64,000 nt of DNA from Leucoraja ocellata (Eukaryota). The notes below the pieces were generated by a model. The model searched no databases. It saw nothing but the letters and a program-made list of their open reading frames with translations, and was not told the DNA's origin. Positions 1-64,000 of this stretch are shown piece after piece. A program made the position numbers and the translations under genes. Where the stretch lies: assembly GCA_036785375.1 (NCBI GenBank), contig JAWMAR010000153.1:3844001-3908000 (forward strand), in the 5' to 3' direction. The first letter of the stretch is position 1. Each line of letters begins with the position of its first letter.

Positions 1-426
1 GTGCAGCCAAGAACTGGATTAGTCATATAGAGTTGTATACAGGAACAGGCTCTTCAGCCCACTTTCTCCATGCTTACAAAATGGGCATATTGAGCGAGCC
101 TTGCAGGCATTTGCTTGCGTTTGGTCTATATTCCTCTAAACCCTTCATATCCATCTGTCCAAATGTCTTTCCATCAGTAATCCTATTGAACTATTAATGC
201 ATTTTGTGTGGGATAATTGCTATTGGGATAGGAGATGTGTGGAGAGACAGCAGGGGTCTGTTCATGAAAACATGAGAAGAAAGTCTGGACTATATATGCC
301 TTTATTTAAATTTAATGAGAATTGCTCATTTTTTCATTATTGATGATTTGGATTCTTTACACAAAGGACATCATAAAGAATTATTTATTTCTAATGATTT
401 GTCTCTCACTTGCCTTTCTTTTCAAG

Positions 427-476
427 GTTCTTATAGAAAAAGAATGGATCTCTATGGGACACAAATTTTCTCAAAG
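427..476 (+). CDS. MTMR8: Myotubularin-related protein 8, internal coding exon (gene begins upstream of the window)
   Basis: Flanked by ttcaag and gtaatt; encodes VLIEKEWISMGHKFSQ(R), matching the MTMR6/7/8 post-catalytic segment with the MTMR8-type 'SMGHKFSQR'. Phase is compatible with the next exon. Confidence 0.9.
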
Positions 477-592
477 GTAATTATGCTCCCTTGTGGACAA
501 TTGGACGATGTGTCAAAATAAACATAATCCTCATGTTCAGATCCTTTTTATGGCACTTGTCCTATTGTATACAACGTGAATATATGAGGAAA

Positions 593-760
593 CGTAGAAA
601 CATAGAACTGCAGATGCTGCTTTATACCAAAGAAAGACACAAAGTGCTGGAGTAACTCAGCGGGCCAGGCAGCATCACTGGAGAAAAAGGATGGGTGGAG
701 TTTTTGGTTGGGACCCTTCGTCAGACTCTGAAGAAAAGTCCTGACCCGAAACGTCACCAA
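593..760. mobile_element. Penelope-end mini-element with two back-to-back degenerate hammerhead-like motifs
   Basis: GAACTGCAGATGCTG...GCTGGAGTAACTCAGCGGG...CCCTTCGTCAGACT followed by CTGAAGAAAAGTCCTGACCCGAAACGTC (728-755). Confidence 0.65.
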
Positions 761-1761
761 TCAGCAGTAGGTCACTTGGTCCCTCAAGCCTGTCCTGCCG
801 TTTAATAAGAGTGTGGCTGTTCGACCTCCTCTATAATCCCACCACCAATTGCTTAATAAATAACTATCTATCTTTGCTTAAAAAAAAACAAAAAAAACTC
901 TGGTAATACAGCCCTTTGAGAAAATGAGCCTCACAGACTTAAAACTCAGAAAAAATGGACTGCATTATTTTTCAAAGGGGACTACTTATTCTAAATGCTT
1001 CCCCCATTCACCCTGTCAAGATCATGTATGTTTCATTCACATCTAAACTCCAGTGAACATGATCTCAGCCTTATCAAATTTCCCTTAAGGCAAACTGCAG
1101 ACTACAAGTATTGGTCTGTAAACTTTCAATGAACTGCTGACAACTCATTCTTTAATAAGGAGACCTTGCTTTAATAAGGAGACCTCTAGCACTCTAAATA
1201 GGTCTTACCAATACTCCATGTAACTGAATCATTACCCCCCCCTTTCGTATTCAAATCCCCCCCCCCAGGCATTTTACTTTCTTAATTACTTTCTACAATT
1301 GCTTTCTTAATTCTTGCTGTAACTGCATTGGTAGCCCTCTGTGCGAATTTTGCACTTGGAAGTAAGGACAGAAAATGCTCCAAACTCTCAGTAAGTCACA
1401 CAGCAGCATCATCGCGTCATACAGCATGGCGATAAGCCCTTTTGCTGAACTCGTCCCTGCCAACCACAATGCCCATCAAAGCTAGTGCCATGTGTATGCA
1501 TTTGACTTGTTTCCCTCTAAATCTTTCCTATCCATGTACCTGTTCAAATGTATTTGAAACATCTTATTGTACCTTCCTCGATCACTCCTAGCACATTGCT
1601 CCAAAAAAACAAACTGCAACCAAAACAAATGGGAGGAAACTCACCCAGTTACAGGGAGCTTCAGGTCAAATAAAGCAGTTAGAGCAGATGATATTTTTTT
1701 AATATTTCATTTTAAGGTTGTGTTTTTTTTTTTAACTCGGTTTCCCCTTTATCATTCACAG

Positions 1762-1962
1762 ATGTGGCCATCGAGATAGTGACCCTAAGGAGGTTTCACC
1801 TGTGTTTACTCAATTTATTGAATGTATCTGGCATCTGATGGAACAGTTTCCGTGCTCTTTTGAGTTTAACGAGACGTATCTGCTGGAGATCCATGACCAC
1901 ATCTACTCCTGTCAGTTTGGTAACTTCATTGGAAACTGCCAGAAAGAACGTCAAGAGTTAAA
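1762..1962 (+). CDS. MTMR8: MTMR8 internal coding exon (SID region)
   Basis: Flanked by cacag and gtgagc; 201 nt encoding CGHRDSDPKEVSPVFTQFIECIWHLMEQFPCSFEFNETYLLEIHDHIYSCQFGNFIGNCQKERQEL, a typical myotubularin motif. Confidence 0.95.
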
Positions 1963-3310
1963 GTGAGCTTAATGTAAACATTTACATTATGAAGCGACTA
2001 GACCAGTACCATTGTGGTTTTGAAGCCCTATTTAGTTTTATGCTTATTAGTTATTGTTTAGTTTAGAGATACAGTGTGGAAATGGGCCCTTAGGCCCACT
2101 GAGTCCGCGCCGTCCAGCGATCTCCGTACACTTACACTATCCTACACACACTTACACTATCCTACACACACTAGGGACAATTTGCAATTATGCCAAGCCA
2201 ATTAACGTACGAACCTGCGCGTCTTTGGAGTGTAAGAGGAAACCGGAGAAAACCCATGCAGGTCACGAGGAAAACATACAAACTCCGTACAGACAAGCAC
2301 CCATAGTCTGGATCGAACTCAGGCCTCTGGCCAGTATGCCCGCCCCACCATTATGTTGTATTGAATTGTCTTTGGATCCCAGCATTGTAATTTTAAGGCC
2401 TTATAATAAACAGTTCCCCCTTTGAAGAGTGGCTTGCCTGATAAAGTATATATAATTATGAGAGGCATAGTCGGGGAGACAGTCAGAACTTTTTCCCAAC
2501 GTGGAAATATCAAATACTCGAGGGTATAGCTTTACGGTGTGAGGTGCATGTTTTAAAGGAGATGAGCGGGGCAATTTTTATATTACAGGGAGGGAGGTGA
2601 GAGCCTTGGAACAAGCTGCCAGGGGTGGTAGTGGAGGTGGATACAATCGTGGCGTTTTAGAGGCTTTTGGATAGGCTCATGGATATATTGGGAATGGAGG
2701 GATAAGGATCACATGCATGCAGATAAAAGTTTGTCTTGTGATCATATTCAGCACAAACGTGAGCTGAAGAGCTTTTTCCTGCCATGTACTGTTCTGTACT
2801 TTTGCATCAAATACAACAAATGACCTGACTAATATTAATTGTTTTACATTGGAACCATAGGGTGAGAAACAAAGTACATTTTGTCTGTGTAAGGAACAGT
2901 ACTGTTGGGCCATCAAGATTAGAACTGCTAGTTAATGTAGTATAAGCTGACATGGACCGTAGCAACAAGAGTGCCACAGATCGCCTCATGATGTTGACAA
3001 AGAAAATAAGTCTCATTCCTAGATGCTTTATAATTCTTAACTGACTGCCAGATGAAATCTGATTTTGTTATTTCTTTGATGCTCTCAATAATTGTCGATC
3101 ACAGTTACTAAATGGGTATTTGAATGAGATGGATGGAGTTTAAAAAAAGTGCAAAGACACCTGTTCTTCATTTAAATGTGATCTGCTGCGTAGTGGACAA
3201 TTTGATTTATTGGCGCTTGTTAACTTCTCATCAATTAATAAAAAATTACAATCATCTACTTAGATATTATAATTTCATATATAATTTTAGATATTTTCTT
3301 GTGATGACAG

Positions 3311-3439
3311 AATCCAAGAAAGGACTCATTCCTTGTGGCCATTCCTGCTGGAGAAGCAGTACCAGTACCGGAATCCCCTGTATAAGCCCAGCGCAATTAA
3401 TACTGTATTGAAACCTAATACTGCCCCTTTTAACTTCAG
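3311..3439 (+). CDS. MTMR8: MTMR8 internal coding exon
   Basis: Flanked by gacag and gtaagt; encodes IQERTHSLWPFLLEKQYQYRNPLYKPSAINTVLKPNTAPFNF, with the myotubularin 'T.SLW...NPLY' motif. Phase is consistent. Confidence 0.92.
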
Positions 3440-4280
3440 GTAAGTGTGAATCTGAAACTTAAACTTTTTGTTTTGGTTTGGTGCTACCTCTTTTAAAAAA
3501 AACGTGGTAAGTAGTTTTATGAGAAGACGGCTGTTAGTTGGCTTGTAAAGACGTATCAGAAGCAGCATGTCATGCATCATTGTTGAAAGGGAAACAGTTA
3601 ACGTTCAAGATCTATCATCAGGACCAGGAAAAGTGAGGTGAACAGGATTCTAGATGCAAGGAACAGTGAGGGGGGAGAGAATGAAGATGGCATGCATTTA
3701 ATGACAAAGGGATAATGGTGAAAGTGGATTGGAAAGTGGCAAGCAAGTGAACAGAAGGTTAGTCAGAAGGACTTGTAACTACAAAATATTGAACAGATCA
3801 GATGACATCTGTGGAAAGAGAATCAAAAAAGAGAATCACTTCATATCATTTCCTGGAAGGCCTTCTGCACAATTCAGCTTTCCTCGTTTTGTGCCACCTG
3901 TAATCTTTGGTTTCAGTTTGCTGGTCCTCGAGCTAGTGTTGACCTTAGTTAAAACTGAGTTTGAAAGCAAGAAAACAGAAGTCTGGGAAGGTAGGGTAGA
4001 GAATTAGTGACCAATATCTAGAAGCTTGGATCATGCTTGCTGTATGCACAAAGGAGAAAAGACGTGTATAAGACGTCACTCAACCTGCATTTGATCTTCT
4101 CACTGTTCTCATTGTAGGCAATTGCATGTCATATATTAAGTAGAAAAAATACAAAAATCTCTCAGCTGGAAAGTGTTGTTTTCTAGTTGGTTGGTAAGAG
4201 AAAAGATGTTGCAATACCTGTGGTTGCAGGCAAAAGGGCAGTGAAAAGTGGAACGGATGTAGTGCGGTCAAAAGAGTGAA

Positions 4281-4815
4281 CTTAAATTTTGGAAAAATAC
4301 AACCATACCAACTGTTAAAATGTGGATTAGGAATATGATGGACATAACACGCCTTGAAGAAATGAGACTCCGACTAATAGATAAATATGACCAATTCTTA
4401 AGGAGTTGGTCTCCTTTCATTGACTTTTTGGAATCATGTGATGCAGCGGTACCGTAAGGATTGCTGATTTCAGTTCATGACGCGGATAGATCTACATCTC
4501 CGAATACAGATTTGAAAAATTCTCTTTTAAGGGGCCTTCTCTTCTATTTCTACTTTCCATTTTTTCTTTTTATTTTTTATTTTTTATATACACACTTCAC
4601 GTTTTTCTACTCTCTACCATCTATTTTTCCACTTTTTCCTCTTTCTATTGTTTTCTTTTTCTTGGCTTGCTTACTTCCTTTTCATAACATAAAACTAGAG
4701 GTTGTACATAGAATGGATTACGGTATGACATAGTTGGCACCTAAAATTAGGTTCCACTGTACTGTTTTGTACTGTATTAACTTCTAATAAAATAAACAAA
4801 ACAAAAAAAAAAAAA
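4281..4815 (+). mobile_element. 5'-truncated L1-clade LINE 3' end with poly(A) tail and TSD
   Basis: 4281-4457 encodes LKFWKNTTIPTVKMWIRNMMDITRLEEMR...FLRSWSPFIDFL..* (fish-type L1 ORF2 C-terminus); T-rich UTR; AATAAA at 4786; A-tail; direct repeat AAAAGAGTGAA at 4270-4280 and 4812-4822. Confidence 0.85.
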
Positions 4816-5294
4816 GAGTGAATTAGAGGTTTCTTTGTCCCTGAAATGATAGTGTAGATGGATATGTATGGGACTTTGATTGTCACTTGTTCATATTAGT
4901 TCTGTGTTATTCCACTTTCACATCCGCTCAATATACATTAGAGACAATTTAGAGGTCAATTAACCTACAAAACCGCACCTCTTTGGGATGCCGGAGAAAA
5001 CCAGAGCATCCAGAGGAATCCCACGCGGTCACAGGGAAAATGTGCAAACAACACAGACAGCAACTGAGGTCAGGATTAAACTAGAGTCTCTGGCGCTGTG
5101 AGGCAGCAGCTCCACCAGCTACCAGCCAATCTGCTGCCCTTGGGTCAAGCAATGCAAGTTCTCGCTGGCACACATTTGAAAGGAAAAAATAATAACTTTG
5201 TAAGTTTCTGTTTATTCCACTCTTGGCCAAACTCCTTGGGCATTATGAATTATCATAACAGTTATTTTAAAATATCACTGCTACTTCTCTCTAG

Positions 5295-5421
5295 GTTCTG
5301 GTGTGGAATGTATAATCGTTTTGATAGAGGAATGCAACCAAAGCAATCGGTTCTAGAATCTCTGCAAGCTGCAATGAAACAGAAAACAGAACTGGAAGAA
5401 ACTGTGGAAGATCTGAATCAG
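5295..5421 (+). CDS. MTMR8: MTMR8 penultimate coding exon (start of coiled coil)
   Basis: Flanked by ctctctag and gtaaac; encodes FWCGMYNRFDRGMQPKQSVLESLQAAMKQKTELEETVEDLNQ. Confidence 0.92.
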
Positions 5422-6296
5422 GTAAACGGTTTAAAAGGTTTTCAAAACAAGAAAATATATTTTTTGATATTTTCATTTGTAATGCAAATAAATGTTCTGC
5501 AGTTCCTTGTGCCAACATATTTTTAGTTTTGTATAGAAGAGAATCTGATAACTACTTGCTTATCTGGTAAGTATCTAAATTTGAGCCAGTGTACAGCTTG
5601 CTTTGTAAGGATGTCGGGCTATGGGGCGAAGGCAGGAGAATGGGGTTGAGAGGGAAAGATAGATCAGCCATGATTGAATGGCTGAATGGCCTAATTCTGT
5701 TCTTAGAACATATGAATTTATGAACCCAGACCATCATTAGAACAGAAGTACAATAAGAGTAGCTGGACTATTTACGTAGCCAACCAAGCTGTGCACAGGT
5801 TATGGATAACAAACTCCATGTCTTTGGAATGATTACTAAAACTCTGCCCATTTGTGCATCAGCTCGAATGCAAAATAGTAATCCGTGCTAGTGGTGTTTA
5901 GAGATACAGTGCGGAAACAAGCCCTTCGGCCCACCAAATCCGCGCTGATCAGCGATAACCCCGTACACTAACACTATCCTGCACACTAGGGACAATTTAC
6001 GAATTTTCACCAAAACCAATTAACCTCCAAACCTGTACGTCCTTAAAGTGTGGGAGGGAACTGGATCACCCAGAGGAAACCCACGTGGTCAGGGAGAAGG
6101 TGCAAACTCCGTACAGACAGCACCCGTAGTCTTGGGATCGAACCCGGGTCTCTGGCACTATAAGGCCGCAACTCTACCGTCACGCCTTCGGACCACCCGT
6201 TGCACAACTGTGCCACCTGGTGTTTTTAAGCTATGAAAAATTGTCCACTATTGTCCACATATTGCTTTGTTGATTTGTCTATTTTCCTTCAAGCAG

Positions 6297-6596
6297 AAAC
6301 CTCTCCATCCAGATGAATCCCATTTCACTCTTAACTTGCCATCAAAGCTTTCCAATGAGGAACACTCTCCCCAGACTCAGGACAGTACAGAAGAACACAA
6401 AAATCCACTGGCAAATGGCATGGAAGAGTTGGTAGAAACTATTTCTGATGGGAGTGAAGAAATGGAAAATGTATTGGATTCTTCATTAATGCACCAGTCA
6501 GCTTCAAATCACAGTGACTCCCTTACCTTAAACAAATTGAACGCACAAGGAGATGAAGAACACCTTGAAATATGTCCAAATAAGGATGAAAAATAG
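6297..6596 (+). CDS. MTMR8: MTMR8 probable terminal coding exon (acidic, divergent C-terminus)
   Basis: Pyrimidine tract plus AAGCAG acceptor, phase 0 matching the previous exon, open to TAG at 6594-6596, followed by long repeat-poor AT-rich UTR-like sequence. Confidence 0.75.
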   Translation, partial: KPLHPDESHFTLNLPSKLSNEEHSPQTQDSTEEHKNPLANGMEELVETISDGSEEMENVLDSSLMHQSASNHSDSLTLNKLNAQGDEEHLEICPNKDEK

Positions 6597-9500
6597 TTCG
6601 TCATTTTAAAACAAATCGTATGTGTTGGTTCCCAAACATATTTGTTCTCGATATTTTTATATCATCTGCTGAAGTGTCAAAAAGGGAAAAAATGCCAAGA
6701 AATAGCTGTGTAATGGAGGGAAGATATTTCAGGATTGGAAAGGGAATCTCACTGCTTAAATCGCATGACTTACTTCAGAGAGACAATTTTATAAAAATCA
6801 CATTCTTGGTGTGAATATTTATCCATTAGGAAGCCCTGATGGATATTTAGGTGAATGTCCATAATGGATGGAAAATAGTTGTTATTCTGGTCCTGAGTAG
6901 TGAGGCTCCTGAATTTCTGATGTGTTTGTAGAGATGAGGTTCAGATGTTATAATCTGTCCGGTTATTGCAAGTTTGTCTTATTGCATTTCTCAATTTTTG
7001 AAAGTCCAATCTTAGCAAGTAGCTTCTTTGCAGTAAATCAGCATTTGGTACAAGGCCTTTTTGAAAACCAAACTGACGGCTTTGTATATAATGAGTATAT
7101 TCTATATGTTTTCTATAATTAAAAATTATTACGTGTTAGATTTAAGTTTAATCAGATTATGATTGTATTTCCCTCTTTAATTAATTCATTTTATTTCCCC
7201 TCAGCTGCCTTTCAGTTACATATTTTTTGCTATGGCTTTATACCTGCCTGATATTTTGGCTAATTGGTTATTCTTTGCGTGCCAAATTATCCCCCAGTTA
7301 TAAACGAATCTCAACACTTGCATTCCCCGTCTATAGTTGGTGCAGAGCATTTTGAGGTAAGACCTCAATCAACTGAATTGCTGTTATTAAATGCTATGCA
7401 TTAACTCTGGATAGGACGGACCTCAGCGAAGGCCAGCAGCTGTCTCACTTATGATCAAGTAAGTCACCACAAGAAAGGGAATACATCTGTGGTTTTATGG
7501 TTTTCAATTTTAATGTGGAAAGACCCTAGTCGGTTGGGTCAGTGGATGAGGTTGTAACTCAGTTATTTTTGCCGAATGCCTTGTAAGTTGGTTGTACTAT
7601 CAATCTGTGAATTATGAACATTATCAAACGTTTTTGGTGTTCTTTCAATGTTATTGTGAGGTTATCACTTGACATTCACTGTTCAAAAGTAGCTCTGGTG
7701 CTATCATTACTGCCAAATTAATCTTGATTTCTTGCTTTATTGGGCATTAGAAATAGCACACGTTTTCAAGCGGTTCAAAACAGTATGTTTTTCTAATCAT
7801 TAAAGAGTTGTCATATGTATTTGTAACATGTTTGGTTTATTGTTTTCTATCATTTCTTTTCTGACGGTGGACACCAGGTTAGTCAAATTTCATTTATTAT
7901 TTTTGCTATGCCTCCAGATTCAGTTATCTAATCTCATCTGGAAAGCCCCAGTACCCTTCTCGATGCTGACCTTAAATGCATGCCCCAGTGAGTCATTCAG
8001 ATAGGCTTTCTCCTTTGCGGTTCCTTTAGGAGAAATGGTTCAAGGACTGAGGATGTGCAGAATCTTTTGGCAGAAGTGCAGTGTCTATATCCACTGGTGT
8101 TGTGTGTTGTCTGTGACAAAGTCCCGTCAACAGCAAATGAGTACATTTTAATTTAATTGTAAGTTGTTAAGCTTCAGCTTCCCTTCAAGACTATTTGTCA
8201 TAGTTTTGTTTTAAATGCAGAAAGTGTACAGGATTTTTGTGACTATAAAATGGACCATATATTGTCTTAAGTATTGTTCGTGTGCACGTGTGGACATTTG
8301 GTTCACATTTTAACAGTGAGACCAAGAGTGCTTGCTTAAATATGAGCCGTTGCAATTAAAATTACACTGGTTCATATTTGGGAATGTATTAATTTGCTAA
8401 CTAGGTCCTGCTCTCCTTGCCTTCTCTGTCTACTCACTTGGAGCTGCAAATTGCTGCAAATGAGATGCATTTGAACCACTTTATGTTTTGCTTCGAAGTC
8501 AGTACATGTTCTGTTGAATATAATTGGATTAGAGATGGTATTTTTCAAAAAACATTTAACGTGAAATCCAATTAGTTTGCTTATGAACCATAGCACAACC
8601 AAGGCTGGATATGATAGCTTTGTGGTTAAGTCGCTGGTGGCCTGGAACATTGAGCTGGTTGGGTGACTTTGAAATTCACAATTACAGTGAGTGAACATAA
8701 TTCAAATATTCAATAAAACGTAGAATGAGAAAATTTTATCAGTAAATGGGCTCCATGAAATCACCTTTATGTCCTTAAGGGAAGAAAATCTAGCATCCTT
8801 CAGCAGACTGGGCCACAGGTGACAAAACTCACTCTCAAATGCCCTCGGAAAGGATTTTTCAAACCACTCTGTTCAGAGGCAGTTACTGCTAGCAATGAGT
8901 ACTGCCCTAGTCCGCAACACTAATATACTGTGAATGAATAAATAAAATTGTGAGGAAGTAACATATTTATTTAGCTAAATTCTTTCAATACCCAGGATAA
9001 CTGTTTTAACGTAACTTATTGCATATTTGGTAAATATGCAAAAATTGTTTGAAACCAGCAATTTGTGGAATGGATGGTTTAAAACTTTTGTCTTTCAATT
9101 TAAAACTTTTGCATTGGGGATATAATTAAATTGCATGCCACCCTTTACTTTATGAACCACTTTTGTCATGCTATGTTTTTGTTGTTGGTTGGTGTCCCAG
9201 TAGCATGTCTAAAGAAAGTTGTGAAAGATTAGGAGATCTTTTTATAAAATAGCTCCAGTTTCTTTGCTCATTTCTTTAAACTATTAACCAGTGTTCTCCT
9301 CTGTATGAGTGCAAACATCTGCTATGCCGATGGCTTCAACCAAGATGCAGGATTCCACATGATGTGAGCGATCTAATCAACTGCTGGTGGGAGGAAGCCA
9401 AATTCTGTTGACATTCCACAAAGACATTTCCTCCCTCAGGGTGCCAATGGATTTAATAGCACTTTGCAACCATGCTAGATTAAATGAGATAATGCAGAAC

Positions 9501-10380
9501 AGACTTGGCATCAGCCCAAGATCTTGTGCTTTTAATGGTTCAGGTAACCATCCGTCATGTATATATTTTTCGTCGTAAGCATTTAATGGTCTGCCATGTT
9601 TGAATTTTACAGACCCTTGGACGGCATTTTGAAACGTAGCGTAAGATGCCATTTAAGCAAAAAGAAAGTGACCCCCAAAGAGATTTTGTAGAAAATGACT
9701 CGTGCAATTTTTCTTTTATTAGCAGTAGTCTTTGCCTCAGAAATGACCACTAACAGTCCACCTCTGCCTTTGGACCAATTTAAAACTCTTCATTTCTATT
9801 TGTGATATAATTCAATTGTAGACCGCCATTTACTTTATGCTGCCTGCATTGTGCCATGTATGTCACTTGCCACAGCAGAACTGATCAAGATTGTGACTTG
9901 AACTCAGACACTGGTTTGCAATGTTTTATTTCAGATTTCCAATACCTGTATTTTTTTCTTTGGTGATTTTTACATTTTGTTTAAACCATGAAACTTTGCT
10001 GTTGCTGCTCAAACTGTATTCAATTATTAACTAAACAAGCAAAAGTGTCGTCTTGGTTTGTACAGCACTTTGCAATTGTCTTATCGAATTATCAAGATGT
10101 TTAATGACAGGCTCAAAAATGTATTTTTCTATTAGTGTGCTTGACCGGTTGTATTTAATTTATCTCGAACGCAAAACTGAAATGTTATCACTTTGATCTG
10201 TTTCTCCGGCCAGTAATGTTTTGGAACTGTTTGTTCAGCCACGTTAAAATGTTCCCATCTGTATCGTCTCAGCTTCAGCCTTCTACAAAAGGTTTGTGTC
10301 ATTCCTTTACATTATTAAACTTGATATTGTAATTTTGAACGTTTTTCCTTCCAAATAAATGGACAAATTTCCCTGTAAAC
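6597..10380 (+). other. MTMR8: Probable long MTMR8 3' UTR with several poly(A) signals
   Basis: Repeat-poor, T-rich; AATAAA at 8712, around 8937-8946 and at 10354; SINE/LINE debris resumes right after about 10385. Confidence 0.5.
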
Positions 10381-11946
10381 ACTTTGATGCTGCCTGTGTG
10401 GAGTTTGCACATACTCTATGTGACAGCATAGGTTTCCTTCGAGCGCTCCAGTTTCCTTCCACATGCCACAGGGTTGGGATTGTAGGATCTAGAGTTGTCA
10501 TAGTATGGGGATTTTAACTTTCTTAATATAGACTGGGACTGCCATAGTGTCAAGGGCATAGATGGAGTAGAATTTGTCAAATGTGTTCAGGAAAGTTTCC
10601 TTTGGCAATGCGTAAAGAGAGAACAAGGGAGAGGGCAAAGTTTGACCCACTCATAGAAAACTGAGACGGGCAAGTGACTGAAATGTTGGCGGGTGAGCCT
10701 AGTGTGCAAGGAGTTGATGAGGGAGTGGGATGTAGAACCAGTGTGAATGGACGATTAATGTTTGGCGTAGACTCTAGGCCAAATGGCCTGTTTCCAGGGT
10801 CCTGTATAGAAAATACAAATGTTAGGTTGGATTTTCCCCATAAGGAAATTAATGCAGGACAGTTGTTTCCTGTGCGTCCTGTTACCGTGCCAATTTTATC
10901 CCATCCCTTCCTGTTCTGATGATACCTTGAAAGTTTAGTTCCATGAACACCAGATGTCCTCTGATAACATGAATAATCACAGAATTGAAACAAAATATTC
11001 TTGGTAATAGTTGGCATTATATCAGGATGAAATGTGATCAGATATGTATTTATGCTTTTGGTCTTCCAGTAGGAATTAGGATACTGATCATGGAAGAAGT
11101 TAATTGTTGCCTTTTCTAATGAGAGCTGCACCGTTAGTACAAATCTGTAACCATAGCCTTCTTGAATCAATCCAATGTAATCCAGAAATCAATCGATTAC
11201 ATTGGGGATCAGACAAAAAAATGGAGTTCAGGCCAAAATCTGACCATACCTCACACTGAATGACAAAATGAGCTTGCGCAACCATATAGACTCTCTTCCA
11301 TTTCTAATGTTCCTGTATTTTGTGAGAATAAAACACAAGGCAGATTCCAAGCGTAGGAACTTTCCCCAATGCAAACCACCACTTTCCTGATACACTCTAC
11401 CCATTAATGAAGTCCTGGGTCTGGCGGTCTATTGAGGAAAATAGATGCAAAAAGCGGGAGTAACTCAGCAGGTCAGGCAGCATCTCTGGAGAAAAGGAAC
11501 CGGTGATGTTTCGGGTCGAAACCCTTCTTCACACAGAGTCAGGGTAAAGGGAAATGAGGGATATGAATACATTGTGTGAATGAATGATATCCAAAAAACA
11601 ATGATGATCAAGGAAAGGTTGAGCCCACAATGGTCCATTGTTGGCTGTGGGATAGGTGATAACGAATTGTGAGGAAAGACTTGAGAAAAATCTGTCCTGC
11701 TCCAACCTTTGTTTTCATTATTCATGTTTTAAAACGAGACGGAATTTCCTTTGGCAACCTCTCCTCCTATCCTTATAACAGACTTGTTGGCTCATCTTTC
11801 CACCGGCCCTTACTACTTACCTCAGATTTACAAATTAACAAATCACCACCCAGAAATTTCAGGTAAAGAGCAAAATTAGCTCTCAGAATTCACATGAAAT
11901 AAAATAAACACCCAACTTTCTTTCAACTCTCGTTTCTTGATGCACA

Positions 11947-12244
11947 GGAGATGCAGCCGCATCTTACAGAAAAGTGAGACATGGACAATTTTCTAGGAAT
12001 GAATCCCTAACCCTTCCCCTGCTAATGTGGGAGTCTTCTGCATAATCTACTGTATCTGCCATTGCCAAATCCTCTACTACTAACTTCAGTATAACGCAAA
12101 CTGGAGACGCTGCTTGCAAAAAAACAGAGATATGGACCATTTTCTAGGAATGGACCCCTACCCCTACCCCTCACTGCTTAATGCAGAGGTCATGTGTACA
12201 TCTATAGCATTGCCATTGCTAAATCCTCTACCATTACCTTGAGT
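11947..12244 (+). repeat. Diverged tandem duplication of about 150 bp
   Basis: GAGA.ATGGAC.ATTTTCTAGGAATG...TGCCATTGC.AAATCCTCTAC occurs at about 11975-12080 and 12127-12232. Confidence 0.7.
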
Positions 12245-12699
12245 TCACCATTGGCCACAAGTTTAACTGGAACTGCCAATGCTCCCTATTATCCAATACC
12301 AAACACCTTTGACGCATCACCAGACTGTTAGGGCAGTCATTTCCACTCGAGTCAAAATCCTGTAACCTCCCACCCAACCACACTGGAGGACTGAAGCAAT
12401 GCAAGAAGGTGACATACTGTTAGTTTAGAAATACAGCGCAGAATTAGGCCCTTCCAGCGCCGACCAGCGATCCTTGCACACTTACACCATCCTCCGCACA
12501 TTATGGACAATTTACATTTGTACAAAACCAATTAGCCTGCAAACCTGTACGTCTTTGGAGTGTGGGAGGAACGGAGAAAACCCACGCAAATCACGGGGGG
12601 AACGTACAAACTCCATACAGACAAGCATCCACCCGTAGTCAGGAACGTATTTCACTATTGGTTTGGAAATATTTGGCCATCGAAACTAAAACTAAAACA

Positions 12700-13110
12700 A
12701 AACTCTCTAGAATTTAGAAGATTGAGGGGGGATCTTATAGAAACTTACAAAATTCTTAAGGGGTTGGACAGACTAGATGCAGGAAGATTATTCCCGATGT
12801 TGGGGAAGTCCAGAACAAGGGGTCACTGTTTAAGGATAAGAGGGAAGTCTTTTAGGGCCGAGATGAGAAAATCATTTTTTACACAGAGAGTGGTGAATCT
12901 GTGGAATTCTCTGCCACAAGGTACTTGAGGCCAGTTCATTGGCTATATTTAAGAGGGTTAGATGTGGTCCTTGTGGCTAAAGGGATCAGGGGGTATGGAG
13001 AGAAGGCAGGTACAGGATACTGAGTTGGATGATCAGCCATGATCGTATTGAATGGTGGAGCAGGCTCGAAGGGCCGATTGGCCTACTCCACCTATTATCT
13101 ATGTTTCTAA
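12700..13110 (+). mobile_element. CR1 LINE 3' fragment
   Basis: SLEFRRLRGDLIETYKILKGLDR...FFTQRVVNLWNSLP followed by the CR1 tail. Confidence 0.88.
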
Positions 13111-13589
13111 AAAAAAGATTACTGGCCGAGAGCAGTAATTCTATGAGAGTTTTTAAGTATATGCGCAGATTTCTGAAGATGAGAAAATAAATCTTAGATC
13201 AATTGATAATTTGATCTTGCTACCCATAATTCACACTGTTACATTAGCTATGTGTGAAATAGCAGTGGACTAATCCTAAGAATATACAACTGACGGCCGA
13301 CTGGTCGGATTGTTGATCAAGTAATACTGTTGGCTGCCTGAGCCTGAGCAACTTGTACAAACGTGTTCATGTCATTCATCTGTGCCCCATAGTCCATGAC
13401 AGCTGGTGAGACAGCTGGTGAACTGGCTGAGTTAAAACTAAATGACAGGCGGGATGGCCTTGTCACATATTATCTTAGTTTTGGAGCAAAGTACCAACCC
13501 ACTTCTGCAACCCACCGTGTAAGATTTCATTAACTGATGGAAGATGGACTTACGATCTTGAAAATTTGGGGATAGGTTACACAAAGGCA

Positions 13590-13762
13590 GTAGAGCTGGC
13601 GTAGCAGTAGAGCTACTGCCTTACCGCACCAGAGACCCGGGTTTGATCCTGACTACGGGCGCTTGTCAAAAGGAGTTTGTGCGTTCTCCCCTTGACCTGC
13701 GTGGGTTTCCTCCAAGATCTTCAGTTTCCTTCCACACTCCAAAGACGTACAGGATTGTAGGT
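13590..13762 (+). mobile_element. V-SINE 5' half split by a Penelope element (3' half at 15061-15165)
   Basis: SINE head and V-domain end at TGTAGGT; the SINE resumes with TGGTTTGGTATAAATG and ends CTAAACTAAAC. Confidence 0.8.
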
Positions 13763-15060
13763 TGTTCAAGAAGGAACTGCAGATGCTGGAAGATCGAAGG
13801 TACACAAAATTGCTGGAGAAACTCAGCGGGTGCAGCAGCATCTATGGAGCGAAGGAAATAGGCGACGTTTCGGGCCGAAACCCTTCTTCAGACTGATGGG
13901 GGGTGGGGGGGAGAAGGAAGGAAAAAGGGAGGAGGAGGAGCCCGAGGGCGGGGGGATGGGAGGAGACAGCTCGAGGGTTAAGGAAGGGGAGGAGACAGCA
14001 AGGGGTGGCAAAATTGGGAGAATTCAACGTTCATGCCATCAGGACGCAAGCTGCCCAGGCGGAATATGAGGTGCTGTTCCTCCAATTTCCGGTGTTGCTC
14101 ACTCTGGCAATGGAGGAGACCCAGGACAGAGAGGTCCGATTGAGAATGGGAGGGGGAGTTGAAGTGCTGAGCCACCGGGAGTTCAGGTAGGTTATTGCGG
14201 ACTGAGCGGAGGTGTTTGGCGAAACGATCACCCAACCTCCGCTTAGTCTCCCCGATGTAAATCAGTTGACATCTAGAGCAGCGGATGCAGTAGATGAGGT
14301 TGGAGGAGATACAGGTGAACCTTTGTCGCACCTGGAACGACTGCTTGGGACCTTGAATGGAGTCGAGGGGGGAGGTGAAGGGACAGGTGTTGCATTTCTT
14401 GCGGTTGCAATGGAAAGTGCTCGGGGAGGGGGTGGTACGGGAAGGAAGGGAAGAATTGACAAGGGAGTTGCGGAGGGAGCAGTCTTTGTGGAAGGTAGAC
14501 ATAGGGGGAGATGGGAAGATGTGGCGAGCGGTGGGGTCACGTTGGAGGTGGCGGAAATGGCGGAGGATTATGTGTTGTATTTGCCGGCTGGTGGGGTGAA
14601 AGGTGAGGACCAAGGGGACTCTGCCCTTGTTGCGAGTGTGGGGATGGGGAGAGAGAGCAGTGTTACGGGGTATGGATGAGACCCTGGTGCGAGCCTCAAC
14701 TATGGTGGCGGAGGGGAATCCCCGTTCCCTGAAGAACGAGGACATTTCCGATGCCCTGGTATGGAATGTCTCATCCTGGGAACAGATGCGGCGTAGGCGG
14801 AGGAATTGAGAGTAGGGGATGGAGTCTTTACAGGGGGCAGGGTGGGAAGACGCGTAATCCAGATAGCCATGTGAGTCAGTTGGTTTGTAGTGTATGTCGG
14901 TTAGAAGTTTGGCCCCTGCGATGGAGATGGTGAGGTAAAGGAATGGTAAGGAAGTGTCGGAAATGGTCCAGGTGTATTGGAGTGCCGGGTGGAAGTTGGT
15001 GGTGAAGTGGATGAAGTCAGTCAGTTGTGCAGGAGGTGGCCCCAAAGCAGTCGTCAATGT
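13763..15060 (-). mobile_element. Penelope-like element, 5'-truncated (RT C-terminus plus GIY-YIG endonuclease)
   Basis: ORF 13978-15132 has YKPTDSHGYLDYASSHP, IPYSQFLRLRRICS, C..KKC.TC, NLIYCIRCSRCQLIYIGETKRRL.DRF.KH and GMNVEF; terminus carries a hammerhead-like motif; inserted in a V-SINE. Confidence 0.92.
13864..13891 (-). ncRNA. Minimal type I hammerhead ribozyme motif at Penelope terminus
   Basis: Reverse complement CTGAAGA-A-GGG(TTTCGG)CCC-GAA-ACGT-C: CUGANGA box, stem II, GAAA box, palindromic ACGU stem III and UH site. Confidence 0.75.
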
Positions 15061-16755
15061 TGGTTTGGTATAAATGCAATGGTGTGTGTTGGATAGTGTT
15101 AGTGCGTGGTCAGTGCAGCCTCGGTGGGACAAAGGGCCTCGTCCGATCTCTAAACTAAACTAAATTCACAATCCACGAACTTGAACACTCTATTGAAATT
15201 TAACTACTAGGTAAAAAGGTCTCATGAGAAAGAGGTACAAAGTGCTGGAGTAACTCAGCAGGTCAGGCGTTATCTCTTGTAAACATGGAGAGGCACCGAT
15301 TTGCATTGGGACCCTTCTTCGGACTGATTGTGGTGAGAGGTAGGGGAGAAAGCTTGAAGAGAGGAATTGAAGGACAAATGTAATATATGAAATTATTAGA
15401 GGCACTGATAGAATAAACCTTTTGGGATGGAAAAATCGGACACTAGAGGGCCTAGCTTTAAGGTGAAAGCAAAACTTTAAAGGAGATATGCGGGTCAGGT
15501 TTTTTTACACAGATTGTGGAACGTGCTGCCAGGGTTGGTAGTTGAGTCTGATACACTAGTAGCATTGAAGAGACTTGGATAGATTTATGGATATCAGCAA
15601 CTGGAGGGATATGAATTATGTGCAGGTGGATAAGGAACCTGGCACCATGTTCGGCACAGATATTGTGGGCCGATGGGGCTGATCCTGTGCTGTACTGTTC
15701 GATGTAAGTGCAGCTCGATTGCAGACATTACTTTTTGATGAGACATTCAAGTAAGGCACAATTTGCTTCCTCAACTAGATGTGAAATATAACCATAGATA
15801 CAGCTTGAACAAGAACTGTGGAGTTTATCCCTGTGCGTCAGTCAATATTAACCTTCAATAAACAACTAAAAAGAACAAATTATGTAGTCACTATCACATT
15901 GGAAACTTGCTGTGACCAAATTAGCTTCCAGGTGTCCCACAACAGCCATCGAAAAACATTTAATTGGCCACAGGCATTTTGGAATGCGCTGTGGCCATGT
16001 CGAGTATTATGTGCTTACAAATCCTTATTTCAATTTCCCCCCAGGATCAGAAAACAAAAAGAAGTAGGCTTGGGAATATCTTGTCTACAAATAATAAATA
16101 ATAGGTTGTGCAGTCATTTAGAAAGAATGATAGACACAAAATGCTGGAATAACTCAAAAGGTCAAGCAGTATCTCTGGAGAAAAGATAATAGGTGACGTT
16201 TCGGTTTTGCAATGAACCAGAGACTTATTTTTTGTCTATCTTCAGTATAAATCAGCATCTGCAGTTCCTTCCTACACCTTGAAATGATGGTTTATTTTAG
16301 GTATTGTCACCTGTACCAAGGTACAGTTCAAAGCTTTATTTTGCCTGCTGTAAAATCAAATCAGATAATACCTGTACATGAATATAATCAAACCAAACTC
16401 AACTATAGTAGGTAGAGCAACAACAAAGATATAATATGTAGAATATAGTTCTCAGCATTGTAACATAATAGTCCAAAAGAAAAAGTCCAATGTCCGCAAG
16501 GAGGTATAGAAACATGGAACTGCAGATGCTGGTTTAAAAAAAAAAAAGACACAAAGTGCTGGAGTAACTGACCTGCTGAGTTACTCCAGCACGTTGTGTC
16601 TGTAATGAGGTATAATGGAGAATTGGAACTGCGTCCTAACTTATGGAGGGACCATTCAGAAGCCTGATAAGAACTGATAACATGTAGCTACCAAGGGGAT
16701 AGTAATGAAGTTAAAATGGAGTCATTATCCTTGTACCCATTACGTTCCAATTTAT

Positions 16756-16966
16756 AGGAAGGAACTGCAGATGCTGGTTTAAACTGAAGATAGACGCAAA
16801 AAGCTGGTGTAACTCAGCGGGCCAGGCAGCATCTCTGGAGAGAAGGAAATTGTGATGTTTTGGGTCAAGACCCTTCTTCAGACGTCACCTGAAATGTCAC
16901 CCATTCCTTCTCTCCAGAGATGCTGCCTGATCCGCTGAGTTACTCCAGCTTTTTGTATCTATCTTA
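16756..16966. mobile_element. Palindromic Penelope-end mini-element
   Basis: AAGATAGACGCAAAAAGCTGG...CTCTGGAGAGAAGGAA followed by its reverse complement TTCCTTCTCTCCAGAG...CCAGCTTTTTGTATCTATCTT. Confidence 0.75.
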
Positions 16967-17698
16967 TGTTCAAATTGACACCACACTTACAGTATGGAAC
17001 ACATCTGACGCAAGAAGCTGGCAATCTGGTAGCATTGTATTAATGCTGCAAATGTCATTAAAACCCAGAAAAATACATAAGCAAGAAAGCACTTGTCCCT
17101 AATTACTGAAAATACGTGCTCTTACAAATTAACCAGGAGCGACAGATGTACACGTTTGCAACTTGGCCTGATTCCACAGCAATGTTATGTGCAACATTTC
17201 ACCAAGACGAAGAATGTGGTGTGGTATTCCCTAGATACCTCATACTTCTACATTGCACAGTTCGAGTGGGTCCTGACAATCCAATTATACCATTACTCCA
17301 GCAATTCAGCCTCATACCATTGACAGCAAAGTGTACACAGAAGTTGTAATCTAGTTAAGAAACCAATGCCAATGTTCAACTTTTATTTACTAAACCTATT
17401 TTAATGGCATCCTTTCATGTTCTGTTGATAATTCGTCAGTTTCACACACAACCAGATATAGTTCATTCTAGTTACTCCTTAAATGTTGGCTGCGTTATGA
17501 TAGACGCTGATGTAAGAAAAGAACAGAAAGGAGTTTGCAATTGTATTGGGAGTATTATTCTTTATTTTGCATGAACCTCTCTTACGCCTATCTCTTCCTT
17601 TCAATCAAGCAGACAGACACACACACACACACACACATTGTCACCTATCTATATTTACTCCCAGTGGTAGAGCTGACCAAGTAAGGAAGGAAAGAAGG

Positions 17699-17822
17699 CT
17701 AAAATTAGCCTCCCCTGTAGATCTATGCTCCAAAGCATTTGCTGTGGTATTTGTGAAGGATACTAGCCACAGCGAGCTGCTTGGATCAATGTAACAATTT
17801 GCGATACAGAAGTATATTTAAG
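17699..17822 (+). promoter_or_regulatory. Candidate ASB12 muscle regulatory region: MEF2 site and TATA-like box
   Basis: CTAAAATTAG (17699-17708) is a perfect YTA(W)4TAR match; TATATTTAAG lies near 17813; both are 170-290 bp upstream of the ATG. Confidence 0.35.
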
Positions 17823-17991
17823 GCGACTTTCTTGTGTGTTACCTGACCAGTGGAGAATCAATACAGCGTTTTGACGCCAAACTCCTTGCTGTTGTTTCTT
17901 TATGTCTGCGATCATCTGCAACATTTAAGGAGCGGCGGGAAACAAATATGCCTGGTTGTGTCTGAAGCTAACTAGGAGAGATTTCATAGAC

Positions 17992-18811
17992 ATGGAACTG
18001 GATATTACGTGGCCTGTGGAAATGAGCCTGGTAGACATCACCAAGATATTTTCCATGCTCCAGCCCAGAGATGAAGAAGATGAGAATGGGGAAATAGGTC
18101 AGCTGAATCAAGCAGTCTCGAATGACGATGACAAACTGTTAGCTGGACTTTTATCCCAGGAGAGGTATGCTAGATTTATCAATAGCCGGAGTGGCTGGGG
18201 TGTCCCAGGGACCCCTCTACGTTTAGCAGCCATGGGAGGCCAACTGAAATGTCTGGAGGTCCTCCTGGCTCATGGTGCCAATGTGGACAGTTTGGATGTG
18301 AAGGCACAAACCCCATTGTTCACTGCTGTTAGTGGCAGGCATCTAGACTGTGTCCAGGCATTGCTCAGGGCTGGAGCTGATCCTAACGGCAGTCGACACA
18401 ACAACAGCTCACCGATTCTGATCGCTGCCAGAGAAGGAGAGGTGGAGATATTGAGGGAACTGTTGGAACATGGAGCAGAAGTCAATGTCCGTTCCAAAGC
18501 ACCCGACTGGGCCTCCAATCCCTGTGCGTGCAGTGGTCCTCTCTACATCTCTTTGGTATATGGACACTTTGACTGCTTTCGCCTTCTTCTTTTGCATGGA
18601 GCTAACCCAGATTTTAATTGCACCGAGGAAAAACTGCTGTCACGAATCAAGTCACGCAAGACTGCACTGGAGATGTGTTTCAGATATGGTTGTGGGACAG
18701 AGTATGTGCAGCTGCTCATAGACTTTGGAGCAAATGTTTATTTACCCGATCTCCCTGCAAACAAAAATATACACCAAAATGAAGTATTTAAACTTATAAA
18801 TAGTACCAGAG
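17992..18811 (+). CDS. ASB12: Ankyrin repeat and SOCS box protein 12, first coding exon (ankyrin repeats); alternative start ATG at 18022
   Basis: MSLVDITKIFSMLQP...FINSRSGWGVPGTPLRLAA...DSLDVKAQTPLFTAVS is the ASB12 signature; multiple ankyrin repeats; donor AGAG|gtaagc at 18811/18812. Confidence 0.95.
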
Positions 18812-20539
18812 GTAAGCAAAAGATTTATTGTTTTTGTTATGTCAACTTGATTATTTAAGGTTGTAAAGCTGCTGTCTCACAGCACCAGAGACACAGGTTC
18901 GATCCTGACCACCGATGCTGTCTGTATGCAGATTGTACATTCTCGCTGTGACCGCGTGGGTTTCCTCCGGGTGCTCCGGTTTCCATCCATATCCCACGTG
19001 TAGGTTTGTAGGTTAATTGGTCTCTGCAAAAAAGTGCCTTAAATTGCAGGGTGTGGAATCGGTGGGTCGATGGACCTGTTTCCATGCCGAATCTCTAAAC
19101 TAAATTAAACTCAACCAAAAGCAAAAATAGTCCTTTAAACTAAGTATATTGTTTCATTCAAGGAAGGGAGCACTATCCAGAGTTGCTGCCTGAGCCGCTG
19201 AGTTATTCCAGCAATTTGTGTCAGTCTGTAGATTAAGTGTGTGAGGGCAAAATTGTTGCAGCTGTAAGTTAAAGTGAAGAAATGTGAGGGTGTGCTCAGA
19301 AATGAAACATAAAAGCATCTTTCTAAAAATGTAAAAACTAGGAACTAAAGGAAGATTTATGTATTATCCTCTAGAAATTACTAAGAGCTAGTGTACAGAT
19401 ACTCAAAAATAAATTGAAAGGCTAATGCTTCATTGAATTGTACCTCAAGAGACCGGAATACCATGTGTGTGAATTAAGATTTAGCTGCTTAAAGCTTTCG
19501 TTAATCATATTAATTTCTGCAACCAAACCTCAGGATCTGTTAAAAAAAAAAGGCTCAAAGTCTTCTCATCGAGCCCACACACAAGAATAAAAGTTGTTCA
19601 GCCAGAGCTGAACACATTTCTCGGCATCTGCACACAACGGTGTCTGTCTTGTCGTTTCTTGTGCTTCTTGTGCGTGGTGGTGGAAAGATTGGTGGAAACA
19701 GGGGCCGCGACGTGAACGCTCTTTCCTTGACCCCAGGCTCAAATGCTGGAGTAACTCAGCGTGTCAGGAAGCATTTCTGGAGAGCATGGACTGTACCTAC
19801 AGTATGTTCTCCACTGATGCTGCCTGACTTGCTGAGTTACTCCAGCACTTTGTGCCTATTTGGTAAACCAGTATCTGCAGTTCCTTGTGTCTCAGGAGAT
19901 GTAACTGCTTTAGAAAGGGCGTGGTACAGATTTACAGAAAAGACTAAAAAGGGTTAGATTATGGGGTAATGCAATCACAGTGTTAAGTATACTAAAGGGA
20001 TATGAAAGGGCAGATTGAAATAAATTGTTTCCGCAAAAAAGTGGGGAAGTTCAGAATAAGGCGACATAAAATGAGAACTAGTCTGTTCAGAGATGGTATC
20101 AGGGATGGTATCACTTTACGATTAAGAACGTTTGCTTTCTGGAATGTTGGCCTTAGATTAATCAAAATTTCAAAACTGAAATTTATAACATTTCTTTATA
20201 AAGACGTACAGGTGTGTAGGTTAATTGGCCTCTGTAAATTGCGCCTAGTGTGTAGGAAGTGGATGTGAATGTAAGATAACATAGAACTGATGTGCGCTGG
20301 TGGTAGATGGTCACTGGGTACTCAGTGGGCTATAGGTCCTGTTTCCATGCTGTATCTATCAATCGATCAGCCAATCAATTGCTATTGACCCTCATCTCAA
20401 CTTCAGGCCAAGATGAAACACCAATAACCTAAAACTCTCATTATTAAACCTGTGTCCAGTATAGAAGAGAGAAAACGGAGAACTTTATGTTGAACAAATG
20501 TGGTTTTTACTGTCAAAATAATTTCATTTAGTTTGGTTT

Positions 20540-20888
20540 ACACGCTAGAGGCAGGAAACATGTTCCCGATGTTGGGGGAGTCCAGAACTAGGGGCCATAG
20601 TTTAAGAATAAGGAGTAAGCCATTTAGAACGGAGACGAGGAAACACTTTTTCTCACAGAGAGTGGTGAGTCTGTAGAATTCTCTGCCTCAGAGGGTGGTG
20701 GAGACGGGTTCTCTGGATGCTTTCAAGAGAGAGCTAGATAGGGCTCTTAAAAATAGCGGAGTCAGGGGATATGGGGAGAAGGCAGGAACAGGGTACTGAT
20801 TGGGGATGATCAGCCATGATCACATTGAATGGCGGTGCTGGCTCGTAGGGCCGAATGGCCTACTCCTGCACCTGTTGTCTATTGTTTA
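20540..20888 (+). mobile_element. CR1 LINE 3' fragment in the ASB12 intron
   Basis: Nearly identical to 28115-28450. Other CR1 remnants lie at about 2420-2800, 15395-15705, 26115-26400(-), 28890-29160(-), 31520-32080, 33380-33685, 34195-34410, 36830-37035 and 38200-38660(-). Confidence 0.85.
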
Positions 20889-21164
20889 TAGATACCGCGC
20901 AGAAACAGGCCCTTCCGTCCACCGAGTCCGCGCCGACCAGCTATCCCCGCACATCAACACCACCTCACACACACTAGACGCAGGTCAGGGGGAGAATGTA
21001 CAAACTCCGTACAGACAGCACCTGTCGTCAGGATGAAACCCGGGTCTCTGGCGCTGTAAGGCAGTAGCTCTACCGCTGCGCCACTGTGCCGCCGATTTGT
21101 AAATTGTAAATTTACAACATTTTGCTTAACTAAAACACTGACCGAAACTATTTTTGTATTTTAG

Positions 21165-21298
21165 CTCAACCGCGATGTTTGATGTCACTCGTTAGGATAA
21201 CCATCCGCAAGCATCTGAAGCAACAGAATGGACTTCATTCCATTGACCAGCTGGATATCCCACCCGTCCTAAAAACCTATGTAAAACATCAACTCTGA
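21165..21298 (+). CDS. ASB12: ASB12 last coding exon (SOCS box)
   Basis: Acceptor tattttag; phase matches; encodes (A)QPRCLMSLVRITIRKHLKQQNGLHSIDQLDIPPVLKTYVKHQL*, an ASB12-type SOCS box ending KHQL. Confidence 0.95.
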
Positions 21299-23119
21299 GC
21301 TGGCACTCCAGCATTACTGAGTTATGTAACATCCCTTCTGTAGTGATGAGATACATTGGGCCAAATCCCATCTTAGTCATGCCCACTCTTGCAACAATAA
21401 TGTGGTCAGATCTCATTTGCAAGGAAGTGAGACACAGTTAAAGCATTTCGCTTAGAATGGTTTTGCAATCAGCTGGATTATTATAGATAATGATGGTTTG
21501 TGTGTTATATTGCAAGGTTAATTTTCTGCCTATGTGCTCTCCGCACAGGGACCTATGGGCATATTAGATGTTTTTCATCCTTTCCCACCAAAATATTTTT
21601 AATTATCTTGAATGCAAATTATTAAATTATTGTATATCATTAATTCTCCAATTATTTAAAATTAAGTCTTTGCACACTTCAACCATCGGTGCGTTTAAAT
21701 CCCAAAACAATTTATTATACAAGAAACAGCTCGTGCATGAATCATCACTTAGTTTATGTCGTCTCAAAGCATCACAGATCTACAACAGCCACTCACGCAC
21801 CACTGATAGACACAAAATGCTGGAATAACCTAGCGTGTTGGGCAGCATCTCTACAGAAAAGAATTATGATGAAGGGTCTTGACGACGAAACGTCACCTAT
21901 TCCTTTTCTCCAGAGATGCTGCCTGATCCGCTGAGTTTTTCGAGCATCTTGTGTCTCTAGCACCTGCCACCAAGGTAACTCTCACACCAACCTTCAATCA
22001 TTTGGACACCACCCCACCCACTCCACCCCATCCCCTCTCCCCAAACGCTGCTAATCACGTCCCATAAACACAAGAACACTGGAGCACGACCAGGCCCATC
22101 AAGCCTGTCCACCATTCAATACAAACGATCGTGGCTGATCTATGGTGGCTTCAAATCCATTTTGATCTGTCAAATATTTATCTATCCCCACCTTAAATAT
22201 ACCTAATGATCTGGTTGTCATCACCCTTGTGTATGTGTGGGGAGACGCGGAGCAGAACAAATCAGCTCCACTTCCATCCTGTCAATTCCCCTCAGGGTCT
22301 TATTAGCTTGAGTACTGTTACCCTTCATTCTTCCAAACTTCAAGAAATATGGACAAAATCGTACACCCTTCCTCTTGAATGGACAACCCTCTCTTCTCAC
22401 AAAATAGCCCGGTGAGTCTTCTCTAGTCCAACAGTTGAAAGGTTCAATGGAACAACGTTACTTTACTGTCACCCAATACAGTGAAATTATTTTCTTGCAT
22501 GAAGTTCAGTGACAATCCTATTGTATATTAGGCACAATCATACTAATTAGAGTGTAAGATAGTAGACCACACAAGAGTTGACTTCTAAGTTTGTTTCCAA
22601 TCCTTTTCTATATCCTTTTTTTGGTAAGGAGACCAAAACTGCACTCAGTATTCCAGGTGTGGTCTCACCCTGTATGACGTTAACAAAGCCTGTCTATTCT
22701 TAAACTCGAATTCCTCTGCAATAAATGATGTTGGCCTTTTTAACTTTGTTGGACCCGCTGAATACCAATTTGTGAACTATCCATAAGAGCATCTACTTCA
22801 CTTCTTTGCGGGTTTCGCCATTTACATAATAATCTGTCCCTTCATGGGATTGCATGAACTTGCACTTCCATCTCCCAATCTGATCCTGAATCCTCGCCCC
22901 TTCCCACAAGACGTCCAAGGTTCCAATTCTCTCAATGCCCCCGGTCGGCAACACACCTAGATTCCTGAACCTTACTGCACCAAATCACCCAATACTTCGA
23001 AACCCTGATTTCTAAACTCCCTGAGCAAAGTTCCCTGAATGGTGATTTCCCAAAACCGAAATCCACTGTTGGCTGAGATAACTTGACCCAGCTACACCAG
23101 GCCCCAACTACCCCAGCCT

Positions 23120-23862
23120 GTCATCATAATCATATTTTATTAGCCAAGTATGTTTTGCAACATAGGAGGAATTTCATTTGTCATACAGTCATATCAATAA
23201 CAGCAACAGAACACACAAAATACATTTTAACATGAACATTCACCCCAGTGACTCCTCCGCATTCCTCACTGATGGAAGGCGAAAAAAGTTCAATCTCTCC
23301 CTTCTTTGTTCTCCCGTGGTCGGGTGCCTCTAACCTTCCGTTGACGGGACGATCTTACTCCCATAGCCGGCGGTGGGCTTTCCTCGTCGGGGCGATCAAA
23401 CTCCTGCATCGGGGGGGAATCTCAGATCGGCACGCTGGGCGATCTACCCTGGGTCGGGGCTAGTCGAACGTTGTGCGTCGTTTGGAGCTTCCCGATGCCG
23501 GTCTCAACCCGAGACTGCGAGCTCTCGATATTGAAGTCCGCAGGCCGCGGTTGGAGCGCCAAAAGGCAAGGGATCCGACCCAAAGGTAAGTCCATGTCCC
23601 CGTGGTGGGGCTCAAAGTCAGTACCGGGCAAGGCCTCCAGCTCCACGATGCTAGGTTCACAGGGCCGGAGATATGATCCGGAAAACAATCGCATCTCCGG
23701 CTAGGTAAGAGAATGAAAAAAGTTCCCCCCTCCCTCACACGCCACATAAAACAAATTAGATAACATTAACATAAACTTTTAAAACATACTAAAAATACCA
23801 AAAAAAGATGAAGAGGACAGACAGACTTTAGGCGAGGCTGCCATCGAAGCGCCACCCGGTGG
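23120..23862 (-). mobile_element. Non-coding interspersed repeat with a Rex1-like 3' tail (related copies at about 36535-36825 and 62940-63198)
   Basis: Shared blocks AACAT.CACC.CAGTG...CCTCACTG..GGA.GGC in all three copies; GGCGAGGC.GC.AT...GCGCCACC.GGTG shared with the 62940 copy. Confidence 0.6.
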
Positions 23863-24386
23863 CTGACATCTGCAGTGCCCAAAGGGAAAACTATAATGCT
23901 GGATCTTTAGCACACAATGCATTGCAATTCCAAAACCATAGTCCATTTAAATAGTCGACTTTTTCAAAAAGGATTTATTTGATAAATTTACAAACAAAAA
24001 GTAGGATCGAAATCCATTTTCACCCTCACTTTCATTGCTTGGTTATCTTCCCAGAGGCAATTCGGACTGTAAACGCCTATCTCACCAGGGACTAACTCTA
24101 CAGAACGTTTTTCCTTCCATTATTTATTATGTAAAAGAATATGTGTGTTATGATTGTGTTTATAATTTGTTTGGTTGTTTTGTTGTTTGTCTTTTGCACA
24201 AAAGTCCGCGAGCATTGCCACTTTCATTTCACTGCACATCTCGTATGTGTATGTGACAAATAAACTTGACTTGACTTGACTTGACTTGCAGGTATTGGTC
24301 AATCTGTGCATCTAAGATTGTCTAATAGCATTTCAAATAGCATTTGGTATCCAATGGGCCTTGATAGTTGGAAGAAGAGTCCAGAG

Positions 24387-24414
24387 CTGAAGAAGGGTCA
24401 CGACCCGAAACATC
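24387..24414 (+). ncRNA. Hammerhead-like motif (stem III mutated) in a Penelope-end copy
   Basis: CTGAAGAAGGGTCACGACCCGAAACATC; ACGT changed to ACAT. Confidence 0.5.
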
Positions 24415-24529
24415 ACCTATCCATTTTTCTCCAGAGATGTGTAGGAAGGAATAGCAGATGCTGGTTTAAACCAAAGCTAGACACAAAAAGCACAAGAGGA
24501 AGGAGCTCATTATTGACTTCAGGAAAATA

Positions 24530-24925
24530 GGTGGTGTACGCACCCCTGTCAGCATCAATGCTGACAGTCGAGAGCTTCACGTTTCTCAGTTAATCTATCA
24601 CCAATAATCAGTCCTGCACCGACCCCATTGAAACTGCGGCCACAAAAGCACAACAATGTCTCTACTTCCTCAGAAGACTGCAGAAGTTTGTTATAACTCT
24701 TACTGACATGCAGAAACAGCGGAAAAAGCATCTTATCGGGATACATCACAGCTCGGTTTGGCAACAGCTCTGCCCAAGACTGCAAAATAATTACAGGGAA
24801 TTGTAGATGTAGCATTCCCCAAACCCGCCTTTCCTTCTCGCCTCTATCCTCCCCCCTTCATCAATTCCATCTACTCCAGATTCTGGAACAGCTCCTTCCC
24901 CACTGCCATCGGACTACTGAACAAC
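24530..24925 (+). mobile_element. Old Rex1/Babar-like RT C-terminal fragment
   Basis: Degenerate similarity to 35860-36360 (gtcgagagcttc..tttct, caacaatgtctctacttcctcagaagact, aacagctccttccccactgccatc). Confidence 0.55.
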
Positions 24926-26609
24926 CTTCTGATTCTCTAGTTCTGATCTCCCAACCCACCTCGGATTGGGCTTGCTCTTTTTTTGCTTATCTACAGTTTC
25001 TCTGTAACTAATGGTTCAATGCTCTGGCACTATATTTTGCAGAGTGGCATTTTATTCTGTTTGTGCTACCTTTTGTATTTGTCTATTGCTTGATTGTGCT
25101 CATATATAATACGATTTGGCTGTTTTTCACCACGTCTCAGTACCTGCCACAATCAGAAAAGAAAAAATGAAGAAAAAATAAACCTTCTAAGTTCTGAGTA
25201 GCTAAAGAGAAATTGTTGAAGTCTGATCCCTATCATTAATTAAGTTAATGTTATCATTTGATCCCAGCACAAAGTACACATTTCAAAGTGATTCATTTCC
25301 ACTCATTGAAGTGATGACTACATCAGGTGGAGTGAGAACTGGGGTTATTATTAATCTTGCGGTTAAACTCAAACGAAGGGAAATCTAATCATGACATTAT
25401 TCATTTGCGGAACCCTATCCAATATTGGAAAAAATCCAATATTTTCTGATGAAATAATCCATCTATATTTTCCAGTAACATTTCAATGTGTAAACTAACA
25501 TATTTGTGCTAATGCAAATCATCAAAGGGGAAAGAGCTCTCTGACGTGGATAAATAGCTCCTGTAAAGTGTGGGCAAACAATTCCTTGGATCAGCAGTGT
25601 AATTATACCCAAGGCCTGCACAGTAGAATTGATGTAATCAGCACCTGGTTGATAAATAAGAAGTCGGCATACAGCAGGTTGTTCTGCATCTGCTATATAA
25701 TTGTGTAGAATTATATTGACATTTCAAACATCTGCCTTGATTCCCAGTTCATATATACAGGCTAATTACCTAAATGAAGAAATATAATTAAAAATCTAAA
25801 TGCTGGTAGTCTGAAACATAGAAAATATTAGAGGCACTCAGCTCAGTGGAAAGAGAAAGGGTTGCTGGTATACAGAAATAATTTTGTGTCTCTTGAGCTT
25901 AATATTTAGTTTAATTTAGTTCAATTTAGAGATATAGCATGGAAACAGGTCCTTCTGCCCACCAGATCCACACTACCCATCGATCTCCCATTCACACTTA
26001 TACGCACACACTCCCTACGTGCTAGGGACAATTTACAGAGGCCAATTAACCTACAAACCCACGTATCTTAAAAGACTAAAAGCTGATTAAATACAGCTAA
26101 GTGGAAGTAGAGGCATAGAAACATAGAGAAACAGGTGCAGGAGTAGGCCATTCGGTCCGAGCCAGCCCCACCATTCAATATGACCATGGGTGATCATCTA
26201 AAATCAGTATCCCATTCCTGCTTTTTCCCCATATCCCTTGATTCCTTTAGCCCAAAGAGATAAATCTAACTTCCTCTTTAAAACATCCAGTGAATTGGCT
26301 TCCACTGCCGTCTGCGGAAGAGAATTCCACAGATTCACAACTCTCTGGGTGAAAAGGTTCGATTTATTACAGACAATAGTCAATAGGTGCAGGAATAGGC
26401 CATTTGGTGTTTGTTTGTGTATAATTACATCTTCTCGAAAAAAATGACAGGCTAACGGTAAAATTTGTACATATTCCGACATTTCCCCCCTGGAGTCCAA
26501 AATCGCCTTATCTGAAAATGTCTTGCTTTATTTCTCGAGTTATTAATGAAAATCTTCAAAAATCTGACACTTTGAAGTCTACGCCTTCTTGCTCGCGCTG
26601 CGAGTGTCG

Positions 26610-26915
26610 TCCCCCCACCCACCCCTCTCTCCTCCTTTGGTTGACCCCCACTGCCCGCTCTCCATTGCCTGCTCCCTGCTGCTCTCCCCTCCCCCCTCTC
26701 CTCACTGCCCCCTCCTCTCCCCCCTCCACTCCTTACCCCCCTCCTCTCCTCCTTCTCCTCTCCCCTCCCATCCACTCCCCCGTCCTCTCTCCTCTCTCCC
26801 CCTCTCCTCTCCCCTCCCGGCCTCTCTCCTCCCCCCCCCCCCACCAACTCCTTTCCCCTCCCCTCCTCTCCCCTCACCTCCACTTCCCCCCCTCCCCTCC
26901 ACTCCCCCCTCCCCC
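26610..26915. repeat. C/T-rich low-complexity tract
   Basis: Direct reading; it produces the spurious Pro-rich and Gly-rich ORFs in the track. Confidence 0.9.
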
Positions 26916-26929
26916 AGTCGCCACGCCAG

Positions 26930-27284
26930 CATCATCCCAGGGTGCACAAATAACAACGCCAGCAGCGCCCTGGTGATGCAGGATTGCGGCGCTCACACTC
27001 TGACCTCCGCTGTCGCTTCTCCTGAGCCTGCTCGGGTTGGACAGTTTCTTCGAACACTGCGGACTCGAGCCCGAGATGATCGAGAACCCGGCCAGGGAGA
27101 AATTTGCAGCCGACGCCGCCTTCGAAAGCCTTGCTGTCAAGTTTCGCAGCCGCTCCAGTGGATGAACAAGCTCCTGGCCTCTGCCCTCTCGGTCATCGAG
27201 CGCAACGCCAGGGTCATCCAGTGGCTGTACGGCTGCAAGAGGGCCAAGGAGCCCAACGGCAAGGCTCCCTCTGGCCTGGTGTAG
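26930..27284 (+). pseudogene. Decayed fragment of a FAM110-family gene (C-terminal conserved domain, FAM110D-like)
   Basis: Three consecutive frames give GLRRSHSDLRCRFS*ACS / LDSFFEHCGLEPEMIENPAREKFAADAAFESLAVKFRS / LSVIERNARVIQWLYGCKRAKE...*, matching the FAM110 motifs RS.SD, FF..CGL.PE, FRS and ERNAR.I.WLY. Premature TGA at 27023 and frameshifts near 27036 and 27150. Confidence 0.8.
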
Positions 27285-27384
27285 AATAAAAAAATATTGT
27301 GCCCCCATTTTTTTACTCTGGATTTTTTTTTACTATGGAAAAAAAAGGTGCACCCATTGCACCCCCCCCTTCCGATGGCCATGC

Positions 27385-28450
27385 ACATGGTATTGGCAGT
27401 ATGGATTGAAAATTGGTTGGCAGACAGTAAACAAAGATTAGGGATTAACGGGTCCCTTTCCGAATGGCAGGCAGTGACTAGGGGGGTACCGCAAGGCTCA
27501 TTGCTGGGACCGCAGCTATTTACAATATACATCAATGATTTAGATGAAGGGATTCAAATTTGCAGATGACACAAAGCTGGGTGGCAGTGTGAACTGTGAG
27601 GAGAATGCAATGAGAATGCAGGGTGACTTGGACATGTTGGGGGAGTGGGCAGATCATGGCAGATGAAGTTTAATGTCGATAAATGTGAGATTATCCACTT
27701 TGGTTGCAAAACCAGGTAGGAAGATTATTATCTAAATGGTGCCAAGTTGGGAAAAGGGGAAGTAAAATGGGATCTGTGGGTCCTTGCTCATCAGTCAATG
27801 AAAGTAAGCGAATGGCATGTTGGCCTTCATAACAAGAGGAATTGAGTATAGGAGCAAAGAGGTCCTTCTGCAGTGGTACAGGGCTCTAGTGAGACCACAC
27901 CTGGAGTATTGTGTGCAGTTTTGGACCCCTAATTTGAGGAAGGACATTCTTGCTATTGAGGGAGTGCAGCGTAGGTTAACAAGGTTAATTCCTGGGATGG
28001 TGGGACTGTCATATGCTGAGAGAAAGGAGCGTCAGGGCACGTATACTCTGGAATTTAGAAGGATGAGAGGGCATCTTATTGAAACATAAGATTATTAAGG
28101 GTTTGGACATGCAAGAGGCAGGAAACATGTTCCCGATGTTGGGGGAGTCCAGAGCCAGGGGCCACAGTTGAAGTATAAGGGGTAAGCCATTTAGAACGGA
28201 GATGAGGAAACACTTTTTCACACAGAGAGTTGCAAGTCTGTGGAATTCTCTGCCTCAGAGGGCGGTGGAGGCCGGTTCTCTGAATACTTTCAAGAGAGAG
28301 CTAGATAGGGTTCTTAAAGATAGAGGAGTCAGGGGATATGGGGAGAAGCAGGAACGGGGTACTGATTGGAAATGATCAGCCATGATCACATTGAATGGCG
28401 GTGCTGGCTCGAAGGGCCGAATGGCCTACTCCTGCACCTATTGTCTATTA
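27385..28450 (+). mobile_element. CR1 LINE 3' portion (RT and 3' UTR), decayed
   Basis: [41 protein letters not shown]; tail GGCCGAATGGCCTACTCCTGCACCTATTGTCTATT. Confidence 0.9.
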
Positions 28451-29593
28451 TAACGAGTTGAGAGTGCACCCTAGAGTGTGTCACATCTCTTGAAGAGTCA
28501 AGAGAATCAAGAGTGTTTTATTGCCATACGTCCCAAACAGAACAAGGAAACTCTTACTTGCAGCAGCCCACACCCACCTAAGACAAATGAACAATGATAG
28601 TGAAAAAGACAAGACCAATATGCCCAAGTCTATGTAGTTCAGAACTTATTTGGAGGTTGTAATGTTTAATAGCCTGATGGGTAGTGGGAAGTAGCTGTTC
28701 CTGAACCATTAATACTGATAGGCTTTGCTAATCTGCTGCATTCATACAGCATAAGTATAATTCCTTAACGTGCTTCTATATATAAAATATCCATCCCAGG
28801 TTGTTTCAAAATATGGCAAAATCAAATGTCAGAAAAGCACATTTCCTATGTATAAACCCAAATTCTCGATGTTCATGTCCATGTCATTGGAGCAGAATTA
28901 GGCCATTTGGCCCATCGAATATACTCTGCCATGCAATCATGGCTTTCCCTCTCAACTCCATTCTCCTGCCTTCTCCCCATAACCCCTGACACCATTACTA
29001 ATCAAGAACCTGTCAATCGCTGCTAAAAATGTCCAAATGATTTGGCCTCCACAGCCGTCTGTAGCATTGAATTCCACAGATTCACCACCTTCTGACTAAA
29101 GTTATTCCACCTCCTCTCCTTTCTAAAGGTACGTTCTTTCATTCTGAGGCTATGCCCTTTGATTTAGGTCTAGACCTTTAGTCATGGTTTACTGTTAAGC
29201 ATTGTAACACTGTAAATTGCGATATTAACATTTCAATGTTGCCATCACTCATTAAAATATAGTTACAAGCTCTGACCATTAGATGGCTCTAATGGCTGTT
29301 TTCTGAAATACATCAAATTAATTGCCATCAAATATTTAGGGAATCTGATCATAAACAATATAATTAAACTTTTGCCAGTTAATGTGAAAGCAATTAATAT
29401 CTGCATTAAAACATTGTAGTGCTTTTCAAAATTCATGTTACATTTTTCTCTGACTTTGTTATTAAATCTGATTCTCACTGATGCTACATTGAATAAGCTG
29501 TCGTTACCTTATATCCTTTTGGCCATTTCACAGGTAATTTAAGCTCTCCCCATTATGGCATTTGTTGATGTGCATCCTGCTCCTTCTGAATAG

Positions 29594-29895
29594 GTGGTCT
29601 TGGAGGGGAGGATGCTCCTCAAACTGCAGAGCATCTTGGAGAATACAGCTCACCCCCTCCATGACACACTAGTCAACATGAGGAGCACATTCAGCAACAG
29701 ACTGGTTCCACCAAGATGCAGGACAGAACGCCACAGTAGATCTTCCCTGTGGCTAACAAACTGTACAAACTCCTTCCCATTCTGTTGTGGGGTAGACTGA
29801 CTCTCCCCCCGACTCTCCCCCCACCCCCCCCCCACCCCCCCCCCCCCCCCCCCCCCCCTCTTCCCCTAGGATTAATAAAGTTCTATCGTGCCGTA
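29594..29895 (+). mobile_element. Rex1/Babar-like LINE 3' fragment
   Basis: MLLKLQSILENTAHPLHDTL...FSNRLVPPRCRTERH, poly-C tract and ATTAATAAAG tail. Confidence 0.65.
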
Positions 29896-30354
29896 TCCTA
29901 ACCAGAGATGTTGGGTTGGGTCATGTTATCCATAGATGCTACCTGAGCAGCTGAGTTACTCCAGCAATTTATGTCTTTTTTTTTGTAAACCAGCATTTGC
30001 ACTTCCTGATTTCTACTGTTCATGATGTTACTGGCAAGGACACATTAAGGCTATTGAAACCAATCATTGATCAGTCCCACTGAGGACAACGGACGAATAT
30101 TTGTGATAATTGGCCCTCATTAATACATGCAGGGATTAAGAGGCCATCTCCTGTATTTACATCTCAATAAAGGTCTACACCTGCCACTCAATGCACAGTT
30201 TGACTTGTCACTGTTTAATATTCTGTTATTTATGGGTACGGAGAATCATCCGTAAACACTTACAAAAGAAGTCTGTCCTCAAAAGCTTCTGGACCATCTA
30301 TGTGCATTACTTTGCCTCAACAAAGGTGTTTGAGCATTCAGAGCCTGGCTCGTC

Positions 30355-30750
30355 ACCATGAAGAAGGACCTGGCGGGCTGTGGCCTGCAGGGGGGAAGCT
30401 CAGAAGCTGCCGAGCTCGGTCCCGAAGACCTGAGAATCGAAAAGGTGCGATCCGCTGGCAACGGCGGATGCGAGGAGTGGGCCGGTAGGAGAGGGACCGG
30501 GGTATTGTCTCCAGCGCCTTTTGCCGGACACAAAGGGGGTCGGGCGAGGAGAGGGATGTCGGTCATGGGCTGAGCCGGTCGAGGGTGATGGAGGAGGCCC
30601 TGCAGCAGCCAGGGGCTTACCTGGATCAGCAGCTGCTCCAGTACATTGAGCACTTGTGAATGGCGCCAAAATGCAGTGACTCTTGCATGTGTGAACTATG
30701 CAAAAATAATTTCAATGTGCAGTGCACAGGGGACAACAAAGAACCATTGA
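30355..30750 (+). repeat. GC-rich interspersed repeat (second copy inverted at about 58385-58632)
   Basis: GTGGCCTGCAGGGGGGAAGCTCAGAAGCTGCCGAGCTCGGTCCCGAAGAC matches the reverse complement of 58562-58615. Confidence 0.65.
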
Positions 30751-30784
30751 ATGAGAGGTGTCTTGGCAGTTACCGTGTATTCCC

Positions 30785-31335
30785 ATCATTGTTCAACTTC
30801 TGTCAATGAGAAGCTATACTTCACCCTCGTTAGACCTCATTTGGACTACGCAGTTGCAGCATGGGACCCATACACAAATAAAAACATTTCTTCCATCGAA
30901 CGTGTCCAAAGACAGGCAGCTCGATTTGTTACTAACACCTATGAGAAGCGAGTGTTACCAAACTTCTGAATTCTCTGGGGTGGAACCCTCTCCAAGACAG
31001 ACGTGAAGCTCACCGTTTGACCTGTTTTTACAAAATGTTAAATGGTCAGCTCGACATTGACGAACACCAACCCAAACCAATTAGGAGCAGACGAGGGCAT
31101 TCGATCCAATTTATGATTCCAGCTACAAAGACAGATGTGTACAGCAATTCGTTCTTCCCCCGCACAATTAAAGCATGGAATAATCTCCACCCAACTATAG
31201 TTACCCAACCAGATGCAACTAAATTTAAAGTAGCTCTTTCTTCCCAATAATTCTTTCTGCCTTAAGTCCTTCCTCCACCACCTCCAGTTTAAATTCCATT
31301 TGGAATATTTTGGAGGACCAAGAAACCAAGAACCA
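30785..31335 (+). mobile_element. Divergent CR1-superfamily LINE 3' fragment
   Basis: LYFTLVRPHLDYAVAAWDPY...IERVQRQAARFV, then RRGHS...YSNSFFPRTIKAWNNL; ends in short CCAAGAA repeats. Confidence 0.75.
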
Positions 31336-31858
31336 TTGTAAAAATGTAATTCTGCAAAGCTACCTGTCTACACTCAAAATGTTAAAGCTAAGCATGAAAT
31401 TATAGGCATTGGAATAGTAGTTAATCAAAGTTAGGTAGGTAATTCTAACCATTGAATACTGAGGTTAATCAGTATCTGAAGTTCTTTGTTTCTATGTTAA
31501 TCATTTATTGTTGGCTCTATAGAGGTGGATAAAATCATGAGAGGAATAAATCGGGTGGATGCACAGAGTCTCTTGGCCAGAGTAGGCGAATCGAGGAACA
31601 AAGGAGGTAGGTAGGTTTAAGATGTAGGTTAGGGGAAAAGATGTATTATGAATCTGAGGGGTAACTTTTTCACACACAAAGGGTGGTGGGTGTATGGAAC
31701 AAGTTGCCAGAGGCAGTGGTGGACTGGCCAGGGTGTCAGCTTGAAGGGTGTCATGATGAAGTGGGCCCCCTTTGTCTCCTGGCAACCAATATTTTTAGAC
31801 AAAAATGCTGGAGAAACTCAGCGGGTGCAGCAGCATCTATGGAGCGAAGGAAATAGGT

Positions 31859-31886
31859 AACGTTTCGGGCCGAAACCCTTCTTCAG
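31859..31886 (-). ncRNA. Minimal hammerhead ribozyme motif in a 90-bp TSD-flanked mini-element
   Basis: Reverse complement CTGAAGAAGGGTTTCGGCCCGAAACGTT; element flanked by AATATTTTTAGAC at 31788-31800 and 31891-31903. Confidence 0.7.
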
Positions 31887-32189
31887 ACTAAATATTTTTA
31901 GACCCAGTCCGCCACTGGCCAGAGGAGATAGTTGAGGCTGGGACTATCCCAAGCTCTAAGATCTTTGATCCCAACATTTAAGAAAGAGTTGGACAGGTAC
32001 ATGGATAGGACAGGTTTGGGGGGATATGGACCAAATGTTGGCAGGTGGGACTAGTGTAGCTGGGACGTTACGTTGTTGGGTGGGAGGGCCAGGCTCCACA
32101 CTGGGTGACTCTCTAAGTTGCTGCTCCCCAAAGATACTAGAGGAGTATCCTCTAAAGATACAAAGATACTCTGCTCTATAAATCTCTGC

Positions 32190-32730
32190 TGCTCCCTGCG
32201 TGCAAGGAAAGCCCGCCCACCCACCGCGCGCGTCGCCAGCAAGGATCCTATAGGATGTCTGGTCGTCAGGTCCTGGGCCTGGCGGAGGCCGGCCGGGAGT
32301 AACCGGGCCTGTGTGTCGGGGAGGCGGCGGCAGCAGCAGCAGGTGAGCGGCCTGGCCCGGCCTGTCCTGTCCCGGTGAGAGCGGGGTTGCGCCGCCGCCG
32401 CGCTGGTTCCAGTGCCGGGGGGTGGGTGGGGGTTGTCGACGGGGCGGGGCTGAAGGAGAAGGAGGGAGAGAGTGAGGGAGAAAGAGAAGAAGGGGAAAGG
32501 GAAAGAAAGAGGAGAGAGAAGCAGGGGAAAGAGAAGGGGAAAGAAAGAGGAGAGAGAAGAAGGGGAAAGGGGAAGAAAAACAAGAGAAGGGAGAGGGAGG
32601 AGAAGAAAAAAGAAAGGAGGAGGGAGAAAGGGGAAAGAAGGAGCTGGAGCTGGGTCGGGCCCAGAGCCGGGCAGTGGCTGGGAGCGGTGCCGTGTAATGA
32701 GTGAGGCGCCGACCGGGGCTCTGCAGGTGA
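32190..32730 (+). promoter_or_regulatory. AMER1: CpG island with probable AMER1 promoter and non-coding first exon(s)
   Basis: CpG-rich, non-repeat-like GC segment with a GC box (GGGGCGGGGC near 32441); strong donors CAG|GTGAGC (32342/3) and CAG|GTGAGT (32726/7); matching acceptor at 44266 before the AMER1 ATG. Confidence 0.6.
32452..32643. repeat. Homopurine (GA-rich) tract
   Basis: About 190 bp that are almost exclusively G and A. Confidence 0.9.
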
Positions 32731-32738
32731 GTCTCCAG

Positions 32739-32772
32739 CAAAGATACTAGAGGAGATCCTCTAGTATCTTTG
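32739..32772. repeat. Perfect 16-bp inverted repeat with a 2-nt spacer
   Basis: CAAAGATACTAGAGGA-GA-TCCTCTAGTATCTTTG. Confidence 0.9.
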
Positions 32773-32786
32773 GTCTCCAGCAGCTG

Positions 32787-33215
32787 CTTCACTCATTCCC
32801 TCACTTACTCACCCCCTCACTCACCCACCCACTCACAAACCCACTCACTCGCTCACTCCCTCACTCCCTCACTCCCCCACTCACCCACTCACCCACTCAC
32901 ACCCACTCACTCACCCACCCCCTCACAAACCCACTCACCCCCTCACTCACTCACCCCCTCACTCACCCACCCACTCACAAACCCACTCACCCACTCTCTC
33001 CCACACTCCCTCACTCACCCACACACCCACTCACTCACCCACACCCTCACAAACCCACTCACCCCCTCACTCACTCACCCCCTCACTCACTCACCTCCTC
33101 ACTCCCCCCTGTCTCTCCCCCCCCCCTGTCTCTCCCCCCCCCCTGTCTCTCCCCCCCCTGTCTCTCCCCCCCTGTCTCTCCCCCCCTGTCTCTCCCTCAC
33201 TCACCCTCTCATTCA
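32787..33215. repeat. Low-complexity (TCAC/CCAC)n tract followed by a C-run/TGTCTCT minisatellite
   Basis: Direct reading; about 6 units of C(7-10)TGTCTCT at 33105-33197. Confidence 0.9.
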
Positions 33216-35010
33216 CCCTTCCAACATCACCATCACTGGGGCTGTAAACACTGTGCAGCCACTCCACAAAGTTTCCCCCAGTGTCATCAACAGGCAGACT
33301 CCCTCACCCCCCCCCCCCCCCCCCCCCCGTCAATTCTGTGCAACCGTGACATTTGTCTACAACCTCTCACCAACTACTCACCAGAGTAGGTGAAACGAGG
33401 ACAGAGGTTTGAGGTGAAGGAGAAAAGATTCATTAGCATTCTGAGGCCTTAACGTTTTTCACGCAAAGGGTGATGGGTGCATGGAACAGGCTGCCAGTGG
33501 AGGTAGTTGAGGCAGGGACTATCCCAACATTTAAGATACAGTTAGGCAGGTACATGGATAGGACTGGTTTGGAGGGATATGGACGACGTGCAGGCAGGTG
33601 GGACTGATATAGCTGGGACATTGTTGGCCGATGTGGGCAAGTTGGGCCGAAGGGCCTGTTTCCACACTGTAACACTCTATGAATCAATTGTACATGGGGT
33701 GGCTGGAGGGAGGATGCTTGGCCCACAGTGAGCTGTTTGCTGTTTTGGTGCCAGCGTGCCAAGAGTAAAACCACAGTGACACTATTGCTGTACCTTGGAG
33801 AGGGACCAAGCATTGTTTAAAGTGTCTGGAACCTGAGGGTAAGTTCACAATCTCCTGGTTGCCAATAACATAGCTGCACACTGCTTCCGAGTTACACCAG
33901 GGTTGTTTAAAAACAAATCCTGAAAAAAAATCTTACTTTATTCATCTGTTAATTTGGCCTGTTTATCATTTAAATTTAACCTGTGATATGTTTATTTTAA
34001 TGAACAATGCATAAAGTGTTGAATATAATAGTGTAGTACAGAGTCGTCTAATGATTTAATTATACTTTATTGTCACATGTACCTAGGTACAGTGAAATGC
34101 TTTGTTTTGCATGCAACCTGGTAAAATCATATATCAGACCTCACTTGGCAGTCCACAAGTGTCGCCATGTTTTGGTGTTGACAAAGGAGGACGGGGTGGT
34201 GTATCTGTGGAATTCTTTGCCACAGAATACTGTGGAGGCCAGGTCAGTGGATATTTTGAAGGCAGAGATAGATTCTTGATAGTACAGGTGTCTGAGGTTA
34301 TGGGGAGAAGGCAGGAGAATGGGGTTAGGAGGAAGAGATGGATCAGTCATGATTGAATGGCGGAGTAGACTTGATGGGCCGAATGGCCTACTTCTACTCC
34401 TGTTCCTTATGGCAGTAGAATTGAAATTAGGACTGTATTTTTAATTTTCCATTTATGGGCATAGATTAATATCTGGGATATTGCCTGGGATGACATCATG
34501 CAATAGATTTGAGTGGAAACGTGATTTTAAGCATCTGGTCAGTTTATTCTCTCTTCACTTTTTCTGATTATAAATTGTAAAAAATAACTTAATTGTAATA
34601 GATTGCTAGTTGGTGAAAAATGGATCTTTTGAATCGTGATTGCAATTTTGGTATTCATTGCACATCAGCTGTTTCAAAGTTGGGTGATACTAATATTCTA
34701 TCTTGACATGGGTTAATGCAATATATCAATACATTATTTATAGCATTGAAATAGAAACCATATCTCTAAGTAGAAATAGTTTAGATGTTAAGGGAATTAT
34801 GACAATGTTTGTTTTAAAATGGTGGGGAATAGGAAGGGTGGGATGCTGGTTGGCGTTGGTCTGTTTCTACACCCAAGACTGTGAAATCTAGTTCATTTTG
34901 TCCAGAGCTGTGTAATTATGCTATCTTGGTTATACACCTCACATAGCAGATATAGGTTTAAGGTGAGGGGAGAGAAAGTTTTAATAGGAACCTGAGGGTA
35001 ACTTTTTTAG

Positions 35011-36528
35011 GAGGTACAGTGTGTTCTGCGTAGGATCAATCCACGCAAGGCTGCAGGCCCGGATGGAGTACAGGGAAGAGTACTAAAGGACTGTGCTGTA
35101 CAGCTGGCGGAGGTATTCACGAGAATCTTCAATCTATCTCTATCTCTGGCAACGGTCCCCAAGTGCCTGAAAACAGCTACCATAGTGCCGGTGCCGAAAA
35201 AGTCCAAAGTCACCAACCTGAACGACTACCGCCCGGTTGCCCTAACTCCAATACCAATGAAGTGCTTCGAAAGGCTGGTCCTCTCCCATATCAAATCCAG
35301 CATCCCTGCCTCACTGGACTCTCATCAATTTGCATGCAGGGCAAATAGATCAACAGAGGATGCCATCTCTCTGGCTCTTCACACTGTCCTGACTCACCTG
35401 GACCGACAGGGAACGTACGTGAGGATGCTCTTCGTTGACTATAGCTCTGCATTCAATACGGTCATCCCCACCAAACTCCACCAGCTAGGCCTCAGTTCGC
35501 CGATATGCGATTGGATCCTGAACTTTCTGATGGAGCGACCGCAGGCAGTGAGATTGGGCCCGCACCTGTCCTCCACTATCACCCTGAGCACCGGCACACC
35601 ACAAGGCTGTGTACTAAGCCCCATGCTCTACTCCCTCTTCACTCACGACTGTGTTCCTGCATTCGACACCAACACCATCGTGAACTTTGCAGACGACACA
35701 ACAGTGATTGGGCTGATCACCAATGGTGATGAAACAAAATACAGAGCGGAGGTGCAGAACCTGGCGGACTGGTGCACACGTAACAACTTGTCACTAAACA
35801 CCTCCAAGACCAAGGAGCTGATTATTGACTTCAGGAAGTCCCATAATGGAGAATACGCCCCAATCTCCATTTACGGGGAAAGTGTGGAGAGAGTGTCCAG
35901 CTTTAAGTTTCTGGGCACTCACATTTCAGAGGACCTCACATGGTCCACCAACACCGCTGCACTGGTCAAGAAGGCACAGCAACGACTGTTCTTCCTGAGG
36001 ACATTAAAAAAGACACGTCTGCCCCAACAGCTGCTGACAACGTTCTACCGCTGCACCACAGAGAGCATATTAACGTATGGCATCTCTGTGTGGTATCTCA
36101 TCTGCACGGAGGCGGAGAGGAGACCTCTTCAGCGCGTCGTCCACAGAGCGCAGAGGATCATTGGGACAGAGCTACCAGCCTTGGAGGGCATCTACCACAC
36201 ACGGTGCCTCAGGAAGGCCGTCAGCATCCATAAAGACTCATCACACCCCTGTAACAGACTGTTCGAACTACTTCCCTCCGGCAGACGTTACAAGGTCTTC
36301 TACGCCCGAACCTCCAGACTCAGAAACAGCTTTATTCCAAGAGCTATAGCGGCTCTGAACCAGCGCTGCTGAGTGCCCCCCCCCCCCCCCCCCCCGGACT
36401 GTCTCCCTCGGATGGTCACGACACACAGCTTATTTATTTATTTTACTTTTCTTTTTCATCGGTTGGAGCTGCATACTAAATCTCGTTGCACTGACGTGCA
36501 ATGACAATAAAAGATATTATTATTATTA
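35011..36528 (+). mobile_element. Rex1/Babar-clade LINE, 5'-truncated, RT frame open 35011-36372
   Basis: [52 protein letters not shown] and SFIPRAI; 3' end GACAATAAA plus (TTA)n; nested in a CR1 fragment. Confidence 0.92.
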
Positions 36529-39104
36529 TACAAATTGAATTGAATTGAATTGAATTCTTTTATTGTCATTCAGACCTTATGGTCTGAACGAAATTTCGTG
36601 CCTGCAGTCATACATAAAATAATACAATAATAAACAACACTAAACACAAATTAACATCCACCACAGTGTATCCTCCAAGCACCTCCTCACTGTGGTGGAG
36701 GCAAAAATCTTAGGGCTGCAGTCTCTTCCCTCCTCTTCTCCCTCTGCGCTGAGGCGATTCCCCACCGGACGATGGTACAAACAGTCCCGCGACACACCGA
36801 ACCCCGCAAACTGGCCGGCTCAAACACTGCGGTGGTGAGTGTATGGAATGAACTGCCGGAGGAGGTAGTCGAGGCAAGTCGTATCGCAACGTTTAAGAAA
36901 CAGACAGGTGCATGGATAGGACAGGTTTGGAGGGATATGGGCCAAACGCAGGCAGGTGGGACTAGTGCAGATGGGACATGTTGGTCGGTGTGGGCTAGTT
37001 GGGCCGAAGGGCCTGTTTCCATGCTGCATGACTCTGAGGTAAAAGACATTAAGATCCTTTCCATAACCTTCCTGTATTTTAAAATAAATGGATTTGTCAT
37101 TATACATCCAGCCCCTGTCTACCTGCTTCTGGAGATATTGATTTAGTTCAAATGTATTAATTGATCTCTTGGTCTAGACAAGTTTGTCGGGTTCATGTGT
37201 TAAATGGTCATCCATTTGCTTATTTTGTTTGATACATCTACATGAGTATGGCTGGCAAAGAGGGCACAAAGACTACATGGTTTTGATTGATGTAGATGTG
37301 ACCGTGACGGTATTGCTGGCATTACAATTCTGCCAATGTTGCAAATTCTAATGTATTAACCGGTGTGCTAGATTGGTATGCAGCATTTGGCCAATGATTC
37401 AAGGTACTTTGAGAAACTTTTTAAGATTACGGTGGCAAATGCAAACTTCTGCATTGAAATGATCAATTTTGGTGAAGCAATCGAATACCTGGAAATAGGG
37501 AAAATGTGACAGATCTTGAGTGATGTGGTGTGGGAATGAAAATGTTGCTTTTAGTTTAGTTTAGAGATATAGCGTGGAAAGGTGTGGAAACAGGCCCTTC
37601 GGCCCACTAAGTCCATGCTGACCAGTGATTGCCAGTACACTAGTTCCATGTTATTCCAGTTTTGCATCCTATACATTGAAGGCAATTTAACAAAGCCAGT
37701 TAGCCCATGTTAAAGTAATGGTGGAAGAGCGTAGGAAGGAACAGCAGATGCTGATTTACACTGAAGATAGACACAAAATGCTGGAATAACTCAGTAGGAT
37801 AGGCAGCATCTCTGGGGAGAAGAAATGGGTTGTCTTGCCCTGAAATGTCACCCATTCCTTCTCTCCATAGATGCTGCCAGTCTCACTGAGTTACTCCAGC
37901 ATTCAATGTTGGAAAAAGTTTGGGGAGATGGTGATTGCTGTGGTAGACAGAGCACATTTTCTTTACGGTGCTGCATGCCTTTATTGTTAGTAATGCAGTG
38001 TGAGCTTAATTTGCAAGGTTTAACAAAATTCTCAAATCAATCAAAGAAATCTCTGAACATATGAACAAGATTTCTTTAGGCCTTGTGTTGCAAGATTGAT
38101 TGAATGATGTAGCATGGACATGGGCTCCTTGGCCCAAGGAACATCGATTACCCATTCACACTGGTCCTAAATTATCCCACTTTTGCATCCACTCCCATGT
38201 TCATGTCATAGTCCCGGAATTGGGCTGTTCGGCCCATTAAGTCTACTTCGCCATTCAATCATGGCTGATCTATCTTTCCCTCTCAATTCCATTCTTCTGC
38301 CTTCTCTGCATTCCCTTTGACGCCCTTGCTAATCACCAAGCAGTCAATTTCTGTTTTAAAAATAGCCAATGACGTCCTCACGACTCTCTGTGGCAATGAA
38401 TTCCACAGATTAACCACCGTCTGACTATAGAAATTCTTCCTCATCTCCTTACTGAAGGTATGTTCTTTTATTTTGCCCCCTGGTCCAAGACACAATATGG
38501 ACACACTTATCTGTTTTGTAGTAAATGCCTACTATGTTCTGTGTGCTTAAGCAAAGCAAGAATTTCATTGTCCTATACAGGGACACATGACAATAAACTT
38601 ACTTGAACATTTGAACTTGACTCTCCACATCCATTCTATCCAGGCCTTTCTCTATTTGGTAAGTTTCAATGAGTTTCACTATGCACTTGGGACAATTTAC
38701 AGAGGCCAATTATCCTACAAACCCACACATCTTTCGGATGTGGAGGAAGCCAGAAGAAACTAATGCAGTCACAGAGAGAATGTGCAATCTCCACTCAGAG
38801 CACCATCAGTCTGGATCGAACCTGGGTCTCTGCCCTGTGAGGCAGCAGCTCTACCAGCTGCACCACTCTGCTGCCCTTTATACACTCTAAAGAAATGTTG
38901 CTTGACCCACTCAGTTCCTCCAGCACGTTATGTTTGCTCACTATGTATCTGGTGACCATTGGAAATAAAGTATCTTGTTCTGCATCTGTTGGCTGCCCTT
39001 TAAACAAAAACTGAAATGACTGGGGAAAGTGATGTTCAGCACTTTTATATGGGTTAGTGCTGTGTGTAGGAAATGAACCATCGTTCTGCCATTACTTGCA
39101 CTTT

Positions 39105-39284
39105 GCGGCGGCGCAGAACTGAGTTGCTGCCTTACAGCGCTTGCAGCACCGGAGACCCGGGTTTGATCCCGACTATGGTTGGTATCTGTACGGAGTTTGT
39201 ACCTTCTCCCCGTGACCTGCGTGGGTTTTCTCCGAGACCTTTGGTTTACTCCAAAGAGGTACAGGTATGTAGGTAAATTGGCTT
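39105..39284 (+). mobile_element. V-SINE 5' half split by a Penelope element (3' half at 41898-42020)
   Basis: Ends TGTAGGTAAATTGGCTT; resumes TGGCTTGGGAAATGTAAATTGTCCC...GGCCGAAGGGCCTGTTTC...CTAAAC. Confidence 0.8.
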
Positions 39285-41897
39285 AGACAAAAATGCTGGA
39301 GAAACTCAGCGGGTGAGGCAGCATCTGTGGAGCGCAGGAAATAGGCAACGTTTCGGGTTGAGACCCTTCTTCAGACTGTTGAGAGGGTGGGGAGGGGGGT
39401 AGAAGAAAGGAAGAAGCGGAGACAGTGGGCTGAGGGAGAGCTGAGAAGGGGAGGAGAAAGTAAGGACTACCTGAAATTGGAGAAGTCCATGATCATACTG
39501 CTGGGGTGTAAACTGCCCAAGGTGCTGCTTGAGGTGCTGCTCCTCCAATTTACGGTGGGCCTCACTCTGGCCATGGAGGAGGCCCAGGACAGAAAGGTCG
39601 GATTCAGAATGGGAGGGGGAGTTGAAGTTTTGAGCCACTGGGAGATCAGGTTGGTTAATGCGAACTGAGCGGAGGTGTTTGGCGAAGCGATCGGCAAGCC
39701 TACGCTGGGTCTCACCGATGTAGAGCAGTTGACACCTAGAGCAGCGGATGCAATAGATGAGGTTGGAGGAGGTGCAGGTGAACCTCTGCCGCACCTGGAA
39801 AGACTGCTTGGGTCCTTGAATGGAGTCAAAGGGGGAGGTAAAGCGACAAGTGTAGCATTTCCTGCGGTTGCAAGGGAAAGTGCCAGGAGAGGGGGTGTTT
39901 TGGGTGGTCTGGGACGAATTAACCAGGGAGTTATGGATGGAGCGGTCTCTGTGGAAAGCAGCAAGGGGAGGAGACGGGAAGATGTGGCCAGTGGTGGGAT
40001 CCCGTTGGAGGTGGCGTAAATGTCGGAGGATTATTTGTTGTATGTGACGGCTGGTAGGGTGGAAGGTGAGGACAAGGGGGAGTGAGAGCAGAGTTACGGG
40101 GTATAGAAGAGACCCTGGTGAGAGCCTTATCTATAGTAGAAGAGGGGAACCCCCGCTCCCTGAAAAATGAGGACATCTCCGATGCCCTGGTGTGGAACAC
40201 CTCATCCTGGGAGCAGATGCGAAGTAGACTGAGGAATTGGGAGTAGCGGATGGAGTCCTTACAGGAAGCAGGGTGGGAAGAAGTGTAGTGGGTTCATAGT
40301 GTCAAGTCAAGTTGTCACATTTATTTATATAGCACATTTAAAAAACAACTCTCGTTGGCCAAAGTGCTTTACATTTGTTATAAGAATAGCACAATAGTGG
40401 ATGTCGGTCAGGAGTCTATCACCTGCGATGGAGATAGTGAGGTCTGGAAATGGTAGGAAAATGTTGGAAATGGTCCAGGTGTATTTGAGTGCCAGATGGA
40501 AGTTAGTGGTGAAATGGATGAAGTCAGTGAGTTGTGTGTGGGTGCAGGAGGTAGCACCAGTGCAGTCGTCAATGTAGCAGAGGTTGGGGATGGGGCCCTG
40601 GTACGCCTCGAACAAGGATTGTTCGATGTACCCTACAAAGAGGCAGGCATAGCTAGGGTCCATAGCCACGCCTTGTATTTGGAGAAAATGGGAGGAGTCA
40701 AACGAAAAGTTATTGAGGGTAAGGACCAGCTCCGCTAGGCGGAGGAGGGTATCAGTAGATGGGGATTGGTTGGTTCTGCGGTCAAGGAAGAAATGGAGGG
40801 CTTTAAGACCCTCCTGGTGGGGGATGGAGGTGTAGAGTGACTGGACGTCCATGGTGAAGATGAGGGAATGGGGGCCTAGAAAACGGAAGTCCTGGAGAAG
40901 ACGAAGAGCGTGTGAGGTGTCTTGAACGTAGGGAGGGATTTGACCAGGGGAGGAAATAGGATGGTCGAGGTATGTGGAAATAGGTTCGGTGGGCCAAGAA
41001 CAAGCAGAAATAATGGGTCTGCCAGGACACTCAGGTTTGTGGATTTTGGGGATAAGGTAAAATCGGGTCGTGCGGGGCTGGGGAACGATGAGGTTGGAGG
41101 CTTGGGAGGGCAGGGAGCCGGAAGTGATGCAGTCAGTGATAGTGTTAGAGATCATGGCCTGGTGCTCGTCTGTGGGGTCATGGTCCAAGGATAAGTAGGA
41201 GGAGGTGTCTGAGAGTTGGCGCGTGGCCTCAGCCTTGTAGAGATCAGCGCGCCAGGGGGGGGGGCGAGGGCTCCTTCCCATGGACAAACGCTTTGATGCG
41301 GAGGCGACGGAAGAAGAGCTCCACATCGTGGTGGATGCAGAACTGATTGAGGTGAGGACGGAGGGGAACAAAGGTGAGGCCTCTGCTGAGGACAGACCAT
41401 TCAGTATGAGAGTGGGGAAGGTCATAGGAGATGGTGAACACACGGCAAGGATGGGGGTTGGAGCCGGAGGATGGGGGGGTGGTGGGTGGTCAGGGAGGAA
41501 GGTGGTATGAGGACCATAGTGTGGGTGAGGAGGACCTGGGGCCATATGGTTTGAGGGGGAAGGGGGAGTCCCAGTGGAACAACCACTGAGGTTTCCGGTG
41601 TTAGTTGGGACGAGCACTAGGACCCAGCACAGTCAGATCCCGTGAAGTCAGGGTCTGCAGCGTGAAGACTTCAGGCCCGGTGCTGAGCCTAGGACTCGGG
41701 TAAGGCGACGGCTGTGGCCTGCTGGAGAGCAGTGGAGCGGCGAGGATCAGGAGAGTTGATGGTGGAGGCCCGCGGGGAGTGGAGTCCGGGTCAGCGGGCA
41801 AAATGTAGGAGGTCCCGGATGGCCGGTGAGGCAGTGAGGTTTGACTGTCCTGGTGAGGCGTAGAGGTTCGACTGGCCCGTTGAGGCGGAGAGGTGAG
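39285..41897 (-). mobile_element. Penelope-like element, longer decayed copy (RT plus GIY-YIG, frameshifted)
   Basis: Fragments LSRGLTFVP, FYLIPKIHKPECPGRPIIS, TMDVQSLYTSIPH, YIDD and NLIYCIRCSRCQLLYIGET; TGGCTT duplicated at 39279-39284 and 41898-41903; interrupted near 40295-40395 by a short unrelated LINE/SINE tail. Confidence 0.92.
39347..39374 (-). ncRNA. Minimal hammerhead ribozyme motif at Penelope terminus
   Basis: Reverse complement CTGAAGAAGGGTCTCAACCCGAAACGTT. Confidence 0.7.
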
Positions 41898-44375
41898 TGG
41901 CTTGGGAAATGTAAATTGTCCCTAGTGTGTGTAGGATTGTGTTCATGTGCAGGGATCGTTGGTCAGTGCAGACTCGATGGGCCGAAGGGCCTGTTTCTGC
42001 GCCGCATTTCTAAACTAAACGAAGGCCACAGTTGCAAGGTTAGCCACGGTTCGGGGAGGGTTCAAAGCGACCACTTTGTCGAAGCCAAGTGTATTCCCCT
42101 ATTTGAAGTAACTCACAACTGCCCCCTTCCTCTAGTACGCCCCTGAACCCCAGCTAGCTTTGGGCTGGTTTCTCCCCTTCATCTTCCCCTGCACAGTTTC
42201 CAATTCGTAACTTTTTTATCCCTGCACTTAATAATTCGCAACTCTTCTCGGGCTTGCACCTATCTTTTCATCTCTGGCCTTTGTCCAACAATCTGCCTAA
42301 CAAAATATCCCCCTGGCTTGTGTTCATCGATTACCGGCCATGCTCTCTCCTGCACCTTCTCTTTCCAAGTTTTCCTTCCTGCTCCCCTGCAGTCAGTGAA
42401 GAAGGGTTCCAACTCAAAGTGTCGTCTCCAGAGACGTTGCCCGAGCCGCTGAGTTACACCAGCGCTTTGGGACTTTCTTCTTGTAGCCAATGCTCTGCCC
42501 GATAACGGTAAACATGCCTCATACCATCACCTTTGCCACCTTCAGGGAATTTACGAGAGTCAAATGAGCAGTATGACTATCTGCTAACAGACAAAATTCC
42601 AATTTTTTTTACATTGCTTGGTAAATTTATGTGGCACTTTATGCAAGAAGTCAAAGGCAGGCACAGGTTTCAGTTGAAGTTAGCTGAGACAGCAAAAATT
42701 TGGATGAGGCAACACAGGCATAATTCTATTCTTTAGTTTAGTTTCGAGCTACAATGTGGAAACTGCCTGCGGCCCACCAAGTCCATACTATCCATTGATC
42801 ACCTGTACACTAGTTCTATGTCCTACACCCGAGGGGCAATTTACAGAAGCCACTTAACCTGAAAACTTGCACGTCTTAGAAGGAAAAAGGCGCACCTGGA
42901 GCAAACACACTTGGTCAGAGGGAAAACGTACAAACTACATACAGACAGCACAGGTAGTCAGGATTGAATCCGGGTCACTGGCGCTTTGAGGTTAACAGCT
43001 TTACAGCTGCGCTACAGTGCCATTCCATTTTGGTCACATTACATATATTTACGTAATAAATTCTCACACTCACACTCGCACACACACACACACAGTGATG
43101 GGAGGAATGAAAATAAGTTATTTTTTTTATCGCGTGCAAATTAGCTTGCTGCACAACGATGTAAATCAGGCAAATTAGATTTTTATCTTGCACTAAACAT
43201 TATTCCCTTATCATATATCTGTACACTGTGGATGGCTCGACTGTAATCATGTATTGTCTCCGCTGAATGGTTAGCACGCAACAAAAGCTTTTCCCTGTAC
43301 CTCGGTACACGTGGCAATAAACTAAACTAAATAAACTAAACTGAACTAAAACTGATGGAGAAAAAAAGTTCCAGAAAATGTTGGAAAAAATCGTAGGTTC
43401 GCATTGCTGGCTGTTACTGGGTTGCAACATTCCAACTGGGAGCAAAGACAAACAGCGAGTTTGATTGAAGATGAAACGCTGGATGATTCTGTTGCCAGCC
43501 AAGCTAGAGGCCAGTTATTTGCACCTTTTTGTGAGCCTGCACTGAGGTTCTTTGCATGTGGTGAAATTGCTGGATTGTGGATACGTACACATTGGGGTGA
43601 ATGAATCTTGTTGCAATAATTTAGGTCTGGTAATTCATCTTTGAGGCACCCTTTTAATGTTGTGATTTATGGTCCCAATGTTTCCCACAACCACGTTGCT
43701 CCGGCAAAGGAAACAATGAAGCTGTGGAGAATCGCACTTTTAGGTTGAGACACATTGGATCGGATTCTTTGTTAATGTATTTTCCTCTCTCTCTCTCTCC
43801 TTTTTTATCTTTGTGTGCTCACGAGTGACTTTTGTATACGATTATCCATTTTTAGCTATTGAAAGCCTGCATTTTAGCAACACCTGATGTCCTGCATTTA
43901 ATGTGTTTAGAAATTTCCCCAAATTTTTTCTCGCGATGCATCTTTGTAAACAGCTCAGCCCAGTCAGTGCCACAAGTTGCTTGTAAGCTGACCGGAAGAT
44001 TTAAAAAAATTATTTGATTTGCATTTAAAATGTCATTATCTTTCCTTTGTTTTCTGTTGGTTGGTAATCTTCGATTAAATTATTGTATTCCTTTACCCCA
44101 ATGAAGGGAATTGCAACTTAGGACAAATTTGCTCAATAATTTGACCACACTCTAAAGTTGCCTGTGAAAGTTAAATTATGTTTGCAGCCACTAATAGTCA
44201 GTCAGATAATAACATAAAGTTTTTCCACCTTTGTTTAGAACCTGATTTTCTCATTTTATGTTTCAGGATGATAATGGTTGAGCAGGTATACGCCAGACTT
44301 TGCGGTGCTGATGTGGGTCGATGTGCGATTGATCCAATTTTCAGCTGATTGCACCTGTATTTGGACACAGTTGCC

Positions 44376-47300
44376 ATGGAAACCGGCAGCAGTGCGGAGA
44401 CGGCTGGAACAAAGGCTTTGTCTCCTGGCCGTGGGGAAGTTGCCAGAGGGATCCAGACCCAGGGAGCAGCTGTTCCCGCACCGTACGACTGTGCTGATGC
44501 CACTGACACCGAGCAATCTTCCGGGAAGCTGAGGAAAACGGCATTTAAGCTGTTTGGAGGACGGAAGAGCATTTGCACACTACCGAGCTTTTTCACTATT
44601 AAGAACAAAGGACAAGTAAAGGGATTCTCCAAAAAGGGAGTCGCTAAAAGCAAAACTCTCAATGGCATAAGTGAAGTGGCTTTGGACGTTAACCAAAAAG
44701 AAGGGCTCGATACCGCGTGGAGCGGATGCCATGATTCGTCCAGCTGGAGCTCCGTGGCGTCGAGAACCTTGCGCGGCTCAAAGAGCGAGCACTGTGCACT
44801 TGACAACAATGTCCAGTGCGACTTCCGCAAAAGTGAATCCCTAGAGTCGGAGAACACTAAATGCTTCGTTCCCAAGGGAAGCGCTGACAAGCCCCTGGCT
44901 GAGCGGAGGTCGAAGAAGGGCCTGAGGGGTCTCTTTAACAGCATCAGGCGTCATAGAAAGAACAAAGCTGTTGATTCGGCTAAAGGAGATCCACAGGGCA
45001 GTAACCATGCTGCTGCCGCTGGGGTTCTTGCACACGCAGAACAAACGACAGCACACCGAGGAGTGGGGGTCGAATATAAGAAGGGTTTGGTGGAACTAAA
45101 TCTGAAGCCTTCATGTAAAATGAACTGTGCAGGAACAGGTGACTCTGTGGATAAAGCTGAAACCGCAAACAGTACAAGTTCTTCCCCTGAATCATGCGCT
45201 TTCAAAGTCGATAAACCCTCCAGAAATAAGAGGAGTGAGTTAGAGACATCGGGTACAGAGGTAAGGAAAATCAATGTCGGTGAATGTAAGGCACAAAATA
45301 GGAAGCCTGGTGGTGCTATTTCTAATCTGAACTCCAGTTTTGGTAGCATGCCTGATATTGTAAAACCTACTTGCATAGATCGTGACCCACCATCTGTGCA
45401 TTCTTTTGATCAGGCCAGCTTGATTTTTGGTGATGTGACTTCACTGAAGAGCTTCGATTCCCTGACGGGTTGTGGGGATATTATTGCCGACCACGACGAC
45501 GATAGTATTGCCGAAAGCACGGTGTCGGGAGAGAGGAGTAGAGCGGCGGGGAAACGGAGCTCTTGCTTGGTCACTTATCAGGGTGGCGGGGAAGAAATGG
45601 CAACTCCCGACGAGGTGGAGGATGAGTATCTTAAAGTGCTGTGGGAGAAAGCGACAGGGACGGGTGCCATGTTTGACAGCAGCCAGAATATAGCCGAGGA
45701 TGGCGGCGAGTGCTTGCGGTCGCCCAGTGATGCGGAGCATTCGGCCCTGCATATTAACTTGTCGGATCCTTGTTCGCTGCGTGGGATCACCGATAGTGCA
45801 ATCAACAGCAGCGAACTGGTGACGCCGCAGAGCGACCATCAGGAGTCGGCGCCAAACAGCGATGAAGGTTATTATGACTCCACCACCCCAGGGCATGATG
45901 AGGAAGGAGGAGACAGTATTAGCGAAAGCAAAAATGACCGACTTCCAAGGGACAGCTACAGTGGCGACGCCTTGTATGAACTTTTTGAGCAGAATGATAG
46001 TCTTATAAACTCCCCTCCAAGTGATGAGCATTCTTTGGAAACCAAGCCACCTTCTTTGGGTGCCTCACTTACATCCATTTTAAGTTTTTCCTTACCAGTG
46101 GACACAAATGTCCCTTGTATTCCAAGTAAGCAAAGCATTATGATTCCTTCAGAACAAGAGAAATGTTATTTTATTCAGGAAGATGAAATCAAATTAGATC
46201 ACCTACAGCAGCAACTAACATGTTGGGAGTCGGATGGGAAAATGATGTTCGTGAAAGACCCATCCATGAGGGGAAAGGAAAGATTCTCGGGTGATCTACT
46301 TGAGACCGAATTTAGTAAAACGGGCACAGATGCTGTGGGCGTCATTGCTAAAAATCAGCAAACTGCTGTGAACACAGAACCACTTATTTCAAGTAACGTG
46401 AGCAAAACTGGGAAGACAAAAGTTGAGTACTTGTCTGAGGCAGCTGATGGGCAGAACTGGGCGAAACTCCAAAGAGTTTGTCCAAAGGAAAATGATAATA
46501 AATACCTGATGTGTAAGCGGAACATGTGTGAGAATTACAACATATCAAAACTTCACAATATATCAGGAGCAGGGTGTACACAAGAATACAGCAATGAAAA
46601 CTGTGGTGAGTGGGGTCAAGAAGTGAAAAATTGTGAGGATCAAAATATGAAGAAAATAGTCCAGAACAATGGAATGGTTGATGGTTTAAGTGAAAGTTCC
46701 TCTGACTATCGAGAGATGGGAAAGGCTGAGGAGAATTTTGAACAAGCTATCAACTACTCGCAGGCTTTAGTTGAATTCACAGCCAACAGAAAACTTTATC
46801 CCAATCTTTCTGAAAGCCTTGGGAATTCTGACTCTGGGTCGCTGGCAGAGGATATGCATGCTCTGCCGGCAATGGTAACGTTTGACGTCGTTGATGTTGA
46901 GAACGAGGAGGAATGCGACCAGCAGAGTGAAATGGTCACGGACGAAGAGATCTCTGCATCTTACGAGGCCTTTGATGACAGTTACTTGGAGAAAGATCCC
47001 TACCACCATTGCGACGACAGAATGTTTCAGAGCTGTGCCCAGAATTCTTCGCTTGCAGTTTGCTGGGGAGTTGCCAGTCTTCCAAGGCACAGTAGCCTTT
47101 ACAAACTAAATCCTTCATTGCCTTCTCCATTATCACTTAGCAAAAGGAGCAGGTCCCTAGACACCGACAGCTTGGAATCTGAACTCACTGATTTGTATCT
47201 GTCAAAGGTCACTGCAACATCAAAGAGCACCCCGCAGTCTCCCGATGTTCCTCCCTATGAATGGGATGGCAGGAAAGCTTCCGCTTGTCACTGGCTTGGC

Positions 47301-47741
47301 AAAAGAACTGGTCCGCTGGCTTCCTCGGAAGCCCCAGAGGCTGTATATGACTTGCGACGGTCGGGGCAGCAACTGGTCCAATACAGGGAGGAACCCGTGT
47401 CTTTGGAGAAGAAAAAAGCAGCATTTAATTCTTTCTGCCCCTCAGAGTCAGACTTGGATAAGCTGCATTCTAATCAGTCTGGAGATTTGAGTTTACAATG
47501 TAAATCTAATTCAGTTAAACAGACAGCTCAACACCAGTCTACTAGTAAAAGGAATCTGGAACCTGTAATTAAGAATAAAATGCCTCACAATTCAAGGAAA
47601 TTGGTTAGGCCCTCTCACCTTCCATTGGAAAATGATGATTGTGTGTTGCAGACTGGTTCTTTTAGTTCTTCAAGGGAAAATACTAATGGCAAAGGGGCAT
47701 GTGTTTCCTTAAATGAAAAGGGGGGAGGAGGATTTCTGTAA
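44376..47741 (+). CDS. AMER1: APC membrane recruitment protein 1 (AMER1/WTX), single coding exon, about 1121 aa
   Basis: Kozak GCCATGG; conserved motifs KLRKTAFKLFGGRKSICTLPSFF, KKGLRGLFNSIRRHRK, FGDVTSLKSFDSLTGCGDIIA, KRSSCLVTYQGGGEEMA, PNSDEGYYDSTTPG, LPRDSYSGDALYE, LPAMVTFD and WGVASLPRH; neighbours ASB12 and MTMR8. Exon acceptor tttcag at 44266. Confidence 0.96.
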   Translation: METGSSAETAGTKALSPGRGEVARGIQTQGAAVPAPYDCADATDTEQSSGKLRKTAFKLFGGRKSICTLPSFFTIKNKGQVKGFSKKGVAKSKTLNGISEVALDVNQKEGLDTAWSGCHDSSSWSSVASRTLRGSKSEHCALDNNVQCDFRKSESLESENTKCFVPKGSADKPLAERRSKKGLRGLFNSIRRHRKNKAVDSAKGDPQGSNHAAAAGVLAHAEQTTAHRGVGVEYKKGLVELNLKPSCKMNCAGTGDSVDKAETANSTSSSPESCAFKVDKPSRNKRSELETSGTEVRKINVGECKAQNRKPGGAISNLNSSFGSMPDIVKPTCIDRDPPSVHSFDQASLIFGDVTSLKSFDSLTGCGDIIADHDDDSIAESTVSGERSRAAGKRSSCLVTYQGGGEEMATPDEVEDEYLKVLWEKATGTGAMFDSSQNIAEDGGECLRSPSDAEHSALHINLSDPCSLRGITDSAINSSELVTPQSDHQESAPNSDEGYYDSTTPGHDEEGGDSISESKNDRLPRDSYSGDALYELFEQNDSLINSPPSDEHSLETKPPSLGASLTSILSFSLPVDTNVPCIPSKQSIMIPSEQEKCYFIQEDEIKLDHLQQQLTCWESDGKMMFVKDPSMRGKERFSGDLLETEFSKTGTDAVGVIAKNQQTAVNTEPLISSNVSKTGKTKVEYLSEAADGQNWAKLQRVCPKENDNKYLMCKRNMCENYNISKLHNISGAGCTQEYSNENCGEWGQEVKNCEDQNMKKIVQNNGMVDGLSESSSDYREMGKAEENFEQAINYSQALVEFTANRKLYPNLSESLGNSDSGSLAEDMHALPAMVTFDVVDVENEEECDQQSEMVTDEEISASYEAFDDSYLEKDPYHHCDDRMFQSCAQNSSLAVCWGVASLPRHSSLYKLNPSLPSPLSLSKRSRSLDTDSLESELTDLYLSKVTATSKSTPQSPDVPPYEWDGRKASACHWLGKRTGPLASSEAPEAVYDLRRSGQQLVQYREEPVSLEKKKAAFNSFCPSESDLDKLHSNQSGDLSLQCKSNSVKQTAQHQSTSKRNLEPVIKNKMPHNSRKLVRPSHLPLENDDCVLQTGSFSSSRENTNGKGACVSLNEKGGGGFL

Positions 47742-48453
47742 AATTGCATCCTTGGCCCACTATTCCGATTCTGAATGTGAACTTGCTGGTAAAGGATGTG
47801 GGTCTATAGAAATTCCTCGGGTGCTGTCTCCCTTTCACCTAAACAAGACAAATTCTGCGGCAGTCTGGATTCTACTGGGCACCATACAGCTGTCAATAAT
47901 ATCATGTTTAAAGGAAAAAAAGTGTCCTTGCTATTTAACTTCCTGGAATAAAAGCACTACACATGGATGTGTAATTTTTTTTAACCTATTGTGTGGCAGG
48001 GAGCATGACGAGAAAGAGTTATGCTGCCTGATTTTCTTTTTTTGTTATATTACCAATTTGTAAATTCAGCTATGTTTTGTATTCACCAAAGGCTTTGGAT
48101 ATTAACTTTTCGAAAAAAAATGTCTTAGTGAACCAGTAATTGTAGCATTTTGTTTAGAATGTGAATTGCATGATTTTTTTTTTTTTTTAATTCATGTGGT
48201 TTATGGTAAGTGCATTTCTGTTACTTAGGTGTAAAATGTTGCTGAAGTATGGCGTGGCTTTTATTGCTGAAAATTAACCAAACATCACTTGCAGATTTGA
48301 AATTTAAAAATGTACTACTCCCTTTAAATTAAAAAAAAATGTAACTGCGAAACTTATATGCATTTTTAGGCTGGTTCTGTATAAACAAGCTAAACTGAGC
48401 GTTTAATTTTTTTAGTACAGGTTGAATTCTCAATCCATCTGGGTAAAATATTA

Positions 48454-48641
48454 GATAGACACAAAAAGCTGGAGTAACCCAGCGGGACAGGCAGCATCTC
48501 TGGAGAGAAGGAATGGGTGGTGTTGTCTGACCCGAAACGTCACCCATTCCTTCTCGCCAGAGATGCTGCCTGTCCCGAGTTACTCCATCTTTTTATGTCT
48601 ATCTTTGGTTTAAACCAGTATCTGCAGTCCCTTCCTACACA
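48454..48641. mobile_element. Palindromic Penelope-end mini-element with a 15-bp TSD, downstream of the AMER1 stop
   Basis: Inverted arms of about 65 bp around CCCGAAACGTC; CTGGGTAAAATATTA at 48439-48453 and 48642-48656. Confidence 0.85.
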
Positions 48642-51600
48642 CTGGGTAAAATATTAATCTGGATTTCAGAACCCAATAGAATGGGATATGATAACACTAC
48701 TGTTTAACTTTGCATTTGAGAGTCAGAGCTTGCTTTCCTCATGATATTCTTTACATTGACTATCTAATTCAAATAGGAGAGTCAAATGATACATGAATCT
48801 GTTGGGTCTGTCTACCTTATCATAGTTAATTGTTTTTGACTGTAAAGATTTGTGTATGCTAAGAACCATAGGTTTATTTAACTGTTGCCGTTTGTGCAAA
48901 ACTATTGTGGAACCAGTGAGTTCCAGATACCCACATCACTTCTGGATGGATGCAAAATATTCTCAACTACACTTTTGGTATTTTTTAGTTACCCTAAATA
49001 TATCCCTATAAGATCTTCCTGTTGAGGGAATTGGAATCTTTCTATGTACCATTCGAGGGTAGTGATTTGCAAATTCTTTGTGTTGCATTTAGCTGTAAAT
49101 CTTTTACATGCATTACAAAAATCAAGGGATTTATTTGGCTCTGTTCTTTGTGGAATCCCAAGGCAAATGGCCTTCCCGTCAACAAAACATCTAATGAATA
49201 TCTTTTGCTTCTTCCCATGACCCAAGTTTGGACTAAACAAACCACATTCCCCTTGAATCCCATTAGTTTTTAAATCTGAAATATTTTAAACACTGATTTT
49301 AAAAACCCTAATTTGGTTTGTCTCATTAGCTAAATCAATGTACTGCCAAATGTACTGAATAATGCAGGCAAGCAATTCTCGGCTTGATCAACAAGTAAAC
49401 AGGCCTTGACAAGGTTCTGAATGGAAAGTTGAATGGACACTTAATGTTGCTGCTGTTTATTGTGTAGTAGTTTCTGCTGGGTAAGTGTTAATCCAGCTGT
49501 CTCATCCTGCCACTGCCTCAACGTGATCCATTACTTGGCCAAATATCAAGTCTGAGAAGGAAAGAAATGAATAGGTTTTGGTTTCTTATTGTTATGTAGT
49601 GAGGTACTCTGTAAAGCTTTGTTTTGCATGGTATCTAATCGGATCACATGATATTCTACATAAATACAATTAAGTCAAACAATTAAGTACAGGGAAAGAT
49701 CCAAAATGCAGAATATATTTCTTGCATTAGTTCCATAGACAAAGTCCACTGTTCAGTATATCCTAATTGGCAATTTTTCTTTAATGTAACCAATGTAAAA
49801 AAAACTCCAAATAATGTGATAAAACTAACATTTGTAGAATTGAGGTTTGTGTAATATAGTGTTGCTGTCTGTTGTTGAATATAGCTATGCCTATCTATGA
49901 TACTTGTTGATTATATGTTCCAAAATACATTTTTAAAATGTATTCCTAATTTGGAATATGATTTAATTTTTTTTTTTATCCCATGCAAGATTACAGTACT
50001 GGCTGTTTAACTTGTCTGCAACTTGAAACCTCACCTCCTTGTTCACGAATTTTACATCCAGACCAAAGTTCTAAAGTTGAGAGATGTATAAATGAGAAAT
50101 TTAAAATGAGTTTTCCATGTACCACCTAATAAAGCTGCTAAGTCATGTATTTTCCGTTAAGTAAAATAGACAAAGATGAGAAAAATTGGCTGAGATTCCT
50201 ACTCTGGACTGTTAACATGATGCTCCTGCTTGATCACCTGTGTATGTATGTGTGCCGATTAGTCGAAGACAAATTTCTTTTGCTATAATGTCATTTATCA
50301 CCTCAAGTTCATTTTGTGTGCATGAACACACAAGGTAATAATGTGCCTATGGAACTCAAGCTGATATTGTCATTCTTAAGAGAACAGCAACTACTGCATC
50401 TTCTCCTTGTATCCATCATTTTATTTATCTTTGCAACTCGACGAAGGCATTTGAGTGAAATGTCATGAGATTGGGATGCAAGTTGGACACATTTATTTGG
50501 CATGGTGCCACAAGCTGCTATCTCATTTTCTTCGCTTGCTGAAGTTGCATACCAAGATAAGGATGATGGTATTCTCCAATCAGTTATCCATGTGACCATT
50601 TAATCCATGGAGTGAATGTCGCCGGTTAATTTAGTCCTTACCTACCTGAAAAGGTGCACAGGGACCTCCAAAGACATTGAACACTGTCTGATTTCAGCTT
50701 TCTGAGATGGCACATCCTTGTATGTAAATGATTGAAGGATTGTGAACATCAGTGGACCAATGTTTCAAAATAGACCACTCAAAGAGTAGGGAAGACCAAG
50801 GGAAGTGTAAATAACCTTCACTTTATATATTAAAAAAAAAAATGTAGCTTGAATTCCAGTCAACATCAGGCATTTAATAAATAGCATACATTGGTAACTT
50901 GTTAAATCATCCACATTTAAGTAATCAATAACAGCATCTCCTTATAAAAGGATCTAAATTTTATTGGATATTAAGGATTTAATGTTGGCATCATGCACAA
51001 AATAGGGGTTCACCCAAAATTTGAAGCCCCAATACACTAACAAAGCCAGTAAAAAATCCTGGGAAACAAAAACAAATCTCTCCAGATGCTGAAAATCTAA
51101 ATGCTACCCAGCCAGTCAGTTAATATTTCAGATCAAAGACCATTGACAAAGCACAAAAAATATTAACTTTTTCTTTCCACAGATGCTGCCTAATTTGCTG
51201 AGTATTTCTAACACTTTATTTTTATTTCAGTAGCAGAATGTATCCTGCACCTGTTAACAATTGGTTGATATCACCTATCAATACTTTAATCAAGTATTGA
51301 TCATTGGATGGACATTGTGTAAAGTGCAGTGTTGATGTGGATCTTGTGGAGCAGATCTTCCAGTGCCATCATTTCTATTTATTGGGCCACCTCAAATACA
51401 AGAATACTTTCAACAAAATCATTTATTTGTGCTTGATTATAACTGCAAGTAGGGATCGGGGGCATATCACAAAGATCTGCCATTGTCATTTTCTTCACCC
51501 TCCCCTGGAGCTTTGCATTCACGATTATTGAATTCTGGTAGCAAGTCTTGTTACAAAGAAGCTACACCACTACATGCAAAAATTAAGATTAATAAGCTTT

Positions 51601-51652
51601 GCAATGAATAACAGATATTCTATCTTCACTGTTCCAACATTCCTCATGTTAA

Positions 51653-52542
51653 AGCAAGTTTCTATTCATTTACTTGCAGGATACAGAACATCGGATCATA
51701 ATTTTATATTTCATAAAGAAAGCAATAATTTATTTGAAGCTCATTTAATTTTTGCTTTGCTGTAAGAAATGGTGCAGATATAACATGCAATCTAATTTAA
51801 TGCCGTCCTTAACTATCTCAAATATTACACAATTAATCTGGAACCAGTCTTGTTACAAATAATAAATCTTGGTAATATAGGGAGGGTCGATGTGATGTTC
51901 CATGTTCTGGTTCTTTGAAAGGTTCGCCTTGCTTGCGTGCTTCCCGCGTCTCCCTCAAAAAAAGTGCAATTGTAGAAATGTTGTTATGCTGTTATGCCGC
52001 AATATCTGTCCCAATTTTCAATGCATTTTGATCCAAGAAGGTGCAGTTTCACCTGCAAGTGAACCAGTTCATGCTTGACTTTCACCATAAACGGGTGACA
52101 GTTCAATTTATCTTCCGTGGTTCCATCTCCTGGGATGTGGGTACACAGTTTGCATGAATACAGTGGTAGACTATTTAATTCTGCTACTCCATTGCACATG
52201 GGTTTTTTACATCTGACGTTTTGGACAAGGTGCACGAATTGGAAAAAAATTATGAAAAATCTTGTTTAAAGTTGATGAAAAAGAAACTACGCCATTACAT
52301 GTAAAAATTAAGATGAATACGTTTTACAGTGGGTTATCTCACATATTACACAATTAATCCAGAACATGTTACTTGGGTTTTTGCAGCAAGTTTCTATTTA
52401 TTTATTTGCAAGATATAGAACATTGGATCATAATTTTATATTTCATAAAGAAAGCAATAATTTATTTGAAGCTTATTTTTGTTTTGTTGTAAGAAATGGT
52501 GCAGATATAACATGCAATCTAATTTAATTCCATCCTTAATTA
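51653..52542 (+). repeat. Pair of direct repeats of about 160 bp (51653-51815 and 52386-52542)
   Basis: GGATCATAATTTTATATTTCATAAAGAAAGCAATAATTTATTTGAAGCT and TGTAAGAAATGGTGCAGATATAACATGCAATCTAATTTAAT each occur twice. Confidence 0.85.
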
Positions 52543-53113
52543 TTACATCCCGATTTATGCAAAATTAGTTGCTTTCTGTGTTTGAACATGAGGAAAGTTG
52601 CAACAGTGAGATAGAATATCTGCTATTCCATATATCCCTTATCAAGAACTTAGTTTGCTACGTCTGCTTTGGTATGGTGCCAGGCAGATTAAGGTTCTAA
52701 ATTACTTAACACAGCAATGTACCTCAACGCTATTCTTGGAAGAGCATGCCTTAATGTATTAGCGACATTTCCATCTTCTCTCAGACTGTGTCCACTGATA
52801 TTGCCAGTTAATGTTGAACTTGGTACAAAGCATGTGTACCTGCAGATCTGGATTGGGACGGACAAATTTTTGATTTCTGTAGGATTTTTGCAGCTGGTTA
52901 ACAAACGTTTAAATGTCATTGCATTAGTCTTTCAGATATAAACACCAATGATGAATAATACCATTAGATATTTGTAACAATAATGAGACGCCTTTATTCC
53001 TGATCCACATCGGTTTAAATTAAATGTTTTGAAACCTGTGCTGTGGTCAAAATATTTGAGAACCGGGTTGAACATTAAAAAAAAAATTACACTACGTACT
53101 TAAACTATGGGTA

Positions 53114-54757
53114 CAGTGCCCTCCATAATGCTTGGGACAAAGACCCAACATTTTTATTTGCCTCTGTACTCCACTATTTGAGATTTGTAATAGAGAAAAA
53201 AAAAATGTGGTTACCTTGCACGTTGTCAGATTATAATAAAGGTCATTTTTATACATCTTGGTTTCATCATGTAGAATTACAGCAGTGTTTATATATACAT
53301 AGTCCCCCCCATTTCAGGGCACCATAATGTTTGGGACACAGCAATGTCATGTAAATGAAAGTAGTCATGTTTAGTATTTTGTTGCATATCCTTTGCATGC
53401 AATGACTACTTGAAGTCTGCGATTCATGGACATCACCAGTTGCTGGGTGTCTTCTCTGGTGATGCTCTGCCAGGCGTAGCATCAATACGCAGCCATCTTT
53501 GGCTTATGCTTGTTTTGGGGGCTAGTCCCCTTCAGTTTCCTCTTCAGCAGAGAAAAGGCATGCTCAATTGGGTTCAGATTGGGTGATTGACTTAGCCATT
53601 CAAGAATTGACCATTTTTTTAGCTTTAAAAAAACTCCTTTTGCTTCAGCTGTATGTTTGGGATCATTGTCTTGCTGTAGAATGCACTGCTGGTCAATGAG
53701 TTTTGAGACATTTGTTTGAACTTGAGCGGATAGGATGTGTCTATACACTTCAGAATTCATTATGCTATTACCATCAGCAGTTGTATCATCAATGAAGATA
53801 AGTGAGCCAGTACCTTCAGCAGCCATACATGCCCAGGCCATAACACCCCCACCACCGTGTTTCGCAGATGAGGTGGTATGCTTTGGATCTTCGGCAGTTC
53901 CTTCTCTCCTCCATACTTTGCTCTTGCCATCACTCTGATATAAGTTAATTTTTGTCTCATCTGTCCACAAGACCTTTTTCCAGAGCTGTGGTTGCTCTTT
54001 TAATTCTTGGCAAACTAACTTGGCCATCCTATTTTTGCGGCTAACCAGTGGTTTGTACCTGGCAGTGTAGCCTCTGTATTTCTGTTCATGATATCTTCTG
54101 CGGACAGTCGTCATTGACAAATCAACACCTGACTCCTGAAGAGTGTTTCTGATCTGTCGGACAGGTGTTTGGGGATTTTTCTTTATTTTAGAGAGAATTC
54201 TTCTGTCATCAGCTGTAGAGGTCTTCCTTGGCCTGCCAGTCCCTTTGCAATTCGTAAGCTCACCAGTGCTCTCTTCTGAATGATGTTCCAAACAGTTGAT
54301 TTTGGTAAGCCTAAGGTTTGGCTGATGTCTACAGTTTTATTCCTGTTTCTCAGTCTCATAATGGCTTCTTTGACTTTCATTGGCACAACTTTGGTCCTCA
54401 TGTTGATAAGCAGCAATAAAAGTTTCCAAAGGTGTTGGAAAGACTGGAGGACTAGGTGCTGAGAGCTCTCTTATACCTGCATTAAGGAGGTAATTAAACA
54501 CACCTGAGTTTGGGACACATGTGAAGCCATGTGTCCCAAACATTATGGTAGCCTGAAATGGGTGGGACTATGTATAAACACAGCTGGAATTTCTACATGG
54601 TAAAACCCAAATGTATAAAAATGGCCTTAAAACAAAAATCAACAAAATGCACTTTAACTGTATGTGATTTTTTTTTCTCTATTACAAATGTCAAATTGTG
54701 GACTACAGAGGCAAATAAATTAATGAAGGGTCTTTGTCCCAAACATAGAGAGCACGG
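53114..54757 (-). mobile_element. Full-length decayed Tc1-family DNA transposon (DD34E, IR/DR-type TIRs)
   Basis: TA|CAGTGCCCTCCATAATGCTTGGGACAAAGACCC ... GGGTCTTTGTCCCAAACATAGAGAGCACGG|TA; TIRs of about 225 bp; transposase motifs GRPRKT, WTDETK, QQDNDPKH and SPNLNPIE with 34 residues between D and E; frameshifted. Confidence 0.93.
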
Positions 54758-57436
54758 TATATTAAACTTTTGAGGATTGTTTAGGGTTGGCTGGGGTCTT
54801 TGTAAATATACACTGAAGTAAAATGCATGAAAAGGTGTTCCAAGCCTCTGGAAGGAATCTTTTTTTACACATTTAAATGTGGTAGTCATCAGATAATACT
54901 AGAAATGTATGATGGGTGTACTAACAACTGAAGACTTTTTCTACACCAGTTCTGACAAATTTATGCCCAAATGTTTAACCCGTTAGTTTTTAACAAATGC
55001 TGACTGATCTATGCATTTTCATGTTTACTGTGTTTCCTTGAAATTGTGGCATTTACAAACTTCATGTTGTTACTCGTCTTACTTGCACACTTGTATGTAA
55101 TAAACGCTGAAGCATGCTTCCTGTTGTGCGTGACATGTATGTGTCCCAACAACAAAAATCTTTGTGGTGTCTCTACTGTATATGTGATATATGTATGAGG
55201 TGCCTTAAAGATGTTTTGGGTTATTCACATCAATAAGACCATCACAGCTGCTGACATCCCAGCTAGCACTGAATAATGCTGGCAACTTAATAAGCTTATT
55301 ACATGTAAAAGATTTCTTCAACCCAAACATCAAGGTGTTCTTTGTAGCTGCATTTTTCAAATGGAGCAATGTGCTTGTTGCTGTGTTTGATCTCTTAAAT
55401 ATATGGTGCTGTACATAACTCTGGCCTCTGTAAAGTGTGGAAAATGCAGTTTTTTGTAAATTGTACTACAAAGTTTTGATATTCAGCTGTTGTACTCCAA
55501 ATATTTATGGCCAAGTTGCTTTCCATTATCATTGTCTCATGAATGATTCACACAGTTCTGTGTGCAGAGGAAATAATAAAATTCAACCATAGAACAAAGA
55601 AAACTGTCTCTGAGAATTTCTTCCTTGGTTTTTCCCGGGTCCTGATTTATAGGATTGGCAACTGGCCTAAATGGGTGCATTGAAGTGAGGGACATGAATA
55701 CTATAGAAATTGCAATTATGGTCTTTCCTACTGACATCAAATACCTTGAATTTGTGAGAAAAGTTGCCTGAAATGAAAGCAATGTTAGAAAGGCAATTTA
55801 ACTTTTTCAGTGGAAGTAGTTGATTTTTTCCCCCCCCTGCGAGACACATGGATTGTTTCCCTCCCCTCTAATATTCTACATCAATACAATTAAGTCAAAT
55901 TCGAGTACAATAGATAGAGCAATGGGGAAGATACAAAATACAAATAACGCTTGTAATGGACATGATGTTTCGTATAGCCTTTAGCATCTTTAACTTTTAA
56001 TAACAAAAAATAAACCTAATGCTACTGAAAATACGTTTTTACTTTTGAAAATCTTGTAAGAAAATAACTTTGTTAGTGTGAGCCAGAAACTAGCCCCATG
56101 ACACAATTGTCTTTATAACATGACTTTCTATGACATGGTTAAGGTCGCAAATATCACGTTATAGCTACTACCTGTACGAGTTTACTCTCGCCCTCAACCA
56201 GAAGTGCACCATGCCACTGCCAATCTTTAAGTGATAGGTTCATCCCTTTTTGACTTGAATTTAAAATATTGAATAAAATGGAACTGTTTTCCAAAGAGCA
56301 TAGCCTTAGCCTTTACTGTGATTTCACTCTGAGGCTGGTTCTCACTGGTTACCTCTAACAGCACACCTGCAGGTGGACCGACTATGAATCCGAGCAGAGG
56401 ACAATCCGAGCAGAGCACGCAGGGAGTCCTTGACCCAGGTGTCTTTGCTGCCTGGGATTGTCACTCCTTGGGAAATGACTCAAACCAGAAACAAGAGGCA
56501 GACTTGACCAACTCTAGATGAGCAGGACATTTTATGGAAGGATTCAAAGTTAAATTTGCAAAAGTGTTTACTTAATTAGTAAGGGTGTCGGGGGATATGG
56601 TTAAAGGCAGGAGAATGGAGTTGAGAAGGAAAGATAGCAGCCATGACAGGATGGGCCTAATGGCCCAATTCTGCTCCTAGAACTTATGAACTTATTGTCT
56701 GTTCTTGCTGATCGTTTGAAAAATCATTAAAATGTACCGTTAAATTGTAACATCACATATTTTAATGATTTAATTAAATGCAATTTATTCTGGAGCTTTA
56801 GTGCAAAGGGGGCTTCAATTGAACAGATTCCTCAGTTGATGGTCTAGATAAAGGGAATTCAAATCTTATAAACCTATAGGAGTAATGAAGCTATTGTGCG
56901 AAGGGTTAGGCTCCAGTGATAGTCACATCCAGGGACTTTGCTTTACACTTATAAGCAACATAAACTCATTTTTATGTGCGCACTTGTTTTGACTCTGGTT
57001 CATACCTCCCATCCCCCATTTCTCTAATGCATTGTTGTAAATACAAGTGCTTAGTTTGGAGAAGGCTCCTCCGCCTTCCGAGTCCGTGCCGACTAGCAAT
57101 CACCCGTTCACTAGTTCTATCCTACACACTAGGGACAATTTTACAGAAACCTACAACCTGCATGTCTGGAATGTGGGAGGAAACTGGAGCACCCGGAGGA
57201 AACCCACGCGGTCACAGGGGGAGTGTACAAACTCCGTACAGATGGCACCTGTGGTCAGGATGGAACACGGGCCTCTGGCGCTGTAAGGCAGCAACTCTAC
57301 TGCTGCAGAATTGTGCCCCCCGTATGATGTAGTTGTGTTTAAGAAGGAACTGCAGATGCTGGAAAATCGAAGGTACCCAAAAAAGCTGGAGAAGCTCAGC
57401 GGGTGCAGCAGCATCTATGGAGCGAAGGAAATAGGC

Positions 57437-57464
57437 AACGTTTCGGGCCGAAACCCTTCTTCAG
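57437..57464 (-). ncRNA. Minimal hammerhead ribozyme motif in a short Penelope-end copy (about 57335-57466)
   Basis: Reverse complement CTGAAGAAGGGTTTCGGCCCGAAACGTT. Confidence 0.7.
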
Positions 57465-60400
57465 ATTGTGTGTCTTATTGCTTTTTTTCTAGTATGGCTG
57501 TATGGTAAATTGAATTTCACTGTACCTTAATTGGGGCACGTGACAATAAACTGACCTTGAAACCTTGAAAAATATACACCCCTTCCAGTAAAAGTAATTG
57601 AAGATTAAATTGGAGTTAGAAATCCTGTGGTTATTTCTCCACGGATTTGTCAGGGGTTCTTGTATCACCGTGATGGAGATTGGATATTCATTAGTTTCAC
57701 ACCCCAAACTTTCTGGTGTGTTTATGCACAACTTTGGATCATGAGTAAAGGAAGGTCAGATGCCCAGTGGCAACTAGGATTTGTGATTATTGCTCTCAGG
57801 ATATGAGGGAAATTAGCCAAACTTATGTGCTGTATCCTGGTTTCATTGACAATAAGCGTGGTACTCTTCTGGTTGCCCCATATGACAAATGACAGATCAT
57901 TTATCATTTCTGGTTGCAGTGCCAAGCAATTAGGTATGACTGATACGTTTACTGGCATGAACTGTTTTGATTCAATTAAGGATGATATATACAGAGATTA
58001 ATTTGCAGCAATATAGACTGGAGCAGATGATGGATAAGTGTAGAAGATGGCTGGAGGGAAAGGGTTCAAATGGCAATTCTCATAACGATGTGTTTATCCT
58101 TTAAACTTTTACAAGTCGCACCAATCAGACATACCATTCAAAAACAATTACCCATATGTTTATTAACTGAAGATTTATGCAAATAGTGATGCTGTACTAA
58201 TCCATCAATGCCACAGAGCTGAGGGTGGGATAGTTTTGTTGCCTCATGATTTGTCAGCACATCACAGGGGTCCCACTGCCACTGAATAACAACAAGCAGT
58301 GCGAAGGTCTGTGACCCTATGTTTAAAGCCCATAACGCTGTGTTTAAAGCACATAGCACTACAACCAACAGCTCTTTGTGTAAATTCCCACGCGTTGCCC
58401 TGGACTGGCTCGGCCTGCCAACCTCGCCCGATTATCTTTGTGTCCCGGCGGTGCCTCCTGCAGCCGATCTTGAAGGCGCTGGAGGCATCACCCGGCCCCT
58501 TTCCCACCGGCTCACTCCTCACCTCCATCGTCGCCAGCAGCTCACTCCTCCTCGGCTCTCCAGTCTTCGGAGCCGAGCTCGGCGGCTTCTGATCTTCCCC
58601 CCTGCAGGTCACGGCCCACTGGGTCTTCCATGTTACTCCCATCACTTTGTGTCTTAAATCATTTACATAATTTCATCTAAGTACAAATTGCTGTTTTTAT
58701 AAAGAAGTGTAGAAACATCCAAGATAGACAAAAATGCTGGAGAAATTCAGCGGGTGAGGCAGCATCTATGGAGCGAAGGAAATAGGCAACGTTTCGGACA
58801 TTTTTGTCTACATTCGATTTTCCAGCATCTGCAGTTCCTTCTTAAACATGTAGAAAAGTCCAGCTAGGGAGGAGGCCATCCTTCTCCGACTAACTTTTCA
58901 AAGGAACGGGTTAAGTAGTCTCACTCTCCGCATTCCCCACAGGCTAAAAACCTTTAACTCCTCAGTTAACAGGACAAACCTACAATGTTATTCTGATTTT
59001 CAAGCTAGTACAGGGACCAGCTGGAAGAGACACAAACTCTTGAAGGTGACCTGATAGGTTGAGAAGTTATGAATACATTTGGGATTAGTTTAATTTAGTT
59101 TTGAGATACAGCGCGGAAACAGGCCCTTCGGTTCACCGAGTCCACACTGACCAGCGATCCCGCACACTAACACTATCCTACACACCCGAGGAACAATTTA
59201 AAATTTTACCAAGCCAATTAACCAACAAACCAGTCCGTCTTCGGAGTGTGGGAGGAGACCAGAGCACCCGGAGAAAATCCACGCGGGTCACAGGTAGAAT
59301 GTACAAAGTCTGTACAGACAAGCACCTGTTGTCAGCATCAAACTCGGGTGTCTGGCACTAAGGCAGCAACATTACCGCTACGTAGCAATGTTACAAAATT
59401 TTGAGATAAAAAAAACAAGTCCGCAATTTATCCTATCAGATAAAGCATAACAAGAAGTTTAATTTGACACCTAATTCACTGTCATATCTTCAGTATTAAA
59501 GAAATTATGGCCATTTTCATACTCGGAAATCTTGCATCTTGTTCCCTATTGCTTTTCCATTGACTTAACTCAAAAGCTGTGATCAAGGACAGTCAAAAGC
59601 CCATAACTTTCTTAAAAATAAAGAGAACTGAATGAAATTTTCAGTTATTATAGATTGAAGCATTCTGAAACAAATATGAAACATCTTACTTGGATGACCT
59701 GAAATTAAAGCACAATTTCATCAGCTCTACCTGGCACAGCTGGCCGAGCTGATGATTCACAATGCCAGAGACCCAGGTTCAATCCTGACCTCGGTATGTA
59801 GTTTTTATATTCTTCACTTTGACCACGCGGGTTTCTTCTGGGTGCTCCCGGGTTTGTAGGTCAATTGACCTCTGTAAATTATACCTTGTATTTCGGGAGT
59901 GGATGCGAAAGTGAGATAACATCGAACTAGCATGAACCAGTGATCGGCAGTCGACCTAGGGTTCAGTGGGCTGAAGGGCCTGTTACCATGCTGTATATTT
60001 CAATTCAATCAATAAGCAACAGCACAGGTTCGATAAGCAAGGGGATTTTGCCAAATCTTCATGAATCATTGCTTAGGCCCCAGCTTTGCTTTGTATCCTG
60101 TAAAACGAGAGTACATTTTGGAAATTGTATTGAGGATTTGAAGGAGGTTGAATAGAGCGTAATTGGAATAACACCAGGGATCTGGAGTTTCAGTCATAAA
60201 AAAACAGGGATTTGCAGAGCTCTGGGGAAAGGACTGAGACTTTCAAAGATCAGCTCAGCCTTAGGGAACAGTGGGCTGAATTGCCTTTTATGTGAAGAAC
60301 CAGTCGATGATTTTGATAATAAGACTCGATGGCTTTTTAATATAGAATATTTCAGGAACTCAGTGGAAAGAGAACAAACGTGAGAAGAAAAGGCAATTGA

Positions 60401-60989
60401 AAATGAAATTTGAGATCCATTAAAACATTTGGGATGGGGTGGATCAAATAAAGACAAAGGAAGTTTAAATAAAATACACGATGGAATTAAAAAAACTGTG
60501 ACCTTGAGCTTCTCGTCTCTCAGCTGTGACAGCTTGTGTCTGACCTATTGACTACAATCCCACAGAGACACATTGGATTCCCCTAACAAGGCAGAGGAAA
60601 TAATGAATGTGAGTTTGAGTGGAGAAATAGATCTTGGCTTTCATTATTTCGGCATTCGTTTTGTTATATTTTATCTATTGTGCATTTAGGATACAGGTCG
60701 TAAATAGATTGATATACCCAGACTACTCTATCAATTCACTTTCCTGCTTCTTCATGTTTTGTGTAACACAGAATGCCAAGCGGTTTAAAGCTATTGAACC
60801 GAGATTGTCTGGTTTAATAAATCAATACAACTTGGGCTGTTTAATTTTCCAGTCATTACTGCTGGAGTGGTTCACTTCAGTCTTCATCCTTACTCTTCCT
60901 GGAAAAATTGGGGGGCAGATTTTCAGGTGAATTTTGCTGACGGTCAGTGTGCAGAAAATTAAGCAGAGGTTGTTTGTGCTAACTCCAAG

Positions 60990-61625
60990 TCATAGAAACA
61001 TAGAAAGATGGGTGCAGGAGTAGGCCATTCGACCCTTTGAGCCAGCAGCACCGTTCAATATGATCATGGCTGATCTTCTAAAATCAGTACTCCATTCCTG
61101 CTTTTTCCCCATATCTCTTAATTACTTTAGCCCTAAGAGCTAAATCTAACTCTCTCTTGAAAACGTCCAGTGAATTGGCCTCCACTGCCTTCTGTGGCAG
61201 AGAACTCTCTGGGTGAAGACGTTTTCATCATCTCAGTCCTGAATGGCCAACCCCTTATGCTTAATCTGTGAGCCCTCGTGCTGGACTCCCCCAACATCGG
61301 GAAAATTTTTCCTGCATCTAGCCTGTCCAATCTTGCAAGAATTTTTTATGTTTCTATAAGATTCCCTCTCATCCTTCTTAATTCCAGTGAATACAAGTCC
61401 AGTCGACCCATCATTTAATCATATGTCAGTCCCGCCATCCAGGGAATTAAGATGGTGAACTTACGCTGCACTCCCTCAATAGCAATAATGTCCTTCCTCA
61501 AATCGGGAGGCCAAAATTGCATACAATACTCCAGGTGCGATCTCACCAGGGCCCTATACAACTGCAGTCAGACCTTCTTGCTCTTAAACACAAATCCTCT
61601 TGCAATGAAGGCCAACATGCCATTA
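60990..61625 (-). mobile_element. CR1 LINE 3' fragment
   Basis: Reverse complement of the same CR1 3' end seen at 27800-28450, with (CATAGAAA) tail repeats. Confidence 0.85.
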
Positions 61626-62058
61626 GTTACCCAATGGGCCTCCCAGAGTTTCCTGCTGGTTCAGTAAAACCCCAGGCCAGAAATTATGAACAACATAAAC
61701 CACAAATTACAGGAGGCCAAACCATGGTAATATTTTCTGTCTGCGGAAGAGGTAGGTGTGGTGTTATTATGATTTGCAGGGGAGGAACAGGGTTTTAAAT
61801 TGCCACTCTGCTTAATATAATTAGTCACAAAGCTATCAGTCATATTGATAAATAGTTCAGAGTGAAATTTTAATGGTAAAATATCCATATTGAGCAAATA
61901 CTACCATCCACTATATTGGCACATTACATTAATGCAAAGATAGATACAACAAGCTGGAGTAACTCAGCGGGTCAGGCAGCATCTCTGGAGAGAAGGAATG
62001 GGTGACGTATTGGGTCAAGACACATGAATGCAATCTCAGCAGAATACCTTCTGTGTTA

Positions 62059-62189
62059 GTGTAGAAAAAAGGAACTGCAGATGCTGGTTTACCAAGGAAA
62101 GACGCAAAATGCTGGAGTAACTCAGTGGGTCAGGCAGCATCCCTGGACAAAATGGACACTGATGCTTTGGGTCGGGACCCTTCTTCAGA
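62059..62189 (-). mobile_element. Penelope-end mini-element with an 11-bp TSD (degenerate hammerhead motif)
   Basis: CTTCTGTGTTA at 62048-62058 and 62190-62200 flanks GGAACTGCAGATGCTGG...CCCTTCTTCAGA. Confidence 0.75.
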
Positions 62190-62435
62190 CTTCTGTGTTA
62201 CTTTGAAATATTTCCTATCATAAGAATGGGAAGAGGTCACAGGTCTATTCAGAGCAGGACAGATTGTTGCAGGAGTGTCTAGGGGAACAAAAGGGACTAT
62301 ATTCTTCTCCTGGTATTAGACATTCCTCCTGGGACACCCTCCCACAGGATCTCAGTGTCACTTACTAGACCTCAGTGCCCTTTCCCCAGTTTTCCTGTAC
62401 CATTACGTGTCAGCCAGAAACTCTATACATTCAAT

Positions 62436-62773
62436 GGGGCAGCACGGTGGCACAGCAGTAGAGTTGCTGCCTTACAGCACCAGAGACCTGGGTTTCGAAC
62501 CTAACTACGGGTGTTGTCTGTGCAGAGTTTGTGCTTTCTTCCTGTGAATGCGTGGGTTTTCTCTGGGTGATCTGGGTTCTCTGGGTGCTCCGGTTTCTTC
62601 CCACACTCCAAAGACGTGCAGGTTTGTAGGTTTATTGGCTTTAATAAAATTGTAAATTGTCCCTCAAATGTAGGATAGTGCTTGTGACTGGGGTGATCGC
62701 TAGTCGGCGTGGACTCAGCCGGCCGAAGGGCCTGTTTCCGCACTGCATCTCTAAAGTCTAAAGTAAAGTAAAG
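62436..62773 (+). mobile_element. tRNA-derived V-SINE with CR1-type tail, near full length
   Basis: A-box TGGCACAGCAGT, B-box GGTTTCGAACC, central V-domain GCGTGGGTTT...CTCCGGTTTCTTCCCACA, tail GGCCGAAGGGCCTGTTTCC plus (TAAAG)n. Other copies at about 2055-2350(-), 4900-5130(-), 5895-6220(-), 12420-12640(-), 18860-19110(+), 20890-21095(-), 38680-38875(-), 42735-43025(-), 57050-57320(-), 59095-59380(-) and 59730-60010(+). Confidence 0.85.
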
Positions 62774-63406
62774 AGAGGGGATGTGTGGAGTCTATGTAAA
62801 GTGATCCCCAGCTATAAATAAAGTGCAAGGGAACTCTGCTGGTCAGGCAGCATCTGTGGAGAGAAATGACAGGCGACATTTCGGGTGAATTTCACTACTG
62901 AAAGTAATAACGTCACAGCCACCAAAACATCCCTTATTTCAAGCTCAAGTTCAAGTTTGCATTTATTGTCACTTAACCCATTAATGTACGGTGAAATTTG
63001 AGTTACTATACAGCCACACTAAGTGAAAAGAACACAATACTCACATAAAATAAAATTTAACATAAACATCCACCACAGTGGAATCAACATTCCTCACTGT
63101 GATGGAAGGCGATATTTAAAACATACTTAAAATAATAACAACAGGGAAGGAACGTGACAGACTGCTGGCGAGGCAGCGATTGCTGGCGCCACCTGGTGCA
63201 TGGAACTGCATGATAGAATCAAGCCCCAGAGTGAAACAGTTTTACAGTACAGTTTTACAGTACAGCATTGTATGTAGCATGTTAAATATTTGGCAATATT
63301 TCAAAGCATTTGGTTTAGAATGCTGGCCAAATTTAACATGTTCATGCTATAATTGCTTTATTGCTATACATCAGTTAGAGAAAACTGGGTGGTGAAAGAG
63401 TTTAAT

Positions 63407-64000
63407 TGAAGGCAATATCTCCAAGTTTGCGGATGACACTAAGCTGGGGGGCAGTGTTAGCTGTGAGGGGGATGCTAGGAGACTGCAAGGTGACTTGGAT
63501 AGGCTGGGTGAGTGGGCAAATGTTTGGCAGGTGCAGTATAATGTGGATAAATGTGAGGTTATCCATTTTGGTGGCAAAAACGGGAAAGCAGACTATTATC
63601 TAAATGGTGGCCGATTGGGAAAGGGGGAGATGCAGTGAGACCTGGGTGTCATGGTACACCAGTCATTGAAGGTAGGCATGCAGGTGCAGCAGGCAGTAAA
63701 GAAAGCGAATGGTATGTTAGCTTTCATTGCAAAAGGATTTGAGTATAGGAGCAGGGAGGTTCTACTGCAGTTGTACAGGGTCTTGGTGAGACCACACCTG
63801 GAGTATTGCGTACAGTTTTGGTCTCCAAATCTGAGGAAGGACATTATTGCCATAGAGGGAGTGCAGAGAAGGTTCACCAGACTGATTCCTGGGATGTCAG
63901 GACTGTCTTATGAAGAAAGACTGGATAGACTTGGTTTATACTCTCTAGAATTTAGGAGATTGAGAGGGGATCTTATAGAAACTTACAAAATTCTTAAGGG
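63407..64000 (+). mobile_element. CR1 LINE RT fragment (continues past the window)
   Basis: [12 protein letters not shown] and LVRPHLEYCVQFWSP; one in-frame TGA near 63636. Confidence 0.9.

Follow-up and report, generated by a model that had tools for sequence, protein, structure and literature searches.

The window analysed here is a 64,000-nt stretch of genomic DNA (positions 3844001-3908000 of contig C153, in the 3.44-Gb genome on which all genome-wide counts were made), and the question it raises is the origin of the very short elements that recur along it. These elements repeat the ribozyme-bearing terminus of two longer Penelope-like elements (PLEs) in the same window, and a sequence-only reading of this DNA had explained them either as a high-copy non-autonomous family of 90-190 bp or as extreme 5′ truncations ending just past the ribozyme, mobilised by the local Penelope copies. 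The terminus does recur across the window, in 32 arms where about 20 had been noted, and the suggested density of about one insertion per 3 kb is borne out by a 1.4-Mb sample of other contigs after its 96 inverted pairs are merged. The local copies are not the mobilisers, because both are dead, 5′-truncated and decayed. Copy 1 (13763..15060, minus strand), putatively Neptune-type, matches an intact natural copy at 87% and retains the end of the RT thumb, the Zn-linker, the GIY-YIG domain (Pfam E 3e-4), the pyrimidine-rich 3′UTR, the hammerhead and the tail. Copy 2 (39283..41771, minus strand) is 68-83% similar to an intact genomic copy, its GIY-YIG match is above the cut-off, and it ends without a tail at the site we call E1.

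Positions are given relative to the site at which the hammerhead is predicted to cleave, placed by known hammerhead numbering; minus-strand base 13863 is +1 and C3 is -28. In copy 1 the minimal type I hammerhead core lies at 13864..13891 (minus), with cleavage predicted between 13864 and 13863. It is preceded by TCAGT (-33..-29; 13892..13896, minus), the 5′ edge at which most of the short elements, or stubs, end according to our end counts. The same five bases resemble the initiator consensus, contain a splice-acceptor-like CAG and provide the 5′ side of stem I, which is 2 bp long. Two peaks of 3′ ends, E1 (about +66) and E2 (about +102), delimit the tail (13763..13797, minus).

Cores of the form CTGAAGA-A-GGG..CCC-GAAACGT are present where they had been reported, with five matches in the window against 0.04 expected: four on the minus strand (13864-13891, 31859-31886, 39347-39374 and 57437-57464) and a fifth, weaker one on the plus strand (728-754). 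Of the two described as intact outside the long copies, the one at 31859 is so and the one at 57437 lacks the stem I G-C pair, while the seven proposed variants have core positions broken or absent, the one at 48530 being without any CUGANGA. The loop of stem II does vary with GGG/CCC kept, but the stem needs redrawing: it has 4 bp (GGGU/RCCC) closed by a tetraloop, UUCG in young copies and CUCG in older ones, and the TCTCAA loop is best read as CpG decay. A descriptor search for the minimal type I core (CUGANGA, GAAA and UH, with stem II and a palindromic stem III) recovered it in full in 4 of the 32 window arms and 51 times in 1.4 Mb of other contigs, against 0-1 in controls; the strict core occurs exactly 90,619 times genome-wide and never in the reversed control. 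The motif is the known minimal hammerhead of Penelope pseudo-LTRs (pLTRs).

Stem I has two contiguous pairs, an A-C mismatch, and then possible U-A and A-U pairs, where the class calls for 4-5 bp. The covariation in stem II that the earlier reading had set as a check did not appear among 268 core-spanning arms: GGG/CCC is constant save for decay, an invariance that is uninformative, the fourth pair is U-A or U-G, and apart from this one-sided change compensatory two-sided changes stay at noise level. An Rfam scan at E<=10 gave no match to any hammerhead family. In folding predictions, other structures are more stable than the hammerhead for both monomer and dimer (-13 against -18 to -27 kcal/mol), and z-scores are near 0; a predicted +20..+85 stem (AGAUGCUG/CAGCAUCU) appears in the folds, yet it never varies. 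The motif is probably a real but weak ribozyme, dimer- or protein-dependent, and left uncut in the templates of the stubs.

The parent of the terminus can be recognised elsewhere in the genome, where intact relatives carry an open 1221-aa RT/GIY-YIG ORF in tandem units of ~3.99 kb. Each unit runs from the ORF through a pyrimidine 3′UTR, TCAGT, hammerhead, E1, tail and E2 to the next ATG at +137, about 35 nt beyond E2. A first look gave 21,391 RT candidates genome-wide, 150 of which were scored. The 1221-aa ORF (P0001) matches RVT_1 at E 1.4e-6 and GIY-YIG at E 0.012, the latter below the cut-off, and the family has the features of endonuclease-bearing (EN+) PLEs: one ORF with RT and C-terminal GIY-YIG, pLTRs in partial tandem, an inverted 5′ copy and a tail at one end. 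It has 690 protein relatives at E<=1e-50, the best 120 of the 690 at 38-54%; no named Neptune or Nematis protein was among the matches. Between RT and EN it carries a CX4CX2C linker (CGRSRCNTC), and it has a DKG motif (ADKGG); a CX2-5CxxC linker and a DKG motif are named for the Neptune clade in PMC8557442. By motif the parent family would therefore be Neptune-type, with the reservation that the linker is also found in Nematis. P0001 also has a long Pro/Ala-rich N-terminal part (residues about 160-490), most relatives being 680-1000 aa long, and at L055:3917-4420 this part holds an expanded 36-bp tandem repeat. The terminus is also present in contigs of three other organisms, together with a shoulder at the ORF start, in data whose depth cannot rank the parts.

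The stubs were counted with a profile built from 35 natural termini, applied to fourteen 100-kb blocks from other contigs. It found 552 arms in these 1.4 Mb, about 3.7% of the sample, and none in the reversed sequence. Single arms end at E1 (163) or E2 (156) and elsewhere in 44 cases; target-site duplications (TSDs), 10-18 bp in the stubs, reach at least 10 bases in 58 of 330 singles tested, against 4-9 in swapped controls. The three TSDs given for the window earlier are exact. One, AATATTTTTAGAC (13 bp), flanks a single stub from -31 to E1 with the intact core (31788..31903, minus), and another, CTTCTGTGTTA (11 bp), a single stub from -31 to E2 with a decayed core (62048..62200, minus); a third single stub, from -32 to E2, contains the core with the broken stem I pair (57336..57468, minus), and an old terminus at 15234..15370 (minus) keeps part of its own pyrimidine 3′UTR. 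The remaining TSD, CTGGGTAAAATATTA (15 bp), surrounds a head-to-head inverted stub made of an E1 and an E2 arm without CUGANGA (48439..48656). Many of the mini-elements are such inverted pairs, a feature absent from the earlier account. In the window they also occur at 16753..16969 (E2 arm from -30, E1 arm from -12), 19736..19887 (without a core), 21803..21957, 37729..37903 (E2 and E1) and 58709..58848 (young subfamily), and at 602..760, where a minus arm from -31 to E2 faces a plus arm that is only the short core remnant at 728-754.

The 5′ ends of the stubs are strongly non-random. Alignments start at -34..-18 in 406 of 552 arms (a figure that includes the 73 of 512 arms running on into the UTR). 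Exact genome-wide counts of the young subfamily fall from 59,632 copies at -20 to 36,086 at -28, 30,473 at -30, 24,691 at -31 and 21,182 at -32, so that successive steps lose 6, 8, 19 and 14% per nt where substitution accounts for 1.4%, and 24 of the first 30 copies that reach -32 continue through the UTR. Ends therefore accumulate at the core's 5′ edge, beyond which the risk of ending drops. Length-limited reverse transcription was considered and rejected: E1 and E2 arms share their 5′ end positions (p 0.68 for singles, 0.14 for all), so position and not length decides where an arm ends. Cleaved RNA, as stub template or as acceptor for template jumps, was also rejected, since only 9 of 552 arms end within -2..+2 of the predicted cleavage site and acceptor ends spread over -5..+10. 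Self-cleavage has left no trace in these ends, and the predicted cleavage site does not define the ends of the mini-elements.

The stubs appear to have been made one by one. Long and short copies are present in all four subfamilies (14/52, 10/23, 11/86 and 15/95, with 169 unclassified), and in a comparison of 558 arms by eye, from which UTR-like and inverted-arm flanks had been filtered, no 5′ junction was shared across blocks, element-derived or common-repeat words aside. That they derive from the terminus of the PLE is almost certain, which bears out the earlier suggestion of truncations ending just past the ribozyme; the companion suggestion of a 90-190 bp family is unsupported for the bulk of copies, whose 5′ ends spread over about 15 nt and whose junctions are private. 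One small composite, locally repeated, is the exception to private junctions. This four-arm composite contains a private captured segment of 25 nt and occurs four times within 100 kb (G000:C170:1000001-1100000, block positions about 3975, 15504, 78279 and 83428) with different flanks and TSDs, so that it was either re-mobilised locally in one piece or spread by ectopic gene conversion.

The inverted pairs are informative about how the arms were primed. Among the 96 head-to-head pairs of the sample, 60 of the 71 resolved combine E1 with E2 (p 3e-9), and among 82 pairs tested for TSDs, the window included, all 27 that are flanked by one are E1+E2 (swapped controls 0-2). Both arms belong to the same subfamily in 20 of 23 classifiable pairs, where shuffling gives a mean of 6.9. 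A wider set, in part selected, contains 56 inverted units flanked by TSDs, with both arms short in 46, both long in 7 and one of each in 3; the partner of a long arm is thus also long in 7 of 10 units (4 of these 10 having been chosen for a long ORF) against a base rate of 73/512 (p 1e-4). Two priming events on one RNA are well supported by these pair data and match the in vitro behaviour of an anole element.

Our results suggest that each stub is a pLTR end newly produced by target-primed reverse transcription, with an uncut and probably short, capped RNA as the template, and we regard this as the probable explanation, held with some reserve. The RNA would begin about 31 nt upstream of the predicted cleavage site, at the initiator-like TCAGT. 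The endonuclease would make a staggered cut at the target, and both DNA ends would prime reverse transcription internally on the same RNA, one at E1 and one at E2. Where the pLTR junction lies next to the RNA 5′ end, synthesis would run off after 95-135 nt and leave single stubs; where both cDNAs are kept and joined, often through the self-complementary stretches of the ribozyme, head-to-head pairs would result. A template junction further downstream in a tandem transcript would give long copies, and a jump of the RT to the 3′ part of the RNA (+150..+250, the ORF start) would give permuted mini-tandems of 170-300 bp. A run-off model needs resection or annealing for the roughly 30% of young copies whose ends fall within -20..-28.

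A capped RNA start at -31 is likely, judging from the bases at the edge. Among non-reference bases genome-wide, G makes up 40% at -31 against 30% expected and 34% at -32 against 28%, a modest excess that comes without a genome-wide inner control. Of 571 tandem junctions the first 100 were read by eye, duplicates included, and the base before -31 is G in 22 of these and A or T in 14, where base composition predicts about 10 and 26; 3 of 30 loci with G read TSD, one G, then -31. These extra Gs suggest a cap; in L1 and SVA an untemplated G has been interpreted as the trace of one (PMC4859970). An underpowered random sample showed no significant excess of the extra G (7/18 against 5/20, p 0.49), and RNA reads of a related organism, swamped by stubs within host transcripts, showed no pile-up of starts or ends. 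Single-cell reads of a related organism at L043:2500-3400 are about 5-10-fold biased to one strand, from sense transcription or internal priming. In D. virilis the start site precedes the hammerhead by about 120 nt and an intron separates the two (PMC2377424, PMC4209133), which counts against a start at -31 here.

The same products could arise with a different cause for the -31 edge, either stalling of the RT at a folded or protein-bound hammerhead or 5′-3′ exonuclease trimming of the RNA to a protected particle. The spread of ends over about 15 nt, the modest G excess, the missing RNA start in the related-organism reads and the variable RNA 3′ ends inferred from jumps (+150..+250, as trimming would give) all favour this alternative. 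The extra Gs at tandem junctions count against it. If each cDNA stalled independently, most pairs should be long-short, yet only 3 in 10 are, which argues against stalling and not against trimming. On balance we consider it unlikely, though a serious competitor. A splice origin fares far worse. The pyrimidine tract ending in CAG that precedes the core in all subfamilies, as polypyrimidine tract and CAG|TCTGA, would make the edge a 3′ splice site and the stubs copies of spliced RNA, and in D. virilis an intron end is placed at helix I (PMC4209133); no splice joint at the core was among those listed for the related-organism RNA reads, which are stub-swamped. We give this reading the least credence of all, together with its companion, in which the stubs are remnants of long copies shortened by deletion at the DNA level.

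A non-autonomous ribozyme-bearing mini family, SINE- or retrozyme-like, with its own masters that are transcribed, self-cleaved or circularised and re-inserted, would account for the high copy number with TSDs, for the exact 257-299 bp tandem units (L267, L298, L299) that resemble non-LTR retrozymes, and for the composite whose four occurrences within a single 100-kb block differ in their flanks. It sits poorly with variable 5′ ends, private junctions and both length classes in all four subfamilies, with 51 intact descriptors for 552 arms, and with the lack of ends at the predicted cleavage site. Moreover, the stubs lack the ORF-start RNA that the anole PLE needs for priming (PMC11167929), and the bulk are single or inverted; tandem units each with an intact hammerhead are rare exceptions (L267, L298, L299), their junctions differ between loci, and no fixed boundaries shared from a master copy were found. 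We judge such a family quite improbable. Inverted stubs might instead reflect self-priming, by fold-back of one cDNA or, as proposed in PMC3846280, by priming on an antisense template, in line with pair junctions that are often on palindromes and arms that share a subfamily. Against this, the tail-less E1 arm is the longer in six long pairs (L051, L053, L057, L058, L059 and L243); there is therefore no single fold-back cDNA and neither arm copies the other, which largely refutes self-priming for long pairs. Single stubs end equally at E1 and E2, and both outer ends of a pair adjoin one TSD, so that we find self-priming highly improbable.

Target-primed synthesis on a short uncut RNA also has to account for copies that reach the ORF start, which is rare (only 1,405 occurrences). 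Forty such loci were inspected, 38 in genome order and 2 picked for tandem spacing, with two duplicated pairs included; 33 are permuted, the terminus recurring within 290 nt of the ATG and the ORF start being joined to UTR or core. At L269 the sequence runs from E1 to -28 and then from +199 to +17, +199 to +111 and +200 to +144, returning three times to +199/200 from different stop points. Of 7 independent loci with upstream passes beyond -20, 5 have these passes stopping at -26..-33. Many jump or first-pass ends nevertheless fall at -40..-135 in the UTR and not at -31, which speaks against a single RNA start; in nine loci picked for intact ORFs the upstream ends are at -79 to -2648 or the copies are full tandems, none ending at -31. 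The tandems at L298 (299 bp), L299 (257 bp) and L267 (292 bp) are exact and could stem from jumps, from circles or from duplication of the DNA. Together with L282 and L269 they provide tandem units of 167-299 bp made of pLTR and ORF start, which are candidate nascent retrozymes. More tentatively than the mechanism itself, we propose that the roughly one million stubs may be integrated "strong-stop" cDNAs from a dimeric RT that primes both cut strands at two fixed sites of one capped RNA, whose start is the edge of the hammerhead, and then runs off its 5′ end or jumps to its 3′ part. The jump would also regenerate pLTRs on full-length RNA and seed retrozyme-like units, with cleavage dispensable and palindromes serving to join the cDNAs.

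Much of this layout is familiar: the ribozyme and the inverted-plus-tail arrangement are already known, and the stubs belong to a known element class. Cervera and De la Pena (2014, PMC4209133) described minimal hammerheads in the pLTRs of metazoan PLEs, including fish Neptune, Poseidon and Xena, mostly as solo motifs from truncated copies. Ours share with theirs the pLTR location and solo occurrence, CUGANGA with one extra nucleotide, G10.1-C11.1, the palindromic 15.2-16.2 (CG), the absence of loop 3 and a short stem I. They differ in that stem II has only 4 bp and contiguous stem I only 2 bp, in number (about 90,000 exact cores against 4,000-9,000 for coelacanth and Xenopus), and in that the present work places the breakpoints at the core's 5′ edge. 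With the inverted pLTR and 30-40 bp tail of EN+ PLEs (PMC3846280, PMC8557442) our insertions share a head-to-head inverted 5′-truncated copy, a tail at one end only, TSDs (9-18 bp) and junction palindromes; unlike them, most consist of two arms only, and the arm lengths favour two sense-templated cDNAs over the antisense self-priming of PMC3846280.

The closest functional parallel is the anole Poseidon element PAc, for which Frangieh et al. (2024, PMC11167929) showed in vitro that both target strands are cut and extended, that reverse transcription starts at two internal sites spanning the tail, that uncleaved RNA is used and that priming needs RNA downstream of the start sites. PAc is of a different clade, and its start sites lie inside the ORF whereas ours precede the ATG; the available text of that paper holds no map of genomic 5′ ends, pair asymmetry or jumps. 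L1 twin priming (PMC4859970) likewise involves both target strands and an untemplated G that marks a capped 5′ end, but L1 arms are non-overlapping pieces of a 3′-primed RNA while the stub arms overlap and start internally. Non-LTR retrozymes, which are related to PLE pLTRs and present in a chondrichthyan (PMC7229834; bioRxiv 10.64898/2026.07.22.740005), resemble our elements in their type I hammerheads and 170-400 nt tandem units; here the bulk are monomeric or inverted, the hammerhead is minimal instead of canonical, and the few tandem units include the ORF start and have locus-private junctions. A literature search, thin on subscription journals, found no report of chondrichthyan PLE stubs or of the core-edge breakpoint pattern; the motif or similar coverage profiles may already appear in PMC4209133 (supplementary alignments) or PMC11167929 (Fig. 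S2).

Several other features were observed in passing. At 19682-19746 (minus) the window has an Rfam match to the CPEB3/HDV-like ribozyme (35.5 bits, gathering threshold 35) in which GGAAAG and CTTTCC are able to pair. The match lies at the start of a different repeat, at least 175 bp long, and in the sequences examined three further copies of this repeat (79-89%) all start at the same GGGGTC; relatives lie at L212:847-1018 and in the G000:C170 and G000:C10 blocks. The common start would fit a 5′ end defined by self-cleavage, and the repeat is possibly a better ribozyme lead than the hammerhead. Pieces of the hammerhead have formed minisatellites with a unit of 33-34 bp (-21..+13) or about 60 bp (-30..+29, four copies), at 928-1050 of the G000:C170 block and 78698-79030 of the G000:C130 block; the joint of the 33-34 bp unit is also common in sequencing runs of other organisms. 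The window further holds a host ankyrin-repeat ORF or exon (17929-18858, plus), presumably ASB-like, a host ORF of the AMER family (44349-47741, plus), a LINE RT ORF with an ALKBH8_N match (35011-36372, plus) and a remnant of a Tc1-type transposase (53482-54336, minus). The ankyrin-repeat and AMER ORFs mark the DNA as vertebrate, and the repeat itself suggests a cartilaginous fish.

The very large fossil record in this genome constrains how Penelope elements make their pLTRs, tails and inverted ends. PMC2377424 sees no obvious mechanism for these end structures, and the function of the hammerhead in PLEs is called unclear in PMC8557442. The stub data predict that the RNA starts with a cap at -31, that arms pair strictly as E1+E2, that jumps land at +150..+250 and that cleaved RNA is not used, and they suggest how PLE ends could give rise to retrozyme-like tandem repeats. 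If true, double priming on a short uncut RNA would help to explain how Penelope elements insert.

Follow-up and report, generated by a model that had tools for sequence, protein, structure and literature searches.

A decayed FAM110C fragment in the skate Leucoraja ocellata is probably the relic of a multicopy, hAT-type gene-carrying element

A FAM110C remnant in Leucoraja ocellata is likely to be the truncated relic of a non-autonomous hAT-type element that carried this gene, that is, of a multicopy Pack-TIR. The DNA analysed, termed the window throughout, is a stretch of 64,000 nucleotides (GCA_036785375.1, JAWMAR010000153.1:3844001-3908000), and positions are counted from its first letter (Table 1). 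The parent gene is skate FAM110C, damaged copies of which are dispersed in high number, have a common ancestry and in many cases continue past the stop codon with the same sequence as the window copy, which is itself dead and has no evident function.

Table 1. Positions of the FAM110C remnant, the right end of the putative element and neighbouring features in the window.
Feature	Position	Strand	Basis or remark
Ankyrin-repeat exon	17929-18858		upstream gene
CR1-like LINE 3' ends, two pieces in inverted orientation	26111-26358, 26373-26407	-	left neighbours
AT-rich, CpG-retaining repeat-like segment, beginning with GTTT units	26408-26600	.	CpG o/e
C/T low-complexity tract abutting the truncated FAM110C piece	26601-26913	.	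composition
Decayed 3' third of the FAM110C coding sequence	26914-27284	+	parent residues 282-439
AT-rich stretch after the stop, common to other copies	27285-27346	+	contig evidence
Right end: GC-rich hairpin and terminal inverted repeat, CATGGCCATCGGAAGGGGGGG inward from 27383	27347-27383	-	same motif starts MITEs
Expected right-hand 8-bp target duplication CACATGGT	27384-27391	+	predicted from the MITE duplications
3' part of a CR1-like LINE	27384-28449	+	RT motifs in translation; other copies in window
AMER1	44349-47741		downstream gene

Translation of the plus strand recovers all four FAM110 C-terminal motifs. RRSHSDL is followed by a TGA stop at 27023-27025, FFEHCGLEPE...KFRS spans 27034-27150 with a 1-nt deletion after 27036, and a deletion with a frameshift at about 27151-27164 leads to SVIERNARVIQWLYGC and on to the stop at 27282-27284. 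Pfam FAM110_C matches the two larger pieces (E = 2.6e-5, below the cutoff, and 3.9e-10, above it), and the 23-residue piece alone gave no Pfam match. The GC content of the fragment is 62%, versus 47% in the exons of the ASB12-like gene and AMER1. An earlier note made from the sequence had described the motifs, the stop, two frameshifts and the high GC content, as well as the lack of any N-terminal FAM110 part in the window, and the translation, Pfam search and GC count bear all of this out. The extent that it gave (26981-27284) holds at the end and has to be revised at the start: residues 282-298, 318-331, 336-374 and 401-439 of Leucoraja erinacea FAM110C align with the window at 76-93%, which moves the beginning to 26914, leaves about 19 and about 26 codons missing internally, and goes with a further deletion at about 26971-26980. 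We also considered a functional FAM110C gene and rejected it on account of the absent N-terminal part and of the stop, frameshifts and deletions; the fragment cannot encode a working FAM110C.

The translated search that the note had proposed for the parent paralogue points to skate FAM110C. Similarity to this protein reaches 85-90% over the middle piece, and a query with 27022-27162 returned eight proteins among 15 candidates, seven of them FAM110C from skates or rays and the eighth a chimeric skate model. Skate and ray FAM110C proteins, which are 367-491 residues long overall, contain an expanded, length-variable repeat of the TPAAPxGA type at about parent residues 197-300, which is absent from the two shark FAM110C proteins read.

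The annotated proteins of two skates include eight damaged FAM110C models beside the intact genes, on eight sequences, bearing in mind that a protein listing reveals only those copies that an annotator called genes. In L. erinacea, the intact gene lies on a 101 Mb sequence and the five damaged copies lie on sequences of other sizes (XP_055505700.1, XP_055498485.1, XP_055486551.1, XP_055487251.1 and XP_055522316.1, on sequences of 140, 60, 114, 170 and 0.18 Mb), and in Amblyraja radiata the intact gene is on a 116 Mb sequence and three damaged copies are on others (XP_032898069.1, XP_032904808.1 and XP_032885421.1, on sequences of 41, 31 and 66 Mb). The first Met corresponds to the start in four of the eight damaged models, residue 375 is reached in two, and the eight models and the window copy together cover the whole FAM110C reading frame. 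Since other copies begin at the first Met, the cargo of the family is the complete coding sequence, of which the window copy is a truncated relic. Two statements of the earlier note change as a result: the fragment is no orphan, given the damaged pieces on eight other sequences of two skates and the high depth in sequencing runs described below, and the idea of a captured C-terminal fragment stands as to capture and fails as to extent.

A set of gene models named 'FAM110C-like' or 'FAM110B-like' in skate annotations are probably pseudogenes. The A. radiata model XP_032898069.1 joins FAM110C pieces to a membrane protein with V-set and Ig domains and represents either a genuine chimeric transcript or an artefact of annotation. 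Intact FAM110C is annotated in three skates, and five ray species, 11 shark species and Rhinoraja longicauda each have one FAM110C among the best 120 of 402 matches. No extra FAM110C copy appeared for R. longicauda among the matches listed, though residues suggest that capture preceded its split.

Four of 24 listed public runs were aligned to 26885-27450 at 80% likeness, namely the contigs of three DNA runs from three organisms and the reads of one RNA run. Over the coding part, summed contig depth has maxima of 2738, 3487 and 17508 in the three DNA runs, against medians of 12, 16 and 41 for the long contigs listed in the same runs. The resulting ratio is 108-432 (three peaks per run), or 15-216 after a 2-7-fold correction for overlapping contigs, which is an assumption. 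Because summed contig depth is not a copy number, we keep the claim at roughly tens to a few hundred copies. Identical variants at a single site recur in up to 50, 38 and 48 contigs of the three runs, and 15 joints among contigs represent varied internal deletions in the copies, one of which, joining 26972 to 27214, is present in two organisms. Depth dips at the window copy's own deletions, to about 110 in two runs, which indicates that these deletions are private or rare. Contigs that depart from the window sequence at 26914-26920 read on as FAM110C, so the window copy was cut there. For CR1-like LINEs, depth reaches up to 2 million. A G at 27136 (Val for Leu) was tried as a mark common to the copies and discarded because the neighbouring base is unlike a CpG; the variant table behind it may give one letter per place.

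The stop codon is directly followed by AATAAAAAAA, as the earlier note had reported, and the A-run there consists of seven templated A's that lead into sequence common to other copies, not of a poly(A) tail. Among 5,506 pieces, 24 long ones were examined individually. The 3' coding part is covered by 16 of these, 11 of which pass the stop by at least 21 nt and five by at least 31 nt, with two reaching 27344-27345; two others end before the stop and three at 27286-27294. Five contigs have 31 or more letters on either side of the stop, and two diverge from the window at 27286 and 27294, with unlike sequence beyond. As many copies continue past the stop, the AT-rich stretch belongs to the repeated unit and is not a poly(A) tail. 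This stretch, which contains a 15-nt direct repeat at 27308/27325, is the subterminal region of the element or the start of the parent's 3' flank, and may thus be parental. The depth ratio after the stop (18-86, versus 108-432 at the coding peaks) implies that not all copies need carry this end.

No contig among the 24 shown of 5,506 pieces runs from the coding part through to 27383, so we infer this last link; depth and one joint, which connects 27247 to 27350, tie the last 38 nt to the coding part. Depth over the terminus amounts to 316, 1413 and 2225, below the coding peaks, and the terminus is therefore no more abundant than the gene piece, unlike what a free MITE family would give. At 27397, depth without the LINE consensus letter is 159, 211 and 440, 2-7 times lower than over the terminus, which fits most copies ending at the terminus. 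The fold of 27285-27383 beats shuffled sequences (z = -3.1), reflecting the A/T runs and the terminal hairpin.

The terminal motif is single-copy in the window. When its 21 nt were scanned in metagenome contigs, where the match to the motif itself holds by construction, 14 loci were retrieved from five insertion sites in unrelated DNA. At four of the five sites, a MITE of 170-190 bp begins precisely with the motif, contains an inverted counterpart of it and is flanked by duplicated 8-bp sequences (8/8, 7/8, 7/8 and 6/8 positions identical); here the motif constitutes an imperfect terminal inverted repeat (TIR) of a size within the short-TIR range of 10-25 bp. These MITEs lie in seemingly eukaryotic DNA inside metagenome assemblies. 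The motif was absent from viral contigs, and no transposase frame was found in the two loci examined of the 14 or in the viral contigs. Short TIRs and 8-bp target site duplications (TSDs) define hAT elements (PMC3942097). Our data accordingly favour the Pack-type half of the carrier that the earlier note had suggested, with a right end that fits a hAT-type element making 8-bp TSDs, over its Helitron half. The P and Merlin superfamilies also produce 8-bp TSDs, and either is a possible alternative to hAT.

The LINE consensus resumes exactly where the terminal motif ends, at 27383/27384, and this LINE is probably the insertion target of the element. In the window, we found no left TIR nearby (up to three mismatches allowed; three weak matches lie elsewhere), no left partner of the 8-bp duplication next to a TIR, and no upstream LINE motif of the insertion target. 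On the left, the C/T tract and the GTTT-led AT-rich segment are as the earlier note described them, as is the GC-rich end downstream. CpG o/e is 1.26 in the AT-rich segment versus 0.23 in 25150-25900; no second copy of the segment occurs in the window, and folding of 26408-26620 gave nothing above shuffles. The segment looks like another repeat; GTTT-led segments of this kind occur in Helitrons, and it may be Helitron-like. The block that the note had treated as a single element is supported from the FAM110C piece to the right terminus, and the AT-rich segment and C/T tract are at most candidate parts of it. The LINE pieces reported to flank the fragment are present on both sides, with CR1 as their presumed family.

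The fragment sits amid LINE and SINE debris between AMER1 and a gene that we take, following the earlier note, to be ASB12-like; a search with one motif found no SOCS-like exon for the latter. CpG-rich islands occur at 32201-32600 and 23201-23600, and the former, which lies some 5 kb beyond the fragment on its downstream side, is a possible AMER1 promoter. The window further contains a Tc1/mariner remnant at 53128-54746 (its inverted arms, about 220 bp long and 81% identical, enclose a transposase frame at 53482-54336 on the minus strand), two Penelope-like retroelement remnants at 13620-15159 and 39140-41632 that are 77% alike over 1.2 kb, the first with a GIY-YIG match (E = 3e-4), and a 453-codon open LINE reverse transcriptase frame at 35011-36372, the C-terminal side of which matches Pfam ALKBH8_N (E = 1.4e-18). 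A direct repeat of about 265 bp (51555-51816 and 52280-52543, 79% identity) is accompanied by a 51-bp inverted match at 52579-52628.

Among the residues that bear on the relationships of the copies, S97 is found in 6/6, Q121 in 6/6, L57 in 4/5 and W158 in 6/7 of the copies covering each site, and the three skate genes lack all four. None of the eight orthologues has L57 or W158, although W158 may be parallel CpG decay; Q121 is also the state in four of five rays and is ancestral, and the polarity of residue 97 is uncertain, as ray sequences align poorly there. A tree was built on residues 1-196 with frameshifted stretches blanked, using eight copies and leaving out the window piece, which falls outside this region. 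A branch supported at 57/75 sets the eight copies apart and one at 81/78 the three skate genes, though neither is firm; the copy clade had 85/93 in an earlier tree with six copies. Constraining the L. erinacea copies to their own gene was rejected (p-AU 0.005), and with a per-species origin rejected, copying began before the Leucoraja/Amblyraja split. It began after skates parted from other rays (branch 100/98), and it probably went through one or a few masters. Two A. radiata copies, one of them XP_032898069.1, and one L. erinacea copy have M137, T152 and L173 in common, which suggests a subfamily or orthologous insertions across two genera.

In the RNA run, of which about 5% was read and for which strand is absent, at most eight reads cover 27075-27150 and none covers 27151-27302, possibly an effect of filtering. 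About six of these reads share changes that match no annotated skate gene, a weak hint that one non-parental copy may be transcribed or read through. A bolder reading, in which a hAT-type element moved the entire FAM110C frame to hundreds of sites, well above the number for any animal Pack-TIR surveyed in PMC8277862, and some copies joined new genes or act on the parent, appears decidedly unlikely to us; it would take in the joining of a FAM110C piece to an Ig membrane protein in XP_032898069.1, and transcribed N-terminal-domain copies that interfere with the parent.

We propose that, in a skate ancestor, the coding sequence of FAM110C became the cargo of a non-autonomous transposon of the cut-and-paste type, equipped with hAT-type ends, perhaps through a template switch during DNA repair or replication or, alternatively, through capture of a retrocopy; the Met-to-stop span of the copies cannot tell a DNA template switch from an RNA step. 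Human FAM110C contains an intron near its stop codon. With transposase supplied in trans, presumably by a hAT element, the transposon would have reached tens or hundreds of sites on many chromosomes, other copies ending in the same TIR, and the copies would then have decayed as pseudogenes through CpG loss, frameshifts and internal deletions. The window copy, of which the right-hand 470 bp remain, would probably have inserted into a CR1-like LINE. A later deletion or insertion would then have taken away its left end together with the initial two-thirds of FAM110C and the LINE sequence upstream.

Helitrons have a 5' TC end and a 3' hairpin followed by CTRR, insert at A/T and leave no TSD. It is unlikely that such a rolling-circle element, with its remnant at 26408-26913, carried and amplified the FAM110C piece along with a defunct hAT end and, possibly, part of the LINE. 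The CpG-retaining, repeat-like segment and the C/T tract do adjoin the fragment, and the final 30 nt of the tract likewise reach high depth, which may be low-complexity matches; however, loose ends at 26914-26920 in other copies are FAM110C and not C/T tract, window-like depth drops across 27383, and the element stops exactly at the TIR motif. The fold search gave no Helitron end, the right end being a CATG located 20 nt after the hairpin and matching the TIR. Helitrons of bats do spread pieces of genes, retrogenes and DNA transposons in thousands of copies (PMC4224331). Mass retroposition, in which LINE machinery would have recopied FAM110C mRNA or a master retrocopy and the hAT-type end would be a separate MITE behind one copy, strikes us as very unlikely. 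Copies that run from the first Met to the stop, an AATAAA directly after the stop and the plentiful CR1-like LINEs agree with it, and an RNA step before capture is conceivable since the fungal hAT-H3 sequence came from a transcript or retrocopy (PMC6710886). Against it, a poly(A) or LINE tail is absent and the seven A's give way to shared non-A sequence, the stretch to 27345 recurs in several distinct contigs and directly adjoins the terminal block, the terminus is no commoner than the gene piece, and a per-species origin from the gene is rejected. The truncated simple retrocopy envisaged by the earlier note is likewise not supported, given the many copies and the lack of a poly(A) tail, and its preferred transposon capture is supported by the FAM110 match, the many copies, the same lack of a tail and the intact gene elsewhere.

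Segmental duplications, or a dispersed repeat block including FAM110C and a neighbouring transposon end, are highly improbable: a TIR could adjoin the parent gene, but the copies lie on eight different sequences of two species and the LINE sequence beyond 27383 is not at the family's depth. The patching of FAM110C DNA into a break at this locus with no later transposition would account for the private deletions and for the single TIR of the window copy, and single-copy gap filling is the usual origin of animal Pack-TIRs according to Tan et al. (PMC8277862); yet the family is multicopy and dispersed with a shared 3' junction, and copy number largely refutes this explanation, which we regard as extremely improbable. 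For multicopy Pack-TIRs, the same authors favour template switching followed by transposition (PMC8277862).

The copying of genes by cut-and-paste transposons is well known from plants and fungi; in animals, capture by TIR elements is regarded as infrequent and, for the most part, limited to single copies. If true, a whole vertebrate coding sequence spread to tens or hundreds of sites before skate genera split would represent a large counter-example in a slowly evolving genome, and the parent, the dated copies and several assemblies would make the capture mechanism directly testable. Skate FAM110C insertions are also possible markers for skate phylogeny. No report of the family was found in the literature searched, to which the supplements of skate genome papers, Repbase and Dfam did not belong; nothing paired FAM110C with skate, and papers pairing FAM110C with transposon concerned unrelated subjects by their listings. 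'Shark' and 'skate' are absent from the main text of PMC8277862. The skate FAM110C family is probably new, and unusually large among multicopy Pack-TIRs, a known kind of element.

Membership in the multicopy Pack-TIRs is probable: the cargo comes from an identifiable host gene elsewhere, skate FAM110C, and dispersed copies have the same chimeric structure, the stretch being shared up to 27345. Animal Pack-TIRs are most often carried by hAT elements (208/370), and 100 animal reference genomes yielded four multicopy cases (1.4%; Tan et al. 2021, PMC8277862). Multicopy examples are Pack-hAT-N8_XT of Xenopus tropicalis, in which a 291-bp piece of UTR is present three times, and Ssk-FB4 of Drosophila melanogaster, with four copies of nearly the whole gene. 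The skate family would resemble these in having host sequence within a non-autonomous TIR element on other chromosomes and, like Ssk-FB4, in carrying nearly a whole gene (PMC8277862), whereas it differs from Pack-hAT-N8_XT and Ssk-FB4 in the tens to hundreds of whole-coding-sequence copies indicated in skates. Both TIRs and the TSDs are demonstrated for the published Pack-TIRs, and the skate element is known from its right TIR alone (PMC8277862).

The metagenome MITEs are like the skate end in their terminal 21 nt, which are identical or one base off, and in a GC-rich block followed by subterminal sequence with A/T runs; unlike the skate element, they are 170-190 bp long and have no cargo, and their similarity to the window ends after 21-26 nt. 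The fungal hAT-H3 family described in Pseudocercospora fijiensis and other Dothideomycetes comprises hundreds of copies (Dhillon et al. 2019, PMC6710886), and there, as in skates, a coding sequence was amplified to dead, mostly partial copies with the parent intact. In the fungal case, unlike the skate one, a complete hAT element was identified; its capture via a transcript was shown by exon junctions, and its copies were killed by RIP, whereas skate copies were killed by CpG decay and deletion (PMC6710886). Bat Helitrons amplified host gene pieces to a total of 12,382 copies (Thomas et al. 2014, PMC4224331). They are rolling-circle elements without TIRs or TSDs that mostly took promoters and 5' pieces, and they resemble the proposed skate element as vertebrate DNA transposons that raise host gene pieces to high copy number (PMC4224331).
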